Virus record (IMG/VR): IMGVR_UViG_3300036781_000814
Span: 1-60,411 of that record
DNA from: a virus
Taxonomy: Duplodnaviria > Caudoviricetes
Length of the DNA stretch: 60,411 nt
Direction: 5' to 3' (one strand)
In this document: positions 1-60,411 of the stretch, in pieces
Layout of the letters: each line of letters starts with the position of its first letter
Numbering within the stretch: position 1 is the stretch's first letter
The notes under the pieces: generated by a model
Seen by the model: only the letters and a program-made list of their open reading frames with translations
What the model was told of the DNA's origin: nothing
Database searches by the model: none
Made by a program: the position numbers and the translations under genes

Positions 1-636
1 TTACTCGTTACCGTCATTTCGACCCAGTTTTTTGCGAAGACCCTTCGAAGGATCGGTTTTTTGAAGCCGTAATTGTGAAAATTGATCGCGAATTTCTTCG
101 ATTGCCAGTTCCTGACGCTCTACCAGAGTTGTCACTTTCTTCCTTACGTCCGTCAAATTAGCCTCCACTGTCCTTACCGAATCCGAAATTATGGCCTGGG
201 TTGTTTCCTGGGCCATTTTGCTTCTGATATCATTTAAAATGAGAGTCTGAGCATCGGAAACTCTAAGGAACATGGCAATCAAATCTCGGTCGGAAATAGT
301 GTCATGATCGAGCCTATTCGTTGACAATTGTGCTGCATCTCCCTGTTTTTTTCCCTCTTCAGCAAACATTCTCCCCTTGCCGATCAATAGCCACTGGGGG
401 TTCACTTCCGGGTAAGCTTTGATAATTGCAGTAAAAATGTCTGATGAAACTCCTGGGTAAATTCCGCTTCTTCTGTCTATATGGAAAATGCGATTAAAGC
501 TTTGGTAAAGAACGTCCTGCAATTTTTCTACAAACGCGCTAACATTTCCCGATGAGAAGTGCTCTACAAGCTGCTTTACCCGTTCATTTTCGTCTGGTAA
601 TGGCGTCTTATTTTTCTCTCCTTTCATTGAAAACAA
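1..636 (-). CDS. CI-like phage repressor (N-terminal HTH, coiled-coil C-terminus, no evident S24 peptidase)
   Basis: RVKQLVEHF..SAFVEKL and IIKAYPEVNPQWLLIGKGRMF resemble Bacteroidota phage repressors; divergent from the cro-like gene. Confidence 0.7.
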   Translation of the reverse strand: MFSMKGEKNKTPLPDENERVKQLVEHFSSGNVSAFVEKLQDVLYQSFNRIFHIDRRSGIYPGVSSDIFTAIIKAYPEVNPQWLLIGKGRMFAEEGKKQGDAAQLSTNRLDHDTISDRDLIAMFLRVSDAQTLILNDIRSKMAQETTQAIISDSVRTVEANLTDVRKKVTTLVERQELAIEEIRDQFSQLRLQKTDPSKGLRKKLGRNDGNE

Positions 637-648
637 GTTTGTAAGATT

Positions 649-1173
649 CTATTTTATTGGAATGTTGGAAAAGGCGCCGTTGCTAATGGACACGAAGAAG
701 CTTCCGTTCAAAAAATTTACCGAAAAATTCCCATCGACGGAACCTGCTGAATATCTAGTGATGTTTATTGAAATCGATGCGCTGTCCGGCTGAAGCATGG
801 TCCCGTCAGCAAATTCCCAATTATCTAATCCTAGAGGAAGAGGCCAGCTCTGGGAAAAGGCCTTATATGTATAAAGCCCGGACTGCAATCTGGGTATTTC
901 AAAGCTTAGCGACAGGTAAGATCCATTCGAACCAGAAACGGCGAAACAATATCCGTGGGTTGTGTCATTGGCGGCTGTATTACCTCCGCTTACTTTCGAA
1001 ATAGCTCCTCCGTTGATGGTCGCGGAAAGTCCATTAGTCACCTTGTTGTCCCTATAATCAAAGGAAACCGAAGAAATCTTTGAACTGGAAGATTCATTTT
1101 TTTTCGAACATCCCAATATTGACAAAAGAACGATCGTCGTAGAATAAATGTATACTATTGATTTACAATTCAT
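649..1173 (-). CDS. Putative lipoprotein in the immunity region
   Basis: Hydrophobic stretch ending ILGC then SKKNESS; beta-rich body; AT-rich. Confidence 0.65.
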   Translation of the reverse strand: MNCKSIVYIYSTTIVLLSILGCSKKNESSSSKISSVSFDYRDNKVTNGLSATINGGAISKVSGGNTAANDTTHGYCFAVSGSNGSYLSLSFEIPRLQSGLYTYKAFSQSWPLPLGLDNWEFADGTMLQPDSASISINITRYSAGSVDGNFSVNFLNGSFFVSISNGAFSNIPIK

Positions 1174-1212
1174 AAAATAATATATAAATAAATATGCAAA
1201 AATGTGTGTATT

Positions 1213-1248
1213 ACATGTTTGTATATTAAAAACATGTTTGTATGTTTG
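1213..1248 (+). promoter_or_regulatory. Rightward early promoter (Bacteroidota -33 TTTG / -7 TAnnTTTG) overlapped by direct-repeat operator candidates
   Basis: TTTG at 1218-1221, 19-nt spacer, TATGTTTG at 1241-1248; ACATGTTTGTAT repeated at 1213-1224 and 1232-1243. Confidence 0.7.
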
Positions 1249-1273
1249 CTATGCAAATCAAATGTAACACAAA

Positions 1274-1504
1274 ATGGATGCAAACACAATAGTCAGGAAG
1301 AGGAAAAGCGAGCGGCTCACTGAGGCCGAGCTGCAAATCCTAAAGGGCTACCGTGCCGGTTTCCAAACGGAAGTGGATTGTGCTATTTCGATAGGCATTG
1401 ACAGAACTGTGCTGGGTCGTGTGATATTGGCCGGCTCCGGATCTCCGGAGACCATCGAGAAAGTCAGAAAAGTTTTGCAGCAGGATGCTGGGGGTAGCTA
1501 CTAA
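1274..1504 (+). CDS. Cro-like HTH protein
   Basis: 76 aa, first gene of the rightward operon; TEVDCAISIGIDRTVLGRV is HTH-like. Confidence 0.6.
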   Translation: MDANTIVRKRKSERLTEAELQILKGYRAGFQTEVDCAISIGIDRTVLGRVILAGSGSPETIEKVRKVLQQDAGGSY

Positions 1505-1576
1505 AGTTCCACAAAGCTAATACCGATTTTTCATCATTGCAACCCGTCAAATCACCTTTTTTCAAATATCACATAT

Positions 1577-1900
1577 ATGAGTACCGGCTCCTCAATTGCC
1601 TTCACCCATCACTTTGTCGATGACCTTGCCCTGGTCGATGGGTTCTGCCAGCCTTGGGAGCTGGCGATGGATCTTCTTCGATTCAACGGTAAGATCCCCG
1701 TCGACAGTTTCAGCCTCCGGGATGAAGGAAGAACCATGATCCTCAGCATGACGGGCAGTAAACTGGCAGATAACTATGAGACGATGATCCGGTTTTTGAT
1801 CACCGCCCATCGGCTTCCGCTGGAGGCGAAGCGTGACAGGTTTGCTGTAGGTGAAGCGGTATTCGAAGACAAGATAACAATAACCTATACCGGCAGATAA
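1577..1900 (+). CDS. Hypothetical early protein
   Basis: 107-aa ORF, TAATG-coupled to the next ORF. Confidence 0.6.
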   Translation: MSTGSSIAFTHHFVDDLALVDGFCQPWELAMDLLRFNGKIPVDSFSLRDEGRTMILSMTGSKLADNYETMIRFLITAHRLPLEAKRDRFAVGEAVFEDKITITYTGR

Positions 1901-2106
1901 TGGACAAAGCCGCCATAGAGAAAAGACTTAGCTCCGCAGAGGCGTTGGCAATGGCGCTGATGCAGGAGGTCTGTAAAACAAGAGAGCTGATCCATAAGGA
2001 AGAGGTCTCTACCCCATCCACGGAAAGGCAACCTCTTACGCAGGCGCAGCTGGCTGCGATCGGCGCGAAACAAGATCTCCGAAGGGCAAAAGCCAGGAAG
2101 CGATGA
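1900..2106 (+). CDS. Hypothetical protein
   Basis: 68-aa ORF coupled at both ends. Confidence 0.55.
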   Translation: MDKAAIEKRLSSAEALAMALMQEVCKTRELIHKEEVSTPSTERQPLTQAQLAAIGAKQDLRRAKARKR

Positions 2107-2252
2107 TCAGAGTCTTTGACGATATACCCAACGTGGCGTTCCGGGCGATCATCCAGCAATACGCCGTCCAGGTAAGCCAGCCGGTATTTACGGTGAGAGA
2201 AGAGACGGCAGCCTTAGTCAACTATACCTTTTTCGCAATAACCAGAAACTGA
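2103..2252 (+). CDS. Small hypothetical protein (49 aa, below ORF-track cutoff)
   Basis: ATGA overlap with previous stop; MIRVFDDIPNVAFRAIIQQY... Confidence 0.45.
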   Translation: MIRVFDDIPNVAFRAIIQQYAVQVSQPVFTVREETAALVNYTFFAITRN

Positions 2253-2258
2253 TCCTTT

Positions 2259-2426
2259 ATGAAAGAAACAACCTTGGTCACGCTTATCCTCTGGATTGGA
2301 TTGGCAATTATCGGCATCTCCTTGTGGGGCCTTTGCCTGAGCTCGATCGCGATTTTTTGGCTCTTTCTTTTGGCAGGGTCAGCTATGGTTTCATTCTCAA
2401 TAATCCAAATCTGTAAAAACGAATAA
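2259..2426 (+). CDS. Small membrane protein (55 aa, about two TM segments)
   Basis: MKETTLVTLILWIGLAIIGISLWGLCLSSIAIFWLFLLAGSAMVSFSIIQICKNE read directly. Confidence 0.5.
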   Translation: MKETTLVTLILWIGLAIIGISLWGLCLSSIAIFWLFLLAGSAMVSFSIIQICKNE

Positions 2427-2427
2427 C

Positions 2428-2601
2428 ATGGACATCAACATGGATCCGACGCTACCATTACACCTCGGAGCAATCTTCTGCCTGGCTATAATCTTCCTAG
2501 TCTTCCATATCGGATACGACACAAAGGAGCGGGCATGGGTCAAACAGCAGAGACGCCTTGTAAGGGAGGAGAAGAGAAATGCTCCCCGGGCCAAACGATA
2601 G
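2428..2601 (+). CDS. Small membrane protein (57 aa, one TM plus basic tail)
   Basis: MDINMDPTLPLHLGAIFCLAIIFLVFHIGYDTKERAWVKQQRR...; starts 1 nt after the previous stop. Confidence 0.45.
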   Translation: MDINMDPTLPLHLGAIFCLAIIFLVFHIGYDTKERAWVKQQRRLVREEKRNAPRAKR

Positions 2602-2613
2602 GGTTTAAGGGTT

Positions 2614-2653
2614 GGGCCGCGTCTTTCCGGTTTTTCAGCGCGGCCCTTTTTTT
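2614..2653 (+). terminator. Intrinsic terminator
   Basis: GGGCCGCG (2614-2621) / CGCGGCCC (2639-2646) stem followed by T7. Confidence 0.7.
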
Positions 2654-2668
2654 AGAAGTTCTTTAAAG

Positions 2669-2740
2669 TGCGGGGTAGAGCAGCGGTAGCTCGCGGGTCT
2701 CATAATCCCGAAGTCGTGGGTTCGAATCCCTCTCCCGCAA
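2669..2740 (+). tRNA. tRNA with CAT anticodon (Met, initiator-like; CCA not encoded)
   Basis: Cloverleaf: TGCGGGG/TCCCGCA acceptor, GAGC/GCTC D-stem, CTCATAA loop, TTCGAAT T-loop; U-U mismatches in the anticodon and T stems. Confidence 0.88.
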
Positions 2741-2844
2741 CGGATGAGGTTAATGGGCTTTAATGCCATTAATTAGCCAAGCAATCGTTAGTGCCGAGCC
2801 TGTTCTCAGGTCTGGCTTTAATAAAGCTAAAACACTTCCAATAT

Positions 2845-3144
2845 ATGAACGCGTTCGAAATTCTTACAGCCAATAAAGTGCCGGTAGAAAAAGCCAGGTT
2901 GATCAGCCGTGCACTGGACAACCATATCCGAATGAAGATCCTGGAGATGCTGACAGGTTCGTCTATCAATGTTACCGAGATCACCCGGGCCCTCGGGATG
3001 GATCAGTCAACAGTTTCCATGCACCTCAGGATCCTCCGTGAATCTGGTCTGCTTTCAAAAGTGAGGGAAGGCAAGTGGGTGAAATACGCCATCGATGAGA
3101 GCAAGGTAGAGCAGATCGTGCAAACCTTTTCGCTTCTGCAGTAA
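2845..3144 (+). CDS. ArsR/SmtB family transcriptional regulator
   Basis: ALDNHIRMKILEML..NVTEITRALGMDQSTVSMHLRILRESGLLSKVREGKWVKY; start moved to ATG 2845. Confidence 0.88.
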   Translation: MNAFEILTANKVPVEKARLISRALDNHIRMKILEMLTGSSINVTEITRALGMDQSTVSMHLRILRESGLLSKVREGKWVKYAIDESKVEQIVQTFSLLQ

Positions 3145-3539
3145 TGGAGAAGTCTCCATCCTTCTGCGGAGGGTGCGGCACGAATTGGGCCGCGCTGCTC
3201 ACAGCGGATGAGGAAGAAGAGGACGAGTCTTACCAATACTGCCCGCTTTGCAGGACTGATGCGCATCTGGAGCCGGTTCATCCTGGACCGTTATTCAGAT
3301 TCAACCCGATCACCGGCGAAACCCTGGACGAACATGGAGCGCCAAAAATATACCCTATATCCGATGCCCCACCTATTCCTTCCTGGTTTGGCTCTTTCGA
3401 CGAGATGAGATACATATCAGAGAAGAGTAGCAGGGAGGAAAAGGAAAATGAAGCATTGGCGGCCTATCACGCAGCTCTACCGAATGGGGAAGGCGCCGCA
3501 AAATACGCCTACCGTACATCACTCATAAAAAACCGATAA
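3144..3539 (+). CDS. Zinc-ribbon hypothetical protein
   Basis: CGGC...CPLC pair. Confidence 0.55.
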   Translation: MEKSPSFCGGCGTNWAALLTADEEEEDESYQYCPLCRTDAHLEPVHPGPLFRFNPITGETLDEHGAPKIYPISDAPPIPSWFGSFDEMRYISEKSSREEKENEALAAYHAALPNGEGAAKYAYRTSLIKNR

Positions 3540-3550
3540 ATATCATCACC

Positions 3551-4087
3551 ATGGGAATGAATGAGATCCGCGCAATGAACGCAAAGCGCACGGGATATCT
3601 CCCGCCGGCAGACACATATGTTGAGGTGAAACCGTCCGGCCCCAAAGAAAAGAAGCCTCTAAAGCGGAGCAGGCCTACGAAGAGGGATAACGCAAAGGAG
3701 ATCGAGGCTTATTTTGCGACTGTTGAGGCTGAGCATGCTGGCGATTGCCAGTGCTGGGAGTGCGGATCTTTAGTACCCGATAAATTCATTCGGTTCGCAA
3801 CCGCGCATATTTTCCCGAAGTCAGACTTCGAATCCGTCGCCGCTCACCCTTCCAACTATATAATCCTGGGCGCCCACTGCTGTCACGACAAGAGTCACCG
3901 TGTTGACCTTTTCTGCAAGATGGGCATTTGGAAGGAGGCCGTCGAGCGCTTCCTCATCTTCGAATATCTGCTGACGGCGGAAGAAAAGGCCAAGAAATAC
4001 TACACGCTCTTCAGAGAGGCTGCAATGGCATCCTTCCCTGCGTTATTCCCCGAATCGATAACCCATCAACTTTTAACCAATGCGTAA
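3551..4087 (+). CDS. HNH/NinG-like zinc-binding nuclease-fold protein
   Basis: CWECG..AHIFPK..HPSNYIILGAHCCHD pattern. Confidence 0.55.
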   Translation: MGMNEIRAMNAKRTGYLPPADTYVEVKPSGPKEKKPLKRSRPTKRDNAKEIEAYFATVEAEHAGDCQCWECGSLVPDKFIRFATAHIFPKSDFESVAAHPSNYIILGAHCCHDKSHRVDLFCKMGIWKEAVERFLIFEYLLTAEEKAKKYYTLFREAAMASFPALFPESITHQLLTNA

Positions 4088-4328
4088 AGAAATGCTCAAG
4101 ACCGGCGGTAAGACCGTCGCCACCATCTACCATGTCAACAAGCCAGTCCATGTGGCGCCGACCATTGTCGACGTGAAGACGGTCGGCGGCACCAGGTTCT
4201 ATGTGGACAGCGCGGGCAAAAGCCATGTGGCAGATATGTATGACGCGGTCTTCGGCAAGCGTGACGCAAAGGCCATCAATCCTAAACCGAAGTTCGCCTA
4301 CCAGCGCACTTTTAAACCCAACAAATAG
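4080..4328 (+). CDS. Hypothetical protein
   Basis: 82-aa ORF overlapping the previous stop. Confidence 0.5.
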   Translation: MRKEMLKTGGKTVATIYHVNKPVHVAPTIVDVKTVGGTRFYVDSAGKSHVADMYDAVFGKRDAKAINPKPKFAYQRTFKPNK

Positions 4329-4330
4329 CC

Positions 4331-4699
4331 GTGCCATACCTCACTGAAGATATCAGCTCAACGCTCTATCGGGGACAGATCTACGCCACGGCCTGGACCG
4401 AGGTGGATCTCATCAGTGATCATGGCGGCATCCTCATTGTCAAACCGAAGATAGGAATTGGATTCTCTGTCTTCCCATCTCAATTAACCAATGAACCAGG
4501 CACAATCTCATTACGTCGGAGTTCAGACGCTGAGCACGAGGAGGCTGCAGCAATACGCCGACCGAAGCGGGCTCAGCGTGCAACAGGTAAAGGTCCTGCT
4601 CAGCTATCCCAGCAGCCATCGCTGCTACAGGATGATATCGGGAGCTTTGCGGGATTCCCAGACAAACGATCCGTCAGTAACACATCACCAAATTCATAA
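4331..4699 (+). CDS. Hypothetical protein
   Basis: GTG-start ORF filling the operon gap; competing frame at 4491-4706. Confidence 0.4.
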   Translation: MPYLTEDISSTLYRGQIYATAWTEVDLISDHGGILIVKPKIGIGFSVFPSQLTNEPGTISLRRSSDAEHEEAAAIRRPKRAQRATGKGPAQLSQQPSLLQDDIGSFAGFPDKRSVSNTSPNS

Positions 4700-4707
4700 A
4701 AACTAAA

Positions 4708-5175
4708 ATGGCAACAATTACCATTGACGACAGTAAGATCAGGCGCCTTTACAAGACCGCCGGCCAGGAATTCAAGGAGCTTCTGGAGGCCGAATTCGGT
4801 CCGAAATTTTTCTCCGGTGACATCACCGGACGCATATTAAGCTTCGAAGACGCCTGCGCTGAGGTTGGCAAGGATCCGCATGACCGCTTCTTTTCGGAAG
4901 CTCGTCCTCACGAAAACGCTATTCGGAAGATAGAGGTATGGGCGCTTGCTCTCAATGAAGGGAACGTGCTAAGCTATACAGATCCTTCCACTGAAAAGTG
5001 GCGCGTATGGGTAGTCTATGACGAGTCTATCTCCGGCTTCCGGTTGTGCGCTGTCGACTACGATGGCACGGGTACGTACTCGGGCCTCGGCTCCCGGACC
5101 GCCTTTGCTTCTGAGAAGCTGGCTCGGCATTTTGCCAAACATGCCATGCCGCTGATAAACGAGTCTTTGGCCTGA
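4708..5175 (+). CDS. DGR target protein 1 (small, contains VR1)
   Basis: Contains a 66-bp VR matching the TR at all non-adenine positions; VR ends in a GLGSR motif; paralogous to target 2 (SFEDAC vs SLEQAC). Confidence 0.9.
   Translation: MATITIDDSKIRRLYKTAGQEFKELLEAEFGPKFFSGDITGRILSFEDACAEVGKDPHDRFFSEARPHENAIRKIEVWALALNEGNVLSYTDPSTEKWRVWVVYDESISGFRLCAVDYDGTGTYSGLGSRTAFASEKLARHFAKHAMPLINESLA
5032..5097 (+). repeat. DGR variable repeat VR1
   Basis: 11 mismatches to TR 5629-5694, all at TR adenines. Confidence 0.95.
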
Positions 5176-5207
5176 TCTCATTTTTTAACCATTTACAACT
5201 CAATAAC

Positions 5208-5588
5208 ATGCAAATCGAAAGTTTAGAGCAGGCCTGCGAAATGCGCGGATGGGACGCTCAAACCGTGATCCCCGATATGTCCTGCTATCCGGAGAAGCAT
5301 CGCGCCGCCCTCATGGCTGTTGCCGAGATGATCCTGATCACGGACGCCGCCAGGGAAAAAGATCCTGATTGGAATAACCGCGACGAAGAGAAGCATACCG
5401 GCTGGATGGATATGGAGGTAGACAGAAACAACCCCACCGGCTTCCGGTTGTTCGCTGTCGTCTACGATTACGCGAGTGCGCACTCGGGCCTCGGCTCCCG
5501 GCTTTGCTTCGAAAGCGAGGGCGATGTGAGATACCATTTCGAGAAACATCTGGATAAGATGCGCGCCATGATGGTCATCGAGAAATAA
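5208..5588 (+). CDS. DGR target protein 2 (small, contains VR2)
   Basis: Contains a 66-bp VR; SGLGSRLCF motif; paralog of target 1. Confidence 0.9.
   Translation: MQIESLEQACEMRGWDAQTVIPDMSCYPEKHRAALMAVAEMILITDAAREKDPDWNNRDEEKHTGWMDMEVDRNNPTGFRLFAVVYDYASAHSGLGSRLCFESEGDVRYHFEKHLDKMRAMMVIEK
5437..5502 (+). repeat. DGR variable repeat VR2
   Basis: 12 mismatches to TR 5630-5695, all at TR adenines. Confidence 0.95.
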
Positions 5589-5594
5589 GATTTT

Positions 5595-5811
5595 GGGTTG
5601 TGCGGCGCCAGAGCGGCGAGGTTTTCGGTCCGGCTTCCAGTTGTACGATGTCAACTACGATAACACGAATACGAACTCGGGCCTCAGCTCCCAGCAATTG
5701 CAATTTAATTTTTCCGCGCAGCAGACCCTGCCAACAGGGCAAAAAAAGACTCATTAATAAGAGGCGTCAGTAGGGTGAATGCCCGGCCGCGACTCTTTGA
5801 AAGCAAAGGGA
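5595..5811 (+). ncRNA. Putative DGR template RNA (TR plus structured flanks/spacer)
   Basis: GTTGTGCGG (5597-5605) can pair with CCGCGCAGC (5714-5722) using two G-U pairs; hairpin CCCTG-CCAA-CAGGG (5726-5739) then A7; boundaries are approximate. Confidence 0.55.
5629..5695 (+). repeat. DGR template repeat (TR)
   Basis: Intergenic, just upstream of the RT; 17 adenines, four AAY codons and no adenine at a third codon position in the VR frame. Confidence 0.95.
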
Positions 5812-6942
5812 ATGAAAAGAATAAATGGACTTTACGATCGGATCATATCGCTGGAGAACCTCCGGGCGGCTGACACTATTGCCCGAAAAGGTAAGCGTCG
5901 GCAGTACGGGATATACAGGCATGATAGGAACCGGGAATCCAATATTCTGGATCTTCACTCTTCCCTGCAGTCCGAAACTTACCGGACATCACAGTATTCC
6001 ACCTTTAAGGTATTCGAGCCAAAGGAGCGGATAGTATTTCGGCTGCCTTACTATCCCGATCGGATCGTCCACCATGCCATAATGAATGTCCTGGAGCCGG
6101 TGTTCGTTGCATCGTTTACGACTGACACCTATTCCTGCATCAAGGGGCGAGGTATCCATGGCTGTCTTAGGGCAGTCAAAAGAGCGCTTCGGGATGCGCC
6201 GGGGACCAGGTACTGCCTCAAGTTGGATATCACCAAATTTTACCCATCCGTCAATCACAGGATACTAAAGAATCTTCTTCGCCGGAAACTCAAAGACGAG
6301 CGGCTCCTGGCGTTGCTGGACGAGATCATCGATAGTGCTGACGGGCTGCCGATCGGAAACTACCTGAGTCAATATTTCGCCAACTTCTACCTGACCGGTT
6401 TTGACCATTGGCTGAAGGAGACAAAGCGCGTTCGCTATTATTTCCGATACGCTGACGACTTGGTCTTCCTGGCGCCTGACAAGGGATCGCTACACCAGCT
6501 GCTGGCGGACATCCGGGAATATCTCTGGCTAACGCTTAAGCTCCAGGTCAAAGGCAATTACCAGGTTTTCCCTATCGGCAAGAAGAGGGGCAGAGGCCTT
6601 GACTTTATTGGCTATGTATTTTACTCACATCTCCATATCCTACTGAGAAAATCCACTAAAAAGAGGTTCGCACGGTTAGTAGCAAAAAGACCCAATCTCG
6701 CATCGATAGCGTCCTACTACGGATGGGCCTGTCACTGCAATTCAAAAAACCTGCTTAAAACCTTATTGGATGAAAAGTTTTTCAGATTTCGGCATCGAAT
6801 CAAGCCAGGAGGCATTCACAGGAGACAAAATAAAGATCGAGCGCCTATTGAATCTGCCTATCCTGGTGCTCAAATACAAAATCGGGCAGTCAAATTTCAA
6901 AGGCAGATTGCTCACGCTGCAGATAAAGAAGGGAGAAAGTGA
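5812..6942 (+). CDS. DGR reverse transcriptase
   Basis: RYADD catalytic motif, DGR-type GLPIGNYLSQ, YCLKLDITKFYPS, DRIVHHA; no maturase/endonuclease extension; likely start ATG 5812. Confidence 0.95.
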   Translation: MKRINGLYDRIISLENLRAADTIARKGKRRQYGIYRHDRNRESNILDLHSSLQSETYRTSQYSTFKVFEPKERIVFRLPYYPDRIVHHAIMNVLEPVFVASFTTDTYSCIKGRGIHGCLRAVKRALRDAPGTRYCLKLDITKFYPSVNHRILKNLLRRKLKDERLLALLDEIIDSADGLPIGNYLSQYFANFYLTGFDHWLKETKRVRYYFRYADDLVFLAPDKGSLHQLLADIREYLWLTLKLQVKGNYQVFPIGKKRGRGLDFIGYVFYSHLHILLRKSTKKRFARLVAKRPNLASIASYYGWACHCNSKNLLKTLLDEKFFRFRHRIKPGGIHRRQNKDRAPIESAYPGAQIQNRAVKFQRQIAHAADKEGRK

Positions 6943-7060
6943 GCATGTGGTCTTTACTGGTTCCGCTACGCTCATAGAAATGATTGAAAAGGTTCCTGCT
7001 GATGGATTCCCATTCCAGGCAACCATTATAAAGAAGGACGAACGATTCATTTTTACTTAG
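6770..7060 (+). CDS. Small beta-rich protein coupled to the RT 3' end (candidate DGR accessory factor)
   Basis: 96 aa, starts where the RT fold appears to end (overlap 173 nt); VVFTGS..LIEMI..FPFQATI. Confidence 0.7.
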   Translation: MKSFSDFGIESSQEAFTGDKIKIERLLNLPILVLKYKIGQSNFKGRLLTLQIKKGESEHVVFTGSATLIEMIEKVPADGFPFQATIIKKDERFIFT

Positions 7061-7084
7061 TTGAAGAACATCGAGATATAGGAA

Positions 7085-7513
7085 ATGCAAAGAAGGTCAG
7101 ACATAGTGAAAGAGTTACTGGAAGGCGCTTACATAATGTATGCCGGCAGCCGGCCGACCTTATACACCGGCAACCAGCAGCCATCTCTGCGACTGACGAA
7201 TGGCACCTATAAGTACTTGCGGAACGTGCTGAAGACCAGCAAAAAGAACAAACGACAGTATATCAGCATCCGGGCGATCCAGCAGCTACGCCGGCATCAC
7301 GGAATAAAGAAAGCCTATAAAAAGTTTCACAATGAAAAAGTTAATCATCAACTCCAAGGATCTGAAAGCCGCCCTGCAGAAGCTCAGCCAGGTAATCGTC
7401 AAAAAACCTGTCATCCCTGCTCTATCCAATATTTATTTGCGGGTCCGGGGCAACGAAGTGGAGTTGATCACGTCCGATCTGGAACTGACCATCAGTTATG
7501 TCTGCAAATGTGA
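7085..7513 (+). CDS. Hypothetical basic protein
   Basis: K/R-rich ORF; 3' part overlaps dnaN and may be non-functional read-through. Confidence 0.45.
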   Translation: MQRRSDIVKELLEGAYIMYAGSRPTLYTGNQQPSLRLTNGTYKYLRNVLKTSKKNKRQYISIRAIQQLRRHHGIKKAYKKFHNEKVNHQLQGSESRPAEAQPGNRQKTCHPCSIQYLFAGPGQRSGVDHVRSGTDHQLCLQM

Positions 7514-8411
7514 GTGCGTCGAGGAGTTCGAGCTGCTGCTGCCTTTCGAATTCGTTTCGAAGCTGGTTGGCCTTCTTCCCCAGCAGCCAATCACCATCTC
7601 TCTCCTTCCTAAGAATAAGGGAGAGATCATAGGCGAGGGAGACATTCACAAGCTGGGTACACTGGATAAGGTGGAAGACTTTCCGAAGATCCCCAACATC
7701 CCCTCCAGGAAAGCCGTTGACCTGGATGCGAGTTTCATGCGGTGGTTAGAACGGGCGATGGAATCGGTAAGTAAGGATAAGCTGCGTCCGGCAATGACAA
7801 AGGCGCTGCTGGAGATCAGCCCGGATGACATAACGATCGTCAGCACCGACGCCCACAGCCTCTTCCGCCATAAGTTTCCCGTTCAGTCGCTGATGACGGA
7901 GCAGATACTGATCTCTCCTAAGATCGCCCTATCCTTGCAAGGGTTTGAAACCACAAAGCTGTCCTGGAATGCGACACATCTTGCGATGAAAGCGGATAAC
8001 GTGACCATTATCGCCACCCGGCATAATGATAAGTTCCCCGATTACCGCGTAGTGATCCCCAACCAGCCGGCCAACCTCGATATCAGCCGCGCGGAACTGA
8101 TCAGCGGGATAAACCGCGTCAGCCTTGTCAGTTCCCAGCAGATTAAATTCCAATTCACCGGCGACGCCCTGGACAAACTGACCTTATATGCGGAGAATGA
8201 GGAAAGGAATTCGGCGGTAGAGGTATCCGTCAGCTATTCCGGCAATACTCCATCGATCGCATTCGCGCCGGAGCTTTTCAAAACCCTGCTTCATCAGATA
8301 CCTTTTTCGGAAATCCGGCTTCATATCGACTCTGCTGTCCGCGGGGTCCTCATCACAGCAGAAGAGGATCCTGATTATCTGGGAATGATTATGCCACTCT
8401 TACTTAACTAA
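7332..8411 (+). CDS. dnaN: DNA polymerase III beta sliding clamp
   Basis: 359 aa; PVIPALSNI, TSDLELTI, VSTDAHSL, KFPDYRVVIP, C-terminal MIMPL. Confidence 0.93.
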   Translation: MKKLIINSKDLKAALQKLSQVIVKKPVIPALSNIYLRVRGNEVELITSDLELTISYVCKCECVEEFELLLPFEFVSKLVGLLPQQPITISLLPKNKGEIIGEGDIHKLGTLDKVEDFPKIPNIPSRKAVDLDASFMRWLERAMESVSKDKLRPAMTKALLEISPDDITIVSTDAHSLFRHKFPVQSLMTEQILISPKIALSLQGFETTKLSWNATHLAMKADNVTIIATRHNDKFPDYRVVIPNQPANLDISRAELISGINRVSLVSSQQIKFQFTGDALDKLTLYAENEERNSAVEVSVSYSGNTPSIAFAPELFKTLLHQIPFSEIRLHIDSAVRGVLITAEEDPDYLGMIMPLLLN

Positions 8412-8918
8412 ATGAATATGAACTTTTTTACTGACCTGGCTGCCTACGGGCAGGGAATTGACATCAGTCTGCGGATCAAGGGCAAAAATGGGAAGCTGAC
8501 GATCCAGATCGAGCCCCAGCCCGCACATAACTCGACACTTAAGGCCTTGCGTGTTACGGGTAGCCCCGAGGATCTGGACCGGGAGTTTTCCGAAGCGGCC
8601 AAGGCTGCCAGCGTTGTTCCGGAAGGAGTGCAGAATAGCACGGCAGATATGGAAGCTGATGTTGCTTCGGCGGCTCATAAGCCAAAGGAAGAAGGCCGAT
8701 CCTTCCCTACAAAGAAGAATACCGGCAAGAAAAGCAACAAGGCTAAAAAGACGGTGCCGCCAAAGAAGGGAACTCCTCCGGTCTCAAAGACCTCTCCAAC
8801 ACCGGTGGATATGTTCAGTCCTGGCACCCCGGGGGCGGCGGTAGCTGACGAGCCCAACACCGACGACCAGGATGAAGTGGAGGAAGGCGGAGAGACCGAT
8901 GAAACCGAAACCGAATAA
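8412..8918 (+). CDS. PRTRC system protein E
   Basis: N-terminal FF..L, LRVTGSPEDLDREF motif, Lys-rich then acidic low-complexity tail; position before protein C. Confidence 0.8.
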   Translation: MNMNFFTDLAAYGQGIDISLRIKGKNGKLTIQIEPQPAHNSTLKALRVTGSPEDLDREFSEAAKAASVVPEGVQNSTADMEADVASAAHKPKEEGRSFPTKKNTGKKSNKAKKTVPPKKGTPPVSKTSPTPVDMFSPGTPGAAVADEPNTDDQDEVEEGGETDETETE

Positions 8919-8939
8919 TCACTTTAATATTTTCCTTAT

Positions 8940-9161
8940 ATGCCACTCGAAGTAACCAATCTCAAAAGAGCCTTTTCCTTTAAGAAGGACGGCAAACGCA
9001 TCGATCTAAGCGATCCCAACCCTGAGTTCTCTGTCCAGGAGGTGCTTCAGTTCTATTCCGGACAGCACTCCGAACTGACCACCTGTACCATCGATGGTCC
9101 TAAGATCGAAGGAGATAAGGCCATCTACGAATTTAAGACGACAGTAGGGACAAAGGGATAA
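8940..9161 (+). CDS. PRTRC system protein C (prokaryotic ubiquitin-like)
   Basis: 73 aa; LSDPNPEFSVQEVLQFYSGQHSELTT; ends TVGTKG. Confidence 0.9.
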   Translation: MPLEVTNLKRAFSFKKDGKRIDLSDPNPEFSVQEVLQFYSGQHSELTTCTIDGPKIEGDKAIYEFKTTVGTKG

Positions 9162-9189
9162 TCATGAAACTCAAAGATTTCAAAAAGTC

Positions 9190-10329
9190 ATGCCGAAAAA
9201 AGCTACCAGCAAAAGATCTTCACAGCAAGTTGGGCGCCGCGCTAAAAGGCGAGCTGCGGGACCACCATCTTCACGCAAGAGACCAGTACATGCTCCGCAG
9301 ACTGCCAGCATCGTCGGAGATTCCCTGGCTGCCATGAGGTTCAAACCGAAATCCGGAACGGAAGTGTTTTTTGCCGTAGGCGGCTTGGATGGCGATGATG
9401 CAGAGCGGATCTACGGAGATATCTATAAAGGATACACCCGGTTATACGAGCTTCTCAGGAAAGAAAGGATGGCCTTCGATCCGTTGAAAAAAGGCTTGTC
9501 TTACCCGGTGGCGCTCGGCTGGCTTCTTCGGCAGATCAAAACATTAGTGCCGGCTGAGTTTGATTTCAATATTGACTCGGAAGAAAACGGGTCAGGTTGC
9601 CACCTCACCATTTTCAAGGAATGCTATTGGCCCAATCAATTTCTTGCCCTGGAATGCGGACCCGCATTGCTTAAACTTGGCAAAGTAAACCGTCCCCTGC
9701 AAGCTCTCTTTATGAGTTTTATCCGGACTTTCGGCGGCGCGACATCCATTGACATTTGGACAGCAGGTATGATGGGTAACAGCCTGGAGATGCTCGACGA
9801 TAATATGTTGCAAATGGAAGGCGACCGCGATCCGCAAGACCTCGAGGAGATGGGAATCGAAATTAAGGCGCACCGATCGGGAATTCCATACAAACTTTCA
9901 AAGCAGATCAGAAAAGCTCCCTTAATGAGCCCTGATGAGCTGCAGCGCCGGGCTAAGCGGTATAAGGCCGGCAACCCCATTGCGAATCTTATTCACCAAG
10001 GCGCTGAATTACTCAGAGAGGGATGCAGCCTGATGGATTACACGTACTGGTCCAGTCCTGAAGACATGTACCACAATGCCTGCCTCCTCTTACTCGATCA
10101 GGCATCGTTCGTATGGGAATTCAACACCCATCTGATGAATGAGCATGAAGAATACCTCGACTGTCAGGCGCAAGAAGGTGTTCAGCAGCCTATCGTATCT
10201 GCCACAATCGATCGGGCGACGAAAAGCCTTGATATGAAAGCGCTTTCCAAAAAGGCAGACTGGCCGACGCGTTTGGTGGACTTCTTCAGCCGGGCGTATG
10301 AACTAACCGAAAAATTCAAACAGGCATGA
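9190..10329 (+). CDS. PRTRC system protein F-like
   Basis: Size and position between C and B; family motifs only weakly recognisable. Confidence 0.55.
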   Translation: MPKKATSKRSSQQVGRRAKRRAAGPPSSRKRPVHAPQTASIVGDSLAAMRFKPKSGTEVFFAVGGLDGDDAERIYGDIYKGYTRLYELLRKERMAFDPLKKGLSYPVALGWLLRQIKTLVPAEFDFNIDSEENGSGCHLTIFKECYWPNQFLALECGPALLKLGKVNRPLQALFMSFIRTFGGATSIDIWTAGMMGNSLEMLDDNMLQMEGDRDPQDLEEMGIEIKAHRSGIPYKLSKQIRKAPLMSPDELQRRAKRYKAGNPIANLIHQGAELLREGCSLMDYTYWSSPEDMYHNACLLLLDQASFVWEFNTHLMNEHEEYLDCQAQEGVQQPIVSATIDRATKSLDMKALSKKADWPTRLVDFFSRAYELTEKFKQA

Positions 10330-11051
10330 ACGAGCTTACCGACAACCTCATTAAAGAGTATCATCCCAGACTGGCGATCATCGCACACACCTCTGCCCTG
10401 AATGACTGGCGGGATGTATACCTCGAAAGCCACCCTATAAACGAGGCTGGGCAGATACTGGAAGGAAGACCCCTGAAGCAAGAGACAATCCAGGAAATAG
10501 TAGATGTGTTTTTTGATGAACGGCAGAACGCGGTCGCGGTCAGCGGTATGATCCCCGCCAATGTGCTCCAATTCGAGGTTTTACCCGGCGGCAGATACTC
10601 TCTGATGTGGTACCGCCCGGCAGAACGCCGCCGGATCTATTTTTCAGAGTCTCTTAATATTCCATCCGGTGAGGCCTGGATGCCTCCGATGATCTATCAT
10701 ACGAAGGACAGCCGGGGACTGGCGATGTATGCATTGGCAAACGACGACCGCCCTGCCGAATCAACCCGGTTATTTAGAGCGCCATTCCATAACATCTATG
10801 ACGATGGTGACGTCTGCCTGGGAAATGCGCAGGTAAAGAAGCCGTCTCAGAAGACCTACGCATCCCTTATGAAATATTGGGAAGATCTCTTTTGGCTGAG
10901 CGAGTTTACTCACCTCAATGGCACCGCCAATCCTACAAAAAGTAACCTCGCGTTGCTTTGGCCAAAGCTGGTGAAAAATAAGAAGCTGACCTGGTCGCAG
11001 TTGGATGAGCTCAAGCCCTATAAAAAACAAACCGTAAAAGACTTAATATGA
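10326..11051 (+). CDS. PRTRC system protein B (prokaryotic E2-like)
   Basis: WYRPAERRRIYF, LFRAPFHNIYDDGDVCLGN (candidate catalytic Cys), WEDLFWLSEFTH. Confidence 0.88.
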   Translation: MNELTDNLIKEYHPRLAIIAHTSALNDWRDVYLESHPINEAGQILEGRPLKQETIQEIVDVFFDERQNAVAVSGMIPANVLQFEVLPGGRYSLMWYRPAERRRIYFSESLNIPSGEAWMPPMIYHTKDSRGLAMYALANDDRPAESTRLFRAPFHNIYDDGDVCLGNAQVKKPSQKTYASLMKYWEDLFWLSEFTHLNGTANPTKSNLALLWPKLVKNKKLTWSQLDELKPYKKQTVKDLI

Positions 11052-11809
11052 TCGTTCACTATACCGAGAAATATCTGCTGAACCCCGTCCATAGGATCAC
11101 CGTCAACCTGGTGGGCCTCGGCGGCACCGGATCACAGATGCTGACCTGCCTGGCCCGGCTCAACGAAACCCTCAAGGCCTTGGGTCATCCGGGACTTCAC
11201 CTGAAGGCCTGGGATCCGGATACGGTAACCTCCGCGAACCTGGGCCGCCAACTCTTTTCTCCGGCAGATCTTAACCAGTCGAAGGCCATAGTGCTGACTT
11301 CCCGTATAAACAGGTTCATGGGCCTGGATTGGGAGGCTCATCCCCGGGAGTACAACGGAGGCGAACCCGCCAATATCCTGATCACCTGCATCGATACTGC
11401 CGCCGGGCGAGTTGCGCTTTCGGAACATGTCGTTGAACGCAAAACTGTAGAGGTAATAAAAAGACCCTATTACTGGCTGGATCTTGGCAACCTGCAGAAG
11501 ACCGGTCAGGCCATACTCGGAACTGTCAATAACATATCGCAGCCGAAAAGCGATGAACACACCACCCGGGCGACATTGCCCAATGTGGTCAAATTCTTCC
11601 CGCGGCTCAGGAAAATTAAAGAGGAGCAGCAGGGCCCCAGCTGCTCCCTGGCAGAAGCCATCAGAAAGCAGGATCTGTTCATCAATAGTGCGCTGGCGCA
11701 ATTCGGTGCCACTCTTCTTTGGAAGTTGTTCCGGGAGGGAATGATTCGGCACCATGGCTTCTATCTGAACCTTGATACTCTGCAGACCAATCCTATACCT
11801 ATTAAGTAA
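11048..11809 (+). CDS. PRTRC system ThiF-family (E1-like) adenylyltransferase
   Basis: VGLGGTGS, DPDTVTSANLGRQLF, ITCID, YWLDLGN, GPSCSLAEAIRKQDLFIN. Confidence 0.92.
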   Translation: MIVHYTEKYLLNPVHRITVNLVGLGGTGSQMLTCLARLNETLKALGHPGLHLKAWDPDTVTSANLGRQLFSPADLNQSKAIVLTSRINRFMGLDWEAHPREYNGGEPANILITCIDTAAGRVALSEHVVERKTVEVIKRPYYWLDLGNLQKTGQAILGTVNNISQPKSDEHTTRATLPNVVKFFPRLRKIKEEQQGPSCSLAEAIRKQDLFINSALAQFGATLLWKLFREGMIRHHGFYLNLDTLQTNPIPIK

Positions 11810-11834
11810 CCAATCACTCTAAATAAGACCAAAG

Positions 11835-12242
11835 ATGAAACTGAAGTATTTCTCAGAACAAACGATGCCCCGGAATATGGGGGGGGGGAAATCGTGCATT
11901 CCCCGGGTCAATTTTGGCAACAAAGGCGCCGTTGCCTTCAATAAGGAAGCCGGTAAGTTGCTTGGCTTCAAAGTCGGCGACAAAATATCTCTCGGCCAGG
12001 ACGAGGAGGATCCGGAAAACTGGTACTTCTTCCTCGACAAGGACAACGGGTTCGCGGTACGCCAATATAAGGACGGCGCCTGGCTCTTTAATCACGCGGC
12101 CCTGGTTTCAGCCTTCGTGGAGTCGAAAGGTTTTGATGCCGGCAAAACCATAAAAGCGTTGATCGCTGGCCAACCAACGATCATGAAAGGCGACAAAGCC
12201 CAGACGAAGTACTGGGGTATCCTGGTCCGGCCGAGCATATAG
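11835..12242 (+). CDS. Hypothetical protein (G10 tract near the 5' end)
   Basis: 135-aa ORF. Confidence 0.6.
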   Translation: MKLKYFSEQTMPRNMGGGKSCIPRVNFGNKGAVAFNKEAGKLLGFKVGDKISLGQDEEDPENWYFFLDKDNGFAVRQYKDGAWLFNHAALVSAFVESKGFDAGKTIKALIAGQPTIMKGDKAQTKYWGILVRPSI

Positions 12243-12260
12243 TTTAAAACACCTTTCTAT

Positions 12261-12464
12261 ATGACCGACTATTATTTATTAACCCAGCTGGTCGAGAAGA
12301 CCAGGAAGTTGAGAGAGGCGCAGGAGGCTTACATCAAACAGCCTGGTGATCCGAAAACGGATCAGTTGAAAAAGGCCCATTGGGCAGAGCGAAAGCGGCG
12401 GGAGGAGGATGTAGATCGTCTTCTTCCGCTGATCAAGACCGCCCGACCGGAGCTATTTTGTTGA
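12261..12464 (+). CDS. Hypothetical protein
   Basis: 67-aa helical ORF. Confidence 0.5.
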   Translation: MTDYYLLTQLVEKTRKLREAQEAYIKQPGDPKTDQLKKAHWAERKRREEDVDRLLPLIKTARPELFC

Positions 12465-12508
12465 CGCCTTAGTTTTTAATCCGTACCCGCCAATCCTAAA
12501 AAGCCGTT

Positions 12509-13687
12509 ATGGGCAGATCCGTTAAGCCAGGTATTACATTTTATAGGATGGACAGCGGTCACATCCTGAATAAGAAGATCAGACTTTTGTTCAACGAGTT
12601 CGACAGCGACGGGTATTATATCTGGCATGCCCTGGTAGACTATGGCTACGGCAAGTGGGGGTATTATTTCGATATGAACGACAGGGACGAGCTGGAGCTC
12701 TTTGCGTCCGAATACTGTAAGAAAAAAGTGAGCGCCATCCAGGAAGTGATTGCCGGGTGTATCCGTCGGGGTCTTTTTGATAAGACCGTGGCCGATATGT
12801 TTGGGATCCTTACCTCCGACATGATGCAGGAGACTTTCCTTATTGCGACGTCTGAGAGGCGTGCTAAGGATACGTACTTCGAAATGCGACAGGAATGGGT
12901 GCTCATTGATCTTTCTTCGGATGTTCCAAAGAATATAGTCATTGTTCCGGGGAACAATTTGATTGTTCCGCCGAAAAATCAAGAAAATCCGCCGAACAAT
13001 CCACAGATTAGAGAAGATAAGAGTAGAAAAGAAGAGAGAGGGGCGCCTGGGGCGCCACGCGATCGGGACAATGGGGAGGGTAGTGGGAGGAAAAAATTCA
13101 TTCCTCCGGTATTTTCCCAAGTGAAGGCCTACTTCCTTGCCACGATAGGGGCGCCCGACCATCCAAAGCACTGGCCTGAAGACAAGTGCGTCAACCAGGC
13201 GAGTTTGTTTTTAGATCACTACAAGGGAAATGGTTGGATCCAGGGGCAGGGTCGGGGCCGGCCGATCAAAGACTGGGAGGCGACAGCTCGCAACTGGATC
13301 AAACGGGAACTCGGCGGCGAATTCAAATTGCCAGAGCGAGCCAAGCCCGAGCCACCAACACCGAAACGCCAGGAAGATAACGGGCCGAAGCTCACCCCGC
13401 TACAGATCGAGATCAATGCCCTCTTTGACCTATGGTCTGAAAATCCGGAGCACTGCACGGTGATCAGCGTTACCGCCGATCACTACAACCTTCTGAAGAG
13501 CGCCGGCAGGGTAGCGTTTTCGCCGACGGAGACAGAGACGATCAAGCAGCTGGCGCTGGCGCACATGCAGGAAAAGAAGCTGGAAGGCGAGAGCTATCAG
13601 ATCCGACTGATGAAGTCGTTCGGCGTCCTCGAGTTTTTCAAGCAGCAGAAGGCCGCCGGCAACATTGAAATTTTCGAATTAAAATAA
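12509..13687 (+). CDS. Phage replication initiator (DUF4373/Lin1244-like N-terminus)
   Basis: MGR..KPGITFY..D...NKKIRLL....GY.IW..L...Y...GYY; C-terminal FIPP..V..YF, HY..NGW, KDWEATARNW; internal iterons. Confidence 0.8.
   Translation: MGRSVKPGITFYRMDSGHILNKKIRLLFNEFDSDGYYIWHALVDYGYGKWGYYFDMNDRDELELFASEYCKKKVSAIQEVIAGCIRRGLFDKTVADMFGILTSDMMQETFLIATSERRAKDTYFEMRQEWVLIDLSSDVPKNIVIVPGNNLIVPPKNQENPPNNPQIREDKSRKEERGAPGAPRDRDNGEGSGRKKFIPPVFSQVKAYFLATIGAPDHPKHWPEDKCVNQASLFLDHYKGNGWIQGQGRGRPIKDWEATARNWIKRELGGEFKLPERAKPEPPTPKRQEDNGPKLTPLQIEINALFDLWSENPEHCTVISVTADHYNLLKSAGRVAFSPTETETIKQLALAHMQEKKLEGESYQIRLMKSFGVLEFFKQQKAAGNIEIFELK
12921..13040. promoter_or_regulatory. Putative replication origin: four iterons at 21-bp period plus purine-rich tract
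   Basis: TGTTCC-N3-GAA(C/A/T)AAT-like units at 12922, 12943, 12964 and 12985 (last one degenerate); perfect ATTGTTCC-GG-GGAACAAT inverted repeat at 12941-12958. Confidence 0.65.
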
Positions 13688-13694
13688 ATCCGAT

Positions 13695-13922
13695 ATGGCA
13701 AAAGCTAATATGGACCTCTTTGCTGCAAACCTGCAGTACCTGATGCGGAGGCTGGATCTCACTGGCGACGAGCTGGCTGATCTGCTGAAAATGAAATACC
13801 CCCGGATCAAGGCCTGGGTAAACGGCAAGACCTATCCGGCGCACGAGGCGATGGTGCAGCTATGCCAGGTGTTGGGTTACTACGACATTTTCAAAATGCT
13901 CACCGAAAAGATCACCCTATGA
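13695..13922 (+). CDS. XRE-family HTH protein
   Basis: FAANLQYLMRRLDLTGDELADLLKMKYPRIKAWVNGKTYP. Confidence 0.8.
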   Translation: MAKANMDLFAANLQYLMRRLDLTGDELADLLKMKYPRIKAWVNGKTYPAHEAMVQLCQVLGYYDIFKMLTEKITL

Positions 13923-14119
13923 AGGGTACGACCCATGACCGGTATGTCGAAATGGTCTCGATGCTTTGCGCCGGCGAGACGCAGAAAGAGATAGCCGCCA
14001 AGTTTAAGACCCGAAGTAGAGTAATCTCCGCATCGATCGTTCGTCTTCAAAAAGCCTACAGCGCGAGGACCACCGACCAGCTGATCGCCATCCTCTTCAG
14101 GCACGGATTGCTAAAATGA
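13919..14119 (+). CDS. LuxR-type HTH protein
   Basis: LCAGETQKEIAAKFKT...LQKAYSARTTDQLIAILFRHGLL; ATGA-coupled start. Confidence 0.7.
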   Translation: MKGTTHDRYVEMVSMLCAGETQKEIAAKFKTRSRVISASIVRLQKAYSARTTDQLIAILFRHGLLK

Positions 14120-14137
14120 AATTATTAAAAACTCAAT

Positions 14138-14374
14138 ATGTCAGAAACACAAAATACCCCCCCCCATGCGCATTTCGACATTATCGTCACCGAAGATCTC
14201 CAGGTGTCAGAGAAGGGGCTCAACAACGGCACATTACAGTTTACGGGCTGCAGCGTCTGTATGGCCGCAGCCATCGCTTCGCACATGTGCCAGAGTGAGG
14301 CAATCCGAGAAATGATCTTTCGATCGGTCGGCATGTATACCATGCAAATCATGTCATCCCAAAAACCAACATAA
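14138..14374 (+). CDS. Hypothetical protein
   Basis: 78-aa ORF, CxxC, C9 tract near the start. Confidence 0.45.
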   Translation: MSETQNTPPHAHFDIIVTEDLQVSEKGLNNGTLQFTGCSVCMAAAIASHMCQSEAIREMIFRSVGMYTMQIMSSQKPT

Positions 14375-14384
14375 AATTTACTAT

Positions 14385-14741
14385 ATGAATGATTTTTCAT
14401 TGTGTAGCAACATCCCCAGTGGCTTCGCGAGCATCGGGTGCGACGCGGGTGGCAATACCATCACGGCCCTGGTGGTGGTTGAATTCAAAAGGGTAGATGG
14501 CCGGCTTATCGCCTTCTGCCGGGATGCCGCTGATCCGATATACGGGCGGATACTACAGGCGGATGTGACCGAACACTATACTCATCTCCGAGATGAACAG
14601 ATCCCTGTGCTGCCCGCTCAGCTCAAAATGCCGCCAGTGGGCCAATTAAACGTAGAACGCCCGATTGAGCAGCAAACGCCGTTGCAAAGTATTCAGGGCC
14701 GACATCCCCGGTATAAGAATCATAAAAACAGGAAACGATGA
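14385..14741 (+). CDS. Hypothetical protein
   Basis: 118-aa ORF coupled to the next gene. Confidence 0.5.
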   Translation: MNDFSLCSNIPSGFASIGCDAGGNTITALVVVEFKRVDGRLIAFCRDAADPIYGRILQADVTEHYTHLRDEQIPVLPAQLKMPPVGQLNVERPIEQQTPLQSIQGRHPRYKNHKNRKR

Positions 14742-14956
14742 ACCAAGGACTCATATCCGTCATCCTCCCACGTAGGGAGAATCCGGAACAGCTGGCGATC
14801 AAAAGGCTCGAAGCTGCCGCCCATAAGGTCCCCAACTTCCAGATCAGCTTTCGCTCCCGGGTGATCTGGGGGATCAAGGCTGGTCCGCTCGAGGTCCGAC
14901 ATGAGGACTTCGTAGAGTGTGCAAACGAATTTTCAAAAAAGGCCCTTCAAGGGTAA
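14738..14956 (+). CDS. Hypothetical protein
   Basis: ATGA-coupled 72-aa ORF. Confidence 0.5.
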   Translation: MNQGLISVILPRRENPEQLAIKRLEAAAHKVPNFQISFRSRVIWGIKAGPLEVRHEDFVECANEFSKKALQG

Positions 14957-14966
14957 AACAACACAA

Positions 14967-15680
14967 ATGAAATTTATACCAATACTTTTTTCCCGGCCAA
15001 TGGTTTTGGCGATCCGTTTTGGCTGGAAGACAATGACCAGGAGAACTACCCACGATAATGGAGATACTCTTATCGGGTATGAGTATGTGACTGGCTGCCC
15101 GACTTACCCGGCGACTTGGAAGGGTAAGTCATCAGAACCCTATACAGGATGGGCTGCAAAATTTTCGAACCTGCCTCTGGCTATGCCACGGATATGTCCT
15201 TATGGGCAGCTTGGAGACGTGCTATGGGTAAGGGAGGAACACTACGCCTTCGGTTGGTGGGAAGACATAGAAGGCGAATTCACCGAAACCGGCAAGCAAA
15301 AGACACAATTCGTCCACACTGACGATCCGGCCATGAGTGACATCTACTTCGCTGATACCCTTCCGTCATTTATCCGTCTTTCCGAATCCAGGGGATCCTT
15401 TCCTGCCTGGCACAGACGGCCCGGGATGTTCATGCCAGCAAAATACGCTCGGCTATTTCTTGAGGTCACCGCCGCCCGAGTTGAACGAATTCAGGAGATA
15501 ACCGAAGCGGATTGTATAGCTGAAGGCGTCACGATCGGCGAATATCCCAATAATCTCGCATCCGTCGCCTTCGTTGACTTGTGGATGTCAGTTAACGGCA
15601 AGCGCTCCTGGTTGGACAATCCCTGGGTATGGGCAGTTTCTTTCAAGAATGTCGAAAAGTCTCAAAATTTCCCGATATGA
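14967..15680 (+). CDS. Conserved phage ASCH/PUA-like protein
   Basis: PILFS..MV.AI..G.KT.TRR, CPYG..GD.LWVRE, FMP...ARLFLEVT..RVERIQEITE.D.IAEG, NPWVWAVSF. Confidence 0.75.
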   Translation: MKFIPILFSRPMVLAIRFGWKTMTRRTTHDNGDTLIGYEYVTGCPTYPATWKGKSSEPYTGWAAKFSNLPLAMPRICPYGQLGDVLWVREEHYAFGWWEDIEGEFTETGKQKTQFVHTDDPAMSDIYFADTLPSFIRLSESRGSFPAWHRRPGMFMPAKYARLFLEVTAARVERIQEITEADCIAEGVTIGEYPNNLASVAFVDLWMSVNGKRSWLDNPWVWAVSFKNVEKSQNFPI

Positions 15681-16009
15681 CTCAGTTGCAATTATCGAAG
15701 CTACCAGGTATACCATGCATGTTTGGAGCACCCTTTTATCCCGGTGGAATGCCACTGTCTCCTGACAATGTATCTTTCTGCGACCTCACCATTCGTCAGC
15801 TTTTTATGAAAAGGGCTAAGGATATATCCCTGAAGATCGTCCCAGATTTTGATGAAGAGGAAATCCTGCGGAATTACGCCTTGTATCATATCCACGCTCC
15901 ATTATTTCAAAGCGAATTTACCGAGGAGTTGACCAGTCGGGATTTATCCGATGAAAGCCTGGATAGGCTCATATTTCTTTGTCTCGAATATGGGCTCGAC
16001 CCATTTTAA
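15677..16009 (+). CDS. Hypothetical protein
   Basis: ATGA-coupled ORF. Confidence 0.5.
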   Translation: MTQLQLSKLPGIPCMFGAPFYPGGMPLSPDNVSFCDLTIRQLFMKRAKDISLKIVPDFDEEEILRNYALYHIHAPLFQSEFTEELTSRDLSDESLDRLIFLCLEYGLDPF

Positions 16010-16038
16010 CTATTAAATACGGGAAACCGGATAATATC

Positions 16039-16422
16039 ATGGAGCAGAATAAGCAAATGATGGAGGAAGAGGCGTTAGATTTCTTTTCAGAGTTATACGG
16101 AGGCATGCACCATGTACCCGGATACAAAGTCCATGAATGGGGCGACGGATCGATGGTAAAGCATGACGCCGGAGAGATGGCGACCTACGACCACAACATG
16201 CTCACCCGCCTCGTGCTGATGGCTCACGACAACTGCTATAGGGTGTCAATTTCTAACCACGGACCCAAATGCTTGAAGATATGCGTCTGGAAAAGAAAGG
16301 GAAGAGAAGGTAGCTTATTTGAACGCCATCCTACAATAGAGCAGGCCATAGAGAAGCATAGGGACGCATCAAATCCAATTAACAGCTACCGGAAATCCCC
16401 TTCATTAACCCCTAATAAATAA
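16039..16422 (+). CDS. Hypothetical phage protein
   Basis: ATYDHNMLTRLVLMAHDNCYRVSI..HPTIEQAI. Confidence 0.6.
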   Translation: MEQNKQMMEEEALDFFSELYGGMHHVPGYKVHEWGDGSMVKHDAGEMATYDHNMLTRLVLMAHDNCYRVSISNHGPKCLKICVWKRKGREGSLFERHPTIEQAIEKHRDASNPINSYRKSPSLTPNK

Positions 16423-16428
16423 GTCTAT

Positions 16429-16863
16429 ATGCCTACATGGATAACAGATGGGTCATTACCCAAAAAACCAGGCAATTATGTGTGTGAGGTTGAAATCGAA
16501 GAATTCGGGATAAAGTACTGGCCCGCAACCTACGCTTACTTTGATGGAGAATCTTGGTTTGACCTTAAGGCCTGCGGAATGAAGGCTACAAAGGTTCGCC
16601 GCTGGCTCGAAGAATCAGACTCCATCATCCATGCTAAGGGAGGGGCCGGCCAAAATGAACTCGCTCAAACATTCACCATCACCCGCCAGATAACCGTAAG
16701 CGCCGATAAGCTGCCTATGCCTCAGGCTACCTACGAGGCCCTGATCGATCAGGCTATCCGGCAGATCCTGTCCTTCCCGAACTGGACCAACTACAGCTGG
16801 GAGAACAGGACTGTTGAACCGGAAACCAAGGTCGACGACATTGATGCCGTCAACCTATTGTAA
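16429..16863 (+). CDS. Hypothetical protein (DUF551-like N-terminus)
   Basis: WI...LP...G.Y......AYFDGESW...V.RW pattern. Confidence 0.5.
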   Translation: MPTWITDGSLPKKPGNYVCEVEIEEFGIKYWPATYAYFDGESWFDLKACGMKATKVRRWLEESDSIIHAKGGAGQNELAQTFTITRQITVSADKLPMPQATYEALIDQAIRQILSFPNWTNYSWENRTVEPETKVDDIDAVNLL

Positions 16864-16895
16864 ACTATTAACCGTCAATACAAAACAATTCAATT

Positions 16896-17093
16896 ATGCC
16901 GATGAGCGAAGAGACTAAAAAGATACTGCGCGAAAAAGGACGCGAGGACCTGATCGAGATAATGGAAATAAAAGACGCGGGCTATGCCGGTGTCCTTTCC
17001 AACGGAAATATTGTCGATCGGCGAAAGCACCCCGAAGCAGTGCCTATGCAGGAGAATCAGCTATTGGGCATACCCAAACCAAAACCAGTATAG
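16896..17093 (+). CDS. Hypothetical protein
   Basis: 65-aa ORF with ATG in an AT-rich leader. Confidence 0.5.
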   Translation: MPMSEETKKILREKGREDLIEIMEIKDAGYAGVLSNGNIVDRRKHPEAVPMQENQLLGIPKPKPV

Positions 17094-17097
17094 CAAA

Positions 17098-17259
17098 ATG
17101 AAGAAACTATTATTAGCCTCCCTGATCTTCCTAACCAGCTGCGGACCAGCCCGTGACCTGAATGATCGCCCATGGAGAGCAACCCAGGTATGGCGCCGGG
17201 TAACGGCCGGCAACGGAAATAACAGTTTAAAACAAGTTCAATATCCACCACGACCATGA
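17098..17259 (+). CDS. Small lipoprotein (53 aa)
   Basis: MKKLLLASLIFLTSC lipobox. Confidence 0.6.
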   Translation: MKKLLLASLIFLTSCGPARDLNDRPWRATQVWRRVTAGNGNNSLKQVQYPPRP

Positions 17260-17606
17260 GTGAAATGAAAGTAATCATCGAAGGGGTTTGTATTTCATTG
17301 ACGCCGAGTCAAATAAATGCGATTACCAAAGAGAGGAAACGGCGGGAAAAGTGTCGAAGCTCCTTTGAAAAAATGCTTGTGCATTTTGGGTTCACCGGGG
17401 TGCCGGACCTGCCCAATTCTTTCGAGCATAAGGCCTGCGACTGGTATGCAGAAATAACTGACAGGGGTGGATGGAGTGATGTATGGATGGTGGGTCATGG
17501 CCTTCGACAAGGAAGATTTCCTGGAGGATGGATATATGACGATCCGGAAGAAATTGAAAAGGAAATTATTCGGGCCTTGGAGCAAACAGATTTTACAAAG
17601 CATTAA
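17256..17606 (+). CDS. Hypothetical protein
   Basis: ATGA-coupled 116-aa ORF. Confidence 0.55.
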   Translation: MSEMKVIIEGVCISLTPSQINAITKERKRREKCRSSFEKMLVHFGFTGVPDLPNSFEHKACDWYAEITDRGGWSDVWMVGHGLRQGRFPGGWIYDDPEEIEKEIIRALEQTDFTKH

Positions 17607-17617
17607 ACAAACAAATT

Positions 17618-17770
17618 ATGAACCCAGCCACACCCCGCCGCGCCTTACTGATCATCGGCGCTACTATCGCCGCGATCGTTATCCTGGCCGCCTGCCATCA
17701 CTTCTTTTACGACTGCCCGGCCTTTAACCCTATTATCGAACATTCTGAAATAAAGGAGGATAGCGTATGA
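17618..17770 (+). CDS. Small membrane protein or lipoprotein (50 aa)
   Basis: MNPATPRRALLIIGATIAAIVILAAC lipobox-like; read directly. Confidence 0.5.
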   Translation: MNPATPRRALLIIGATIAAIVILAACHHFFYDCPAFNPIIEHSEIKEDSV

Positions 17771-17774
17771 GGTT

Positions 17775-18035
17775 TCAGTCCATCAATCTCCGGTCAATCA
17801 GGTATTTTGTGAGCGCCCAACCTGTGGCCCGGAGGAAGGAATCCGCCGGCTCGTATGCGCGAGGCTCCCATGTGACACCTGCTCCGGGATAGAACCTCCA
17901 CATTGAGATAGTGCCGACCTGAGCATCGACAGTTTTATCAGATACGCGAATGTTGAAGCGCCCGTTGCCAATGTCCTGGCCGATAGCTTCGAAGGTCTCA
18001 GATTGAAAAGGAACGATAAAAGTAAAGGCGGTCAT
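17775..18035 (-). CDS. Hypothetical protein on the opposite strand (moron-like)
   Basis: 86-aa ORF in a gap with no long + strand ORF. Confidence 0.5.
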   Translation of the reverse strand: MTAFTFIVPFQSETFEAIGQDIGNGRFNIRVSDKTVDAQVGTISMWRFYPGAGVTWEPRAYEPADSFLRATGWALTKYLIDRRLMD

Positions 18036-18083
18036 GATGCATATTTTGCATCCAATGTAAACAATTAAAAATCAAATAGCAAG

Positions 18084-18320
18084 ATGAAAGCCTACATAAG
18101 CAAATACGCCCTGACGGCAGACGTCTATGAGGTGGAGGGCCGCTTGGATGGACTCGTATTTAGATACCAGCGGAAGGGCATCGAAGCGGCGCTGCTCTGG
18201 TGTGTGGAAGTCCATGCCACGAAAGAGCAAGCCGTATCAATGGCAGATCGCCGCCGGGATGACCGAATCAAGTCGTTGGAGAAACAGATTCATAAACTTA
18301 AAATGCTGGAATTCAAATGA
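18084..18320 (+). CDS. Hypothetical phage protein
   Basis: AYISKYALT...HATKEQAV..A..RR...IKSLEKQI.KL. Confidence 0.65.
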   Translation: MKAYISKYALTADVYEVEGRLDGLVFRYQRKGIEAALLWCVEVHATKEQAVSMADRRRDDRIKSLEKQIHKLKMLEFK

Positions 18321-18601
18321 ACAAGTCGAAACTGTTGTGCATCATTGACGGAACATGGGAAGAAGAAATAAGGGTTTTAGGGGGATTTGTCAAGTATTGG
18401 AAGGACTCCACCGGACCAGCCTATGGCGACATTGTAGCGAAAACCGGAAGCTTTCACGAAGGCGGCGACCTATACTACTTTCTTGAGGAATGGCCTCCGA
18501 AAGACGATACTGATGGATATTCGGCCGACTGCTTTATCCCCATCGAAGAAGAGAGTGAAACAGCAGAGTTCGCTATCGAAAGGGAAAATAAGACTATATG
18601 A
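18317..18601 (+). CDS. Hypothetical protein
   Basis: ATGA-coupled ORF. Confidence 0.55.
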   Translation: MNKSKLLCIIDGTWEEEIRVLGGFVKYWKDSTGPAYGDIVAKTGSFHEGGDLYYFLEEWPPKDDTDGYSADCFIPIEEESETAEFAIERENKTI

Positions 18602-18996
18602 AATCCAGAAACCAAACCATCCACCAGGCCCCGATCGGCATCCTCCTCACCATGGGCGCCCAGATCATATCTGCCAACGGAGGCCTGCGAAGTTTCGTCA
18701 CCCACTTCACCAACTGCTGCAGGGACGAGAATAGCGGCTTATGGCTCCAAAAGAGCAGAGCCTGCCCAACACAGGACATAGCACAGGTGTACCTCATTCT
18801 CTGCAATAGGATCTGGGCCAGGGTATACTTCGGTGGCTACAGCAAGGAGCCGACAACCGTATGGATGCTGGACGGGACAGAGCGCACCTTTCCGTACCCA
18901 CACATGATCCTTTCAGGTCCTATTGAGATGGCCCCGCGTAAAATGCCCATGCGCGGTTTTCAGGGATTCCGCTATGTCCACGAATCACTTTGGTAA
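18598..18996 (+). CDS. Hypothetical protein (possible ASCH-like C-terminus)
   Basis: ATGA-coupled; ends PMRGFQGFRY. Confidence 0.55.
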   Translation: MKSRNQTIHQAPIGILLTMGAQIISANGGLRSFVTHFTNCCRDENSGLWLQKSRACPTQDIAQVYLILCNRIWARVYFGGYSKEPTTVWMLDGTERTFPYPHMILSGPIEMAPRKMPMRGFQGFRYVHESLW

Positions 18997-19016
18997 CAAT
19001 TCTAAAAAAGCAATAT

Positions 19017-19316
19017 ATGTTTCGACTATTTAAAGGAAAGGAGCGAATGAAATTGATCGCAAAAAAGACGATCATCTATCAAGGGTATGAGATTATCATG
19101 GAGGTATTTGAGCTGAAATTATCCGAATGGTCAGCCACCATCCTCTATCGAATACGGTATACCGTAGCGGGCTATGAGCGAGATGAGGATGTCGATATTA
19201 CTCAGCTTCAAAGAATGCTGGACCGGCAACTCGACAGGGCTCGTACCTATGTCGAACGTCTGGTGGGCAAAAAAGGCCTGGAATCTATCGCTCTGGAGTG
19301 GTTAAACAAACAATAA
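19017..19316 (+). CDS. Hypothetical protein
   Basis: TAATG-coupled to the ATPase; start uncertain. Confidence 0.5.
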   Translation: MFRLFKGKERMKLIAKKTIIYQGYEIIMEVFELKLSEWSATILYRIRYTVAGYERDEDVDITQLQRMLDRQLDRARTYVERLVGKKGLESIALEWLNKQ

Positions 19317-21112
19317 TGCAAGACAAAACCATTAACATTGGCATCAGCTGCCATCTTCAACGGCTTATCGAGACATGCGCCCTTGTTCAAGCCTCGCGCG
19401 GTGGAGGCAAATCCTACCTTGTCCGGAAAATGGATGAGGAGATAAGCGGGCACTGCCAGCAAATCATCATAGATCTTGAGGGTGAATTTGTTTCCCTTCG
19501 AGAAAAATTCCCATTTGCTCTTCTTTCCGTGGAGGGAGGTGATATTCCGCTGAATATACGCCACGCCGGAACCTATGCCCGTAAGTTCATGGAAAGCAAC
19601 ATGTCGGTGATCATCGACTTATCTGACCTGATGCCGGCTGATAGGATCCTCTTCGTGCGCGACTTCTGCCATGCGCTGATGAATCTCCCCAAGCACCTAT
19701 ATCATCCCCTTCTGGTGTATATCGACGAGGCGCATGTCTTTTGTCCACAGGACGAGAGTGCTATCTCTTACGCCTCCATAATAGATATGGCTGCCAGGGG
19801 AAGGAAGAGGGATATCGGGCTGGTCCTGTCCACCCAGCGCGTAAGTAAGCTGCACAAGGACGTGACAGCCGAACTGCTCAATAAGGTTATCGGCAGGACC
19901 GGCCAGGACATTGATCAGGCTCGTGCCGCAAAGGAGCTGGACTGGAAACAATCAGACAAGACCCTACTCCGCAAGCTCGAGCCCGGCGATTTCTATTGTT
20001 TTGGGCCGGCATTCCAGGAGGAAACGGTTAAATTCCACGTCGCTCCTGTTGCCACCTCCCACAAAAAGACTGGCTCCATGGGTACCGTAACCCCACCGAC
20101 GCCCGATGCCATCAAAGCGATGCTGCAATCTCTCCAGGATCTACCAGAAGAAGCCGAACGCGAGCTGGAGACTAACGAGCAGCTGCGCAATGAGGTTACC
20201 CGGCTTACAGCTCAGTTGAAAAAGGGTATTATTTCGCGGCCCGACAATAGCGAGGAGATAGGGCGGCTGAAAGGGGAAATCAACACAAGGGACGAAGTAA
20301 TAAATTCGATGACAATCGTCATCGACCGGCTTGAAAGCATACTTTCTGAGATCAAAGACTTGGCCGATAAGCATGCAATATCTATTCCCGGAACCTTTCA
20401 ATCTCAGGCAATGCGTTCCGGTCCTGAGCATCCATTCGAGCCTGCTATTGTTGGGGATACACTTGGGCTCTATGCGACGATCAAATCTTCTATGCCGCGC
20501 CATGCTCCCGGCTCATCTGCTCCAACGCTCCTCGATAATGAAATCGAAGCGGTCGAGGCGGAGAAGATGCGTCTCGATCAACAGCTGCGTACCCCGCGGG
20601 TGAAGTCACTATCACCTGGCTTGCAAAGTGGAGTCAGTCCGATCGGTAAATGCGCCCGCGCGATCTTGCACTTCCTGGCTTCCCATAACCGGGAGTTCAG
20701 CAAGGCGCAAATCTCTGTGGCGACAGGTTACTCTGCGACATCCAGCAGCTTTAATAATGCCCTGGGGGAGCTGAATACCAAAGGCCTTATTATCCGCGGC
20801 TCAAAAATAAAGGCAAACCGGGACAATCTTGCTGCCATTACCGAGGCGGTCGGAGCGGTGAAAAAGCAGCCATATAATATTGCCACTTTCAAGGATAAGC
20901 TCAGCAAATGTGAAGGCGAGATATACGACATCCTTTTGGCGAACCCTCGCGGCAAATTCTCGAAAGAGTCCCTTGCTGGCAAGACACCCAGTAGCTATTC
21001 GCCAACGTCGAGCAGTTTCAGTAACGCCCTCGGTCGCTTAAATACGCTTGAGTTGATCAGCAGGGATAAAGGGGTAATTACCCTCAATCCTGAATTACTG
21101 GAACTACTATGA
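19316..21112 (+). CDS. HerA/FtsK-like (DUF87) P-loop ATPase with coiled coil and two C-terminal wHTH-like repeats
   Basis: ASRGGGKS Walker A, IIDLEGEF, VYIDEAH Walker B, RGRKRDIGLVLSTQR. Confidence 0.85.
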   Translation: MQDKTINIGISCHLQRLIETCALVQASRGGGKSYLVRKMDEEISGHCQQIIIDLEGEFVSLREKFPFALLSVEGGDIPLNIRHAGTYARKFMESNMSVIIDLSDLMPADRILFVRDFCHALMNLPKHLYHPLLVYIDEAHVFCPQDESAISYASIIDMAARGRKRDIGLVLSTQRVSKLHKDVTAELLNKVIGRTGQDIDQARAAKELDWKQSDKTLLRKLEPGDFYCFGPAFQEETVKFHVAPVATSHKKTGSMGTVTPPTPDAIKAMLQSLQDLPEEAERELETNEQLRNEVTRLTAQLKKGIISRPDNSEEIGRLKGEINTRDEVINSMTIVIDRLESILSEIKDLADKHAISIPGTFQSQAMRSGPEHPFEPAIVGDTLGLYATIKSSMPRHAPGSSAPTLLDNEIEAVEAEKMRLDQQLRTPRVKSLSPGLQSGVSPIGKCARAILHFLASHNREFSKAQISVATGYSATSSSFNNALGELNTKGLIIRGSKIKANRDNLAAITEAVGAVKKQPYNIATFKDKLSKCEGEIYDILLANPRGKFSKESLAGKTPSSYSPTSSSFSNALGRLNTLELISRDKGVITLNPELLELL

Positions 21113-21468
21113 CGGCAATATCCGATATCGCCTTAGCCATAAGGAAAAGGCGCTTCCCGCTGCATGACGAAAAGCAGCTGCAGAAAGAAATCGGCGAGGC
21201 CCTGGCATCTATCATACAAGGCGGTACCCTGAGCCGTGAGTTTGTCCTGGATAGGAATAACATCATTGACTTCTTCGTCGATCCTGGTATCGGCATCGAG
21301 GTGAAGATCAAAGGATCAAAGCGAGACATTTTCCGACAGTGCACCAGGTACTGCCAATTTGATATAGTGAAATCTCTAATTCTCATTACCAACCTTAGCA
21401 TGGGCTTTCCCGAACAGATAAACGGGAAGGACTGCTATGTGATAAAACTCGGCACAGCATGGCTTTAA
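21109..21468 (+). CDS. PD-(D/E)xK nuclease-like protein
   Basis: E.QLQ..I, IIDFFVDPGIGIEVK, Q..RY. Confidence 0.6.
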   Translation: MTAISDIALAIRKRRFPLHDEKQLQKEIGEALASIIQGGTLSREFVLDRNNIIDFFVDPGIGIEVKIKGSKRDIFRQCTRYCQFDIVKSLILITNLSMGFPEQINGKDCYVIKLGTAWL

Positions 21469-23123
21469 AGACTTTCGGCAATCTACGGTATCATCCGGAC
21501 GAGAACAGGTGGGGACTGCATGACCTCAAACCCCACGTCTGCATTAAGCTAAAGGCATTGTTTCCCAAGATTGGGAAAGGGGCAATAGCACCCTTCTTTT
21601 TCCAAAATACCCCCGAGATCTGCCACGATCTGCTTTGGTTTATCGATCGCTACCCACTGGCTGCTGCCGACGATGACCTGGACCGGTTAATGGATGGTCG
21701 TAATCAGCAGCGTGCGACGGTGGCGGCCCTGGAAAGCATCCTAATGCCTGATTATGATCCGCCGATGATCACCCTTAAGCCCGGGTTCACACCGCGCAAC
21801 TATCAGCTGCAGGCCGCCCGGTTCGATGCAGTGCAAAAGCGCTGGCTCTGTGGTGACGATCTTGGACTGGGAAAGACCTTGGAAGCGATCCTTGCTCTGA
21901 GGAACCAGGCTAAGCTGCCGGCGCTGGTATGCGTACAGACTCACTTACCAAAGCAGTGGAAGGAAGAAGGGATTGAAAAGTTTACCGACCTGCGCACACA
22001 TATCATCAAAGGGACGAAGCCCTACAGCCTTCCGGAAGCCGACGTATACATTATAAAATACTCCTGTCTGTCGGGGTGGGTAGATGTATTTCAAACGGGC
22101 TTTTTTAAGTCTGTCACCTTTGATGAGATCCAGGAGCTGCGGATAACGGGCAGCGACAAGTACTGCGCTGCGAAAGTTCTTTGTGAAAATGTCGAATACG
22201 TTCTGGGGATGTCGGCCACTCCGATTTATAATTATGGGGACGAGATCTTCAATGTGCTCGACCTGATCAATCCCGGCTGTCTGGGCAATCTCGACGACTT
22301 TCTTAGGGAATGGTCAGGCAGCTGGGGCAGGCATGCGAAAATAAACGATCCGATAGCGTTGGGTTCTTATCTCCGGGACAATTATCTATTCCTTCGACGC
22401 ACCCGGGCGCAAGTAGGCCGTGAGCTGCCGCAGGTCAATAAGATAGTCCATACGGTCGGGTATGATAGCGGAGAGGTGAAGAAGTCTCAGGATATCGCCC
22501 GTCAACTGGCGATGAAGGTGATCGGCGGATCCTTTATGGAACGTGGTCAGGCAGCCCGGGAACTTGATTCCCTGCTCCGGCATCAGACGGGCGTATCAAA
22601 GGCGCGCGAGGTCGCCGCGTTTGTCAGGATCCTGCTGGACAACAATGAACCCGTGCTGTTGGCTGGATGGCACCGGGATGTCTATGATATTTGGATGGCA
22701 GAGTTGCAGGAGTTTAAGCCTGTCATGTATACTGGCAGCGAAACGCCAAGGCAAAAGGAGCTTGCAAAGCACGCCTTTATTACCGGCGAGACCAACCTTT
22801 TTATCATCAGCCTGCGGTCGGGTGTCGGCCTCGACGGCCTGCAGCAGCGATGCAAGACGGTCGTGATTGGAGAGCTGGACTGGTCGCCAATGGTCCATAC
22901 TCAGCTGATCGGCCGAGTCGATCGGGAGGGGCAGGAGAACCAGGTTACAGCCTATTTCCCCGTCAGCGAGTTTGGGTCGGACCCAGTTATTATCGATCTG
23001 CTGGGACTGAAGTCCTCCCAGGCTCACGGGATCATCGACCCGCTGACGGCCATCCCGGAACAATTCAGCGACGAGAGCAGGATAAAGCTTTTGGCGCAAT
23101 CATATTTAAACAACAAGCTGTGA
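21459..23123 (+). CDS. SNF2-family helicase/ATPase
   Basis: GDDLGLGKT, FDEIQ, MSATP, FLRRT, SGVGLDGLQ, QLIGRVDREGQ. Confidence 0.92.
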   Translation: MALKTFGNLRYHPDENRWGLHDLKPHVCIKLKALFPKIGKGAIAPFFFQNTPEICHDLLWFIDRYPLAAADDDLDRLMDGRNQQRATVAALESILMPDYDPPMITLKPGFTPRNYQLQAARFDAVQKRWLCGDDLGLGKTLEAILALRNQAKLPALVCVQTHLPKQWKEEGIEKFTDLRTHIIKGTKPYSLPEADVYIIKYSCLSGWVDVFQTGFFKSVTFDEIQELRITGSDKYCAAKVLCENVEYVLGMSATPIYNYGDEIFNVLDLINPGCLGNLDDFLREWSGSWGRHAKINDPIALGSYLRDNYLFLRRTRAQVGRELPQVNKIVHTVGYDSGEVKKSQDIARQLAMKVIGGSFMERGQAARELDSLLRHQTGVSKAREVAAFVRILLDNNEPVLLAGWHRDVYDIWMAELQEFKPVMYTGSETPRQKELAKHAFITGETNLFIISLRSGVGLDGLQQRCKTVVIGELDWSPMVHTQLIGRVDREGQENQVTAYFPVSEFGSDPVIIDLLGLKSSQAHGIIDPLTAIPEQFSDESRIKLLAQSYLNNKL

Positions 23124-23227
23124 GTGTGGACGCAGGGTATTTTGTAGTTATTAAAGCATGAACTATCTTGCTATTAATAAAGGTAACACATTGTGTTTTA
23201 CCTGATTTATTAAGGAGACACTTTTCA

Positions 23228-23806
23228 ATGGCCGCCCCTAAAGGCAATCAATTTTGGAAGCTGCGCTCAGAGCATGGGCGTGAAAAGCTTTTTGCAAGCC
23301 CTGATCTTCTCTGGGAGGCTGCTCAGCAATATTTCAACTGGTGTGATGGGCATCCCTGGTATATGGTGGAGGCAGCTCGCCAGGGTGCGCGCCTCACTAA
23401 AACCAAAGACGGGCAATACAAGGAACCGGATAAACTACTGAAAATTCCTACAGTAATTCCTTATACGCTTACAGGCTTCTGTCTGTACATTGACGCCAGT
23501 AAATACTATTGGGGAAATTTCCGCAAGCAATTGCATAAGGCGTTGGATAATAACAAGAACGACAAGTTATCTGAAGATTTTATTGGGATCATAGACCGTA
23601 TTGAGCTCATAATTGAAACGCAAAAGTTCACCGGCGTTGCCGTTGGTGCATTCAAAGGCAATATCATTTCGAGCGAGATGGGCGCTGCTGCTAAAATTGA
23701 GGTGCGCCAGGTGGATAAAGAAGGCAATGATGTCAAGGCGCCGCCGGCTCTGAATATTGTTGTACAAAGGGCCGCTGCGCCGATCGCCGAGTCGGAGGAG
23801 GAATGA
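23228..23806 (+). CDS. terS: Terminase small subunit (P22 gp3-like)
   Basis: MAAPKGNQFWKLRSEHGREKLF..P..LWEAA..YF.W; upstream of TerL. Confidence 0.88.
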   Translation: MAAPKGNQFWKLRSEHGREKLFASPDLLWEAAQQYFNWCDGHPWYMVEAARQGARLTKTKDGQYKEPDKLLKIPTVIPYTLTGFCLYIDASKYYWGNFRKQLHKALDNNKNDKLSEDFIGIIDRIELIIETQKFTGVAVGAFKGNIISSEMGAAAKIEVRQVDKEGNDVKAPPALNIVVQRAAAPIAESEEE

Positions 23807-24972
23807 CGACCGGCCCACTCTTCAAAAAATTAATAGAATGCCTCAGAAGGATTGTTGTATGCCAGGGCGGTGGTGATGCTGGTAAGACGGTTGCTATCCT
23901 GCAACTGTTCGCTACAAAAGCCATCACTGAACCCGGGAGCATATTGACAGTAGACGGCGAGGACATCCCCAATTTGAAAGCCGGAGCCCTGCGGACGTTT
24001 CAACGATATGTAATTCCTGATCCGGAGATAGCCTCTTACCTAGTGAGCTATAATAAGACCGAACGCGTCTATACCTTTAAGGGAGGCAGCATCATTGAGT
24101 TTGTCAGTTTCGAAGATGAGCAGGACGCCCGCGGATCCGAGCGCGACTACCTATATATTAATGAGGCCAACAGCCGGACCTATTCCTATTTCTGGCAATT
24201 GCAGCGTAAGACCCGCAAGCAGGTATTCATTGACTATAATCCGACATCTGCCTTCTGGTGCCACGAAAAGCTGCTGGATAGGGCAACCATCGAAAAGCAG
24301 TTCATTGGCCAGGTCCAGCTATTCATTACCGATCACCGGCACAATCCCTTCCTCAGCCAGGAAGAACACAATAATTACGAGAACATCGGGGATCCGGAGC
24401 TGTTCCAGGTGTATTCCCGCGGCAAGACCGGCAAGGTTAAGGGCCTCATCTTCGCCCACTTCAAGAAAATCGAGGTGTTCCCTATTGATATTGACCGTAT
24501 TATATGGGGGATTGACTACGGGTATACAAACGATCCGACGGCGCTGGTGAAAATCGGCGTGAAGCAGCGGAAGCGGTACCATCATGAATGCTGCTATGAG
24601 CCTGGCATCACCGCTGACCGCCTGCAGGAGATACTCGTTCTTAATGGGTATCAAAGCGACCAGGACATTTACAGCGAAGCCGATCCTAACATGATCAACC
24701 AGCTCCGAGTGCTGGGGCTTTCTGTTTACCCAGCCATCAAAGGTCCTGGCAGCCTGATCGCCAGCATATCCAAGGTTAAGGAGTTTGAATGCTTTTATAC
24801 AGCCACGTCCGTCAACTTCGAAAAAGAGATCAATACCTGGAAGTGGATGATCGCAGAGGACGTGCTCACCGGCAAAAAAGTGATGACCAATGTTCCTATT
24901 GACGGCAACGACCACTGCTGCGCAGCTTCCCGGTATGGTATATATACGGATAGTTTCCGGGGCGCCGCATAG
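23803..24972 (+). CDS. terL: Terminase large subunit (PBSX-like)
   Basis: QGGGDAGKT, YINEAN, DYNPT, GIDYGYTNDPTA, DGNDHCCAASRY. Confidence 0.92.
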   Translation: MTTGPLFKKLIECLRRIVVCQGGGDAGKTVAILQLFATKAITEPGSILTVDGEDIPNLKAGALRTFQRYVIPDPEIASYLVSYNKTERVYTFKGGSIIEFVSFEDEQDARGSERDYLYINEANSRTYSYFWQLQRKTRKQVFIDYNPTSAFWCHEKLLDRATIEKQFIGQVQLFITDHRHNPFLSQEEHNNYENIGDPELFQVYSRGKTGKVKGLIFAHFKKIEVFPIDIDRIIWGIDYGYTNDPTALVKIGVKQRKRYHHECCYEPGITADRLQEILVLNGYQSDQDIYSEADPNMINQLRVLGLSVYPAIKGPGSLIASISKVKEFECFYTATSVNFEKEINTWKWMIAEDVLTGKKVMTNVPIDGNDHCCAASRYGIYTDSFRGAA

Positions 24973-25013
24973 GTATTCTATGCGATTTGCAGGGTAAACA
25001 TTAATTTTGAGAT

Positions 25014-25289
25014 ATGCCAGAGAGATACAATTTTGTAACCGACAACCTCGGTGACCGAGCAAAGGCCATTGAGGCAATTGCCGAGCTAAACGAGTTCGCC
25101 AACAATGTAATGCTGCACGAGTTTGAGCGGTATGACCGTAAGCCAGGCTATTTTATAACCGGCCAAAGCATAGAAGTTGATAGCAATGCCGGGTGCTATG
25201 AACTGATCGCCATGTGCCAGGCTCATGAATTGGCAGCAGTTTTTATTAATGGGCCTTCGGAAATGGGGATTATAAAATCAAGTGTATGA
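25014..25289 (+). CDS. Hypothetical protein
   Basis: 91-aa ORF. Confidence 0.5.
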   Translation: MPERYNFVTDNLGDRAKAIEAIAELNEFANNVMLHEFERYDRKPGYFITGQSIEVDSNAGCYELIAMCQAHELAAVFINGPSEMGIIKSSV

Positions 25290-25678
25290 TAAAAGCGTCG
25301 GAATTGAGGATCGGAAATCTTATAGAGGGCAAGCGCGGCGAGGTCCTTACTGTTAGTGGCTCAATGATAGATTTGCTCAGTAGAAAGGACGGCGACCCGA
25401 GGGGAACTGTCGATGAACGCGTTGAACCCATCCCCCTTACCGAAGAGTGGCTGGAAAGGATAGGGTTTATTAAGGGTACAGCAATGACCGACAGAAAAGT
25501 GTTTTACTCATCAGGATCGCACTCGGTCATACATTCCGTCAATCTTTCCGGGAGCGTAATGATTCATCGTGCTGGAGACAAGATGGTCCTTGACAGTCAT
25601 ATCGAATACGTCCACCAGCTCCAAAACCTTTACTTCGCCCTGACTGGTGAAGAGTTAACAATAAAAGAAACAGCATGA
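25286..25678 (+). CDS. Conserved Bacteroidota-phage hypothetical protein
   Basis: ELRIGN...PIPLTEEWL..IGF...YVHQLQNLYFALTGEEL. Confidence 0.7.
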   Translation: MIKASELRIGNLIEGKRGEVLTVSGSMIDLLSRKDGDPRGTVDERVEPIPLTEEWLERIGFIKGTAMTDRKVFYSSGSHSVIHSVNLSGSVMIHRAGDKMVLDSHIEYVHQLQNLYFALTGEELTIKETA

Positions 25679-25884
25679 GCTGCGCCGGCCATACCTGCCC
25701 AAAGTGTCATGAATGCCATCTGACATACCTCCGTCTCTCCGATGAATGGGAGAAACGACTTATAAGTAAATGGGGGCAAGGTTTATGCGAACTTTGTAAG
25801 CGTGGAATCATGATGGATAACATACGTGCCGGCTTGGCACTTGCCTGGGATTTACCAGGCCATGTCACAACTAATGCTCGTTGA
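25675..25884 (+). CDS. Small zinc-binding hypothetical protein
   Basis: CPKC..CELC. Confidence 0.45.
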   Translation: MSCAGHTCPKCHECHLTYLRLSDEWEKRLISKWGQGLCELCKRGIMMDNIRAGLALAWDLPGHVTTNAR

Positions 25885-25967
25885 ACAAATTAGGTCTTTA
25901 TCAATATCAAAAAATAAACTGCGAAAATCTTTAGTCGGTAAAAATTTCATGTATTTTTATTATCAGA

Positions 25968-26177
25968 ATGCCTCAGAATCAAAAGATAATCGAGAAGCCC
26001 ATTCACTGCATAAGCTGTGGAAAGGTTATCGCTAAGGGCCACATGAAGTTAGGGAGTATGGAGATTACGTGTAAGTGTGGAGTGAAGAACCGTATTGAGG
26101 CTGATACTAAACCCGAGGGCCGCGTTATACCGCAACGGACAACGGTCGTAAGTGTTCTTACGAATCGTTTGCGTTAG
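25968..26177 (+). CDS. Mu Com-like zinc-ribbon protein
   Basis: IHCISCGKVIAKG...MEITCKCGVKNRI. Confidence 0.6.
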   Translation: MPQNQKIIEKPIHCISCGKVIAKGHMKLGSMEITCKCGVKNRIEADTKPEGRVIPQRTTVVSVLTNRLR

Positions 26178-26224
26178 AGCTCCAGTGTTGTCGATTACAA
26201 ATTAAGTTGCGCCAAATATAATTG

Positions 26225-26262
26225 AGCGCCAACATCACCAAACGGTGATGTTGGCGCTTTTT
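26225..26262 (+). terminator. 15-bp perfect hairpin with T-tract upstream of the head genes
   Basis: AGCGCCAACATCACC-AAAC-GGTGATGTTGGCGCT-TTTT. Confidence 0.7.
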
Positions 26263-26268
26263 GCATTT

Positions 26269-26520
26269 ATGATACTCACCATCATCGCCATCTACGCCGC
26301 AGGCTATCTATTGTCTTATGCTATGCTTCGCATCGAGCATGAGGCAGAGCAAAGGCCTTACACCCATGGTGATCGCCTTCTCAATCTTTCTGTATCCCTG
26401 GGATCGCTCGTAACAGTCGCGGCAGTGCTGGTGATCACCTGGGTCAAACATATAGGGCAATTGGGCTACTGGGCCCGACCGGTCGGGCCCGAGCCGAAAA
26501 AAAAGGAGGATGCTAAATGA
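26269..26520 (+). CDS. Small two-TM membrane protein
   Basis: Two hydrophobic segments; ATGA-coupled to the portal gene. Confidence 0.55.
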   Translation: MILTIIAIYAAGYLLSYAMLRIEHEAEQRPYTHGDRLLNLSVSLGSLVTVAAVLVITWVKHIGQLGYWARPVGPEPKKKEDAK

Positions 26521-27875
26521 GCATCCTCAGCTCTATACCTCTTACTGCCCGTGTTGCAGATTACCAACAACAATACAGCCCCACTCAATACAACGCTTGG
26601 GCAGGCGGCGCATCCTTCTTCGAGTTCAACGGCAAGACGCTTTATTTCAGCATGGACTGCGAGGACGATTACCGCAAGGCATATATCCAGTGTGCTCCAC
26701 TCAAAGCCGTCGTCAACCGTCGCGCATCCATGTTCGTCAACGGCAAATATGCGTTGTTCAATGCGGATGGTGATAAACCTGCCCGCGGAGCATTTTCCAA
26801 AGATCTTCTGACAATACTGGGCCAGCCGAATGTTTTACAGACCGGCAAGCAGTTTAAAGCTCAGCAGGATATCTATATCGACCTGTTCGGCTATTGCCCG
26901 GTGCTGAAAGTAACACCGGTAGGGTTTCCTAAGAGCATAAAAGCCCTCTGGAACTTACCGCCCTGGCTTTTCGACATTGATTTCACCGGCGACTGGTACA
27001 ATCAAACTGATCTGAAAGGCATCTATAAACAGTTTTACATCAACTGGGGCGGCGTAAAACGCCCGCTCGACATGGACGCCATCTTCCTTATCCTTGATAA
27101 TTCGATAGGAACAGACAACGATGGGAACCTGCTGATGCCTGACTCAAGGGTTAAGTCGCTCCAAAACTCCGTCAACATCGACATTGCCTCCCAGCGCTCA
27201 CTCTATACCCTCATCGATAAGAAGGGTGCAATCGGGATTTTATCCAATGCGCCCGGCAGTGGACAATATGCGCCTCTTAAGGTAGGTACCGAAAAAGAAG
27301 CTATACAAAGGGATTTTCGGCGATATGGCCTAACCGGCCAGGAATGGCAGATCATCATTACCGATGCGTCGCTGAACTGGCAGTCCATGAGCTTCCCAAC
27401 CAAGGATCTGATGCTTTTCGAAGCTATGACGGCGGCCCAGGCAAATATCTGTGATGGTATCGGTATGTATGCCTATTTGATGAACCCAAAGAATGGGCTG
27501 GGAACCACATTCGCCAACCTGAACGAAGCGAAGAAAAGTCAATATCAGGATTTTATCATCCCTGACGACGAGGCTCGAACCGAGCAGCTGGGGAAGAATC
27601 TGATACCGGCCGATGAGAACTTGTCACTTAAGACGGATTTCTCCCATGTGGAGGTGCTGCAGGAGAGCCAGCAGGCGAAGGCCGTCACCGCCAAAGCTCA
27701 AACTGATGTTTACCAGGCACAGTACGATCTCGGGCTGATGACACGTAACGACATTTTGGAAGCTCAGGGAAAGCCCCGGATTACCGGTGTACCTGAGATG
27801 GATCTATATGCATTTCAACAAACAACGCCACCGCCGGCGCCGGGTACATTCCCGACACAGGCAGCGGCAATATAA
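26517..27875 (+). CDS. Phage portal protein (HK97-like)
   Basis: 452 aa; L.QPN.LQTG.QF, LFGY, LWNLPP, WQSMS...KDL.LFE, TTFANL.EAKK. Confidence 0.88.
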   Translation: MSILSSIPLTARVADYQQQYSPTQYNAWAGGASFFEFNGKTLYFSMDCEDDYRKAYIQCAPLKAVVNRRASMFVNGKYALFNADGDKPARGAFSKDLLTILGQPNVLQTGKQFKAQQDIYIDLFGYCPVLKVTPVGFPKSIKALWNLPPWLFDIDFTGDWYNQTDLKGIYKQFYINWGGVKRPLDMDAIFLILDNSIGTDNDGNLLMPDSRVKSLQNSVNIDIASQRSLYTLIDKKGAIGILSNAPGSGQYAPLKVGTEKEAIQRDFRRYGLTGQEWQIIITDASLNWQSMSFPTKDLMLFEAMTAAQANICDGIGMYAYLMNPKNGLGTTFANLNEAKKSQYQDFIIPDDEARTEQLGKNLIPADENLSLKTDFSHVEVLQESQQAKAVTAKAQTDVYQAQYDLGLMTRNDILEAQGKPRITGVPEMDLYAFQQTTPPPAPGTFPTQAAAI

Positions 27876-27886
27876 AACGAACGACC

Positions 27887-28657
27887 ATGAGTTTACATCC
27901 TAAGATCAAAGCCGCTATGGCCCGCGCCACCCCGCTCAACAAGCGGGCGATGGCCATTGATGTTACCGGTAAGCTGATCCCGACTTTTCAGGAGGACCTG
28001 AACAACCGGATTATAAATGGCTATCTGGCAACCTGGGGGACTGTGAACGACTATGGGGAGAAAGTCATCAAGGGTGCATTCTCGAAATCCATCCAGGAAC
28101 GGGGCCCGAATAGCAATAGCAAGTACAAGATCCTATTTCTCTGGATGCACGATATGAAGGATCCGCTGGCTCAGTTCGACGAGCTGGTCGAGGACGATTA
28201 TGGTCTTCGCTTCCGGACAAAGCCGCTGGACGATGTCCCCAATGCCGACCGGTGCATTAAGCAGATCCGCAGCGGAACCCTGAACCAGTTCAGCTACGGC
28301 TTCGATTACGTCTGGGATAAAGTGGAGTGGGATTCCTCCGATGATAGCTTGGTGCTGAAGGAAGTGGATTTATGGGAAGGCAGCCCCGTCTCGATCGGCG
28401 CCGACACCGAGACTTTCGCGCTACGGTCAAGCCGATCCGTGGAGGATGCCTGGGTCGAATTCAACGAAGAGATGGAGGACTTTATCCGCACCATTCCCCG
28501 CAAAAGCCAGCTGGAACTACGTCACCTCATTACTCGCCATAAGTCACTCGCTCAACTGGAGCCGTCTGAGCAACGCAAGAAGACACTCGAGCAAGAAGAG
28601 CCGGCAGGGGCCGAGATCGATTATATCAAATTGTTAACAGACCAAAAAATTTTCTAA
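27887..28657 (+). CDS. HK97-family prohead protease
   Basis: GYLATWG.V..YGE.VIKGAFSKSI, LWMHD, FSYGF, EVDLWEGSPV. Confidence 0.92.
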   Translation: MSLHPKIKAAMARATPLNKRAMAIDVTGKLIPTFQEDLNNRIINGYLATWGTVNDYGEKVIKGAFSKSIQERGPNSNSKYKILFLWMHDMKDPLAQFDELVEDDYGLRFRTKPLDDVPNADRCIKQIRSGTLNQFSYGFDYVWDKVEWDSSDDSLVLKEVDLWEGSPVSIGADTETFALRSSRSVEDAWVEFNEEMEDFIRTIPRKSQLELRHLITRHKSLAQLEPSEQRKKTLEQEEPAGAEIDYIKLLTDQKIF

Positions 28658-28658
28658 A

Positions 28659-30080
28659 ATGAAACACAATTTCATTCCCTTTTCTGGTCAGCCCCGCAAC
28701 GCCATGAAGTTTCATAGCCGCCGGATGGCGATCAGAGATTTTGTTTGTTCCGCGTATAAGTCTGATGGTGATGATGCCGTACAGATACGCGAAAAACTTT
28801 TGGAAGATATCCGTAAGCAGCTGACCGATGAGCTGCAGAAGCGCGGGTTGACGACCAAAGAGCAGGTAGACGCAGCCATCCTGGAAAGGATGAAGAGCTT
28901 TGAAGGCATCGACCTGGAAGGCCTCCGGACGCACAAAGCGGACAAGGAAGCCAATGTCAAGGAACTTGGTGAACTCCGAGCAGCCATGGAAGTTCAGGGG
29001 CTGGAGCTCAAGGCACTTAAAGATGCCGCGAAGTCCCAGCTGCCTGATCGCAAGACTATTGCAGGCCAGATCCGCGCAGCCATTGAAAAGGACAAGGCGG
29101 CATTCGATCGCTTCAAACGCGGCGAGAGCCGTTCTTTCGGCGTTGATGACAAGGGCAACTCTTCTATCGTGCTCGAAGGCATTCGTGCGGCTATTACGAT
29201 GACTGTTGCCGGGTCTACAGGCGGCGGCGCATTTGTTCCAACTCCCGAAATCGTTCCCGGTCTGGTGGACCTTGCCCGCAACCAGCCCTTCCTGGAGAAT
29301 TACTCCAATACGACAACTACTACCAGTCCCCGTATTGTATGGACTGAAAAGTACAATCCCCAGGGCAATGCAACTTTCCTTGCAGAAGGAGGCGTAAAGC
29401 AGCTGGTATCCTTCGAGATCCGACCAATGGAGAGCTACGCGAAGAAGGTGGCCGATAAGATCAAGGTGTCAACTGAAATGGTCGATGATATCGACTTCAT
29501 TGCCGGCGAGATCGAATCCGAGCTTCACTACCAGGTCGATATCGCTGTGGATAATGCACTCTTGTCAGGCAATGGTGATGCATCCAACGGAGCTGTCAAC
29601 CTTAAAGGGCTGACTCAGTATGTTGGGGGCTATGCGCTCACAACTATTTCGACGACCACGCCCAACGACTTCGACGCCATTCGTGCGGCGATCGCTCAGG
29701 TGATTTCCCTGAATAAAACGCCGAACGTAGTCTTTTATAACACGATCGATGGCGCCAACATGGATCTCATAAAGGATGCCCAGGGCCGCCCTCTCGCAAT
29801 GGAGTATCGGGATGCCAACGGTAAGCTTTATCGTCTCGCGACGGTAGAGACCAATCAGTTGCCTGTCGGTTCCTTCTTGGTCGGAGATATGACCCGTTTC
29901 AAGGTTCGTAATTATCAGCCTTTCAGTGTATCCTATGGTTGGGTAAACGATGACTTTGAAAAGAATCTTTTTACGGTAATCGGCGAGCGTAGGCTTCATT
30001 GCTATGTGGCTGCCAATGATACAGGTGCATTTGTCTTCGACACTTTCGCCAACGTCAAGACAGCCATCACAGCGGCATAA
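28659..30080 (+). CDS. HK97-fold major capsid protein with delta domain
   Basis: Coiled-coil N-terminus; AEGGVK, KKVA..IKVS.EM.DD, LL.G.G, FEKNL.TV.GE.R. Confidence 0.92.
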   Translation: MKHNFIPFSGQPRNAMKFHSRRMAIRDFVCSAYKSDGDDAVQIREKLLEDIRKQLTDELQKRGLTTKEQVDAAILERMKSFEGIDLEGLRTHKADKEANVKELGELRAAMEVQGLELKALKDAAKSQLPDRKTIAGQIRAAIEKDKAAFDRFKRGESRSFGVDDKGNSSIVLEGIRAAITMTVAGSTGGGAFVPTPEIVPGLVDLARNQPFLENYSNTTTTTSPRIVWTEKYNPQGNATFLAEGGVKQLVSFEIRPMESYAKKVADKIKVSTEMVDDIDFIAGEIESELHYQVDIAVDNALLSGNGDASNGAVNLKGLTQYVGGYALTTISTTTPNDFDAIRAAIAQVISLNKTPNVVFYNTIDGANMDLIKDAQGRPLAMEYRDANGKLYRLATVETNQLPVGSFLVGDMTRFKVRNYQPFSVSYGWVNDDFEKNLFTVIGERRLHCYVAANDTGAFVFDTFANVKTAITAA

Positions 30081-30126
30081 AGACCGGACCCAGATACAAC
30101 ATTTTTAACAGCCAAATACAAGTTTT

Positions 30127-30411
30127 ATGGCAGATGTAAAGAAAGAAGAAAAGGGCACACCTTTCTTCACCACGGAGAAGGTTACTCTCTTTGCTCCAAA
30201 GGGGGCGAAGCATTATGAGCACATGCAGGAGATCAGCGTACAAGCCAGGCAAAAGCCCAAATTCCTGAAGCTCGGGTTCACCGAGACAAAGGAAGAAGCT
30301 GCCGAATCCGAGGCTCATGCTGCAATAGCTGTTGCTTCGGCTCCACAGAAGCCGGCAAAGGGAAGGAAAGCAGAGACGGAATCTGATGCAGGAACAAAAG
30401 AGCCCGCATAA
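30127..30411 (+). CDS. Hypothetical head-region protein
   Basis: 94-aa ORF after the capsid gene. Confidence 0.55.
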   Translation: MADVKKEEKGTPFFTTEKVTLFAPKGAKHYEHMQEISVQARQKPKFLKLGFTETKEEAAESEAHAAIAVASAPQKPAKGRKAETESDAGTKEPA

Positions 30412-30413
30412 GC

Positions 30414-31292
30414 ATGTCTCTTATCGACATATCGTATTTCGTCGGTGATATCAACATTCCGAATACCGACCAGGAGCCTGTACAGCAGCGGGTAAACTAT
30501 GCCATCCAGAAGTATGAGCAAGAGTTCCTGCGCAAACTGCTCGGCTATCCCTTGTACAAGGCCTTTATTTCGAGCCTGCAGGTTATTCCGCCAGCTGTTC
30601 CCGAACAGCGCATGGTGGACATCCTGTATGGTAAGGAGTACACCAACCTCCAGGGACGCCTGACGCAGTGGCGGGGCCTGATCCTGACGGACAATCCGGT
30701 CTTTAACCTGGCTGGCGAGTATATCTTCAAACCAGCTGTTTACCTAACGGCCGGTACCTCTATTGGTCTGACTCCTGGCACGACATCCTTCACCTTCGAC
30801 GGCACCCTTGGGAGGCCTGATTGGAGGGGTTGGACGCCGGTCATCTTCCGGTCAGCGCCGATGGAGCCCGGTGTGGACTACTCCTGGAATCCTGATACCG
30901 CTCAGCTGAATCTGCTGAAGCCAGGCGATAAGTTTGGTAATGGCGATAAGCTCTTCGTTCAGTTTGAACTGAGGACCGATCCCATTGACTCTACTGACGT
31001 CTCGCCCAAACAGAGCCCCATCGCGAACTATATCTATTACTGGCATCGCAGGGGCCAATTCACGAAGACGACGGATTTCGGGGAAGTCACGAGCACAGCG
31101 GATAACACCATCAACAGGACCAGCAATGAGAAAATGGCCAGTGCCTGGAATGAGATGCATGATTGGGTATGTGAGTTCATCGAGTTTATGGACACCTACA
31201 CCTCGCAGGAGCCGGTCATTTATCCGGAATGGCAGTGGATTTACCGATGGGATACGATTAGGCATTTTGAATTTATGAACCCAATTTTTTAA
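30414..31292 (+). CDS. Putative head-tail connector with an inserted ~75-aa module
   Basis: LIDISYF.G.I.IPN..KYE..FL..LLG..LY and SPIANYIYY; position; insertion resembles part of the 43302 protein. Confidence 0.6.
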   Translation: MSLIDISYFVGDINIPNTDQEPVQQRVNYAIQKYEQEFLRKLLGYPLYKAFISSLQVIPPAVPEQRMVDILYGKEYTNLQGRLTQWRGLILTDNPVFNLAGEYIFKPAVYLTAGTSIGLTPGTTSFTFDGTLGRPDWRGWTPVIFRSAPMEPGVDYSWNPDTAQLNLLKPGDKFGNGDKLFVQFELRTDPIDSTDVSPKQSPIANYIYYWHRRGQFTKTTDFGEVTSTADNTINRTSNEKMASAWNEMHDWVCEFIEFMDTYTSQEPVIYPEWQWIYRWDTIRHFEFMNPIF

Positions 31293-31310
31293 CGCATTCA
31301 ACTTTTTATA

Positions 31311-31736
31311 ATGAGAAAGTTTGTTTTATCGCTATTTATTGCGGCGATCGCCTTCTTTTCGCCGCCTCTTCAGTCGCAGGCGCAGGTCAGCCTGATCAGC
31401 ACCGGCAACAGTCTTGCAAAAGACACAGTATCCGGCACTGGTGTTAAGATCCTGGCGACAAGAGTTCCCGGATACCAAGCGACAGTAGGTATCCAGGTTA
31501 ATGTGACCAAGATTTCCGGCACGTTGGCGGGTACTATTCTCCCCGTTGCCAGCATTGACGGAGTAACCTATTTCCCTGCCGGCTCCGGCACATTCACCGC
31601 TACTGATGTAACGAGCCAGGGTGTGCTATTCGCTCCGCCGCTTGGATATCTGTACTACGGCGTCCAGTGGACGGGCACGGGAACCATGTCAGGATCTATA
31701 ACCGCCAAATTACTGGCTCGTAAACCTACCCAGTAA
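31311..31736 (+). CDS. Signal-peptide-bearing beta-sandwich protein in the neck region
   Basis: MRKFVLSLFIAAIAFFSPPLQSQA|QV. Confidence 0.7.
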   Translation: MRKFVLSLFIAAIAFFSPPLQSQAQVSLISTGNSLAKDTVSGTGVKILATRVPGYQATVGIQVNVTKISGTLAGTILPVASIDGVTYFPAGSGTFTATDVTSQGVLFAPPLGYLYYGVQWTGTGTMSGSITAKLLARKPTQ

Positions 31737-32281
31737 TGCAACAAGCCCCACCGATAGTAATAGTTAAGATCATCCTGGAAGTGGTGGCAGCTACCAGTAC
31801 GGTAGTGGCTCCATTAGTTGGAGGCGTCCTCGACTATCAACCGGGGCGGGCTTCTCAGATTAAAGCTGAGCTGGAGAAGATCTCCGATGCGATCGCGCAG
31901 GCCACGCGTGCCGGCCGGTACCCGCTGATAGCGTTGTTTCAGGATATTCCGGAGCAGATGGGATCAGGTTACGATGTGGTGGTGACGATACCGAAAATAT
32001 CGATCGCAATGCTGACCGTCCAGACAGATCCGGTCCTCAAGCGTTACGAGAGCACCTTTCCGAAACTGTATATCATCTATAAGGAGTTCCTGCGACAGCT
32101 CACCCGGCACAAGAACATAGTCGCCGGTGATCCGGGCGCCATCCTGCACACGAAGATGGATCGCCCGGGTGACAAGCCCGAGCTGACAGGATTTAACGAC
32201 TACCTGGACGCGATCGAGCTTTCCAATCTGCAGCTCACATTTCGACAAGTAAACAAATGTAAATCACTTACAAAATCTTAA
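31736..32281 (+). CDS. Putative tail completion/terminator protein
   Basis: Position before the major tail gene; YPLIALFQD. Confidence 0.5.
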   Translation: MQQAPPIVIVKIILEVVAATSTVVAPLVGGVLDYQPGRASQIKAELEKISDAIAQATRAGRYPLIALFQDIPEQMGSGYDVVVTIPKISIAMLTVQTDPVLKRYESTFPKLYIIYKEFLRQLTRHKNIVAGDPGAILHTKMDRPGDKPELTGFNDYLDAIELSNLQLTFRQVNKCKSLTKS

Positions 32282-32285
32282 TCTC

Positions 32286-33227
32286 ATGGGAGCAGCTGTT
32301 TCCGCATGTAAAAAGACCCAGAACCTCAAGAATACGGGAGTCGTCTGTAAAGAAATGATGGGCCCGACTTCTCAGCTCTGGGTAATACCGCCCACAGCCA
32401 AATGGACCAAAGAGGACCAGGCTGATTTCACTCAATATGCCCTGGAGAAAGCAAACGGGCCCAAAGCTCAGCGCTGGTATCCGCTGTTCGGCCCTGCGGC
32501 ACCTATACGCCGTATCACGCTGAATAAGACCGCTGACGTGATCTTCACGGCCGATGACAATACCCAGATCTTCATCAACTACGGGGTGCTCAACCGCGCT
32601 TTCAGTACGACCGAAGCCGGTCTCTGCTACGCTGAAGCACTAATGGCCCTGCTGAACTCTGGCTATTCGATCATCGAGGTCGACGTCAATGATCAGATCA
32701 TGCATCGTAAGAATACGGACGGCACGTTCAGCGGCCTGAAGACCACTTTCATGTATGCTCCTTCCATCGACACAGCAGACTTCAAGAACCCGGGCTTTGT
32801 AAACTTCCAGATCAGCGTCGACCCGAAAGAGTACGTAAGGAACGGCGCCATTTTCCAGATGGATGACAGCAGCCTGACGGACATAATGGGCCTGATCGAT
32901 GTCGCGATCACCGACGCCACTGGTTCTTCGACAACCAAACTGAAGATCGGCGCTGAGATCATCTGTTCCGAAGAAGATCTGCTGGCTCAGGATGACACCC
33001 TGACCACCAACCTGGCAGCCATCGCCAACTTCGTGGTGACGAACAAGAGCACAGGAGCTCCGGTCACCATTACAGCTGCTGCCGTGGTCGGTAACCACAT
33101 CGAACTCACCGGCACTTTCGTCACCGCTACGACCTACACAGTAGCCGGCGCCGGATCGGATGTCTGGTTCGGAAACGATGTCGAGGGTTACGAAGCCATC
33201 GAGTCGGTGGATATCGCCATACCATAA
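32286..33227 (+). CDS. Putative major tail tube protein
   Basis: 313 aa, NTG..C N-terminus, Ig-like C-terminus, followed by a hairpin. Confidence 0.65.
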   Translation: MGAAVSACKKTQNLKNTGVVCKEMMGPTSQLWVIPPTAKWTKEDQADFTQYALEKANGPKAQRWYPLFGPAAPIRRITLNKTADVIFTADDNTQIFINYGVLNRAFSTTEAGLCYAEALMALLNSGYSIIEVDVNDQIMHRKNTDGTFSGLKTTFMYAPSIDTADFKNPGFVNFQISVDPKEYVRNGAIFQMDDSSLTDIMGLIDVAITDATGSSTTKLKIGAEIICSEEDLLAQDDTLTTNLAAIANFVVTNKSTGAPVTITAAAVVGNHIELTGTFVTATTYTVAGAGSDVWFGNDVEGYEAIESVDIAIP

Positions 33228-33232
33228 CCTTG

Positions 33233-33268
33233 AATCGGCCGGCTGATAACCGGCTGATTTCTCATTTC
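33233..33268 (+). terminator. Hairpin after the major tail gene
   Basis: AATCGGCCGG...CCGGCTGATT stem, weak T-tract. Confidence 0.45.
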
Positions 33269-33290
33269 ATCACCTTTTTAACTTTCAATC

Positions 33291-33542
33291 ATGCCCACTA
33301 AGAATAAGAAAGACAAGCCAAAGCGGATCTTCGGTGTAGATGTCAGCCGTAATGACGTAAAAGAGGCCGCGAATCTGGAGGCCTTTAAAAAGGCCAATCC
33401 GAATATTTTCGATCATTTACCTGCTCACCAGGAAGATGAGGCCTATAAAGAGCTCGCAGCCGAAGGCTATATCATCGCGCCAGCTGCTGCTCCTGCGAAG
33501 GTGCCGCCAGCCGCTTCTGCCAGTGCGAATTCGAATTCATAA
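33291..33542 (+). CDS. Hypothetical tail-region protein
   Basis: 83-aa ORF. Confidence 0.5.
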   Translation: MPTKNKKDKPKRIFGVDVSRNDVKEAANLEAFKKANPNIFDHLPAHQEDEAYKELAAEGYIIAPAAAPAKVPPAASASANSNS

Positions 33543-33549
33543 GAATACC

Positions 33550-33840
33550 ATGTCTCCGACATCCGTGTCGGAGACATCCTTTAAATCTTTTGCCATGGTC
33601 GAGAAAAAATCTTGGGATGAATTTAGGAAAGCAGGCCTCTTATGGCTTATAAACTCAACGCTTCATCTATTCGGATGGGCAATTGTAGTTGAAACGGAAG
33701 AAGGAGTTGTAAAAAACTGCTACCCTGCCCGGGTCAAATTTCGCGGCTTCGATGGGCAGTCGAATGATGAAGGCTACAAGAGCGTAACCGACTATCTCGC
33801 TGAAAACATTGACGAACTTAAAAAAGAAACGGAGGACTAG
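33550..33840 (+). CDS. Hypothetical phage protein
   Basis: KKSWDEFRKAGLLWLINSTLHLFGWAIV..YPARVKFRGF; start uncertain. Confidence 0.6.
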   Translation: MSPTSVSETSFKSFAMVEKKSWDEFRKAGLLWLINSTLHLFGWAIVVETEEGVVKNCYPARVKFRGFDGQSNDEGYKSVTDYLAENIDELKKETED

Positions 33841-33842
33841 CA

Positions 33843-34334
33843 ATGCCTTTTCCCGGTGTAGAGAAGCTCGTATCTGACCTCACGGCCTTTGACTTCGGAG
33901 CCGAGATGGAGACGATCGTCAACACCTATGCCGACCAGCTGGGCGACTTACAGCGGGAACAGTGGTACGCGGGTAAGGATAGGGATGGGAACTGGATCCG
34001 ACCGCTATACACTGAGGATCCTTTCTTTGAGTCACCGAAGCAGGCGTTGGCATACGCAAAATGGAAGCAGAAGATCACGCCCAACCCGAACCGACCGCTC
34101 GAAGTTCCAAACCTGATCATTAATGGGTACTTCTATAGCACGCTCAAGCCGAAGATCGAGGGTAGGGTGTTCGACTTCGACACGAACGACTTTGGCGACA
34201 AGGTCCTGGAGGAGCATCCGAACGCCGCGGGTCTGGATCCTGAGAAGCGGCTGGAGTTCGCAGAAACCTTCACCATGCCGGATATCCGGTTTTCACTGTT
34301 CGAAAAGACAGGTTTATATATAACAGCGCTATGA
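33843..34334 (+). CDS. Putative neck/tail morphogenesis protein
   Basis: Q...G.D..G..I.P.Y, K....PN....VPNL..NG.FY. Confidence 0.55.
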   Translation: MPFPGVEKLVSDLTAFDFGAEMETIVNTYADQLGDLQREQWYAGKDRDGNWIRPLYTEDPFFESPKQALAYAKWKQKITPNPNRPLEVPNLIINGYFYSTLKPKIEGRVFDFDTNDFGDKVLEEHPNAAGLDPEKRLEFAETFTMPDIRFSLFEKTGLYITAL

Positions 34335-34978
34335 ACAGTTACATCAATACCGCGTCCGACTGTACGGTCAAGCAGTTTGAAGAATGCGCCTTCAAGCAGA
34401 AGTACCGGGTGCTGGTACTGGAAGGTGATCCCAGCGCAGAAGAGCTGCAGCAGGCCTTCGAACTGATCTATGCGCAGTACGTCGACCTGTCCGGCCTGTT
34501 TGTCTCGCGGGAGTTTGACCTATCGGCGTACATCCACTCTCTGGAAGTACGCACGACCACGGTTAAGAATTTCGTCGAACTACAGAAGCTATTTATTAAA
34601 GAGTTCGGCCAGCCCTTCCCGCCGGCATTCCGTCTGGTGAAGAGATATGGGCACACCCTGTACTGGAACGCCGAGAGCCCGAACCTGGAGCTTTTCATCC
34701 AGAAGCTGAATAAAATCCCCTCCAAGGAGGTTCGCTATGAGATTGAACTGAAGAATAAGAAGACTGAGCTGGTGGAGCTGCATCGTAAGCGGATTAAAAA
34801 AGAGTTTACACTGCAAGAGACACGGAGCCAGTTTGTCACGATGATTAACCGGCTGCGCCAGTCCCATTTTGTCATCAACCGGAACGAGACGACGGTCGAG
34901 GAGCTTGCTCTGGCGATCGCCGATCAAAGAGAACAACAGGAAGCCGCCAACGCGCAGCGCCAATTTAAAAGGAGGTAA
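34331..34978 (+). CDS. Putative tail assembly chaperone
   Basis: Helical protein immediately before the tape measure gene. Confidence 0.45.
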   Translation: MNSYINTASDCTVKQFEECAFKQKYRVLVLEGDPSAEELQQAFELIYAQYVDLSGLFVSREFDLSAYIHSLEVRTTTVKNFVELQKLFIKEFGQPFPPAFRLVKRYGHTLYWNAESPNLELFIQKLNKIPSKEVRYEIELKNKKTELVELHRKRIKKEFTLQETRSQFVTMINRLRQSHFVINRNETTVEELALAIADQREQQEAANAQRQFKRR

Positions 34979-34981
34979 CCA

Positions 34982-37900
34982 TTGCCAGGGCAAAATATTA
35001 TTCAATTAGGATTCGACATTGACACGCTCACCGCTGAAAAAAAGCAGGTGTTGGATATTGTCGCTGATCTTTTCGATAAGCTGGGGAAATACGATGGCGC
35101 TAAGTTTGATCCATTGAAAGGTGGCGGCCTTGGCGATTTCCGAAAGGCCATTCAGGACACCGGCAAGGCAATGGGGGAATATCAACAGACCGCAGAGAAA
35201 TACAACCAGACCATTACCGACCAGGTCACTAAGCATCAGGCCGCAAAGAAGGCAGTTGATGATCTCGGAGCATCTCAAAAAGCAAATGCCGGATCCGCGG
35301 ACTCGTATTCTACATCACAGGATAGGCTCCGGCGTCAAGCAACAGACCTTAAGGTGAGCATGGAAGACGTAGCTGCCTCGATCAGACGGGTAAGAGATGA
35401 ATACAATGAGGGAAAAATATCGATTTCGCAGTATAAAGAAAAGCTCGATCCCCTGCTTGCCCAACAGCTCTCCCTTAAAGTTGCAAACACAGATGTGACC
35501 AAGACTCTCACGGTGTTGGAAAAGCAATTCCAGGCGGTCGGAGGCTCAACAGCCCAACTTGAGGCCAGGCTTAAAGACCTGCAGCATGTTTATGATAATC
35601 TGTCCCCGGAGGGCAGGAATGCCGATGCGGGGAAGACACTTTTGAAAGAGATCCAGGATGTCGACGCTGCCTTTAAGGAACTTAAAGGCGACACCGGCCG
35701 CTTCCAGGACAATGTAGGTAATTATGCCGGAGCACTAGCTCCGGGATTCGCCGCATTAAGGGGGCAGCTTGAGGAAGTCAATAAGCAGATGGCGGAGATA
35801 GAAGCCCGGGGAAAGCCTGGGGTGACCAACCTGAACCCAGTCGGCTTTGATAGGGATCGGCATAAATCAAATACCGGTCCGACGGCCTTTGCCGGGGGGA
35901 GCTCCGAGACTTCCAGCATATTGGAAACAGACTCTGCTGCTTATCAAAAACTGACCCTTCAACAAAAGATACTCGAAGGATCACTGGAGAGACAAAGGAT
36001 CGGATTCGCGAACTCAAATCAGGAGATGAGAAACGCCAAAGCGACATTGGATTCGTTGGCGTTGGCAGGCGCAAACAACACGGAGGGGTTTGAAAAGATG
36101 AATTTGGCGTATACATCTGCTGAGCAGAAAATAAAGGATTTGCACCAGGAGCAAACAATCTTAAGCTCTGACGCTCCGGCTTTGACTGCATTGACCGGAA
36201 TAGCAAAAGGTTTAGGAGGCGCTTATGCACTTGGGGCTGGCGCCGCTGGTCTATTTGCAGATGGAGACGAAAAGCTTGAAAAAGAGCTGAACAAACTTGT
36301 GGCAGTCATGACCTTTTTACAGGGTCTTGAGGAGGCCAGCAAAGCCCTGAAGGACAGAAACGCGCTATCGACTGCCCTGGAAGAATCGGCAACAAAAGCC
36401 CTAAATGTTGTTAAAGAGCTCGAAGTAAAGTGGTTTGGCAAAGAAAAAACTGTTTTGCAGGAAAATATTGCAGCGAAAGCAGCTGATACTGGGGCGACAG
36501 AAGTTAATACAGAGGCAGCAGCGCTTAATACTACAGCTGTGGAAGGTATGACTGTCGCCAATGAAGAAGCGGCTGCCGCCACCCTTGAGCTCAGCACAGC
36601 TCTTTTGGCTACCGGCCTTGGAGCGGCTATCCTGGCAATAGGCGTAGGGGTTGGCTTCCTGGTTGAACATCTAATTGAGCTTTCTGAAGCTGACACGAAG
36701 GCCGCGCAACGATCGGCTGACCTGGCTGAATCCTTGGAAAAAACCAATGAGATCATGTTGGAGCAAATAAAGCTGTCAGACGAATCGGCTGAAAACCAGA
36801 GGAAAAACCTCGAAAACGCGATCACTCTGGCTGAGAAAAATAAACAAAATGAGACCGATCTATTAAAAATAAGGCAGGACCAGTCCGATCTGGATCGGAA
36901 AAAGGCTGAGGATGATCTTAAAAAATTAGCGAAAACCGGTGACTTGGGCGATGCGTATAAGATTGTGCAGGGCAAGGTAGACGCCGCAACAAAATCCGTA
37001 GACTCCCTGGGGAAAAAACAAATCGAACTCAACGGTATTGCCGACATATATAAGAAGGTGAGTGACCCTACGGCCGATTATACTCTTTCGCAAGCTCGCT
37101 TTGACGTTTATGCTAAGTATAAAAAGAACATCACCGAGGAAGATCTGAAGGATCAGCTTGAGGCGGCGGAAAAAGAAAAGACCGCAACAAAAAAGTTTCT
37201 GGAGGATAGCAAGGTGCTCCTCGATGCGTATGACAAATCAAATATCGATGCAACTGGCGTCAGTATTGACGAGAAGCAACATGCAGATGAAGAACTAAGA
37301 AAAATTACCCTTGATACTGCCATCCAGGAGGCCAATGCCACTAAGGCGAAAAACGAGCTGATCCTGAACGATGATCGCAGTACTTTGGCCCAAAGGCTGG
37401 CCGCCATCCGATCCAATGGCGAGGAGGAAATAAAAATTGCCGCCGCCACCAGGAACGACGCCTTAAAACGACCCGGAGCTATAGCTGCCAACGGAGATAA
37501 GTCGGCAGACGCAGTGATAGCGGAAAACGATTACCAGAAAAGGAGGGTAGAAATATCTGATTCAACCGAACAGAAAATGTTCCAGACGACGGTTGAGTAT
37601 AACGATAAGCGACTGTCCTTCCTCAACGATATACTTAAGAATGAGATCGAGACGGACGCTGCGGCTCAAAAAGCCATTACTGATAACGGACAGAAAGAGC
37701 TGGAAGATCGTCTTGGCGCCCTGCAGGCGAATATTGCCGATCGTGCGAAATTGATCGCTGCTGATTACCAGCTACAGATCACCCTGGCCAAAGAACACAA
37801 TAAAACCCAGGAAGAGCTGGATAAGATCGAAAGTAATCGGCAGAAGGCATTGGCGGAACTGGCCCAGACCACACAAAAAGAGATATACGATATCGTTGTC

Positions 37901-39223
37901 AGTTGGGGCGAAAAAAGGGTAAAAGCCATTGAGGAATTAAACAAAACCGGAACCGCCTCTAACACCACTGCTGAGAATTATAACAAGGAGGAAGATGCAC
38001 TAAACCAATCCTTAATCCATAGAGATACCTCATATACGAGGTATCTGACCGAAAAAAAACTGGCCGACCAGCAGTATGCTGTCGATAAAGCCAAGGCAGA
38101 TATTAAAGACGACGAGGACGCGCTGAAGAGGCTAAAAGACTTCCAGGATAGTGAGCTTAAGGTAAAATTGGACGCTGCACAGTTTGCTCTCGACGCTGCC
38201 AAGGGGGAGGGCAATGACGACGAAATAGCAAATGCTCAGGCTAAGGTTGATGCCTTGAAGGCAATAGAAACTAAAGCCAATGCCGATACGGTGGCTGCTA
38301 CAGCGAAATTAGAAAAGGATAAAACTGCCCTTCATCAGGCTCAGGTGAAGCCAATTGAAGAAGCTGATGCACTTCTATATTCTCGCCAGCAGGAGTTACA
38401 AAAAGCAACCTACGATTTCGCGAAAGATCTCGTCGATTCTTCTTATGAGAATGAGATCAATAAAATCCAGGCGAAGATGGATCTGCAGGACCAGGCCTCC
38501 GCAGAACAGATTGCAGCCATTCAGCGTTCCTCGCTGAGTCAGCAGAACCAGGCGGCCGAAGTGACCATCCTCAGCGCTCAGCAGCGGGCTCGCGACACTC
38601 AGTATAAGCTCGAGCAAAAGAAAGATAAGATCGCCGAGGCTAAGTTCGACCGGGACGTTGCTGTTGCCCAGGTTGTATGGAACACCGCGAAGGCCATTAT
38701 GAAGGATACAGCAGGTATTCCTTTTCCCCTATCACTGGCGATCGCCGCTACCGATGCAGCCCTCGGCGCCGTCCAGGTTGCCACCATCCTGGCAAAGCCC
38801 ATCCCAGCATACGCCGAGGGTGTCGGTATACCTGGTAGAGGTCGCCACCCGGGCGGAGAAGCATTAGTGGGTGAGGAATACAGACCGGAACTGGTCACGC
38901 CACGTGGCGGCCGGCCTTTCATCGTGGACCAACCGACGTTACTGAACCTGCCGGCTGACTCCATGGTCCAGCCATTGGACATCTCCAACATGGTCTTCGA
39001 GCTGGCGGGTATCGGTATGATGCGGGGCGCGATGATGATCAATTCTCACGGCGAGCTGCAGGATAACCGGGTAGAGGCAGCCATTCAGGCCCAAACAGCG
39101 CAGCTTTCCCGGGTATTCCGCAAGAACCAGCGGAAAATCCTAAATGTCGTCCACATCCACAATGAAATGAATGGCCTCTCGGTCGATTACATCAACACTA
39201 AAATACTGGGTAAGAAAAGATAA
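34982..39223 (+). CDS. Tape measure protein
   Basis: 1413 aa, coiled-coil/Ala-rich, FQDNVGNYA, hydrophobic segments, C-terminal AYAEG..HPGG.ALVGE..PELV; TTG start. Confidence 0.9.
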   Translation: MPGQNIIQLGFDIDTLTAEKKQVLDIVADLFDKLGKYDGAKFDPLKGGGLGDFRKAIQDTGKAMGEYQQTAEKYNQTITDQVTKHQAAKKAVDDLGASQKANAGSADSYSTSQDRLRRQATDLKVSMEDVAASIRRVRDEYNEGKISISQYKEKLDPLLAQQLSLKVANTDVTKTLTVLEKQFQAVGGSTAQLEARLKDLQHVYDNLSPEGRNADAGKTLLKEIQDVDAAFKELKGDTGRFQDNVGNYAGALAPGFAALRGQLEEVNKQMAEIEARGKPGVTNLNPVGFDRDRHKSNTGPTAFAGGSSETSSILETDSAAYQKLTLQQKILEGSLERQRIGFANSNQEMRNAKATLDSLALAGANNTEGFEKMNLAYTSAEQKIKDLHQEQTILSSDAPALTALTGIAKGLGGAYALGAGAAGLFADGDEKLEKELNKLVAVMTFLQGLEEASKALKDRNALSTALEESATKALNVVKELEVKWFGKEKTVLQENIAAKAADTGATEVNTEAAALNTTAVEGMTVANEEAAAATLELSTALLATGLGAAILAIGVGVGFLVEHLIELSEADTKAAQRSADLAESLEKTNEIMLEQIKLSDESAENQRKNLENAITLAEKNKQNETDLLKIRQDQSDLDRKKAEDDLKKLAKTGDLGDAYKIVQGKVDAATKSVDSLGKKQIELNGIADIYKKVSDPTADYTLSQARFDVYAKYKKNITEEDLKDQLEAAEKEKTATKKFLEDSKVLLDAYDKSNIDATGVSIDEKQHADEELRKITLDTAIQEANATKAKNELILNDDRSTLAQRLAAIRSNGEEEIKIAAATRNDALKRPGAIAANGDKSADAVIAENDYQKRRVEISDSTEQKMFQTTVEYNDKRLSFLNDILKNEIETDAAAQKAITDNGQKELEDRLGALQANIADRAKLIAADYQLQITLAKEHNKTQEELDKIESNRQKALAELAQTTQKEIYDIVVSWGEKRVKAIEELNKTGTASNTTAENYNKEEDALNQSLIHRDTSYTRYLTEKKLADQQYAVDKAKADIKDDEDALKRLKDFQDSELKVKLDAAQFALDAAKGEGNDDEIANAQAKVDALKAIETKANADTVAATAKLEKDKTALHQAQVKPIEEADALLYSRQQELQKATYDFAKDLVDSSYENEINKIQAKMDLQDQASAEQIAAIQRSSLSQQNQAAEVTILSAQQRARDTQYKLEQKKDKIAEAKFDRDVAVAQVVWNTAKAIMKDTAGIPFPLSLAIAATDAALGAVQVATILAKPIPAYAEGVGIPGRGRHPGGEALVGEEYRPELVTPRGGRPFIVDQPTLLNLPADSMVQPLDISNMVFELAGIGMMRGAMMINSHGELQDNRVEAAIQAQTAQLSRVFRKNQRKILNVVHIHNEMNGLSVDYINTKILGKKR

Positions 39224-42200
39224 TGGGACCGGTATCAACCAAGAAGCTGATGTTTTTACTGGCTGACGACCAGGACAGGACGTACTATGTCGATCGCGGT
39301 ACCGTCAAAAAGAGGTCCATCCCCACCTGGGTGAAGAAGAACCCCAGCGGCTGGAAGGACATCACTTTGCAGTTTGCCACCAACCAGAAATATTTTGCGA
39401 CACTGCGATCTTTCTCTAATGCGATAAAATTTATTGATGACGGCGAGCTGATCATAGCGGACCGCATGCTCAATGGCGCTGGAACGGAGGAGATCATGTA
39501 CCTGATCATTCTCCGATGGGATCCTACTGGCGGCCTGAACAACTATAAGCTGGAATACAAAAGCCGCCTGGACTTCAGCCAGTTTAATGGTGACGTTCGC
39601 ACGGGCGTTGGGATCAACACGTTACAGGACGATGTCTTTGCGCTCGTTCAGGCGAATGAGGACGCGATATATTCGGTTCAGTGCAATTCCAGCAACCCTA
39701 AAGCTATTCCGGTATTGTTCGACGGGATCTTGCTGCAGGACAAGCTGAACTACTCCCTGCTGAATTCACCCATCGTCAATGACACCGGGAAGTTTTGGTG
39801 GGCTATCCCGCTGGTTTTTGTAAATAATGAGGGCGACAACATCGATACGGTCTTCAACTCCCAGGAGTTTGCCAATTTCGACAACCCCATCACCTATTGC
39901 CATGATCCCGCGAACGGGAATAGTGCATTGTACTTTACAAACCCTACCAAGGTAGTTATAAAAGGCACTTTTTCTTTTACCTGGACGACTCTGACCCAGC
40001 CATCGGGCGGGTTCATCGCGCTTTTCATGACCAGCCTGGACGCCGCACCTGATCCCGCCAAAGTAGTTTTTTCAAATAATGGACTCGGCACCCCGGCTTT
40101 TCCGCTAGTCCCTGGAAAAGAGTATTCTGTCACCATTAACATGACGATCAACCTGCAGGCGAATGAGAAGCTGTTCTTTATCGGAAATATCGCGGATAAC
40201 ATTGCCAGGAAGATGACGATCACCCCGCTGGCGTCTATTGTCTCCATTATGTTTGCCAGCAAGAACGATCCATCTATCGCGTATGTGCTTCGGCCGCTGG
40301 ATCTCGTGCAGGACCTCGTCTCACAGATCACCACCGGTAAATACACAGTTCAGAGCAACTTCCTGGCCAGCAACAACCGGAAGGTGGCGCTGAGTGGTAG
40401 TAGTTTGAGGTCCTTCCCGGATGCTGTAATACAAACCAGCTTTTCGGATTTCTTTCAATCCTACACCGCAGCCTATAACTTGGGCATTGCCGTCCGTAAC
40501 GGTGTGATGTGGATCGAGCCGGTAGAAGACCTTTACCGGGCGCGGAACGAGCTGCTGCGACTGGCGCGGATCAGCAAGGTATCGCTTACTGTCGCAAAGG
40601 AGTACATCTACACCTCGGCAAAAGTGGGCTATGTCAAGCAGACCTATAACCAGCGGAACGGCCGCTATGAGTTTAATTGCACGCATAACTATAAATTCCC
40701 GATATATACGGTCCTGAATCAGCTCAACCTGGTGTCCCCATACCGAGCCGACTCGTTCGGCATGGAATTCATCCGGACTGGCTATCCCAACCTTAACTCG
40801 ACCGACGACAAAGGAGACGCAGATGTTTTTGTTGCCATGATTTCGGACTCGGTCGGCCAGACCGACGGTGAGGTTAGCACAGCCGTCGTGATAAACGTCG
40901 AGACGCTGATCCTGGCCGCGCCGATCATCAAAAGCCCGTTCACCAACTCCACCGTATATAATCAAAACCCGACCATAGCCGGGGTCGCACAGGCCTTTAA
41001 GACGATCACGGTATTTGTCCAGGGCGTGCAGGATGGGACGACGATGTCCGACGAGAACGGAAATTGGTCTTACCAGATCCAGACGCCGCTCCAAAGTGTC
41101 TCTCTGGTTTATAACGGCATCCACACAATCTCCGCCAATGCGACCGATGGGGGAAACGTATCTCAGTTCAGCAACCTTATTTCCATTGTCGTCAACACCA
41201 GCCAGCAATCCGCCTTCCTGATCACCTCGCCGACGAATAACGGAACGCTATATAACAATCTGCCCATCATAACAGGGATTGCCCCGGCTGGTCAGGCCAT
41301 CACTTTGAAACTGGATGGCGGAGCGCTGGTAACACTGGTGACAAATAGCTCAGGTATCTGGAAATACCAAATTATTACAGCATTGGCCGATGGTGCGCAC
41401 GTCCTCATAGCGTCTTCCCCAGGCTTGCCGGATGCGCCGGCTGTTTCGATCACAGTGAACAAGAATGTTTCGTCTCCCCTGATCACATCCCTTGCTTATG
41501 GGGATATTCTTTATAATAACAGGCCGCTAATCAAGGGGGTAGCCATTTCCGGAACAGTTGTTCCTATCTATCTGGATGGCGGCGGTGGGATTATAACTGG
41601 CGGAGTCGCCGCTCCTTTGGGGACGGTCGTCGCCGACGTAAATGGCGACTGGTCTTTTCACGTGACAACGGTTTTCGATTCCAATAATCTGGAAACGGAC
41701 TTTATCCCTGAAGGGCAGCATGTGTTTAGCACCACACCCACCCCGGTCAATGTCCTGGCATCGATCACTGGCTACCGGTTGATGCGCGGATCCGATAAGG
41801 GGCCAGTGATGGACTATGACGCGATCAAGCTGGACGATGCCTATATCCCACCAGGTGTAGATCCATCGGCATTACCTCCAACGCTGGGCCAGTTTTTGCA
41901 TCCGGAAACGCTTTACAATATTGAAGAGACCACCGCGCTGCGCATGCTCCGGGCGCACGATAATGTCCTAAACAGTTTTCTTCTTCAGCAGCCGGCTGCG
42001 CAGATCGCCTTCAATGGTGCTGAGATCAATGCCAACCTGGTCACGAAGAAGAGTGGTATAATCTTCAATGAAGGAGCGAACGTCAATGTCAATGAGCTAT
42101 CGCAAAACCTCTTCGTACCCTTCTATCTCAACTTCACCACAAAGGTGCCCTTCACATTCAATGATATTATGACGGCGGCACAAAATGGGGGTTATTTCCC

Positions 42201-43296
42201 CGTGGAAGTCAACGGCCTCGAGATCGATCTGCTCCCGATCGGGACGATGACTATGAAGCCGGCTACTGATGAGGCACAGGCCTGGAAGCTATTAATCTCC
42301 GGTACTACAGCTTTATCCACCCTGCTGAAGCTGTTCGCCGGAGGCACCACCATAAATCTCGGTAAGAATATGATCTACTTCTCGGACAAAAACCCTATCC
42401 ATATCGTCCGGTACAATTTTACACCGGCAGCTGGATATCATTTCGCCGACATCTACGATGATTGGCAAAAGAACCGTTTTAAGAGTTGGCCTATGGCCCA
42501 CCCAGATTATTATCAGCCGGTGCAAATGGATGATAATACGGCCATCCAGGCGATCGCCAACGGCGTGGGAGCTGCGGAGCTGCACATTATATCGATAGAA
42601 ACAGGCGAGGCAGTCGATATTGTCCAGCTGGCGCCGGTCGGCGGATCACTTGTACAATTACCCAATATATTACTGGAGGCCGATATTGAATGGGCTACTT
42701 ATCCGGAAGGGCAGTATTGGATAGCCGTCATTGTCGATGGGGCGATCATCGGTATCTCCGAAAAGCTCTGGGTCAAAGTCGACTGGGACGACACGCTCAA
42801 AGTGGAATTCGACGAATCAGAGGACAAGATCGACTACTATTTCTCCACCGGCATTCGGTCCATGATCAGGGTCCAGGGACAAATGCTGCTTTGGGTTCCC
42901 GACAGTGAGGTGGACAACTACGAGGACGAGGAAGGCGATTACGAGATTACCCGAGGGATACCGCTGAAAGTTCGAAATATCCAGTTTGGTAATGATAAGA
43001 GCCTTCTTTCCGACTGGATGAGCCTGAAGATGAACACGATCACCTTATTGGAAAACGTCCGGATAGAAAACACCCACTATACCAGGAACGAAAACAGCAA
43101 ATGGGAAGCCCAGGATCTTGGAAAGGGGATCCCTGAAGTGCTGATCCTGATGGAAATGATACTGGCCGAGAATCAGGCCGGGGTAACATTCGCAACCCCA
43201 GGGGACTCCGATATCAATTCGGTAACCTGGACGCTTGACGCGACCGCATTTGGTCGTAACTCCGGCGTAATTAACGTAACAGCAGATCAAACCTAA
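39223..43296 (+). CDS. Tail tip/hub protein with three bacterial Ig-like repeats
   Basis: Follows the tape measure gene; SPYRAD.FG.EF motif; three P.I.G.A..G..V...G.W...L.DG.H repeats at about 40918-41740. Confidence 0.75.
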   Translation: MGPVSTKKLMFLLADDQDRTYYVDRGTVKKRSIPTWVKKNPSGWKDITLQFATNQKYFATLRSFSNAIKFIDDGELIIADRMLNGAGTEEIMYLIILRWDPTGGLNNYKLEYKSRLDFSQFNGDVRTGVGINTLQDDVFALVQANEDAIYSVQCNSSNPKAIPVLFDGILLQDKLNYSLLNSPIVNDTGKFWWAIPLVFVNNEGDNIDTVFNSQEFANFDNPITYCHDPANGNSALYFTNPTKVVIKGTFSFTWTTLTQPSGGFIALFMTSLDAAPDPAKVVFSNNGLGTPAFPLVPGKEYSVTINMTINLQANEKLFFIGNIADNIARKMTITPLASIVSIMFASKNDPSIAYVLRPLDLVQDLVSQITTGKYTVQSNFLASNNRKVALSGSSLRSFPDAVIQTSFSDFFQSYTAAYNLGIAVRNGVMWIEPVEDLYRARNELLRLARISKVSLTVAKEYIYTSAKVGYVKQTYNQRNGRYEFNCTHNYKFPIYTVLNQLNLVSPYRADSFGMEFIRTGYPNLNSTDDKGDADVFVAMISDSVGQTDGEVSTAVVINVETLILAAPIIKSPFTNSTVYNQNPTIAGVAQAFKTITVFVQGVQDGTTMSDENGNWSYQIQTPLQSVSLVYNGIHTISANATDGGNVSQFSNLISIVVNTSQQSAFLITSPTNNGTLYNNLPIITGIAPAGQAITLKLDGGALVTLVTNSSGIWKYQIITALADGAHVLIASSPGLPDAPAVSITVNKNVSSPLITSLAYGDILYNNRPLIKGVAISGTVVPIYLDGGGGIITGGVAAPLGTVVADVNGDWSFHVTTVFDSNNLETDFIPEGQHVFSTTPTPVNVLASITGYRLMRGSDKGPVMDYDAIKLDDAYIPPGVDPSALPPTLGQFLHPETLYNIEETTALRMLRAHDNVLNSFLLQQPAAQIAFNGAEINANLVTKKSGIIFNEGANVNVNELSQNLFVPFYLNFTTKVPFTFNDIMTAAQNGGYFPVEVNGLEIDLLPIGTMTMKPATDEAQAWKLLISGTTALSTLLKLFAGGTTINLGKNMIYFSDKNPIHIVRYNFTPAAGYHFADIYDDWQKNRFKSWPMAHPDYYQPVQMDDNTAIQAIANGVGAAELHIISIETGEAVDIVQLAPVGGSLVQLPNILLEADIEWATYPEGQYWIAVIVDGAIIGISEKLWVKVDWDDTLKVEFDESEDKIDYYFSTGIRSMIRVQGQMLLWVPDSEVDNYEDEEGDYEITRGIPLKVRNIQFGNDKSLLSDWMSLKMNTITLLENVRIENTHYTRNENSKWEAQDLGKGIPEVLILMEMILAENQAGVTFATPGDSDINSVTWTLDATAFGRNSGVINVTADQT

Positions 43297-43301
43297 AATA
43301 A

Positions 43302-44753
43302 ATGGCAACTGTAGCACTTGAAATATGGACCGGGGCGTATAACACCATCGTCAACCCTATCGAGCTTAGAGTATATCGCGAGGATGATCCACTCGCAATA
43401 GTGGTTTCCCAACGACATCCGGCGCCGCATCTTGCTGACACCTGGTTTTTCCCGGGGCTGGATCGCACAAATTACGTGTTCCGGATCTTTGAGATGACCA
43501 ATATGGTGGACAATGACATCATCCGCCAGCTGGGCGATGATATGAACGTTGTCCCAGGGTCGGCAAGCGGAGTAGCGTATCGAGCGACCGAACAGATTGT
43601 CGCAGACGTGACCACTGGATTCTCTTCGGGGGTGAACACTGTTGTCTTCGACGGCACCGATGGAAGGGAGGACTGGAGGGGCTGGGATATCGCTACGTTG
43701 GATCGCATCGGCAGCGACTCAATGAAACGCGGAGTTGATTACTCCTATGATAAAGTCACCGGTACACTCACCCTGCTCGTTGACGGAGATCTATTCGGCC
43801 CCAACGAATGGTACAATGTGGACTTCCAGGTCCAAACGACTGACATCACCCAGTCAACACCTACGACATTCCCGCAATTCACAACTCCAAAGATCATTTC
43901 CGTCAACTACCTGATCAGCGCCGGTGGTGATTTCGGTGGATTGCTCATTGTTCGACCCGCCGACAACTACCTGGAGATTACCCTGCCCGATATCGCCACT
44001 GTCGTCGCTGGAAAATTGTTGACTATCGAAATGGCGCCCAGTCTGGACGTGCAAAAATGTGGGAAGCTGATTGCTGCCGCCGGACAACCCATCGACTGGC
44101 TGGCAGGAAATCGTTCAGATCTTTATTTTTGTCCTACCGACAGCTTCTCGGTTTATAAATTTATTGATACGACGGGCGCGGATCCAGTCAGCATGTGGAG
44201 AATATTCAATCCTTTTGGAAACTTTACCCGTGTAGGGGAGCAGGTTGTCGATGACAACATAGCCGCCAATGTGTTCAACAAGGTGCTCCTTGACGGCAGC
44301 GACGGAGATATTCAGCAATATGCCCGCTTCTATAATGACTACCTCCTGCAGCTCCCTGGCGCTGAACTGGTCAACTATGATGATTGGGGCACCGGTAACA
44401 ACAAGTACAAATTCTCCCTGGCCAATTCGTCAAACCCTGCGAATGCCGGGAAGTTCAAATTTGCCAATCGTTCCAACATATTTGAGAGAATCACCGATGG
44501 TGTTCGTAAGCCAGGGGATTTTCAAGCCCAAATGATTTTGCTGCACGATCATATCATGCACGGAAAGGGTGGCATCATCGGCGCTGGGTTGACATGGTTT
44601 TTATCGATCATCAATTCGGCATACTCGGGAGGTGGATCGCATAAGTTCGGTGGCAAATCAAATGGGCCAGATCCAAATATGCGTACAGGCGATACCGGTG
44701 GTTCGGAAAATATTCCGAATAATATAGCGGTAAGGAAATACTGTTTTGTATAA
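43302..44753 (+). CDS. Tail fibre/baseplate protein with collar-like and receptor-tip-like C-terminus
   Basis: GDFQAQMILLHDH...TGDTGGSENIPNNIAV; no signal peptide. Confidence 0.7.
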   Translation: MATVALEIWTGAYNTIVNPIELRVYREDDPLAIVVSQRHPAPHLADTWFFPGLDRTNYVFRIFEMTNMVDNDIIRQLGDDMNVVPGSASGVAYRATEQIVADVTTGFSSGVNTVVFDGTDGREDWRGWDIATLDRIGSDSMKRGVDYSYDKVTGTLTLLVDGDLFGPNEWYNVDFQVQTTDITQSTPTTFPQFTTPKIISVNYLISAGGDFGGLLIVRPADNYLEITLPDIATVVAGKLLTIEMAPSLDVQKCGKLIAAAGQPIDWLAGNRSDLYFCPTDSFSVYKFIDTTGADPVSMWRIFNPFGNFTRVGEQVVDDNIAANVFNKVLLDGSDGDIQQYARFYNDYLLQLPGAELVNYDDWGTGNNKYKFSLANSSNPANAGKFKFANRSNIFERITDGVRKPGDFQAQMILLHDHIMHGKGGIIGAGLTWFLSIINSAYSGGGSHKFGGKSNGPDPNMRTGDTGGSENIPNNIAVRKYCFV

Positions 44754-44843
44754 AACGTCTTATTTTTATAGATAAAAGATTGCTGCTAAACAAATTAGTA
44801 AAAAGATAATTTGAATAAATAGCAATCTCAAATAACCAACAGC

Positions 44844-47800
44844 ATGCAAATGGCCATCGGGCCAAAGCGTCGGGCCTTCCGGGATAACTACCTGGCGGTC
44901 ATCATCGGCGCGGCGGCCTTCCTTCTGACTGCGGCGTCGGTGAACGCGCAAATATATTCGAAGCCGAATCCCGGGAATTTTGGCACAACGTCTAACCGGG
45001 GATCCTTCGACTCGACGCTTTTCTTTCCTACGGGCTGCGGTGTCCCAACGGACTCGACCTGGCTTTTCAGCGAAGGGTTTGGTCACAAAGGAGAAAAGAA
45101 AAAACAGTTCGCCATCTACGGCGACAGCTGCGGCAACCAGGCTTACCTCTGGATCCCATCTCTGAAGGCCTGGCAACCGATAGGACAGGGAGGCGGAGGC
45201 ATCGATACGATGTACGCCCGGGGAGACAGCGCCTTTTATGTCAAGACATCAGTCGAATACTTTGCCTTTATCCTCGGTACCGGAGGCGCGGGAGATACCA
45301 ATAATATCTCTCGCAGGATCGACACGCTCAGCGCCAACGTGGACAGCACGAAGCACAACCTGCGAACCGACATCAATGGCAAGGTTACCAATTTCCTCAA
45401 TTCAAGCTTCCTCGGATATGGAACATATGCAGCCAAGCCGACTTCTGGCAGTGGCTTTTACTATGCGCAGGACTCGGCCCGGCTGGCCTATATCAGCTCC
45501 GGTACACTGATCTGGCTAACTGATGCGCCCGGCAAAACCTTCTCCCTCTACATGCAGAAAGACGGACGCCGTGGTATTATGATGCTCCGGGGGCACGATA
45601 GCGTACTACTTTCCAAAGGGCTGATAGATTCCGGGTCTGTACATCTGTTCTTAAACCCGGATAGTACCGTCACTATATATGGTGATCCATCCAGCGGATC
45701 AGGAACAGACTCAACGATCCTTTCAGGATATGCCATGCACCAGACGTACGTTGGCAAGGTAAAGACGCTCAGTAATGACACCGCCTCAGCCACGCAGCCA
45801 GGCGTATTATCTCCAGCGGATTATGTAAGCATCCACACTCCGGTATTTCCTTTTAACGATTCGGTGGGCGGCCTCGTTGATTCCATAGGCTATTATGACG
45901 CTGCTACCCATTTCTGGCACTTCAAAGGCCACTACAACAGATACGGCCATAAGCCTTTCAGCACCCAGCTGGTCAACTATGACGACATTGACACAACAGC
46001 TACCGGTCTGGCACCTTACCATGATCTAACCGATACAGCAAGAGTGCTCAGGCAGGCTATTGCGGCGGGCAGTGGATCGTCACCCGTCGTTACGGGTGCT
46101 TCTATAACCGGTAATGGCACACTTTCAAATCCATTAGACATATCTATTCCCGTCGGTATTGACACGCTTCGTCTGGATACTTTCGGATTGATCCGATACG
46201 ATACCTTATATACCGGTCTCGTTGGAAACTATTATAGCCAAAACGGATCAGTATCGGCAAGCATATCAGGGGGAAATATTCTTTTGGCGAACACAACAAA
46301 TAACGACTACGGTTCCTATCTGGCCGACCTGATCGGGGGGGTGAATTATTATTCCATGCTGCCTAATTGGAACAAGGCTATATATGTGAAATTAACGAGC
46401 GCCCCATCCTCTACTACATACGGCATTGGTGTGGCTAAGCTGGGAGGATACGCGGCGGAAGGTTGGATAGACTTGACCACTGGCGCAAATGCTGGAAAGG
46501 TTTTCATTAATCAGGGATCAACAAATTTAGTCACCTCCGCTACGGCGCTTTCTTTCAGTCAGAACGATATATTCCGGATGGAATTGTGGATGCAACACGA
46601 CTCTGCTTACTTCACTGTTCGCAATATGACGACGGGGGCTGCTGGAATAACAGTCAGCTACGCTTTCAACTACGTGTACGGTCAGACGATAAACCCGCCT
46701 GCGAGCAGTAGCTTTGGTATTATCCAGAAAGGTGGCGCGTATACATTGCTATCCAACAGGCTGGCAACTAATATTCCTGTTAACGCGCCCCTGGCCGTGG
46801 TAGGCGACAGTAAAGCGCAGGGGGATTTCTCCGGATCGACAACCGCTTCATATGCGGCGCTGCTTAATTCTAATTATACGACTACGATCAACCTGGGCGG
46901 CTCTGGCGATATGACCTCTAATGTATTGCAGAGAATCAGTGAGGTAAATAACATTGTCTCCCCGAAACAGGTGATTTTAGAGGTAGCTTCAAACGATCTT
47001 CGAAGTATTACCGCGGATACAGTTTGGAGAAACAATTATAAAAAAATAGTCGATACGCTGACCGGTGCGGGTATAAAAGTCTACCACATTGTTTTGAAAG
47101 AGACTGCGCTAAATCAAGCACCGCTAGTCGCTTTCATCGACTCTTTTTACCACGACACATATATAGCGGGGGTTTATAATTCGCTTGTCGCTTGCGGATC
47201 TGCGTGTCTTGTCGCCGACGGAGTACATCCGAATGCGAGAGGGCATGATTCGGTGTATGTGAATATTGTTCGCGATGGCCGGGTGTTTCAGGGTAACTAC
47301 AGACTTCGCCTAAATTATGTAGATGCGCGAAAGGTCGGTAAGAATACATCGTCTGTATCGAAATTACTGGTTAGTGATCGAGGCGCTGTTAAAACAACAG
47401 ACCCTTCTGTAATCGGATTGCTATCCGCTAGCGGTAATTCTTTTTCGACAAATTCAAACGCCGCAGCCCCTGTGTTGGTAAACGATAACGGTACAGTAAA
47501 ACAATCAACTAATAACACGATAGGATTGCTTCAGTTGGGGGGTAATACGTTTGGCGTTCCATATGTTTTTGGCTCAAAAGATAACGGCCAATTACAAATG
47601 ATATACAATAATGTAAACACGATAAGATTTCAAGCCTATCCAACCAATATGACTTTCTACAGCACGATTGGGAGCGAGATGGCCCGCTTTCGGATTGACT
47701 CCGTAGAGAACACAGCGATAGGCAGATTTAGTATGCAGTCACTTACCAGCGGGACGAAAAACGTGTCTCTTGGTTGGACGTCTGCATCAGGATTAACTAC

Positions 47801-48662
47801 AGGATTTCAAAATACTTTTATAGGCGCGGAATCAGGCGTAGGCGCCACAACCGCATCCGCGAACGTATATGTAGGCTTTTCAGCGGCCCCTTTCAACAAT
47901 GGTATCCAGAACGTCATAGCCGGAGCGCTTGCCGCGTCCGGACAATCCGGAACAACCTTCAATCAGTCTACCGGGATGGGATATGCGGCGCTGTATAATA
48001 ACAAGGCAGATAATAATACCGGCTTTGGATTTAGGGCCTTGCAAAACGTCACTACCGGGGCGAATAATCTAGGTGTCGGAGCGGGTGTTGATGTTCCTTG
48101 CATAACTTGCAGTAATCAGTTTAATCTCGGCAATATTCACAGAGGAACCATGCCGACTTCTGGGGGATTTAATGGTGCAGATTCTGTATTTGGAACGATG
48201 ACAGTTTTAAATACGCCTGCGGGAAATACTTCGACAGACTCAATCGCTACACTACTTGCCGGTAGGGTGCGTGTAATAAGTGTTTCCACCCTTGCTTCCG
48301 CAATAGGCGGATCTGGTTCCAGCGGAGGATATTTACCAACGCTTACAGGCGTAACAAACACATCATCGGCGACGCCAGACAGTGCATATTTTATTCGGTC
48401 GGGAGATATATGTATAGTGACAGGCATTGCGACGGTCACAGCAACTGCCACTGGCACAACGGAGGTTCGTATTTCGCTTCCTTTTTCCTCCAATCTCGGC
48501 GCATCGGCAAGGTATCTCAACGGCGACGGGACAGGATTTGAGAATTATACTTCTGCAATTGTCTACTGCGACAACACAAACAAGGCTGCTGTTCTGAAAT
48601 TCAATACCACTGTGACCACAGCGGAGCAATTTAGATTCAGATTTACTTACCATGTCAATTAA
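44844..48662 (+). CDS. Large fibre/adhesin-like protein with signal peptide and SGNH/GDSL esterase domain
   Basis: ...AAAFLLTAASVNA|Q; VVGDS, NLGGSG, VASND, DGVHPN; NTAIG/NTFIG repeats. Confidence 0.8.
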   Translation: MQMAIGPKRRAFRDNYLAVIIGAAAFLLTAASVNAQIYSKPNPGNFGTTSNRGSFDSTLFFPTGCGVPTDSTWLFSEGFGHKGEKKKQFAIYGDSCGNQAYLWIPSLKAWQPIGQGGGGIDTMYARGDSAFYVKTSVEYFAFILGTGGAGDTNNISRRIDTLSANVDSTKHNLRTDINGKVTNFLNSSFLGYGTYAAKPTSGSGFYYAQDSARLAYISSGTLIWLTDAPGKTFSLYMQKDGRRGIMMLRGHDSVLLSKGLIDSGSVHLFLNPDSTVTIYGDPSSGSGTDSTILSGYAMHQTYVGKVKTLSNDTASATQPGVLSPADYVSIHTPVFPFNDSVGGLVDSIGYYDAATHFWHFKGHYNRYGHKPFSTQLVNYDDIDTTATGLAPYHDLTDTARVLRQAIAAGSGSSPVVTGASITGNGTLSNPLDISIPVGIDTLRLDTFGLIRYDTLYTGLVGNYYSQNGSVSASISGGNILLANTTNNDYGSYLADLIGGVNYYSMLPNWNKAIYVKLTSAPSSTTYGIGVAKLGGYAAEGWIDLTTGANAGKVFINQGSTNLVTSATALSFSQNDIFRMELWMQHDSAYFTVRNMTTGAAGITVSYAFNYVYGQTINPPASSSFGIIQKGGAYTLLSNRLATNIPVNAPLAVVGDSKAQGDFSGSTTASYAALLNSNYTTTINLGGSGDMTSNVLQRISEVNNIVSPKQVILEVASNDLRSITADTVWRNNYKKIVDTLTGAGIKVYHIVLKETALNQAPLVAFIDSFYHDTYIAGVYNSLVACGSACLVADGVHPNARGHDSVYVNIVRDGRVFQGNYRLRLNYVDARKVGKNTSSVSKLLVSDRGAVKTTDPSVIGLLSASGNSFSTNSNAAAPVLVNDNGTVKQSTNNTIGLLQLGGNTFGVPYVFGSKDNGQLQMIYNNVNTIRFQAYPTNMTFYSTIGSEMARFRIDSVENTAIGRFSMQSLTSGTKNVSLGWTSASGLTTGFQNTFIGAESGVGATTASANVYVGFSAAPFNNGIQNVIAGALAASGQSGTTFNQSTGMGYAALYNNKADNNTGFGFRALQNVTTGANNLGVGAGVDVPCITCSNQFNLGNIHRGTMPTSGGFNGADSVFGTMTVLNTPAGNTSTDSIATLLAGRVRVISVSTLASAIGGSGSSGGYLPTLTGVTNTSSATPDSAYFIRSGDICIVTGIATVTATATGTTEVRISLPFSSNLGASARYLNGDGTGFENYTSAIVYCDNTNKAAVLKFNTTVTTAEQFRFRFTYHVN

Positions 48663-51600
48663 ATGAAAAAGTTCCTCACCATACTGCTTTTCATTCCCTG
48701 CCTTTTGCGAGGGCAGGCTAAATATTATGTGAAAGCCTCCGGGTCCGACGGCAATGCCGGGACCTCCAGTACGTTGGCGTGGGCAACGCTGGCGAAAGCT
48801 TGTACAACACCTGTTGCCGGAGATAGTGTGTTTGTGAATGGCGGAGATGTTTTCAATGAGACCTTTCGGCCTAAAACAGGAGTGGTGTACACGTCTTACG
48901 GCACCGGTAAGTTCGTGGTAGGCGGCTTTGTGACGTTGACGGGGTGGACCTCAGTAGGCGGTGGAGTATACCAGTCTACGTGTTCCGGATGCACACCAAG
49001 TACGAGCATGCTGCTGATGAACGGCAGTCAGCAGCCCTTCGCCCGTTATCCGAACACCGGTTATCTGACCTATCAGTCCTTCTCCGGAACCACTTCGATC
49101 ACCTCCAGCAGCCTGACAGGAACACCGAACTGGACGAATGGATATGTCGCTATTCGCGCATTCAACGCCGGTTTGGGCGTTCATAAGATCACTGCTCAAT
49201 CAGGAGGCACGATAACTTATACCAATGCCACGGGATGGACCCCTGCTGCAAACTTTGGTTTTTTCATCCTCAACGACTCATTGGCACTTGACACGCTGGG
49301 GGAATACATTCCAGGTCCCGGGTATATAAAAATGTTTTTCGGGGGCGCGTCGCCGGCATCCTACCTGGTGCAGGTCCCCAATCGGGATACGCTGGTCAGC
49401 TTTCCGAACGGTTCGAAGAACATCACCATCATAAACATGGACGCAGAGGGCGCCAATGTGATCGGGCTATACGGGGATAACGACACGTCAATTGTCATCA
49501 ATAATAGCGTCGTAGCATTCAGTGGCGGGACAGGCCAGCAGCTAAACCGCTGCGTGAATTGCCGCATTACCAACACCACAGTCCGCCGGTGCAATGAGAA
49601 CGGGATCATGATAGGGGATAGTTCCAAGAATGCTTACGTAGGCATGAACGACGTCCGGCATATCGGGGTGATCCCTGGACAGGGAACCTACCGCCAGGGC
49701 GATAGCTACAAGGGCATCAACACCCGGGGAGTGAAGACCATCACCGAGCTTAACCGCGTACACGCCATCGGCTATGATGGGATTTTGGGGTATAACGACT
49801 CCTCTATCTCGTACAATGTCATCGACTCTACCAACTTTGTCACAGATGATGGGGCCGGCATTTACCATCTGGGATATGACGCAGATACAACCCGCGTCCA
49901 TCTTATCCGGGGTAATGTGATATGGAATGCCGTGGGCGCAGCTGCGGGAACCAATAACCTTAGCTTTGCGCCAGCTTATGGGATATATGCCGACAACAAC
50001 AACACTGGATGTAATGTGGATAGCAATACGATCTATTCCTGCGCTCAGGCCGGGATTTTCTTCCACAACACCCGCCGCAGCAATATCACGAACAATAACG
50101 TGTACGCCTGCAAATACCAGCTGGACTTCCAGGGCGATGACGCGACAAAACCCATACGGGCGAATACTATAAAGCATAATGTGTTGGGATTAGCAAACTC
50201 CAGTCAAAGCCTTTGGAATATCGCTTCTTTCAATAACATTTATTTTACGAAGACGATAGGGGCGATAGATAGCAATGCTTACGGTTACACGAACCTGTCG
50301 AGCACGCCGTTTCAATACTATCCCCCGCTTTCCCAGACCTACAAACAATGGGGCGACTCCATCACAGAGACCAACACAACGATCCTGAATGCGCCGGATG
50401 CCTTCGCCGTCAATACCGGATCTTCTGCTATGGCATTGCGATCTAACCCTTGCTATGGCGATGCCGCCGGAACGAACTACGTCGGCAATAGCTCGATCCC
50501 CCGGTATTCCAGCAAACTCCTGTTTCTCAAATCGCCGTGTACGCTTCCCTCCCCGGATGTCAGCATCTGGGACTTATCGCGGATAGCGGTGGACATACAG
50601 CCGTCTGTAGCGCTTACCCCTCATTCTTTTGTGTTCGCCAATACAGCCGGTAGTGCTTCGACGTCGCGAAGCCTTTCCTATACCTTCTATTCCACGCCCG
50701 TAAGCGCCGATACCATAACGACCCCATCCGGATTTGAGGCGTCTATCGATAACGGTAGTAACTGGGCCACTACTTTCAACGGGATTGCGTCCGGTACTGG
50801 GTCGGCCCTGATCAGGGTAGCAGCCTCAACTGCGGCCGGGACCTACGCGGGCAATGTGGTGCTGAAGTCAAAGACGACGAAAGCGGTTTATGTGTCGGCT
50901 GTAGTCAGCTCCGGAGGCTCATTAAGCGCCAGCCCCTCCAGTATTACCGGTCTGAACGGAACGGCGGGATCAGCAGGAACCGCCCAGACAGTGATGGTCA
51001 CCTTTGCCGGAACGATGGTGACCGCTACTCCACCATCGAGCACAGAGATAAGCCAAGATGGAGGAGGTACATATAATGCGGTATCTCAGGTCTTTTCTAC
51101 CGGTTCGCCCTTAAGCCTGAAGATACGGACAACGGCAGCGGCTTCGGCCGGGTCAGTATCCGGCAATCTGCATCTATCCGGAACAGGTGGAGCGACTGCG
51201 GTAGATGTGCCGGTAACTGGAACTATCAGCGCCGTTTCCTCTGCCCTATTTAATTTCAGCGCTTCGGCTTCGACCGTGTCGGGCGCGACCAATGCGTTCG
51301 GTGACCCAACTGCCAGCCCAACATTCACGGATGGCACAACAGGATGGCAGGTGAAGATGCAGGGTGCCAACTGGGTGAAGTTTGGGGGATCTAATTACGG
51401 CGGCGTAGCCAATGGCGCGACCGCGGCTTCCGGTGATGGGATATTCACCATGGCACAAATCAACTCGAACCTCTATAACATCAACAGTTATTCTTCCCCT
51501 GCTCCTCAAATAATTATCGATAAGTCAGGCGGACTTGCAGCGGGCACCTATGCCATCTATCTTTTGGGAAGCATACCGACGAGTGTTTTCGACAACTCGG

Positions 51601-51848
51601 GTAATATGGAGTTCCATGTGGTCTTTGGTTCGGGTAGTGACAACCATGCGTACGTTGATCCCAACGGGAAACCAGCATCCACCGGCAATATTACCACTTC
51701 TGGACCAGGTACGGTAACGAGCGGATCATTCACGGGGACGATTACAGCAGGGCAGACTATCAAGATCTGGGTGACGAAAGGAACCGCCGGCGGAAATCTG
51801 GGCGCGCTGGGATACATAAACGCGCTCAAAATTGTAAAAACGAATTAA
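48663..51848 (+). CDS. Signal-peptide-bearing right-handed beta-helix protein (depolymerase/adhesin-like)
   Basis: MKKFLTILLFIPCLLRG|Q; YYV.ASGSDGNAGTS..AWATL.KA; DDGAGIY, GIYADNN, Asn ladders. Confidence 0.8.
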   Translation: MKKFLTILLFIPCLLRGQAKYYVKASGSDGNAGTSSTLAWATLAKACTTPVAGDSVFVNGGDVFNETFRPKTGVVYTSYGTGKFVVGGFVTLTGWTSVGGGVYQSTCSGCTPSTSMLLMNGSQQPFARYPNTGYLTYQSFSGTTSITSSSLTGTPNWTNGYVAIRAFNAGLGVHKITAQSGGTITYTNATGWTPAANFGFFILNDSLALDTLGEYIPGPGYIKMFFGGASPASYLVQVPNRDTLVSFPNGSKNITIINMDAEGANVIGLYGDNDTSIVINNSVVAFSGGTGQQLNRCVNCRITNTTVRRCNENGIMIGDSSKNAYVGMNDVRHIGVIPGQGTYRQGDSYKGINTRGVKTITELNRVHAIGYDGILGYNDSSISYNVIDSTNFVTDDGAGIYHLGYDADTTRVHLIRGNVIWNAVGAAAGTNNLSFAPAYGIYADNNNTGCNVDSNTIYSCAQAGIFFHNTRRSNITNNNVYACKYQLDFQGDDATKPIRANTIKHNVLGLANSSQSLWNIASFNNIYFTKTIGAIDSNAYGYTNLSSTPFQYYPPLSQTYKQWGDSITETNTTILNAPDAFAVNTGSSAMALRSNPCYGDAAGTNYVGNSSIPRYSSKLLFLKSPCTLPSPDVSIWDLSRIAVDIQPSVALTPHSFVFANTAGSASTSRSLSYTFYSTPVSADTITTPSGFEASIDNGSNWATTFNGIASGTGSALIRVAASTAAGTYAGNVVLKSKTTKAVYVSAVVSSGGSLSASPSSITGLNGTAGSAGTAQTVMVTFAGTMVTATPPSSTEISQDGGGTYNAVSQVFSTGSPLSLKIRTTAAASAGSVSGNLHLSGTGGATAVDVPVTGTISAVSSALFNFSASASTVSGATNAFGDPTASPTFTDGTTGWQVKMQGANWVKFGGSNYGGVANGATAASGDGIFTMAQINSNLYNINSYSSPAPQIIIDKSGGLAAGTYAIYLLGSIPTSVFDNSGNMEFHVVFGSGSDNHAYVDPNGKPASTGNITTSGPGTVTSGSFTGTITAGQTIKIWVTKGTAGGNLGALGYINALKIVKTN

Positions 51849-53794
51849 TGAGAAAACTTCTTTTCATACTTTTATTTTTTCCGGCGCTCGCGCATGCTCA
51901 ATGGACAGGGTCCGGCGGCGAGTATGTGCCACTGTTGTTAAATACGGCCACTCACCGGGCATATACGCTCAATAATGGAGTGCCGACTATCGTAACAAGC
52001 CCAACTAACGTCTCACAGGTTATTGGAGGTCCGCATAGCGCTGCTTTGATTGATAATTTGGGAAACGTATGGGCAAAGGGACAGAACGGTAACGGTGTGG
52101 TCCCTTGTGGCTCTACCGCCGATCAAGCTAATTTTGTGATGTGCATGACCGATAACCTTGGAGCAACGCTAGATCCCGTGGTACAGGTCTTCCTAGGCGG
52201 TAACGGTAATCATGGATTGTTTTGGAATATATTCGCCGTCACCTCAACCGGTAAACTCTACGGAGCCGGTGAGATGGAGGGGTATGTACAGGGCGATGGA
52301 ACAGCTGGAGATGCCATTAACACGAGGTGGGTCCGCATCGATGTAGGCGGCGAACTAGTTACGAAAATTCAGGGCGGCTATGGTATGCTTGCAATGACTT
52401 CTCTGGGTCACACGTATACATGGGGAGCAGATAAGGACCCCTATGTCAACGGTCAGGGGAACAGTGTAGGGAATGGTCCGGTGCAAATTTCTTTGGGCGC
52501 CGGGAGAACAGCAATTGATATCGCCAGCAATGGACTGGTCCATGTGATCGTCCTAGACAATGGTGACGAGCTGGCGACCAGCCAGCAATTCCTCAATGAT
52601 TACACTGGATTATATCCGACAGCCACAACTAAGAACTTTCAAAATGTAACGGCTTTTTTGAATCTTCCAGCACACCCGAAAGCAGTCTCAATGAATAGCT
52701 CAACGACATATGCAATCCTGACAACAGGTGCATTATGGGCTTGGGGCGACAATTCTTGTGGCACCATCGGCAACGGTGATATGCTGGATTGGGGAGCGTA
52801 CAAGTGTTGCCCAGGTCCCAGCAGCGGAAGTCCTGCTCGTTACGCTTATGACAATGGAAATCACGAACACATGGTGATCCACCCCGTCGAAGTCATACCC
52901 GGCAAACTGGATTGGATGAAAGTTATTGGAAGTCCGTCAAATTCCTGGTTCGCCTATGCCAATGACTCTTTGGGTAGGTTCTACACATGGGGGCGTAACA
53001 AGTTTGGACCCCTTGTTAACGGGATCATCGGCGCCAATCCAATCAACGGAGCTATTGGCGCAGCTTATCCGGATTCATATGAAGATCCTAATGTAACGGA
53101 GCGCTTCCCGGGCTCTATCACTTCTTATACAGAGAGCACTAGTCAGTATTGCATTCTGAATCCGTCAGGAACACCGTGCAATACTTATTCAATCCCGACA
53201 AACACAAAACCAACTTCTGTATTTACGGCCACGTATATCGGAAATGGCAAGGTCGTCCTGGATAATTCAGCGTCTACGGATAATGTCCGAATTGTTTACA
53301 GGATTTTTTCTCAGACGGCCGGCACATCGCTACTGCTAAGAGTTCGAACAGGGGAAACTGACACTCTTACCGGCGCGACGCCGGGTGTCTATACCTTCAA
53401 ATCGGTAATTAGGGACAATGGCTGGCTTTCTGATTCATCGACGGCCACCGTGACAGTATCAGACGGAACCCCGCCAACCGTAACCCCCGGAGGCCCCTAC
53501 ACAATTACGCTTCCCACCAACTCCCAGGTGATAACCGTCACAGCTACCGGCAACGGCGGAGCCACGATCACGGGCTATGCGTGGACAAAGACGTCAGGAC
53601 CCGGCGCGACAACCATCACTGGAAATACAACCAGAACGCCGACGGTATCAGGATTGCAGCAAGGAGCCTATGTCTTTAATTGTGTCGTGACTGATAGTAA
53701 CGGCAGCACGACCGGCGCGGACGTAAGCGTAACGGTGAACCCGGCAAGCTGCACAAATTGTGTCACCCTTCCAATACGAGTAAAATTAAACTAA
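51848..53794 (+). CDS. Signal-peptide-bearing RCC1-repeat plus PKD/Ig-like protein
   Basis: MRKLLFILLFFPALAHA|Q; G.VWA.G.N..G, G.LWAWGDN..G..G.G, G..YTWG.N..G; Y.WTK.SGP..V.GL..G.Y.F. Confidence 0.8.
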   Translation: MRKLLFILLFFPALAHAQWTGSGGEYVPLLLNTATHRAYTLNNGVPTIVTSPTNVSQVIGGPHSAALIDNLGNVWAKGQNGNGVVPCGSTADQANFVMCMTDNLGATLDPVVQVFLGGNGNHGLFWNIFAVTSTGKLYGAGEMEGYVQGDGTAGDAINTRWVRIDVGGELVTKIQGGYGMLAMTSLGHTYTWGADKDPYVNGQGNSVGNGPVQISLGAGRTAIDIASNGLVHVIVLDNGDELATSQQFLNDYTGLYPTATTKNFQNVTAFLNLPAHPKAVSMNSSTTYAILTTGALWAWGDNSCGTIGNGDMLDWGAYKCCPGPSSGSPARYAYDNGNHEHMVIHPVEVIPGKLDWMKVIGSPSNSWFAYANDSLGRFYTWGRNKFGPLVNGIIGANPINGAIGAAYPDSYEDPNVTERFPGSITSYTESTSQYCILNPSGTPCNTYSIPTNTKPTSVFTATYIGNGKVVLDNSASTDNVRIVYRIFSQTAGTSLLLRVRTGETDTLTGATPGVYTFKSVIRDNGWLSDSSTATVTVSDGTPPTVTPGGPYTITLPTNSQVITVTATGNGGATITGYAWTKTSGPGATTITGNTTRTPTVSGLQQGAYVFNCVVTDSNGSTTGADVSVTVNPASCTNCVTLPIRVKLN

Positions 53795-53795
53795 T

Positions 53796-54293
53796 ATGAA
53801 GAAGATCATCCTATCAATTTCGATTCTTATCTCGCTCGCGGCTTCCGCTCAAACCAGTTCGCAGCTGGGGGAGCTATTCTACTTCCTTCCTGTATCCGGC
53901 GCTCAGCGGGTGCATTCGTCTGATTCCGTGAATGTGTTTGCCACGCTGGTAACCAGCAGTACCATTACCAGCATGACCGTTGCGCAGACCGGAGGGCCTA
54001 CTGTGACTATCCCAGCCGGCCAGCCGGTTTATACGTCCGGGGTGCTTGCTGTGCGAAACTTCTGGCTGCAAGGCCTTGCGCCGGGGGCGTACACCTTCAA
54101 GTTTACAGGCGTCACTCAATCGGGTAGTACGGGATCATTCACGGAGACCGTGACCGTTATCCCGGATGTTGTCTGCCCGCCTGTGCCCGCGCAGAGGGTA
54201 GCTACTTCGGTAACCTTCACGATCAACGGCGTAGCGGTAACGGTGCCGGCAACAGGGCTGAAGATTACTTATAACAATGGATCATCTCAATAA
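53796..54293 (+). CDS. Signal-peptide-bearing PKD/Ig-like protein
   Basis: MKKIILSISILISLAASA|Q; QTGGP..GLAPGAYTFKF. Confidence 0.75.
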   Translation: MKKIILSISILISLAASAQTSSQLGELFYFLPVSGAQRVHSSDSVNVFATLVTSSTITSMTVAQTGGPTVTIPAGQPVYTSGVLAVRNFWLQGLAPGAYTFKFTGVTQSGSTGSFTETVTVIPDVVCPPVPAQRVATSVTFTINGVAVTVPATGLKITYNNGSSQ

Positions 54294-54313
54294 ACGATCT
54301 CAAAAGCATTTTT

Positions 54314-54760
54314 ATGCAACGATTAAATATCGCTACACTGATTCTGGATGACGACCGGGACATGCTCATGTTCATTGAGGATGCCCTGAAAGAAAACCAT
54401 ATCACTAACTACCACCTCTTCCAGGAGGATGCCTCTTTTTTGGAAAAGATTGGGGAGAATATGCACATTCTTGTGATCGATCACCACCTGAATGCAGGAC
54501 TTACGGGCCTGGACGTGATGGCACGGGCGATTGAAAAGAACCCAAATGTTTTTGTGATCGCCATGTCCGGCACGAGTGACCCCCAGCTGATCGTCGACTA
54601 CCTGAATGGCGGATGCAACCGGTTTATCTTAAAAGAGCGCAAAGATTATCTGCATAAACTGGTGGAATACATCAAAGCGGGGATAGATCGATTCATGAGG
54701 GATATGGAATTTTTCCGACGCCAGGAACAGCATTTAGGTTTCACCATACCCACAAATTAG
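54314..54760 (+). CDS. Stand-alone response-regulator receiver (CheY-like)
   Basis: LILDDD, ILVIDHHL (phospho-Asp), TGLDV, IAMSG, FILK. Confidence 0.85.
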   Translation: MQRLNIATLILDDDRDMLMFIEDALKENHITNYHLFQEDASFLEKIGENMHILVIDHHLNAGLTGLDVMARAIEKNPNVFVIAMSGTSDPQLIVDYLNGGCNRFILKERKDYLHKLVEYIKAGIDRFMRDMEFFRRQEQHLGFTIPTN

Positions 54761-54767
54761 AAAGAAG

Positions 54768-55028
54768 ATGGATCCGAATCTTGTCAAAGCTATTGCTCAG
54801 TTCCTGGGAAGCCTGGGGATTACCATATTCACAGTCATGCGCATGATGGTAGCCAAGGTTAGTAAGATGGCCGAACGGATGCTAAAGCTTGAAGAGCAGG
54901 TCAGGCATAACCGGGAATTGATCGAGACAGAGGTTGAAAATATGAAGGAGAAAATTCAGAGTGAGCGGCTGGATTTCAAGGAGCGCTTGAAGGAAATCAC
55001 CGACTACATGTATAACCGACCTCGTTAA
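54768..55028 (+). CDS. Holin-like/XhlA-like protein (TM plus coiled coil)
   Basis: N-terminal hydrophobic helix, coiled-coil tail, near the lysozyme. Confidence 0.45.
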   Translation: MDPNLVKAIAQFLGSLGITIFTVMRMMVAKVSKMAERMLKLEEQVRHNRELIETEVENMKEKIQSERLDFKERLKEITDYMYNRPR

Positions 55029-55038
55029 AATACACATC

Positions 55039-55497
55039 ATGAAAAAAGTAAAAATTGTCCATGTCGCGCTGGTTGCCGGCGCGCTGTTTTCATTTCAGAG
55101 CCCCATGGGCGACTCCGTGCAGGCTGACCAGGTTACGCAGCGAACAGTGGAGTCCTATGCAGATAGCGTCCATAATACGGACAGCGTGATCAAGGTGGCG
55201 GTGCAGACTACGGCCGAGACCATCGCGCCGGCGGATACAACCGTAGGGCCGTTTAAACTGCCGACCTGGTTATTGACCCTTTTGACTGCAATTAGCGCCG
55301 GGGCAACCTTCGCCCAATGGCTGCTCAAAAGAATCCCGACGGATGTAAGCATTAAGATCCCGGGTTGGGTGGGAGTTGTGCTCGACGCGCTCACTTTCTG
55401 GCAACCTGATAAAAGCACAGCTGTCCGGCCTACTGCCCCTCCGCCTGTTCAAAATGGCGTTGAGAAGCCAGCGCTAAAGGACCTGCAGAACCATTAG
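55039..55497 (+). CDS. Membrane protein in the lysis cassette (holin candidate)
   Basis: N-terminal signal-like segment plus C-terminal hydrophobic helices. Confidence 0.45.
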   Translation: MKKVKIVHVALVAGALFSFQSPMGDSVQADQVTQRTVESYADSVHNTDSVIKVAVQTTAETIAPADTTVGPFKLPTWLLTLLTAISAGATFAQWLLKRIPTDVSIKIPGWVGVVLDALTFWQPDKSTAVRPTAPPPVQNGVEKPALKDLQNH

Positions 55498-55528
55498 TAA
55501 TTACTTTCCTCATTTATAAAAAACATCT

Positions 55529-55993
55529 ATGCGTTTCAAAATCTTCCTTTCGCTGATCGCTATTATTACTTTCGCCAGCTGCTCGGCGCAGTCTTTCTTT
55601 AAGCCCATACCAAAGCAGCCGCAGCGGGCTCGCTTTATTCAGGTCTATGGCGACTCTGTTATTGCCTCTCCATCTGTGCCCACTACGACAGCCTTCCGCC
55701 CGATATTGAATGCGGTTACGTATTCCGAACCCGATCATATCGCAATGGCAGGGATAGGGGTGTCCTATCAGTGGCTGAAATACAATAACACTACTCAGAA
55801 ATGGGAGACGACGTTTGCCATCAATGGACTTTTTTACGGTGGCGCGGGGCTGGCGTCGCCGAATCAGGGTATATATGCGGCCGGGCCTTCCATAAGCCTG
55901 TTAAACGGATTCATCTCCTTTGGCGGGGCCTACAACTTCACAACTAAGAAGATTGGGCCCACCCTGGGAATTAATGTTCAGCTTAACAACTAA
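55529..55993 (+). CDS. Exported/lipoprotein with amphipathic beta strands (outer-membrane disruption candidate)
   Basis: IITFASC lipobox or CSA|Q SPI site; alternating beta strands to the C-terminus. Confidence 0.5.
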   Translation: MRFKIFLSLIAIITFASCSAQSFFKPIPKQPQRARFIQVYGDSVIASPSVPTTTAFRPILNAVTYSEPDHIAMAGIGVSYQWLKYNNTTQKWETTFAINGLFYGGAGLASPNQGIYAAGPSISLLNGFISFGGAYNFTTKKIGPTLGINVQLNN

Positions 55994-55998
55994 AAACT

Positions 55999-56457
55999 AT
56001 GCGCATTTCAGACAAGGGATTGGATCTCATTAAGTACATGGAGGGTTGTATCCTGCATCCGTATCTCGACCAGGCGGGCGTTCCCACGATCGGGTGGGGA
56101 TCGACAATATACTCCACTGGAGACCATGTCTCAATGCAGGACAGGCGATTAACTCAGGATCAGGCTGACAAGCTGTTGGACTGGCAAGTCGCTGTTGTAG
56201 CCCTTGCCGTCACAAAGATGACGCCGGGTGGGTTAAACCAAAACCAGTTCGACGCCCTGGTCGACTTCGCTTACAATGTCGGATTGGGGGCGCTCAAGGG
56301 ATCCACCGCACTGAAGCTGATTATGGCGAACCCAAATGATCCAGGCATCGCGACCGCCCTGAAATTGTGGAACAAGATACATGTGGATGGCGCTCTGGTG
56401 GTGTGCGAGGACCTGGTGAAGCGCAGGCAGAAAGAGGTCGAATTATATTTTTCCTAA
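55999..56457 (+). CDS. GH24 lysozyme (endolysin)
   Basis: GLDLIK.MEG....YLDQAGVPTIGWG (E-D-T triad), LNQNQFDALVDFAYNVG, LVKRRQKE. Confidence 0.95.
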   Translation: MRISDKGLDLIKYMEGCILHPYLDQAGVPTIGWGSTIYSTGDHVSMQDRRLTQDQADKLLDWQVAVVALAVTKMTPGGLNQNQFDALVDFAYNVGLGALKGSTALKLIMANPNDPGIATALKLWNKIHVDGALVVCEDLVKRRQKEVELYFS

Positions 56458-56471
56458 TTCAATATTCGATC

Positions 56472-56999
56472 ATGGGCATGGCAGTAATAGTTTTTGTGCT
56501 CGTCGGGGCAGTCGGGTTAATCTGGCTGCTTGGACCCATGTTCCGGCCAAAAGAGGCAAGGACGCAATTTGTTTTAACAACAATTATTTATAAACACTTA
56601 AAATTCGAGGGAATTATTATGAGTAGCAAGCTTAACATCAAGGAGTTCGTAAAAGGCACTTTCGGAATCGTAAAGCACGATGACCAAACTCCCATTGAGG
56701 CGACTTTCGCCAATGAAAAATTCACATCAGCGGACGAGACGATCGCAAAGGTCGCTCAGGATCCGACAGACACTGCCGATACGGCGATCGTAGATATCGA
56801 AGGGGTCGCTGAGGGCGAGACAGATATAACCGTTGAAGTTGACGCGACTTACGTGGATCCCATCACGCTGCAGGAAGTGACAAAGCATAAGACCGCCATT
56901 GTGCATGTCACAATCTCAGCGCCGACAAGTGACACAGAAACAGACCTGGTTGTTACACTCGGCGATCCACAGCCCGTTGTTGATCAATCCGCGCAGTAA
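56472..56999 (+). CDS. Membrane-anchored Ig-like protein after the endolysin
   Basis: N-terminal TM; FTSADETIAKV..EGVAEGETDITV (Big_2-like). Confidence 0.55.
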   Translation: MGMAVIVFVLVGAVGLIWLLGPMFRPKEARTQFVLTTIIYKHLKFEGIIMSSKLNIKEFVKGTFGIVKHDDQTPIEATFANEKFTSADETIAKVAQDPTDTADTAIVDIEGVAEGETDITVEVDATYVDPITLQEVTKHKTAIVHVTISAPTSDTETDLVVTLGDPQPVVDQSAQ

Positions 57000-57034
57000 C
57001 CCATCAGGGTTTTTTCTCATAAGCAGTTAGTTAC

Positions 57035-57064
57035 CCCGGCCTGTTCTCAGGCTGGGTTTTTTTT
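57035..57064 (+). terminator. Intrinsic terminator at the end of the late operon
   Basis: CCCGGCCTG-TTCT-CAGGCTGGG then T8. Confidence 0.8.
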
Positions 57065-57100
57065 GAGGGAACAAGCATTAACCCCTTAAAAAAATAGACC

Positions 57101-57901
57101 ATGTCACAAATCAGAATGAGGCCTCCGCTGACTTACTATGGCGGAAAGCAGAAATTAGCCAGTGAAATAATTTCCCGTATCCCCGAACACACGCTTTACG
57201 CTTCGGTTTTCGCCGGCGGCGCTGCTGAGTTCTTTGCAAAGGAGCCCAGCGAGATCGAGATCCTCAACGACACCAACAAGGAGGTGATGAATTTCTACCA
57301 GGTGGTAAAGACGAAATTCATCGACCTGGAGAAGATGATCAAGATCAGCCTGCACAGCAGAGATCTCCACCGCGATGCCGGCATTATCTATGGCGCCCCG
57401 CATCTGTTCACCGATATCCAGCGGGCGTGGGCCGTCTGGATCCTGGCCGCCCAAAGTTTCTCCAGCATGCTCGATGGCACCTGGGGATACGACAAGACGC
57501 GAAACCAGACCAGTAAGAAAGTCGAGAGCAAGAAAGTCTCTTTCACCGAAGACTACGCCATCCGCCTGCAGAACGTCCAGCTGGAGTGTGCCAATGCCAT
57601 TTATATCATTCAAAGTAGGGATACCGTCAACAGCTTTTTCTATTGCGATCCCCCATACTTCAACTCGGACTGCGGGCATTATGGCGGATACTCAAGGAGT
57701 GATTTTTTAGGGCTTTTGAATAGCCTGGCCCAGATTGAGGGGAGATTCCTGCTTTCGTCATATCCCTCGCCCGAGCTGGCTGAATTTGTCAAGGCCCGAA
57801 ATTGGCAAATTGTCGAATTCGAGCAGACGGTGTCAGTCAATGCAAAGGGAAAGAACGGGAAGAAGAAAATCGAAGTCCTGACGGCCAACTATCCAATTTA
57901 A
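57101..57901 (+). CDS. Dam/D12-family DNA adenine methyltransferase
   Basis: YYGGKQKLA, VFAG, EILND, FFYCDPPY, KKIEVL..NY. Confidence 0.92.
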   Translation: MSQIRMRPPLTYYGGKQKLASEIISRIPEHTLYASVFAGGAAEFFAKEPSEIEILNDTNKEVMNFYQVVKTKFIDLEKMIKISLHSRDLHRDAGIIYGAPHLFTDIQRAWAVWILAAQSFSSMLDGTWGYDKTRNQTSKKVESKKVSFTEDYAIRLQNVQLECANAIYIIQSRDTVNSFFYCDPPYFNSDCGHYGGYSRSDFLGLLNSLAQIEGRFLLSSYPSPELAEFVKARNWQIVEFEQTVSVNAKGKNGKKKIEVLTANYPI

Positions 57902-57903
57902 CG

Positions 57904-57940
57904 AAGGATGCCTTCCAAACCAGGGAGGCATCCTTTTTTT
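57904..57940 (+). terminator. Intrinsic terminator
   Basis: AAGGATGCCTTCC...GGAGGCATCCTT then T-run. Confidence 0.75.
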
Positions 57941-57976
57941 GAACGCTGTTCCCAATCTTCCTTTTACCTTAGAGGA

Positions 57977-58270
57977 ATGGCAATTCCTTTCGACACCATA
58001 CGTCTGGACATTAAAGAAAAGCGAATCAACCGCATAAACCAGCTGTTTGACTATGGAACTATTTCAGAATGGAAAGATGCCACCGGGTTTCGAAAAGGGG
58101 TAATAGAAAGCTTGTTGGAAGATTCAAAACGATTTCAATTCAGGCATATTTTTAAAATAGCCGACAACAGTGGGATCAAGGAAAGTACAATAAGACGCCT
58201 CGTCCAGGGGCAAAAAAGCTACAATTTTATTGCGAAGCGATTGGCGCGTAAAAAAGATCTGCCCGAGTAA
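57977..58270 (+). CDS. Hypothetical HTH-like protein
   Basis: Start moved downstream of the terminator; helical, basic. Confidence 0.5.
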   Translation: MAIPFDTIRLDIKEKRINRINQLFDYGTISEWKDATGFRKGVIESLLEDSKRFQFRHIFKIADNSGIKESTIRRLVQGQKSYNFIAKRLARKKDLPE

Positions 58271-58282
58271 GAACATCCCGAT

Positions 58283-58501
58283 ATGAAGTATTACCTGGTA
58301 CGGGTGAAAATGAAATGGGGGGAAATTAAGAGAGCAGTCCGGCCCAGCGACATCGAGGCGGCGGTGCTGCGGGAAAAGGACTTTGAGCAAAAAGCCGAAA
58401 CGGGTTTTGGGAAAGACAACATTTCAGAGGTGCAGGTAGTAAAGCTTCCCGAGGACCACCCTGAGGTGATTGCCTATAAAAATGCCAATCCAGGCAAATA
58501 A
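58283..58501 (+). CDS. Hypothetical protein
   Basis: 72-aa ORF. Confidence 0.45.
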   Translation: MKYYLVRVKMKWGEIKRAVRPSDIEAAVLREKDFEQKAETGFGKDNISEVQVVKLPEDHPEVIAYKNANPGK

Positions 58502-58545
58502 TGACCGGGCGGCCGGAGCCGCCTCGGCCTGAAGGAACAAGCTAT

Positions 58546-58770
58546 TTAGTAAATCAATAAATCGGCAAGTGGAATCTCCAGAGCCTCAGCGAGAGTAATA
58601 ATCATGGTAAGCTTTGGATTTGAAACACCTTTCTCGATCCTTTGGATCGAAGAGTGGTCGACATCCGCCAAATGGGCAAGGTCTCGCAGGCTCAGATTTT
58701 TCTCTTTTCGAATTTTTTCTAAGTTTTTACCGAAATTCTTGATTACCTGCGCCTCACGCTTGGAATTCAT
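58546..58770 (-). CDS. XRE-family HTH regulator
   Basis: FGKNLEKIRKEKNLSLRDLAHLADVDHSSIQRIEKGVSNPKL; palindrome TGCGT-GT-ACGCA at 58807-58818 upstream. Confidence 0.88.
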   Translation of the reverse strand: MNSKREAQVIKNFGKNLEKIRKEKNLSLRDLAHLADVDHSSIQRIEKGVSNPKLTMIITLAEALEIPLADLLIY

Positions 58771-58977
58771 TGCCGGAATATCAACGAATTGCCGATTATT
58801 TTTGTATGCGTGTACGCAACACTTTCCCAAAAAACTCGTATATTAGCTTCTTAGGATAAGGTTTAATGGTTATGGAATGATTAGTGATGGAGACGGACCC
58901 GGCGGTTGGAATTCTATGGGACGTCTTGGCTCCGGATCTCGCCCGCAATGCGACCTAAATTAGTAGCAAATTTCTTT

Positions 58978-59014
58978 AGCCCCCACTGTAGAAATACATG
59001 GGGGCTTATTTTTT
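58978..59014 (+). terminator. Intrinsic terminator
   Basis: AGCCCCCA.TGTA-GAAA-TACATGGGGGCT then TATTTTTT. Confidence 0.65.
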
Positions 59015-59050
59015 GGGGTAGGCCCGATTAGTAGCCGCATCCGGAACCGC

Positions 59051-59092
59051 GAAAAATGAGAGCCCCGGCTGACAGCTCAGCGGGGCTCTTTT
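59051..59092 (-). terminator. Terminator downstream of the integrase (possibly bidirectional)
   Basis: AGAGCCCCG...CGGGGCTCT stem flanked by A5 and T4. Confidence 0.6.
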
Positions 59093-59094
59093 AA

Positions 59095-60411
59095 TTATGC
59101 AAAAGGGTTGTTGATCTTCTTCAGCTCTTCGTGTTTGCGGTTTGCCCGATCTGTGTCATATATATTTATGACCATTGCCGTACTCTTATGAGCGTTGTGA
59201 TCAGCTGCTGCCTGGTCGCCAGCGATGGCTGCTGTTTCCCCGGTATTGCTATGCTTCAGGCTATAGATATCGGCTTCAATGCCCAGCGCATCTTTTACCC
59301 ATCGACGCCATCTTTTGGTAATCTGTCGCGGGTTTATTGGCTGCGGGCCTGGACGCAAACCTTCACTGAAAAGGAAATCTTCCGGGCCGGCTTGATCCAA
59401 GATCTCCTGCCACAGATCCTTCACGATATCTTTTACTGTCCCGACTTCCTCGGAGTATGCCCTTCCTTTCTTCACCATTCGAATAAACCGCTGAAATCCC
59501 GTATTATGTTTCTTTTGGACAAGCAATATCTCCGACTCCCTGCAGCCGCTATGAAAGAAAATATGCATGAACCGCCAAAAAGCATAGGCTTCTCCCCTCG
59601 TTTTGGGGTTTCGATACAAAAAGGCCAGCTGCCGGAGGTGGGCGTCTATTTTTAGGCGCTCCTCATCTGTAAGGGTCTTCCTGATTCGCTTTACTCTTTT
59701 CTTTGGCTTTATCTGGCCGGCTACAGGGTTCTGCTCTATGGCGCCATATTCTATCAGTTCTGAGAACAGGATCATCAGGTTTGATCGGTATTTATTGTAT
59801 TTATGGGCGCTCCAGATGGCGAATCCGGTTTTTGGGTCTAACTCGCATTTTGTTTTTATCACCTCGCGGGTTTCCGGATCCACCCTGGAAGTGATCTCCC
59901 TGCATTTGTCCAATATAGGCCGGATATGTTTCGGCAATACCTCGCAGACAGGCAGGTTCTCCCATCCAAGATGAATGACTGCTATTGGGATCCAATACAG
60001 CATGCTTTTGATGTCAGCCTTGGTCGTCGGGGCCACGGTCAATTTCTCGTAGGCCAGCTGCAACGCAATGTTCAGGGGCGTATATTCTTCGATAATGCCG
60101 GCATCTCCGGATCTGGTATAGGAATCTGTTCGAGGGTTGTAGCCGGCTTTGAGCTTTTCTGCTTCCTTATCCAGGAGATAGCTGGTGATCTGCCGCCTTT
60201 CTTCCGCGGTCTTGTACTCATTCATGCCTTTCATAAGGACCTGTTTTCCTCCCGGCTTGCCGCCCGGCTCATAAAATCGATAATAGAAGTACCAGGTGCT
60301 GGTGACCTTTTCTGTTGTTTTCCAATTTGCTGGGGAAATGACAGGCATGCTCATTGAGCACCCTCCAGGGAGTTTGATGCGCTCGTTGCGCTTGACGGGC
60401 TTTTTTTTCAT
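59095..60411 (-). CDS. int: Tyrosine recombinase/integrase
   Basis: SGCRESEIL (catalytic Arg), IYSLKHS, HNAHKST...IYD (catalytic Tyr); 438 aa. Confidence 0.85.
   Translation of the reverse strand: MKKKPVKRNERIKLPGGCSMSMPVISPANWKTTEKVTSTWYFYYRFYEPGGKPGGKQVLMKGMNEYKTAEERRQITSYLLDKEAEKLKAGYNPRTDSYTRSGDAGIIEEYTPLNIALQLAYEKLTVAPTTKADIKSMLYWIPIAVIHLGWENLPVCEVLPKHIRPILDKCREITSRVDPETREVIKTKCELDPKTGFAIWSAHKYNKYRSNLMILFSELIEYGAIEQNPVAGQIKPKKRVKRIRKTLTDEERLKIDAHLRQLAFLYRNPKTRGEAYAFWRFMHIFFHSGCRESEILLVQKKHNTGFQRFIRMVKKGRAYSEEVGTVKDIVKDLWQEILDQAGPEDFLFSEGLRPGPQPINPRQITKRWRRWVKDALGIEADIYSLKHSNTGETAAIAGDQAAADHNAHKSTAMVINIYDTDRANRKHEELKKINNPFA

Follow-up and report, generated by a model that had tools for sequence, protein, structure and literature searches.

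Organization of the cassette and its target genes

The window examined in this work, i.e., the whole stretch of 60,411 nucleotides, contains a compact DGR cassette consisting of a long and a short target gene, a template repeat (TR), a structured spacer RNA, a reverse transcriptase (RT) and a 96 aa ORF, all of which are on the plus strand. The first target gene (4708..5175) encodes the 'long' paralogue, a soluble and acidic protein of 155 aa that harbors the repeat VR1 (5032..5097), and the second (5208..5588) encodes the 'short' paralogue of 126 aa, which harbors VR2 (5437..5501) and clusters with those targets that occupy the second position in related cassettes. These are followed by the non-coding TR (5629..5694), which is 66 bases long and contains 17 adenines, the spacer (5695..5811), the RT gene (5812..6942) and, directly after it, the gene for a conserved basic protein with a predicted OB fold, which we will refer to as X96 (6770..7060).

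No Pfam family was matched by the first target, and its N-terminal part matches phrog_11581, a group of unknown function. Its close homologues number 31 and are about 150–160 aa long, and a profile search with the target family, which is very large, phage-borne and as yet without a name, recovered 4797 cluster representatives at E<=1e-3. The preliminary description of this region had regarded the two targets as paralogues lacking a signal peptide, and our results agree with this: the proteins are 29% identical, neither has a hydrophobic N-terminus or a membrane segment, and a hydrophobic N-terminus was absent in all 50 family targets checked. The VRs are indeed internal, with 25 codons following VR1 and 27 following VR2, and this is a hallmark of the entire family, as 22–33 codons follow the VR in 50/50 family targets. 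The AF2 model of the first target has a pLDDT of 83 (about 52 in the VR stretch), and no match was obtained for the target model among solved structures. A weak match to XPB_DRD in 5 of 32 family members (best E 7e-4) was treated as noise.

In the tree of the target family, the long and the short paralogues separate from each other (20/23 and 20/21, respectively; branch support 93/88). This split indicates that the two genes probably derive from one old duplication and that the pair has been kept together since then. The ancient co-inheritance of the pair, as it appears from the tree, is possibly a new point.

The template and variable repeats

When the whole window was scanned on both strands with the TR, without gaps, only two partners were identified, at 5032–5097 (55/66 identical) and at 5436–5501 (53/66), and no other site gave a match of at least 40/66. 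BLAST of the TR across the whole 7.49-Mb assembly, a search for additional VRs that had been recommended earlier, also returned VR1 and VR2 only. The differences between the repeats are confined to template adenines, with 11/11 of the VR1 mismatches and 12/12 of those between VR2 and TR 5630–5694 located at these positions, and the chance of all 23/23 mismatches landing on A is about 3e-14. The preliminary description had also stated that every non-A position is identical, which holds for VR1 and for VR2 from 5630 onward but not for the first base assigned to VR2, where the T at 5629 is matched with an A at 5436. As this boundary mismatch does not involve a template adenine, the VR2 repeat is taken to begin at 5630. 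The translations of the TR (SGFQLYDVNYDNTNTNSGLSSQ), VR1 (SGFRLCAVDYDGTGTYSGLGSR) and VR2 (TGFRLFAVVYDYASAHSGLGSR) match those given earlier, and of the TR adenines seven are at first, ten at second and, as had been claimed, none at third codon positions.

The 3' ends of the repeats differ between the TR (AGCTCCCAG) and both VRs (GGCTCCCGG), owing to A-to-G differences at 5686 and 5693 that are the same in VR1 and VR2. An equivalent TR-A/VR-G difference, in the G-S-R codons, is present in 47/49 TR/VR pairs of related cassettes. Since these two differences are identical in both VRs and the related pairs are alike in this respect, they look like a fixed difference of the IMH/IMH* type rather than diversified sites. 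The GC-rich 3' end of the VRs, with its non-identical copy in the TR, thus has the form of an IMH and IMH* and is the putative homing anchor. This also affects the size of the coding space, for which the earlier figure of 15^4 x 4^9 = 1.33e10 is arithmetically correct but includes the two apparently fixed 3' sites; leaving out 5686 and 5693 gives 15^4 x 4^7 = 8.3e8, and also leaving out 5639, which is G in both VRs, gives 2.1e8. In the Bordetella phage BPP-1 a hairpin follows the VR; folding of the 45 nt 3' of 48 VRs revealed no consistent structure.

The reverse transcriptase, the spacer and X96

The RT ORF opens at 5779, its homologues align from the Met at 5812, and the conserved core ends near 6775. 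The protein matches RVT_1 (8.8e-15) and phrog_1423 (4e-120), and it contains the motifs IGNYLSQ and YADD noted previously, which we take to be diagnostic of DGR RTs. Its identity with the RTs that accompany related cassettes is 58–68%, compared with 34% for the enzyme of Hankyphage (E 2e-48) and 36% for the RT pieces of BI-TP1. By these matches, its motifs and its likeness to the Hankyphage enzyme, a DGR-type RT lies adjacent to the repeats. The ORF has no stop at the conserved end, and its last ~55 codons (172 nt) overlap X96, which could be either harmless or a defect.

The spacer between the TR and the RT comprises a hairpin, an A-run and a three-part hairpin. RNAalifold analysis of 21 non-identical cassettes gave 12 pairs, nine of them with compensatory changes, and the spacer of this element keeps the conserved pairs. 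No Rfam family was found for the spacer, which is presumably part of the DGR RNA.

Avd is a helical-bundle basic protein of about 128 aa that is encoded beside the TR and the RT. No PF05635 match, and hence no Avd, was detected among the 69 window ORFs that were scanned (9 + 60). Avd was found in 74% of DGRs (Wu 2018, PMC5758913), and as it is not universal, its absence does not exclude membership in the DGRs. The position directly after the RT is occupied instead by X96, a protein with a pI of 8.55 whose placement is conserved and whose model is a beta-barrel with OB-fold matches. It has no Pfam match, and this together with the OB-fold model rules it out as a member of the Avd family. X96 also does not fit the descriptions of HRDC, MSL (112–283 aa, neutral) or CH1 (160–169 aa, acidic) given by Wu 2018 (PMC5758913).

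Proteins related to X96 are found next to, or within, the RTs of other elements. In the archaeal virus ANMV-1 a homologue (36127–36399; 40% identity, E 7e-10) begins 24 nt after the RT (35045–36103, Wu Table S1 row 107), and in Hankyphage an X96-like part makes up the last ~108 residues of the RT CDS (31% identity, E 3e-3), whereas here it is a separate gene. X96 also aligns to residues 81–180 of BI-TP1 gp9 (hhalign 66%, E 5.6e-5). Because a homologue follows the ANMV-1 RT and another is fused to the Hankyphage RT, X96 may be a stand-in for Avd and is a candidate accessory factor. In a figure legend of Paul et al. 2015 (PMC4372165), an ANMV-1 ORF was labelled Avd on the grounds of its size and charge, and no OB-fold DGR accessory was found in the literature among the matches listed. 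The occurrence of a conserved basic ORF with a predicted OB fold after the RT is possibly new. Such a partner would bear upon cDNA priming and homing in those DGRs that lack Avd, a large branch to which the widespread Hankyphage also belongs.

In the mechanism that we propose for this element, the TR would be transcribed together with the spacer, and the RT (5812 onward) would copy this TR-spacer RNA into cDNA with misincorporation opposite template adenines. The cDNA would then replace VR1 and VR2, with the G-S-R codons at the 3' end, which are GC-rich and free of adenine, serving as the anchor for homing, and roughly 9–11 codons would be randomised in each of the two paralogues. X96 would probably take the nucleic-acid-binding helper role that Avd has in BPP-1.

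Distribution and activity of the cassette type

Of 80 related viral loci, 25 carry a cassette of this kind next to an RT, and a TR/VR pair was identified by an adenine-bias detector in 26 of the 80. The latter consist of 24 of the 25 cassette loci together with L007, in which the RT lies off the locus, and L073, which has a different arrangement. The number of VRs in the 25 TR/VR-positive loci of this type is two in 21 cases, one in three and three in one. Among 48 loci from genomes, an RT was present in 24 and a TR/VR pair in 25, and the carriers are nearly all Bacteroidota, including cultured non-gut Bacteroidota, so that the cassette is open to bench study. Cultured and harmless carriers are, e.g., Niastella caeni HX-16-21 (L094), Epilithonimonas sp. 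UC225_85 (L115) and Soonwooa buanensis DSM 22323 (L125). A first genome scan with close homologues had found no relative, and a blastn search of deposited phage genomes with 8 kb gave one irrelevant 151-nt match; tblastn of the first target against the same genomes gave no match.

The preliminary description had held that a lack of VR variation in related genomes would point to an inactive element, and such variation is present. Over 6898 bp, the related loci L029 and L043 share 99.68% identity, and 17 of the 22 differences between them are located in the two VRs (nine and eight, respectively), all of them at TR-adenine positions. As near-identical phages differ almost exclusively at these positions, the cassette type is active in nature. 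This particular copy may be active as well.

Relationship to previously described DGRs

Elements of this organization have been catalogued previously. Row 120 of Table S1 of Wu 2018 (PMC5758913), from Galbibacter sp. ck-I2-15, lists targets of 157 and 124 aa and a 69-nt TR followed by the RT, and is classified as Lineage 3, Architecture A1 (TG-TG-TR-RT), VR class CLec3 and target type f4; a second entry of this kind comes from Pedobacter arcticus A12 (row 121). The element described here has the same gene order, no avd and small targets made up of nothing but the VR domain, and its relatives occur in Bacteroidota as do the Lineage 3 entries. As judged from the table coordinates alone, row 120 resembles it further in the size of its RT (about 326 aa) and in the ~25 codons that follow the VR in either target; the present element has a 66-nt TR and 25 and 27 codons. 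By its geometry and gene order, it appears to be an intact Avd-less DGR of Lineage 3, a lineage found mostly in phages of Bacteroidota, and is a further member of a catalogued type. Wu 2018 listed no accessory gene and gave no function for these elements, and the 96 aa ORF after the RT is absent from the table. That study also noted the poor alignment of these targets with the remaining CLec3 targets (Wu 2018, PMC5758913).

The claim that the element is unusual was thus overstated, since its geometry is catalogued, the codons after the VR are family-wide, and a role in phage-host conflict has already been proposed for a non-structural phage DGR target (Benler 2021, PMC8008677). Both the cassette type and the idea of non-structural phage targets are already known.

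A link to that proposal is provided by gp84 of Bacteroides phage BI-TP1. The target family aligns with this protein over 156 columns (hhalign 99.6%, E 1e-23), pointing to full-length homology, all 14/14 mismatches of the gp84 VR are at TR adenines, and its neighbours are methyltransferases and a tRNA ligase. These comparisons place the targets in the same family as the remote non-structural DGR target of the Quimby-like Bacteroides phages, with which we group Quimbyvirus, LoVEphage and BI-TP1 and where gp84 probably corresponds to 'ORF 84' of Quimbyvirus, a correspondence drawn from the matching neighbourhood and split RT and not from the Quimbyvirus sequence. The BI-TP1 target is about 194 aa long with an insertion and is encoded at a distance from the RT, which is broken up into three frames, and its TR is common to gp84 and a tail-module protein, in contrast to the compact cassette with only two small targets seen here. 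The tail-module target, gp12, carries an Mtd_N-like annotation, and only the shared VR aligned when the family was compared with it (hhalign probability 5.6%).

A likeness to the DGR of Hankyphage (Bacteroides phage p00, BK010646.1; Benler et al. 2018, PMC6199706) is observed in the VR. Together with its G-S-R-L/T-A-F end, the VR of the family can be aligned with the VR and IGSRLAF end of the Hankyphage target (hhalign 78%, E 1.8e-5, over 28 columns only), and by this likeness the target VRs appear to be of the CLec3 class. However, Hankyphage has one target of >2000 aa with the VR near its C-terminus, located beside structural genes, and this target is viewed as virion-associated by Wu et al. 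and Benler et al. ANMV-1 also has a single target, which is Mtd-like and lies beside tail-fibre genes.

The prototype of these elements is the mtd-avd-TR-brt DGR of BPP-1, in which adenine-specific mutagenic retrohoming from TR to VR, with a GC-rich 3' anchor and an RNA spacer between TR and RT, acts on the C-terminal VR of a tail-fibre target and requires Avd. The adenine specificity, the GC-rich 3' anchor that differs between TR and VR, and the RNA spacer between TR and RT are shared by the present element, whereas the lack of Avd, the two small non-fibre targets and the internal position of the VR set it apart.

Genomic context and possible role of the targets

The element is part of an integrated prophage with an integrase at 59095–60411; a search of the window for an att site found no copy of at least 16 nt of the 3' part of tRNA-Met elsewhere in it. 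The cassette lies between regulators and a sliding clamp, on the same strand as and in line with the early lytic genes, which bears out its earlier assignment to an early/replication region remote from the fibre genes. Ten of the 25 cassette loci, chosen for their full flanks, provide a view of the wider context, and in 10/10 of them the cassette adjoins replication (primase, DNA polymerase), Mu-type transposase or methyltransferase genes, with a tail-fibre gene beside it in 0/10. As a modular unit, the cassette is found in phage backbones that are unrelated to one another, namely of the Mu-like, primase and polymerase types.

Taken as a whole, we consider it fairly probable that this is an intact, Avd-less, early-region prophage DGR whose targets are made within the infected or lysogenic cell and serve there as diversifiable binders in conflicts with the host or with other phages, and not as receptor-binding tips of the virion. 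It is plausible, and consistent with the context, that the putative intracellular ligands are proteins of host defence or regulation, as had been proposed from the outset. To our knowledge, prokaryotes and their viruses have no natural means of targeted protein hypermutation other than DGRs, and what is known of phage DGRs concerns almost entirely receptor-binding tail proteins. A common cassette type that is devoted wholly to small soluble early-region proteins and moves between unrelated phage backbones is of interest in this regard, as the identity of the ligand would tell whether phages use programmed hypermutation intracellularly, for instance against defence systems.

A more elaborate and rather doubtful form of this reading is that the long target and the short one pair up as the chains of a single antibody-like binder in the cytoplasm, each contributing a DGR-written loop and used early against proteins of host defence or of rival phages, and, jointly with this, that X96-type OB-fold proteins constitute a fifth, hitherto unrecognised and Avd-replacing class of DGR accessory. 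A test for a long/short heterodimer gave a score of 0.29 against a mark of 0.32 and carries no weight either way.

It is less probable, though by no means negligible, that the targets are virion-associated, acting as adaptor or tip proteins on tail fibres or the baseplate that would bind receptors on the host surface and switch tropism as in BPP-1, with their genes simply located apart from the structural module. The VR appears to share its class with that of the large Hankyphage target, viral DGR targets are mostly predicted tail proteins according to Roux et al. 2021, and head or neck genes begin 1.5–3 kb downstream of the cassette in 3/10 loci. A surface ligand is also possible because the Quimby-like TR that serves the family member gp84 serves the Mtd_N-like tail-module protein as well. 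However, the neighbours described above argue against this explanation in 10/10 loci, about 39 kb separate the targets in the window from its tail-spike and fibre-like genes (44844–53794), and the proteins, at 120–160 aa, contain no known fibre-attachment domain in a Pfam scan of 32 family members. Additionally, one long relative, known from a single partial sequence, fuses the target domain to a response-regulator receiver and PAS module, which is a cytoplasmic context.

The preferred reading of the targets as intracellular binders must also be weighed against the view, which we regard as distinctly improbable, that the cassette benefits the lysogen, with its products acting as prophage-expressed sensors or decoys for proteins of superinfecting phages (superinfection exclusion) and not as anti-host weapons. 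Residence in an integrated prophage and the modular occurrence of the cassette in different backbones would suit such a role, and cellular DGRs that diversify putative antigen sensors have been reported (PMC10907252); yet no effector domain is fused to the targets or consistently adjacent to them, and the cassette is aligned with the early lytic genes.

Lastly, it is very unlikely that this copy is a relic whose VR/TR differences record past activity, with homing having ended, for although a single soil-metagenome contig spans the stretch with 0 differences, the VRs of L052, L053 and L055 are identical to one another, and the RT has lost its stop at the conserved end, contigs drop minor variants and this one is possibly the source of the window, all parts of the element are intact and in frame with the RT motifs and spacer pairs retained, and the overlap between the RT and X96 is also present in several relatives (e.g., L001, L009, L013, and L015).

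A complete DGR in the prophage

When the template repeat (TR, 5629-5694) was scanned ungapped against both strands of the window, its only partners were found at 5032 (VR1; 55 of 66 positions identical) and 5436 (VR2; 53/66), and no third partner with at least 40/66 identities was present anywhere in the window. The TR was also compared by BLAST with the whole 7.49-Mb, 51-contig assembly, a check proposed earlier for finding further VRs, and this returned no match beyond VR1 and VR2. The mismatches to the TR, 11 in VR1 and 12 in VR2, all fall on TR adenines, as the preliminary description had claimed, and the chance of such a result for 23 of 23 mismatches is about 3e-14, with A making up 17 of the 66 TR bases. 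Its further statement that every non-A position is identical holds for all but one boundary base; the exception is the base with which the VR2 alignment starts, the sole mismatch off adenine, and hence the VR2 repeat begins at 5630. The 17 adenines are distributed over codon positions 1 (seven) and 2 (ten), and none of them is at a third position, again as described.

Three TR adenines (5657, 5660, and 5675) are unaltered in both VRs, and five others (5639, 5648, 5653, 5686, and 5693) show the same change in VR1 and VR2. Two of the latter, 5686 and 5693, sit in the adenine-poor, GC-rich end encoding G-S-R, and in 47 of 49 TR/VR pairs from related cassettes the TR has AGN..CAN where the VR has GGN..CGN. 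We read the change at these two sites as a probable fixed difference between the homing anchors of the VR and TR (IMH vs. IMH*), and not as mutagenesis. The coding space of 1.3e10 reported earlier is arithmetically correct but too high, and without these two codons it amounts to 8.3e8. Apart from this figure and the boundary base, the preliminary description as a whole stands.

The reverse transcriptase (RT) ORF (5779-6942) matches RVT_1 of Pfam and phrog_1423 (at 4e-120) and contains the motifs IGNYLSQ and YADD, which confirms the DGR-type motifs noted before. The window element is thus a real and complete DGR.

Recurrence and activity of the cassette

A scan of IMG/VR identified 168 relatives, from which 80 loci were kept. 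In 25 of these viral loci a closely related RT (58-68% identical by tblastn) is located just downstream, and in 22 of the 25 a homologue of the 96-aa ORF that follows the window RT (hereafter X96) lies right after the RT or overlaps it. TR/VR pairs, detected by self-BLAST with at least 80% of mismatches on one strand's A, were called in 26 of the 80 loci, viz. 24 of the 25 RT loci, L007, where the RT is beyond the locus end, and L073, which has a different arrangement and an RT that is 32% identical. The 25 positive loci of the present type carry two VRs in 21 cases, one in three, and three in a single locus (L071). In each of the 50 target ORFs, 22-33 codons come after the VR, and most of the cassette loci pair a target of ~155 aa with one of ~128 aa. 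The maximum likelihood tree built from 45 distinct targets separates the two positions, with 20 of the 23 first-position targets on one side of a branch (support 93/88, not starred) and 20 of the 21 second-position targets on its other side, and the two targets of the window (4708-5175 and 5208-5588) group with their own positional classes. Based upon this split, the long/short pair looks like one old duplication that has been kept together.

Evidence bearing on activity comes from two loci from different samples (L029 and L043), which show 99.68% identity over 6898 bp. They have 22 differences, and 17 of these are within the two VRs (9 + 8); because each of the 17 is at a TR-A position, this comparison shows that the cassette type is active in nature and rewrites both targets. 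The VRs of three other loci (L052, L053, and L055) are identical to one another. For the window copy, the assembled contigs of one soil-metagenome run, a possible source of the window, contained one spanning contig with zero differences, in which minor alleles would be invisible. When genomes were scanned, one for each species, 48 loci were found, nearly all from Bacteroidota (Chitinophagaceae, Flavobacteriales, and Bacteroidales), with an adjacent RT in 24, a TR/VR pair in 25 and the 96-aa ORF in 18.

Gene neighbourhood and site of action of the targets

The window DGR is located between an ArsR-type regulator (2791) and the sliding clamp (7332-8411). For 10 of the 25 cassette loci, picked for their full flanks, the flanking ORFs were compared with PHROGs. 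The neighbours were Mu-type transposase A/B in five loci (with Gam also in one), primase or primase-helicase in four, and an exonuclease, a Gp2.5-like SSB and a DNA polymerase in one; DNA methyltransferases were found near the cassette in several of them. In none of the 10 loci does a tail or fibre gene adjoin the cassette, and head/neck genes begin 1.5-3 kb downstream in three, on the other strand in two of the three. The early-region location described for the window targets is borne out, with replication or transposition neighbours in 10/10 loci, and this placement thus characterises the module in phages whose backbones are unrelated.

A hydrophobic N-terminus was found in none of 50 targets, relatives included, in agreement with the lack of a signal peptide noted for the window targets, and neither of the latter has a membrane-like segment. 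A virion-associated role for the two targets is possible, as in relatives VRs of this class are also used by tail-module proteins; an intracellular role is somewhat favoured by the genomic context.

The target protein family

The first target has 31 close homologues, all of ~150-160 aa, in which no Pfam domain was detected. Their alignment begins with a conserved helical N-terminal part and continues with S-G-F-R, a block that is hypervariable, the conserved residues G-L-G-S-R and, finally, a conserved C-terminal helix. Searching 1.84 billion cluster representatives with a profile returned 4797 matches at E<=1e-3 (3278 at E<=1e-10), mostly of ~155 aa, some being tandem fusions of ~300 aa. The AF2 model of the target (pLDDT 83 overall, ~52 over the VR) shows helices at its two ends and an irregular middle. 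Searches of BFVD and the ESM Atlas returned uncharacterised phage proteins only, and none of 32 family members matched a lectin family in Pfam.

A subfamily of ~190 aa occurs among viral loci with no nearby RT, and its near-identical members differ only in an N/S/Y/A/D-rich block before G-S-R-L, a pattern typical of remote DGR targets. A protein of this kind matches the Bacteroides phages LoVEphage, BI-TP1, and PV4-TP1. A family member in Phocaeicola coprocola DSM 17136 (NZ_DS981430.1, locus 51315-59842) is ~37 kb from a Lineage 3 RT, which Table S1 of Wu et al. (2018; PMC5758913) lists in row 118 (17491-18515 on the same contig) with no non-adjacent target recorded there; the family member could be a remote, hitherto unrecorded target of that DGR.

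Other domain combinations were also observed. In P0180 (399 aa, cluster of 22), an Lcl_C/DUF1566 lectin-type domain (87-181), just below the Pfam cut-off, precedes a full target-family domain (205-394). P0178, a single partial sequence of 377 aa from a KSB1 bacterium, has response-regulator receiver and PAS domains (residues 2-253) and a target-family match covering 75% of the query. In three database proteins (P0007, P0018, and P0020), the N-terminal ~100 residues are identical, the VR differs and everything beyond it has lost register, which would be the outcome of assemblies breaking or shifting in the hypervariable block.

Relationship to known DGRs

The non-fibre targets, described earlier as unusual, are so in comparison with the textbook case, but their architecture has been in the literature since 2018, as has the conflict idea for remote family members since 2021. 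Row 120 of Table S1 in Wu et al. (2018; PMC5758913; Galbibacter sp. ck-I2-15) is recorded as Lineage 3, TG-TG-TR-RT, Architecture A1, with VR class CLec3 (type f4), targets of 157 and 124 aa, a TR of 69 nt and ~25 codons after each VR. In row 121 (Pedobacter arcticus) a version with a single target is listed, and rows 117, 119, 122, and 123 are Lineage 3 with a small non-adjacent target 36-40 kb away. According to the main text of that study, Lineage 3 is without avd, and CLec2 and CLec3 are assigned to the lectin fold through Phyre2 only. In the window, no match to the Avd family was found among 69 ORFs scanned. The window RT is 34% identical to that of Hankyphage, whose target VR aligns with the window-family VR plus its end (28 columns, 78%), and these likenesses, together with the Bacteroidota loci, are consistent with Lineage 3 cataloguing.

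In BI-TP1, gp84 aligns over its full length with the target-family profile (hhalign 99.6%, E 1e-23), its VR differs from the phage TR by 14 mismatches, all at adenines, and the same TR also serves a tail-module protein. Quimbyvirus, as presented in Benler et al. (2021; PMC8008677), has the same layout, and its second target was considered there to be probably non-structural, with a role in phage-host conflict. Both the cassette architecture and, for remote members of the target family, the phage-host conflict hypothesis are therefore already known. What may be new is the strict early-region placement of the cassette, the co-inherited long/short target pair, and a putative OB-fold partner common to Hankyphage and ANMV-1.

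The RNA spacer and the ORF following the RT

The spacer between the TR and RT start (95-117 nt) is alignable across 21 distinct cassettes and its RNA forms a first hairpin, then an A-run that does not vary and a three-part hairpin. Of 12 pairs predicted by RNAalifold, nine keep pairing via changes on both sides. The spacer matched no Rfam family, and folding revealed no consistent hairpin downstream of the VRs.

X96 (6770-7060) has a mean column identity of 53% (19 sequences), is basic (mean pI 8.55) and is predicted to adopt an OB fold. By tblastn of deposited phages, homologues were detected in the ANMV-1 archaeal virus, 24 nt after the RT (40% identity, E 7e-10; RT coordinates from Table S1, row 107, of Wu et al., 2018; PMC5758913), in a Methanosarcinales virus, and in Hankyphage, within the 3' end of the RT CDS (31% identity, E 3e-3), where RT and equivalent domain form an in-frame fusion. 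The RT of BI-TP1 is split among three frames, and gp9, which bears its last piece, aligns to X96 over residues 81-180 (hhalign 66%, E 5.6e-5). From its position, charge and predicted fold, we propose that X96 may be a nucleic-acid-binding partner, separate or fused, of RTs that lack Avd. X96 did not fit Avd, HRDC, MSL or CH1 as these are described in Wu et al. (2018; PMC5758913).

A literature search on diversity-generating retroelements and OB-fold found, at the level of titles, no OB-fold DGR accessory. Benler et al. (2018; PMC6199706) mention, in the vicinity of the RT of Hankyphage, a small ORF of Avd-like size and charge, and a figure legend for ANMV-1 labels an Avd (PMC4372165); either may or may not correspond to the X96 homologue of the respective virus. 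In the window, the conserved core of the RT does not end in a stop codon; its frame stays open for 55 extra codons (6775-6942) and thereby overlaps the beginning of the 96-aa gene, which is read in a different frame. Frameshifting or fusion at the RT/X96 junction may be a lineage trait.

Other genes of the prophage

The window is a prophage within a 484-kb contig, with genes for a replication initiator (12509), terminase (23168-24972), portal (26517), major head protein (28659), tape measure (34982), tail-spike and fibre-like proteins (39223-53794), lysozyme (55999) and, on the minus strand, an integrase (59095-60411). A tRNA-Met (CAT) gene (2669-2741, plus strand) separates the early genes that run leftward from those that run rightward; no repeat of it of at least 16 nt was found elsewhere in the window, and its candidacy as an attachment site gains no support. 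In the early region, the gene next to the sliding clamp is the first of a PRTRC-like ubiquitin/E2/E1 set (8412-11809), comprising a weak PRTRC_E match (below cut-off), Prok_Ub (9.6e-24), a 379-aa ORF without assignment, Prok-E2_D (3.5e-34) and a ThiF-family E1-like protein. Between the tail and lysis genes, a stand-alone response-regulator receiver protein (1.1e-11) is encoded at 54314-54757.

Follow-up and report, generated by a model that had tools for sequence, protein, structure and literature searches.

Positions 7332-11809 of the prophage analysed here can be read as a complete, probably active ubiquitin-like (Ubl) conjugation module, a JAB-less Bacteroidota form of PRTRC, which lies in a prophage replication operon and would be brought by its protein E to clamp-loaded DNA; this reading, taken as a whole, is close to evenly balanced, leaning slightly towards doubt. 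What the sequence shows directly is the set of genes, their catalytic residues, the free Gly end of the Ubl protein, the absence of a JAB peptidase and the conserved linkage between dnaN and the gene for protein E. PRTRC (ParB-Related, ThiF-Related Cassette; NCBIfam TIGR03734-TIGR03742) is annotated on many plasmids and ICEs and now on phages. It has been catalogued, as type 6d, since 2006 (passages in PMC1779556), and our literature search on PRTRC found no functional study or experiment for any such system. New here are the survey of dnaN-E linkage, the architecture of E with its PVDMF motif, a conserved ORF X and an F-position protein that falls outside the PRTRC_F and alpha-hel2 models.

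Gene content and prophage context

The window, that is, the whole stretch of 60,411 nucleotides that was analysed, sits on contig C25 of a 7.49-Mb genome and belongs to a prophage integrated in a soil Bacteroidota bacterium; profile searches of its ORFs detected a large terminase, portal, major head protein, tape measure and integrase. The cassette is placed between the phage sliding-clamp gene (dnaN) and a replication-initiator gene, and runs in the order DnaN, E, C, "F"-position protein, B (E2-like) and ThiF-type E1, all on the plus strand. The ORF list gives these six genes exactly the positions claimed in the first-pass annotation, and the DNA itself shows the junctions described there, with the dnaN TAA ending at 8411, the E ATG starting at 8412, and the F/B and B/ThiF pairs each overlapping by ATGA. 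The motifs that had been cited are likewise present in the translations (the TVGTKG end of C, PFHNI...VCLG in B, and GLGGTG and PSCS in ThiF). The named ORFs of that earlier gene list therefore stand, whereas its label "protein F" holds by position only, and ORF X (9164-9337) had been overlooked.

The phage-encoded DnaN (7332-8411, 359 aa), a DNA polymerase III beta sliding clamp, carries the three Pfam clamp domains, reaches 137.8 bits with TIGR00663 (cut-off 137.65), matches the processivity factor family phrog_947 (E 2.4e-49) and has two prolines, P243 and P355, that are invariant among 9 homologues. At the other end, a replication initiator or replisome organiser (12509-13687, plus strand; Lin1244_N, 58.7 bits; phrog_20437 and phrog_2562, replication initiation) closes the replication module, and such a gene is also found 3' of ThiF in five related loci (L006, L009, L010, L013 and L038). 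Between ThiF and the initiator lies a conserved 135-aa protein (11835-12242, plus strand) that matches no family; its homologues are located just past ThiF in two loci (L006 and L007) and between E and C in a third (L008), and its membership of the cassette is uncertain. Close relatives of the prophage cassette occur in the cultured hosts Flavihumibacter petaseus NBRC 106054, Paraflavitalea sp. CAU 1676 and Dysgonomonas hofstadii DSM 104969.

ORF X (9164-9337, plus strand, 57 aa) is recognised by its conservation across loci and has no Pfam or PADLOC match. It starts 2 nt past the stop codon of C and ends in a TGA that overlaps an ATG in the reading frame of F, this frame being -1 relative to X. 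It is present in 10/10 phage-type loci and 9/10 SSB-linked loci examined, the tenth of the latter (L029) having given no short C to anchor the search, and its mean pairwise identity is 0.40, vs 0.25 for the overlapping F frame. The F-position protein (9190-10329, plus strand, 379 aa as the longest ORF) is fast-evolving and assigned by position, with no Pfam/NCBIfam match at E <= 0.01. Its residues 1-51, which overlap X, are disordered, and a folded, mostly helical body begins at about residue 52 (nt ~9343); the AF2 model has a pLDDT of 82 and a structure search with it returned no fold match. TIGR03742 finds no match in the window or genome, nor in any of 3 relatives, and alpha-hel2 matches 0/14 F-position homologues, whereas the F proteins of both proteobacterial phage controls, Ralstonia phage Dina and Burkholderia phage BgVeeders33, are recognised (352.8 and 103.5 bits, respectively, with the same TIGR03742 model). 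Moreover, hhalign of the window protein against these two F proteins gave a probability of 1%.

Ubiquitin-like protein, E2-like protein and E1

Residue conservation in the core proteins was scored in 22 sequences per protein, from 20 Bacteroidota-type loci and 2 proteobacterial phages. Protein C (8940-9161, plus strand, 73 aa) is a ubiquitin-like beta-grasp protein, with 83.4 bits for Prok_Ub (cut-off 25) and 63.6 bits for TIGR03738 (cut-off 45.95), and ends in G70-T-K-G73 directly followed by the stop codon, each of the four residues being conserved in at least 95% of the sequences. The view that this Ubl requires no processing holds up, since C ends in Gly-stop, with no extension, in 20/20 aligned Bacteroidota-type loci and continues for a further 56-60 aa in 2/2 JAB-bearing proteobacterial phages; among viral relatives, the final residue is Gly in 73/74.

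Protein B (10326-11051, plus strand, 241 aa) scores 118.4 bits with Prok-E2_D (cut-off 25) and 116.4 bits with TIGR03737, below its cut-off of 131.45. Its predicted catalytic Cys164 lies in DVCLG (nt 10815-10817), and N156, C164 and H196 each recur in at least 95% of the sequences. A histidine downstream of the Cys is described for type 6d E2-like proteins in the pertinent passages of Iyer et al. 2006 (PMC1779556), and H196, located downstream of Cys164, corresponds to it. The PFHNI motif is indeed present in the window, although the classical E2 His that it contains is not kept outside the phage clade, where Phe or Tyr takes its place, in agreement with what those passages of PMC1779556 report. 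The ThiF-family adenylating enzyme (11048-11809, plus strand, 253 aa; TIGR03736, 249.8 bits vs a cut-off of 144.75) is E1-like and carries G23xGGxG28, R67-Q68, D116 and, within PSCS, Cys199 (nt 11642-11644); G23, G25, G26, G28, R67, Q68, D116 and C199 are each at least 95% conserved. An E2-like protein with the conserved Cys is present every time in the aligned loci.

Neither a JAB peptidase nor ParB was found by profile searches of the window, and the profile scores bear out the description of a phage-borne, PRTRC-type Ubl/E2/E1 cassette devoid of both. Across all 7.49 Mb of the genome, the single Prok-JAB (PF14464) match lies on contig C7, PRTRC_A (TIGR03735) finds nothing, and the only ParB_N and PRTRC_parB (TIGR03734) matches, which fall below cut-off, are on contigs C47 and C19, so that contig C25 is free of Prok-JAB, ParB_N and PRTRC_parB matches. 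PRTRC_D (TIGR03739) likewise gave zero matches, the same model also matching none of the control genomes. In addition, Prok-JAB is found in 0/8 related viral records, of which three are 93% complete or more, vs 2/2 proteobacterial phage controls, and a custom PRTRC_A-type HMM found nothing at the best 80 IMG/VR relatives (0/80 viral loci). The ready-made Gly end of C thus appears, across the sequences compared, to co-vary with the loss of JAB.

Protein E and its linkage to the sliding-clamp gene

Loss of dnaN adjacency had been set beforehand as grounds for refutation; dnaN is kept beside the cassette in 7/7 close IMG/VR relatives with upstream sequence and immediately precedes E in 29/80 of the top-ranking viral relatives, the upstream part being missing in 11/80. 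In all 9 close relatives, the end of dnaN falls -14 to +32 nt from the start of E, while the distance between E and C varies between 5 and about 1,000 nt, inserted genes included. The dnaN-linked loci are scattered in a quick ThiF tree, on which the starred branches require the linkage label to change at least three times. These locus counts overstate independence, because related loci are kin. Moreover, dnaN is absent within 8-10 kb at 44 SSB-linked genomic loci and, on the cassette strand, within 9 kb at 48/80 viral loci and, thus, an element-encoded clamp is not required.

Protein E (8412-8918, plus strand, 168 aa) scores below cut-off with both of its family models (PF19556, 19.5 bits vs 26; TIGR03741, 24.7 bits vs 37.95), and its aligned relatives L009, L028 and L027 reach 43.7, 51.2 and 264.6 bits, L009 and L028 being above cut-off; the match of a custom E HMM to the window protein is circular, since this HMM includes the window sequence. 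The protein consists of a folded N-domain (about residues 1-67; predicted model with pLDDT 71 and alpha-beta3-alpha topology), a Lys-rich disordered linker, a PVDMF motif (P131-V-D-M-F135, nt 8802-8816) and an acidic tail. PVDMF fits positions 2-5 of the canonical clamp-binding pattern Q-phi-x-[LM]-[FL] and lacks the Gln at position 1, a residue that is important though not essential according to sections of a review (PMC11139829), in which the internal motif of E. coli Pol III alpha is given as QADMF, resembling PVDMF, and acidic flanks are said to aid clamp binding. The disordered tail of E resembles those of the beta-clamp clients described there in carrying a short [LM]F motif with acidic flanks, but has no Gln at position 1, so that E would be a putative client only.

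The motif [SDT][LIM][FWY] is present in the E tails of 48/54 loci and in 19/27 distinct dnaN-adjacent viral E proteins, the comparison rates being 18.6% among 936 other ORFs and 5.9% in shuffled tails. With this motif set in advance, its presence within the last 70 residues is limited to 31/68 distinct viral E proteins overall and to 12/41 of those that do not adjoin dnaN; a looser tail pattern reaching 50/68 was picked after inspecting the data. The E tails are fast-evolving in the alignment. The E proteins of two loci (L009 and L011) also carry, as a fusion, an N6-adenine methyltransferase-like domain, an arrangement that would suit a clamp tether role.

Structure prediction of E residues 111-168 together with the DnaN dimer scored 0.55 vs 0.01 for the best control, which was graded as weak support, a grade that is mistaken more often than correct when the pairing was not already likely; contacts were not given, so placement of the peptide in the clamp pocket is not implied. 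The pass mark was reached by 58/80 solved complexes and 2/110 mismatched pairs, and scores at the mark but no higher than 0.60 came from only 7/80 solved complexes and from both passing mismatches. The runs share at least 78% of contacts, with a partner pLDDT of at least 44. Since clamp-peptide complexes have already been solved, the pass may reflect likeness to known structures. Taken with the motif, the modelling weakly suggests that protein E is built to dock onto the phage clamp.

Proposed mechanism and alternative explanations

In the mechanism proposed, the ThiF-type E1 would adenylate the exposed C-terminal Gly73 of protein C and then hold C as a thioester on Cys199, from which C would be handed on to Cys164 of the E2-like protein B, and B would move it onto lysines of target proteins. 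Because there is no JAB peptidase, the tag would need no maturation and the element could not remove it, making the modification irreversible. The disordered tail of E, with PVDMF and its acidic residues, may act as an adaptor bringing the system to the phage clamp encoded just upstream, and tagging would then take place on clamp-loaded, replicating phage DNA. We infer the thioester chemistry, the docking of E on the clamp and the action at the replisome; candidate targets are the Lys-rich linker of E itself, clamp partners and the clamp. A broader formulation, possible but doubtful, is that of a protease-less Ubl system of Bacteroidota phages and conjugative elements, recruited by E to the beta clamp, which tags the clamp, its clients or E on replicating element DNA as a mobile-element counterpart of PCNA-centred ubiquitin/SUMO control.

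It seems unlikely that the cassette serves instead in establishment or counter-defence, tagging host proteins such as defence factors early after DNA entry, with its place beside dnaN in the replication operon reflecting early co-expression only. In non-phage Bacteroidota loci, the same JAB-less cassette adjoins genes for SSB and DUF932 proteins, neighbours of a type that is characteristic of the part of a conjugative element that enters the recipient first; N6-methyltransferase domains are fused to E or adjoin it, and orphan methylases are a classical means of evading restriction. The rapid evolution of F and of the E tails, together with the description of PRTRC protein B as a recurrent mutational hotspot in gut prophages in part of a preprint (10.64898/2026.10.01.756045), would also be consistent with such a role. 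Nevertheless, it leaves the very tight dnaN-E junction and the [LIM]F motif unexplained, no known anti-defence or defence family is matched, PADLOC giving only weak E1-E2 matches on the Rossmann part of ThiF, and a word search of a paper on plasmid leading regions (PMC11541004) returned no mention of ubiquitin, JAB, DUF932 or sliding clamp. The sliding clamp itself, whether of phage or host, had been put forward as the tagging substrate by analogy with PCNA ubiquitylation. The adjacency of dnaN is conserved and the clamp would be the nearest protein if E docks on it, but the Lys-rich linker of E and other clamp clients would be equally near, many related cassettes have no element-encoded clamp and no analysis here singles the clamp out as acceptor; that proposal is now improbable, and the results point weakly to docking of E on the clamp in its stead.

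A partition or maintenance accessory, as the term "ParB-related" and the annotation of a B. gladioli prophage imply, is very improbable: canonical PRTRC is linked to ParB and the part of the B. gladioli prophage paper concerned (PMC13366799) terms PRTRC a partitioning cassette, whereas neither the window nor contig C25 holds a ParB and the element is a prophage that integrates and encodes an integrase. A sulfur-carrier system of the ThiS/MoaD plus ThiF/MoeB type, acting with no protein conjugation, could likewise combine a ThiF-fold E1 with a beta-grasp protein ending in Gly, but is hardly credible given the ever-present E2-like protein and its conserved Cys, the scores of the thiF/moeB equivalogs far below cut-off (NF006395, 32.4 vs 159; TIGR02354, 19.9 vs 152.2; TIGR02356, 18.2 vs 275.25) and the absence of any cofactor-biosynthesis gene among the scanned window ORFs.

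Returning to conjugation with recruitment by E, the conserved clamp-gene linkage and the clamp-docking-like peptide in E together make it a concrete and cheaply testable hypothesis. If true, E-recruited tagging at the clamp would be the first function assigned to PRTRC and, if the clamp link holds, it would represent Ubl signalling at the replisome outside eukaryotes. The JAB-less form, whose tag needs no processing, would be the simplest version of PRTRC to reconstitute.

Comparison with known systems

By its gene content, the cassette belongs, as a variant that lacks JAB, to PRTRC, operon type 6d as set out in passages of Iyer, Burroughs and Aravind 2006 (PMC1779556). It shares with type 6d the Ubl protein C, the E2-like B with a Cys and a downstream His, the ThiF-type E1, a probable protein E, a helical F-position protein and carriage on a mobile element, and differs from the canonical form in lacking the JAB protein A, ParB and protein D, in producing C in mature form, in having dnaN joined into the operon and in the additional, overlapping ORF X. 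The phage-borne PRTRC of Ralstonia phage Dina (NC_055026) and Burkholderia phage BgVeeders33 (OK665841) encode ThiF and B proteins that are 40-42% and 27-31% identical, respectively, to those of the window, and their E N-domain is found by the same custom HMM as the window E; both phages, however, keep a DUF2016 + Prok-JAB protein A, and their C has 129 aa, extended past GxKG. The gene order of the window matches that of Dina, E-C-F-B-(A)-ThiF, and no dnaN is annotated beside the Dina cassette within the 12 kb examined. PRTRC is also mentioned in prophages in parts of two 2026 texts (PMC13366799 and bioRxiv 10.64898/2026.10.01.756045). The window cassette is thus phage-borne, as first annotated, while phage carriage as such is no novelty, Dina being annotated in GenBank with PRTRC E, C, F, B, A and ThiF.

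CBASS Cap2/Cap3, Bil and Bub are bacterial ubiquitination-like pathways that hosts direct against phages and that include a peptidase, Cap2 being a fused E1 and E2. The window system shares their E1/E2/Ubl logic but, unlike them, is phage-encoded, has separate E1 and E2 proteins and lacks a peptidase. Moreover, Bub works through oxyester intermediates, according to part of PMC11601596, whereas the E1 and E2 of the window both keep a predicted catalytic Cys. PADLOC models of anti-phage Ubl systems (CBASS Cap2/Cap3, Bil and 6A-MBL) gave only weak E1-E2 matches on about residues 13-131 of ThiF, with a best E of 6.6e-07; the other seven proteins matched nothing, and NF058523 (NCBIfam) reached 18.1 bits vs a cut-off of 320. 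In eukaryotes, the ubiquitylation and SUMOylation of PCNA represent Ubl machinery acting at a sliding clamp. A Ubl system at the phage clamp would be a functional analogue of this control, its enzymes not being orthologous to Rad6/Rad18.

Identity of the Cassette and Its Enzymes

The genes lying between dnaN and the replication initiator can very probably be identified as a ubiquitin-like (Ubl) conjugation cassette of the PRTRC type. The coordinates, junctions, and motifs listed in the first-pass annotation were all correct when checked in the window sequence. In searches with Pfam/NCBIfam-type profiles, family support was strong for DnaN, the ubiquitin-like protein C, the E2-like protein B, and the E1-like ThiF, with E falling below threshold and no support for F. 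None of E, C, F, B, and ThiF belongs to a PHROGs family, and in sequence searches neither B (best E 0.47) nor ThiF had a solved relative. In alignments, ThiF E1 retains GxGGxG, the RQ pair, D116, and the PSCS cysteine Cys199, and the E2-like B keeps N156, Cys164, and H196. In addition, His155 of the PFHNI motif in B is restricted to the phage clade, which fits a remark in one passage of Iyer et al. 2006 (PMC1779556) that type 6d E2-like proteins are devoid of the classical His and carry a conserved one downstream of the Cys. Judged by these retained residues, the cassette enzymes look active.

Prophage Context and Replication Block

The window is a prophage, with genes for the large terminase (23803–24972), the portal (26517–27875), the major head protein (28659–30080), and the tape-measure protein (34982–39223), a tyrosine-type integrase on the minus strand at its right end (59095–60411), and a tRNA-Met gene near its left end (2669–2741). 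A direct repeat fit to mark attachment sites was looked for in the window, with none found. Among the sequencing runs listed, no RNA run contains this stretch; one DNA run contains it and may be its source. An early or replication block on the plus strand (7332–13687) comprises DnaN, E, C, a 57-aa ORF termed X, the F-position protein, B, ThiF E1, a 135-aa protein, and a Lin1244_N-type initiator; a HerA/DUF87-like ATPase and a SNF2-family helicase are encoded further on (19298–21112 and 21459–23123). Since no DNA polymerase was found among the window ORFs scanned, the phage clamp may function together with polymerases of the host. The 135-aa protein (11835–12242) is conserved (homologue at 4626–5024 of the related locus L008) and belongs to no family; it shifts place, following ThiF in the window and in loci L006 and L007 and lying between E and C in L008.

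A diversity-generating retroelement (DGR) is located just upstream of dnaN (4708–6942), with a reverse transcriptase (5779–6942; RVT_1, with group-II/Drt3a-like matches), an A-rich template repeat (5630–5694), and variable repeats (5033–5097 and 5437–5501) in the C-terminal parts of two small ORFs of 155 and 126 aa assigned to no family. Where the first variable repeat was compared with the template, each mismatch read lies at a template adenine, and a 57%-identical reverse transcriptase likewise lies upstream of dnaN in the related locus L011. A 2026 preprint (10.64898/2026.10.01.756045) describes PRTRC protein B of a DGR-carrying P. vulgatus prophage as a mutational hotspot. Prompted by this gut prophage, a DGR variable region was considered in gene B of the window and rejected, since copies of the template repeat occur only at 5033–5097 and 5437–5501.

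Linkage to the Sliding Clamp Gene

The order dnaN-E-C-(X)-F-B-ThiF is present in all seven close IMG/VR loci with upstream sequence (ThiF 54–66% identical), in a genome of the same family (G059), and in the genomes of Flavihumibacter petaseus, Paraflavitalea sp., and Dysgonomonas hofstadii, the F. petaseus and D. hofstadii loci being duplicates of two of the IMG/VR loci. Among nine distinct close loci, the gap from the dnaN end to the E start ranges from -14 to +32 nt, and the E-to-C spacing from 5 to about 1,000 nt, inserted genes included. Small ORFs of 89–126 aa, absent from the window, lie between E and C in four related loci (L008:4376–4645, L009:6814–7107, L011:7625–7945, and L013:7715–8095); two of them seem alike at their start by eye, without alignment.

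Among the best 80 of 266 viral relatives, dnaN lies immediately upstream of E in 29 and at another same-strand position in 3, with the upstream part missing from the record in 11. In the ThiF tree, dnaN-linked loci turn up in several parts of the JAB-less group, and the starred branches force at least three label changes, this being a quick tree of the best 80 of the 266 loci with midpoint root and SH-aLRT only. Other arrangements were also observed: dnaN lies between C and X/F, not upstream of E, in the IMG/VR locus L139 (about 4200–9740), and 4–5 kb downstream of ThiF in loci L150 and L154. Outside the viral records, dnaN was absent within 8–10 kb in 10/11 phylum-survey loci and 34/38 genome-contig loci, the inspected loci of the dnaN-less genomic group having SSB and DUF932 upstream instead. 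A single alternative partner replacing dnaN was rejected because the upstream neighbors of E in 10 dnaN-less viral loci are mixed (two helicases, one N6 methylase, one DUF6633, and six without family).

Protein E as a Probable Clamp Adaptor

Protein E consists of three parts, namely an N-domain of about 67 residues, a Lys-rich linker, and a tail. The AF2 model of the N-domain (53 sequences, pLDDT 71) has alpha-beta3-alpha topology, and its best fold match is T7 Gp1.2 (7u65_G; Z 7.6, rmsd 2.7 over 73 residues); dsRBD and HPF-like chains come next (Z 4–6). A function deduced from this fold was rejected, since Z < 8 reflects only the common alpha-beta3-alpha arrangement.

In most relatives, a short [LIM]F motif ends the E tail or sits inside it, as in TPSLF, HPSLF, QTSLF, EPTLFD, and IPDLFANV, each followed by the stop; the window tail has PVDMF and then 33 mostly acidic residues. 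The canonical beta-clamp motif is given as Q-phi-x-[L/M]-[F/L] in a section of a review of beta-clamp partners (PMC11139829). An N-domain HMM found E in 54 of 60 loci, both proteobacterial phages included, and 48 of these 54 proteins, many of them close kin, carry [SDT][LIM][FWY] within the last 50 residues. Among distinct viral E proteins, the motif fixed beforehand occurs in 31/68 overall, in 19/27 of those adjoining dnaN, and in 12/41 of the others; its frequency is 18.6% among 936 other ORFs and 5.9% among tails after shuffling. With a less strict pattern, picked after looking, the count is 50/68.

Co-folding of the DnaN dimer with E residues 111–168 lends weak support, scoring 0.55 against 0.01 for the best control. 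Among reference pairs, 58 of 80 solved complexes and 2 of 110 mismatches attain the mark applied; those attaining it with a score of 0.60 or below are only 7 of the 80 solved complexes and both passing mismatches. Agreement between the runs, given with no contact list, is at least 78% of contacts, with partner pLDDT of at least 44, and the pass may reflect the model's memory of solved clamp-peptide complexes. Moreover, E carries an N-terminal N6-adenine methyltransferase-like domain and a Cys-rich module in two related loci (L009:5313–6821 and L011:6156–7613), this domain having an NPPF motif and matching N6_Mtase at 20.1 bits against a cut-off of 20.4, and an N-terminal Cys-rich module alone in a third (L028:6448–7365). 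The fusion with a methyltransferase-like domain suits a tether bringing enzymes to the clamp.

The F-Position Protein and ORF X

The F-position protein matched no family in profile searches, homologues included; hhalign gave a probability of 1% against canonical F, and TIGR03742 was silent on it, though detecting both phage controls. AF2 gives a confident, mostly helical body from residue 52 onward (pLDDT 82), for which no fold was assigned: Foldseek against PDB returned 0 matches at E <= 0.001, and the best hit of the wide VIA-align search had Z 5.1 and rmsd 2.4 over 54 residues.

Residues 1–51 are disordered and overlap the conserved ORF X, whose start lies at the C stop codon or straddles it. 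X occurs in 10/10 phage-type and 9/10 SSB-linked loci, the tenth (L029) offering no short C as anchor. X shows an identity of 0.40 versus 0.25 for the overlapping F frame; of 32 distinct loci, 23 have no stop in the F frame over the length of X and none is stop-free in the third frame, so that the X and F frames both look coding. Thus, window positions 9164–9337 (F frame 9190–9337) appear to be dually coding. A programmed -1 frameshift from X into F was set aside, since the 10 junctions share no conserved slippery site and the F ATG is kept in all 10 loci. Likewise, homology of X to the C-terminal extension of proteobacterial C, or to the 61-aa ORF of BgVeeders33, was not supported: a 19-sequence HMM of X run over 390 stop-to-stop ORFs matched neither place, its best match (E 0.94) lying elsewhere, and the one likeness left is in the ending, LPxxxxIPxLP versus LPSADLPVLP and PASLQVLA.

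Mature Tag and Absence of a JAB Peptidase

The 7.49-Mb assembly, 99.99% complete by marker genes, contains one Prok-JAB match, on a contig other than that of the window (C7:35031–36204, 89.3 bits). A 508-aa E1-like open frame with a weak ThiF-like match lies about 500 nt downstream of it, and the two probably form an E1/JAB system of the host, separate from the prophage and without relation to it. PRTRC_A and PRTRC_D gave no match in the genome, both models being also silent in every control genome. Prok-JAB is found in both proteobacterial PRTRC phages versus none of eight window-related viral records, three of which are 93–100% complete.

C residues G70, T71, K72, and G73 are each conserved in at least 95% of 22 aligned C proteins. 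The stop directly follows the Gly in 20/20 Bacteroidota-type C proteins, and Gly is the last residue in 73 of the 74 C proteins detected among the best 80 of 266 viral relatives; C of the JAB-bearing phages Dina and BgVeeders33 runs on for 56–60 residues past the Gly. Peptidase loss and extension loss thus go together, which supports the earlier proposal that the tag needs no processing.

Proposed Role and Alternatives

Taken as a whole, these data are read, with slightly less than even confidence, as active Ubl conjugation within the phage replication program, in which the cassette would conjugate a tag that the element itself could not remove and E would act as a probable adaptor to the sliding clamp. 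Less likely rivals are, in falling order of probability, a service of the cassette in counter-defense, the clamp itself as the substrate of conjugation, a role in partition, and sulfur transfer. ParB-like matches in the genome are confined to contigs C47 and C19, the window lying on C25. In the papers searched, no experiment on any PRTRC system was found.

Comparison with Known Phage Cassettes

Carriage of PRTRC genes by phages is already known and is not new. A tblastn search found ThiF relatives in 7 of 50,697 phage records, a DNA-level search of phage records gave a single 151-nt match, to BgVeeders33, and IMG/VR holds 266 stretches encoding a ThiF relative. The GenBank annotation of Ralstonia phage Dina lists E, C, F, B, A, and ThiF, and a B. 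gladioli prophage with the cassette is described in a 2026 paper (PMC13366799).
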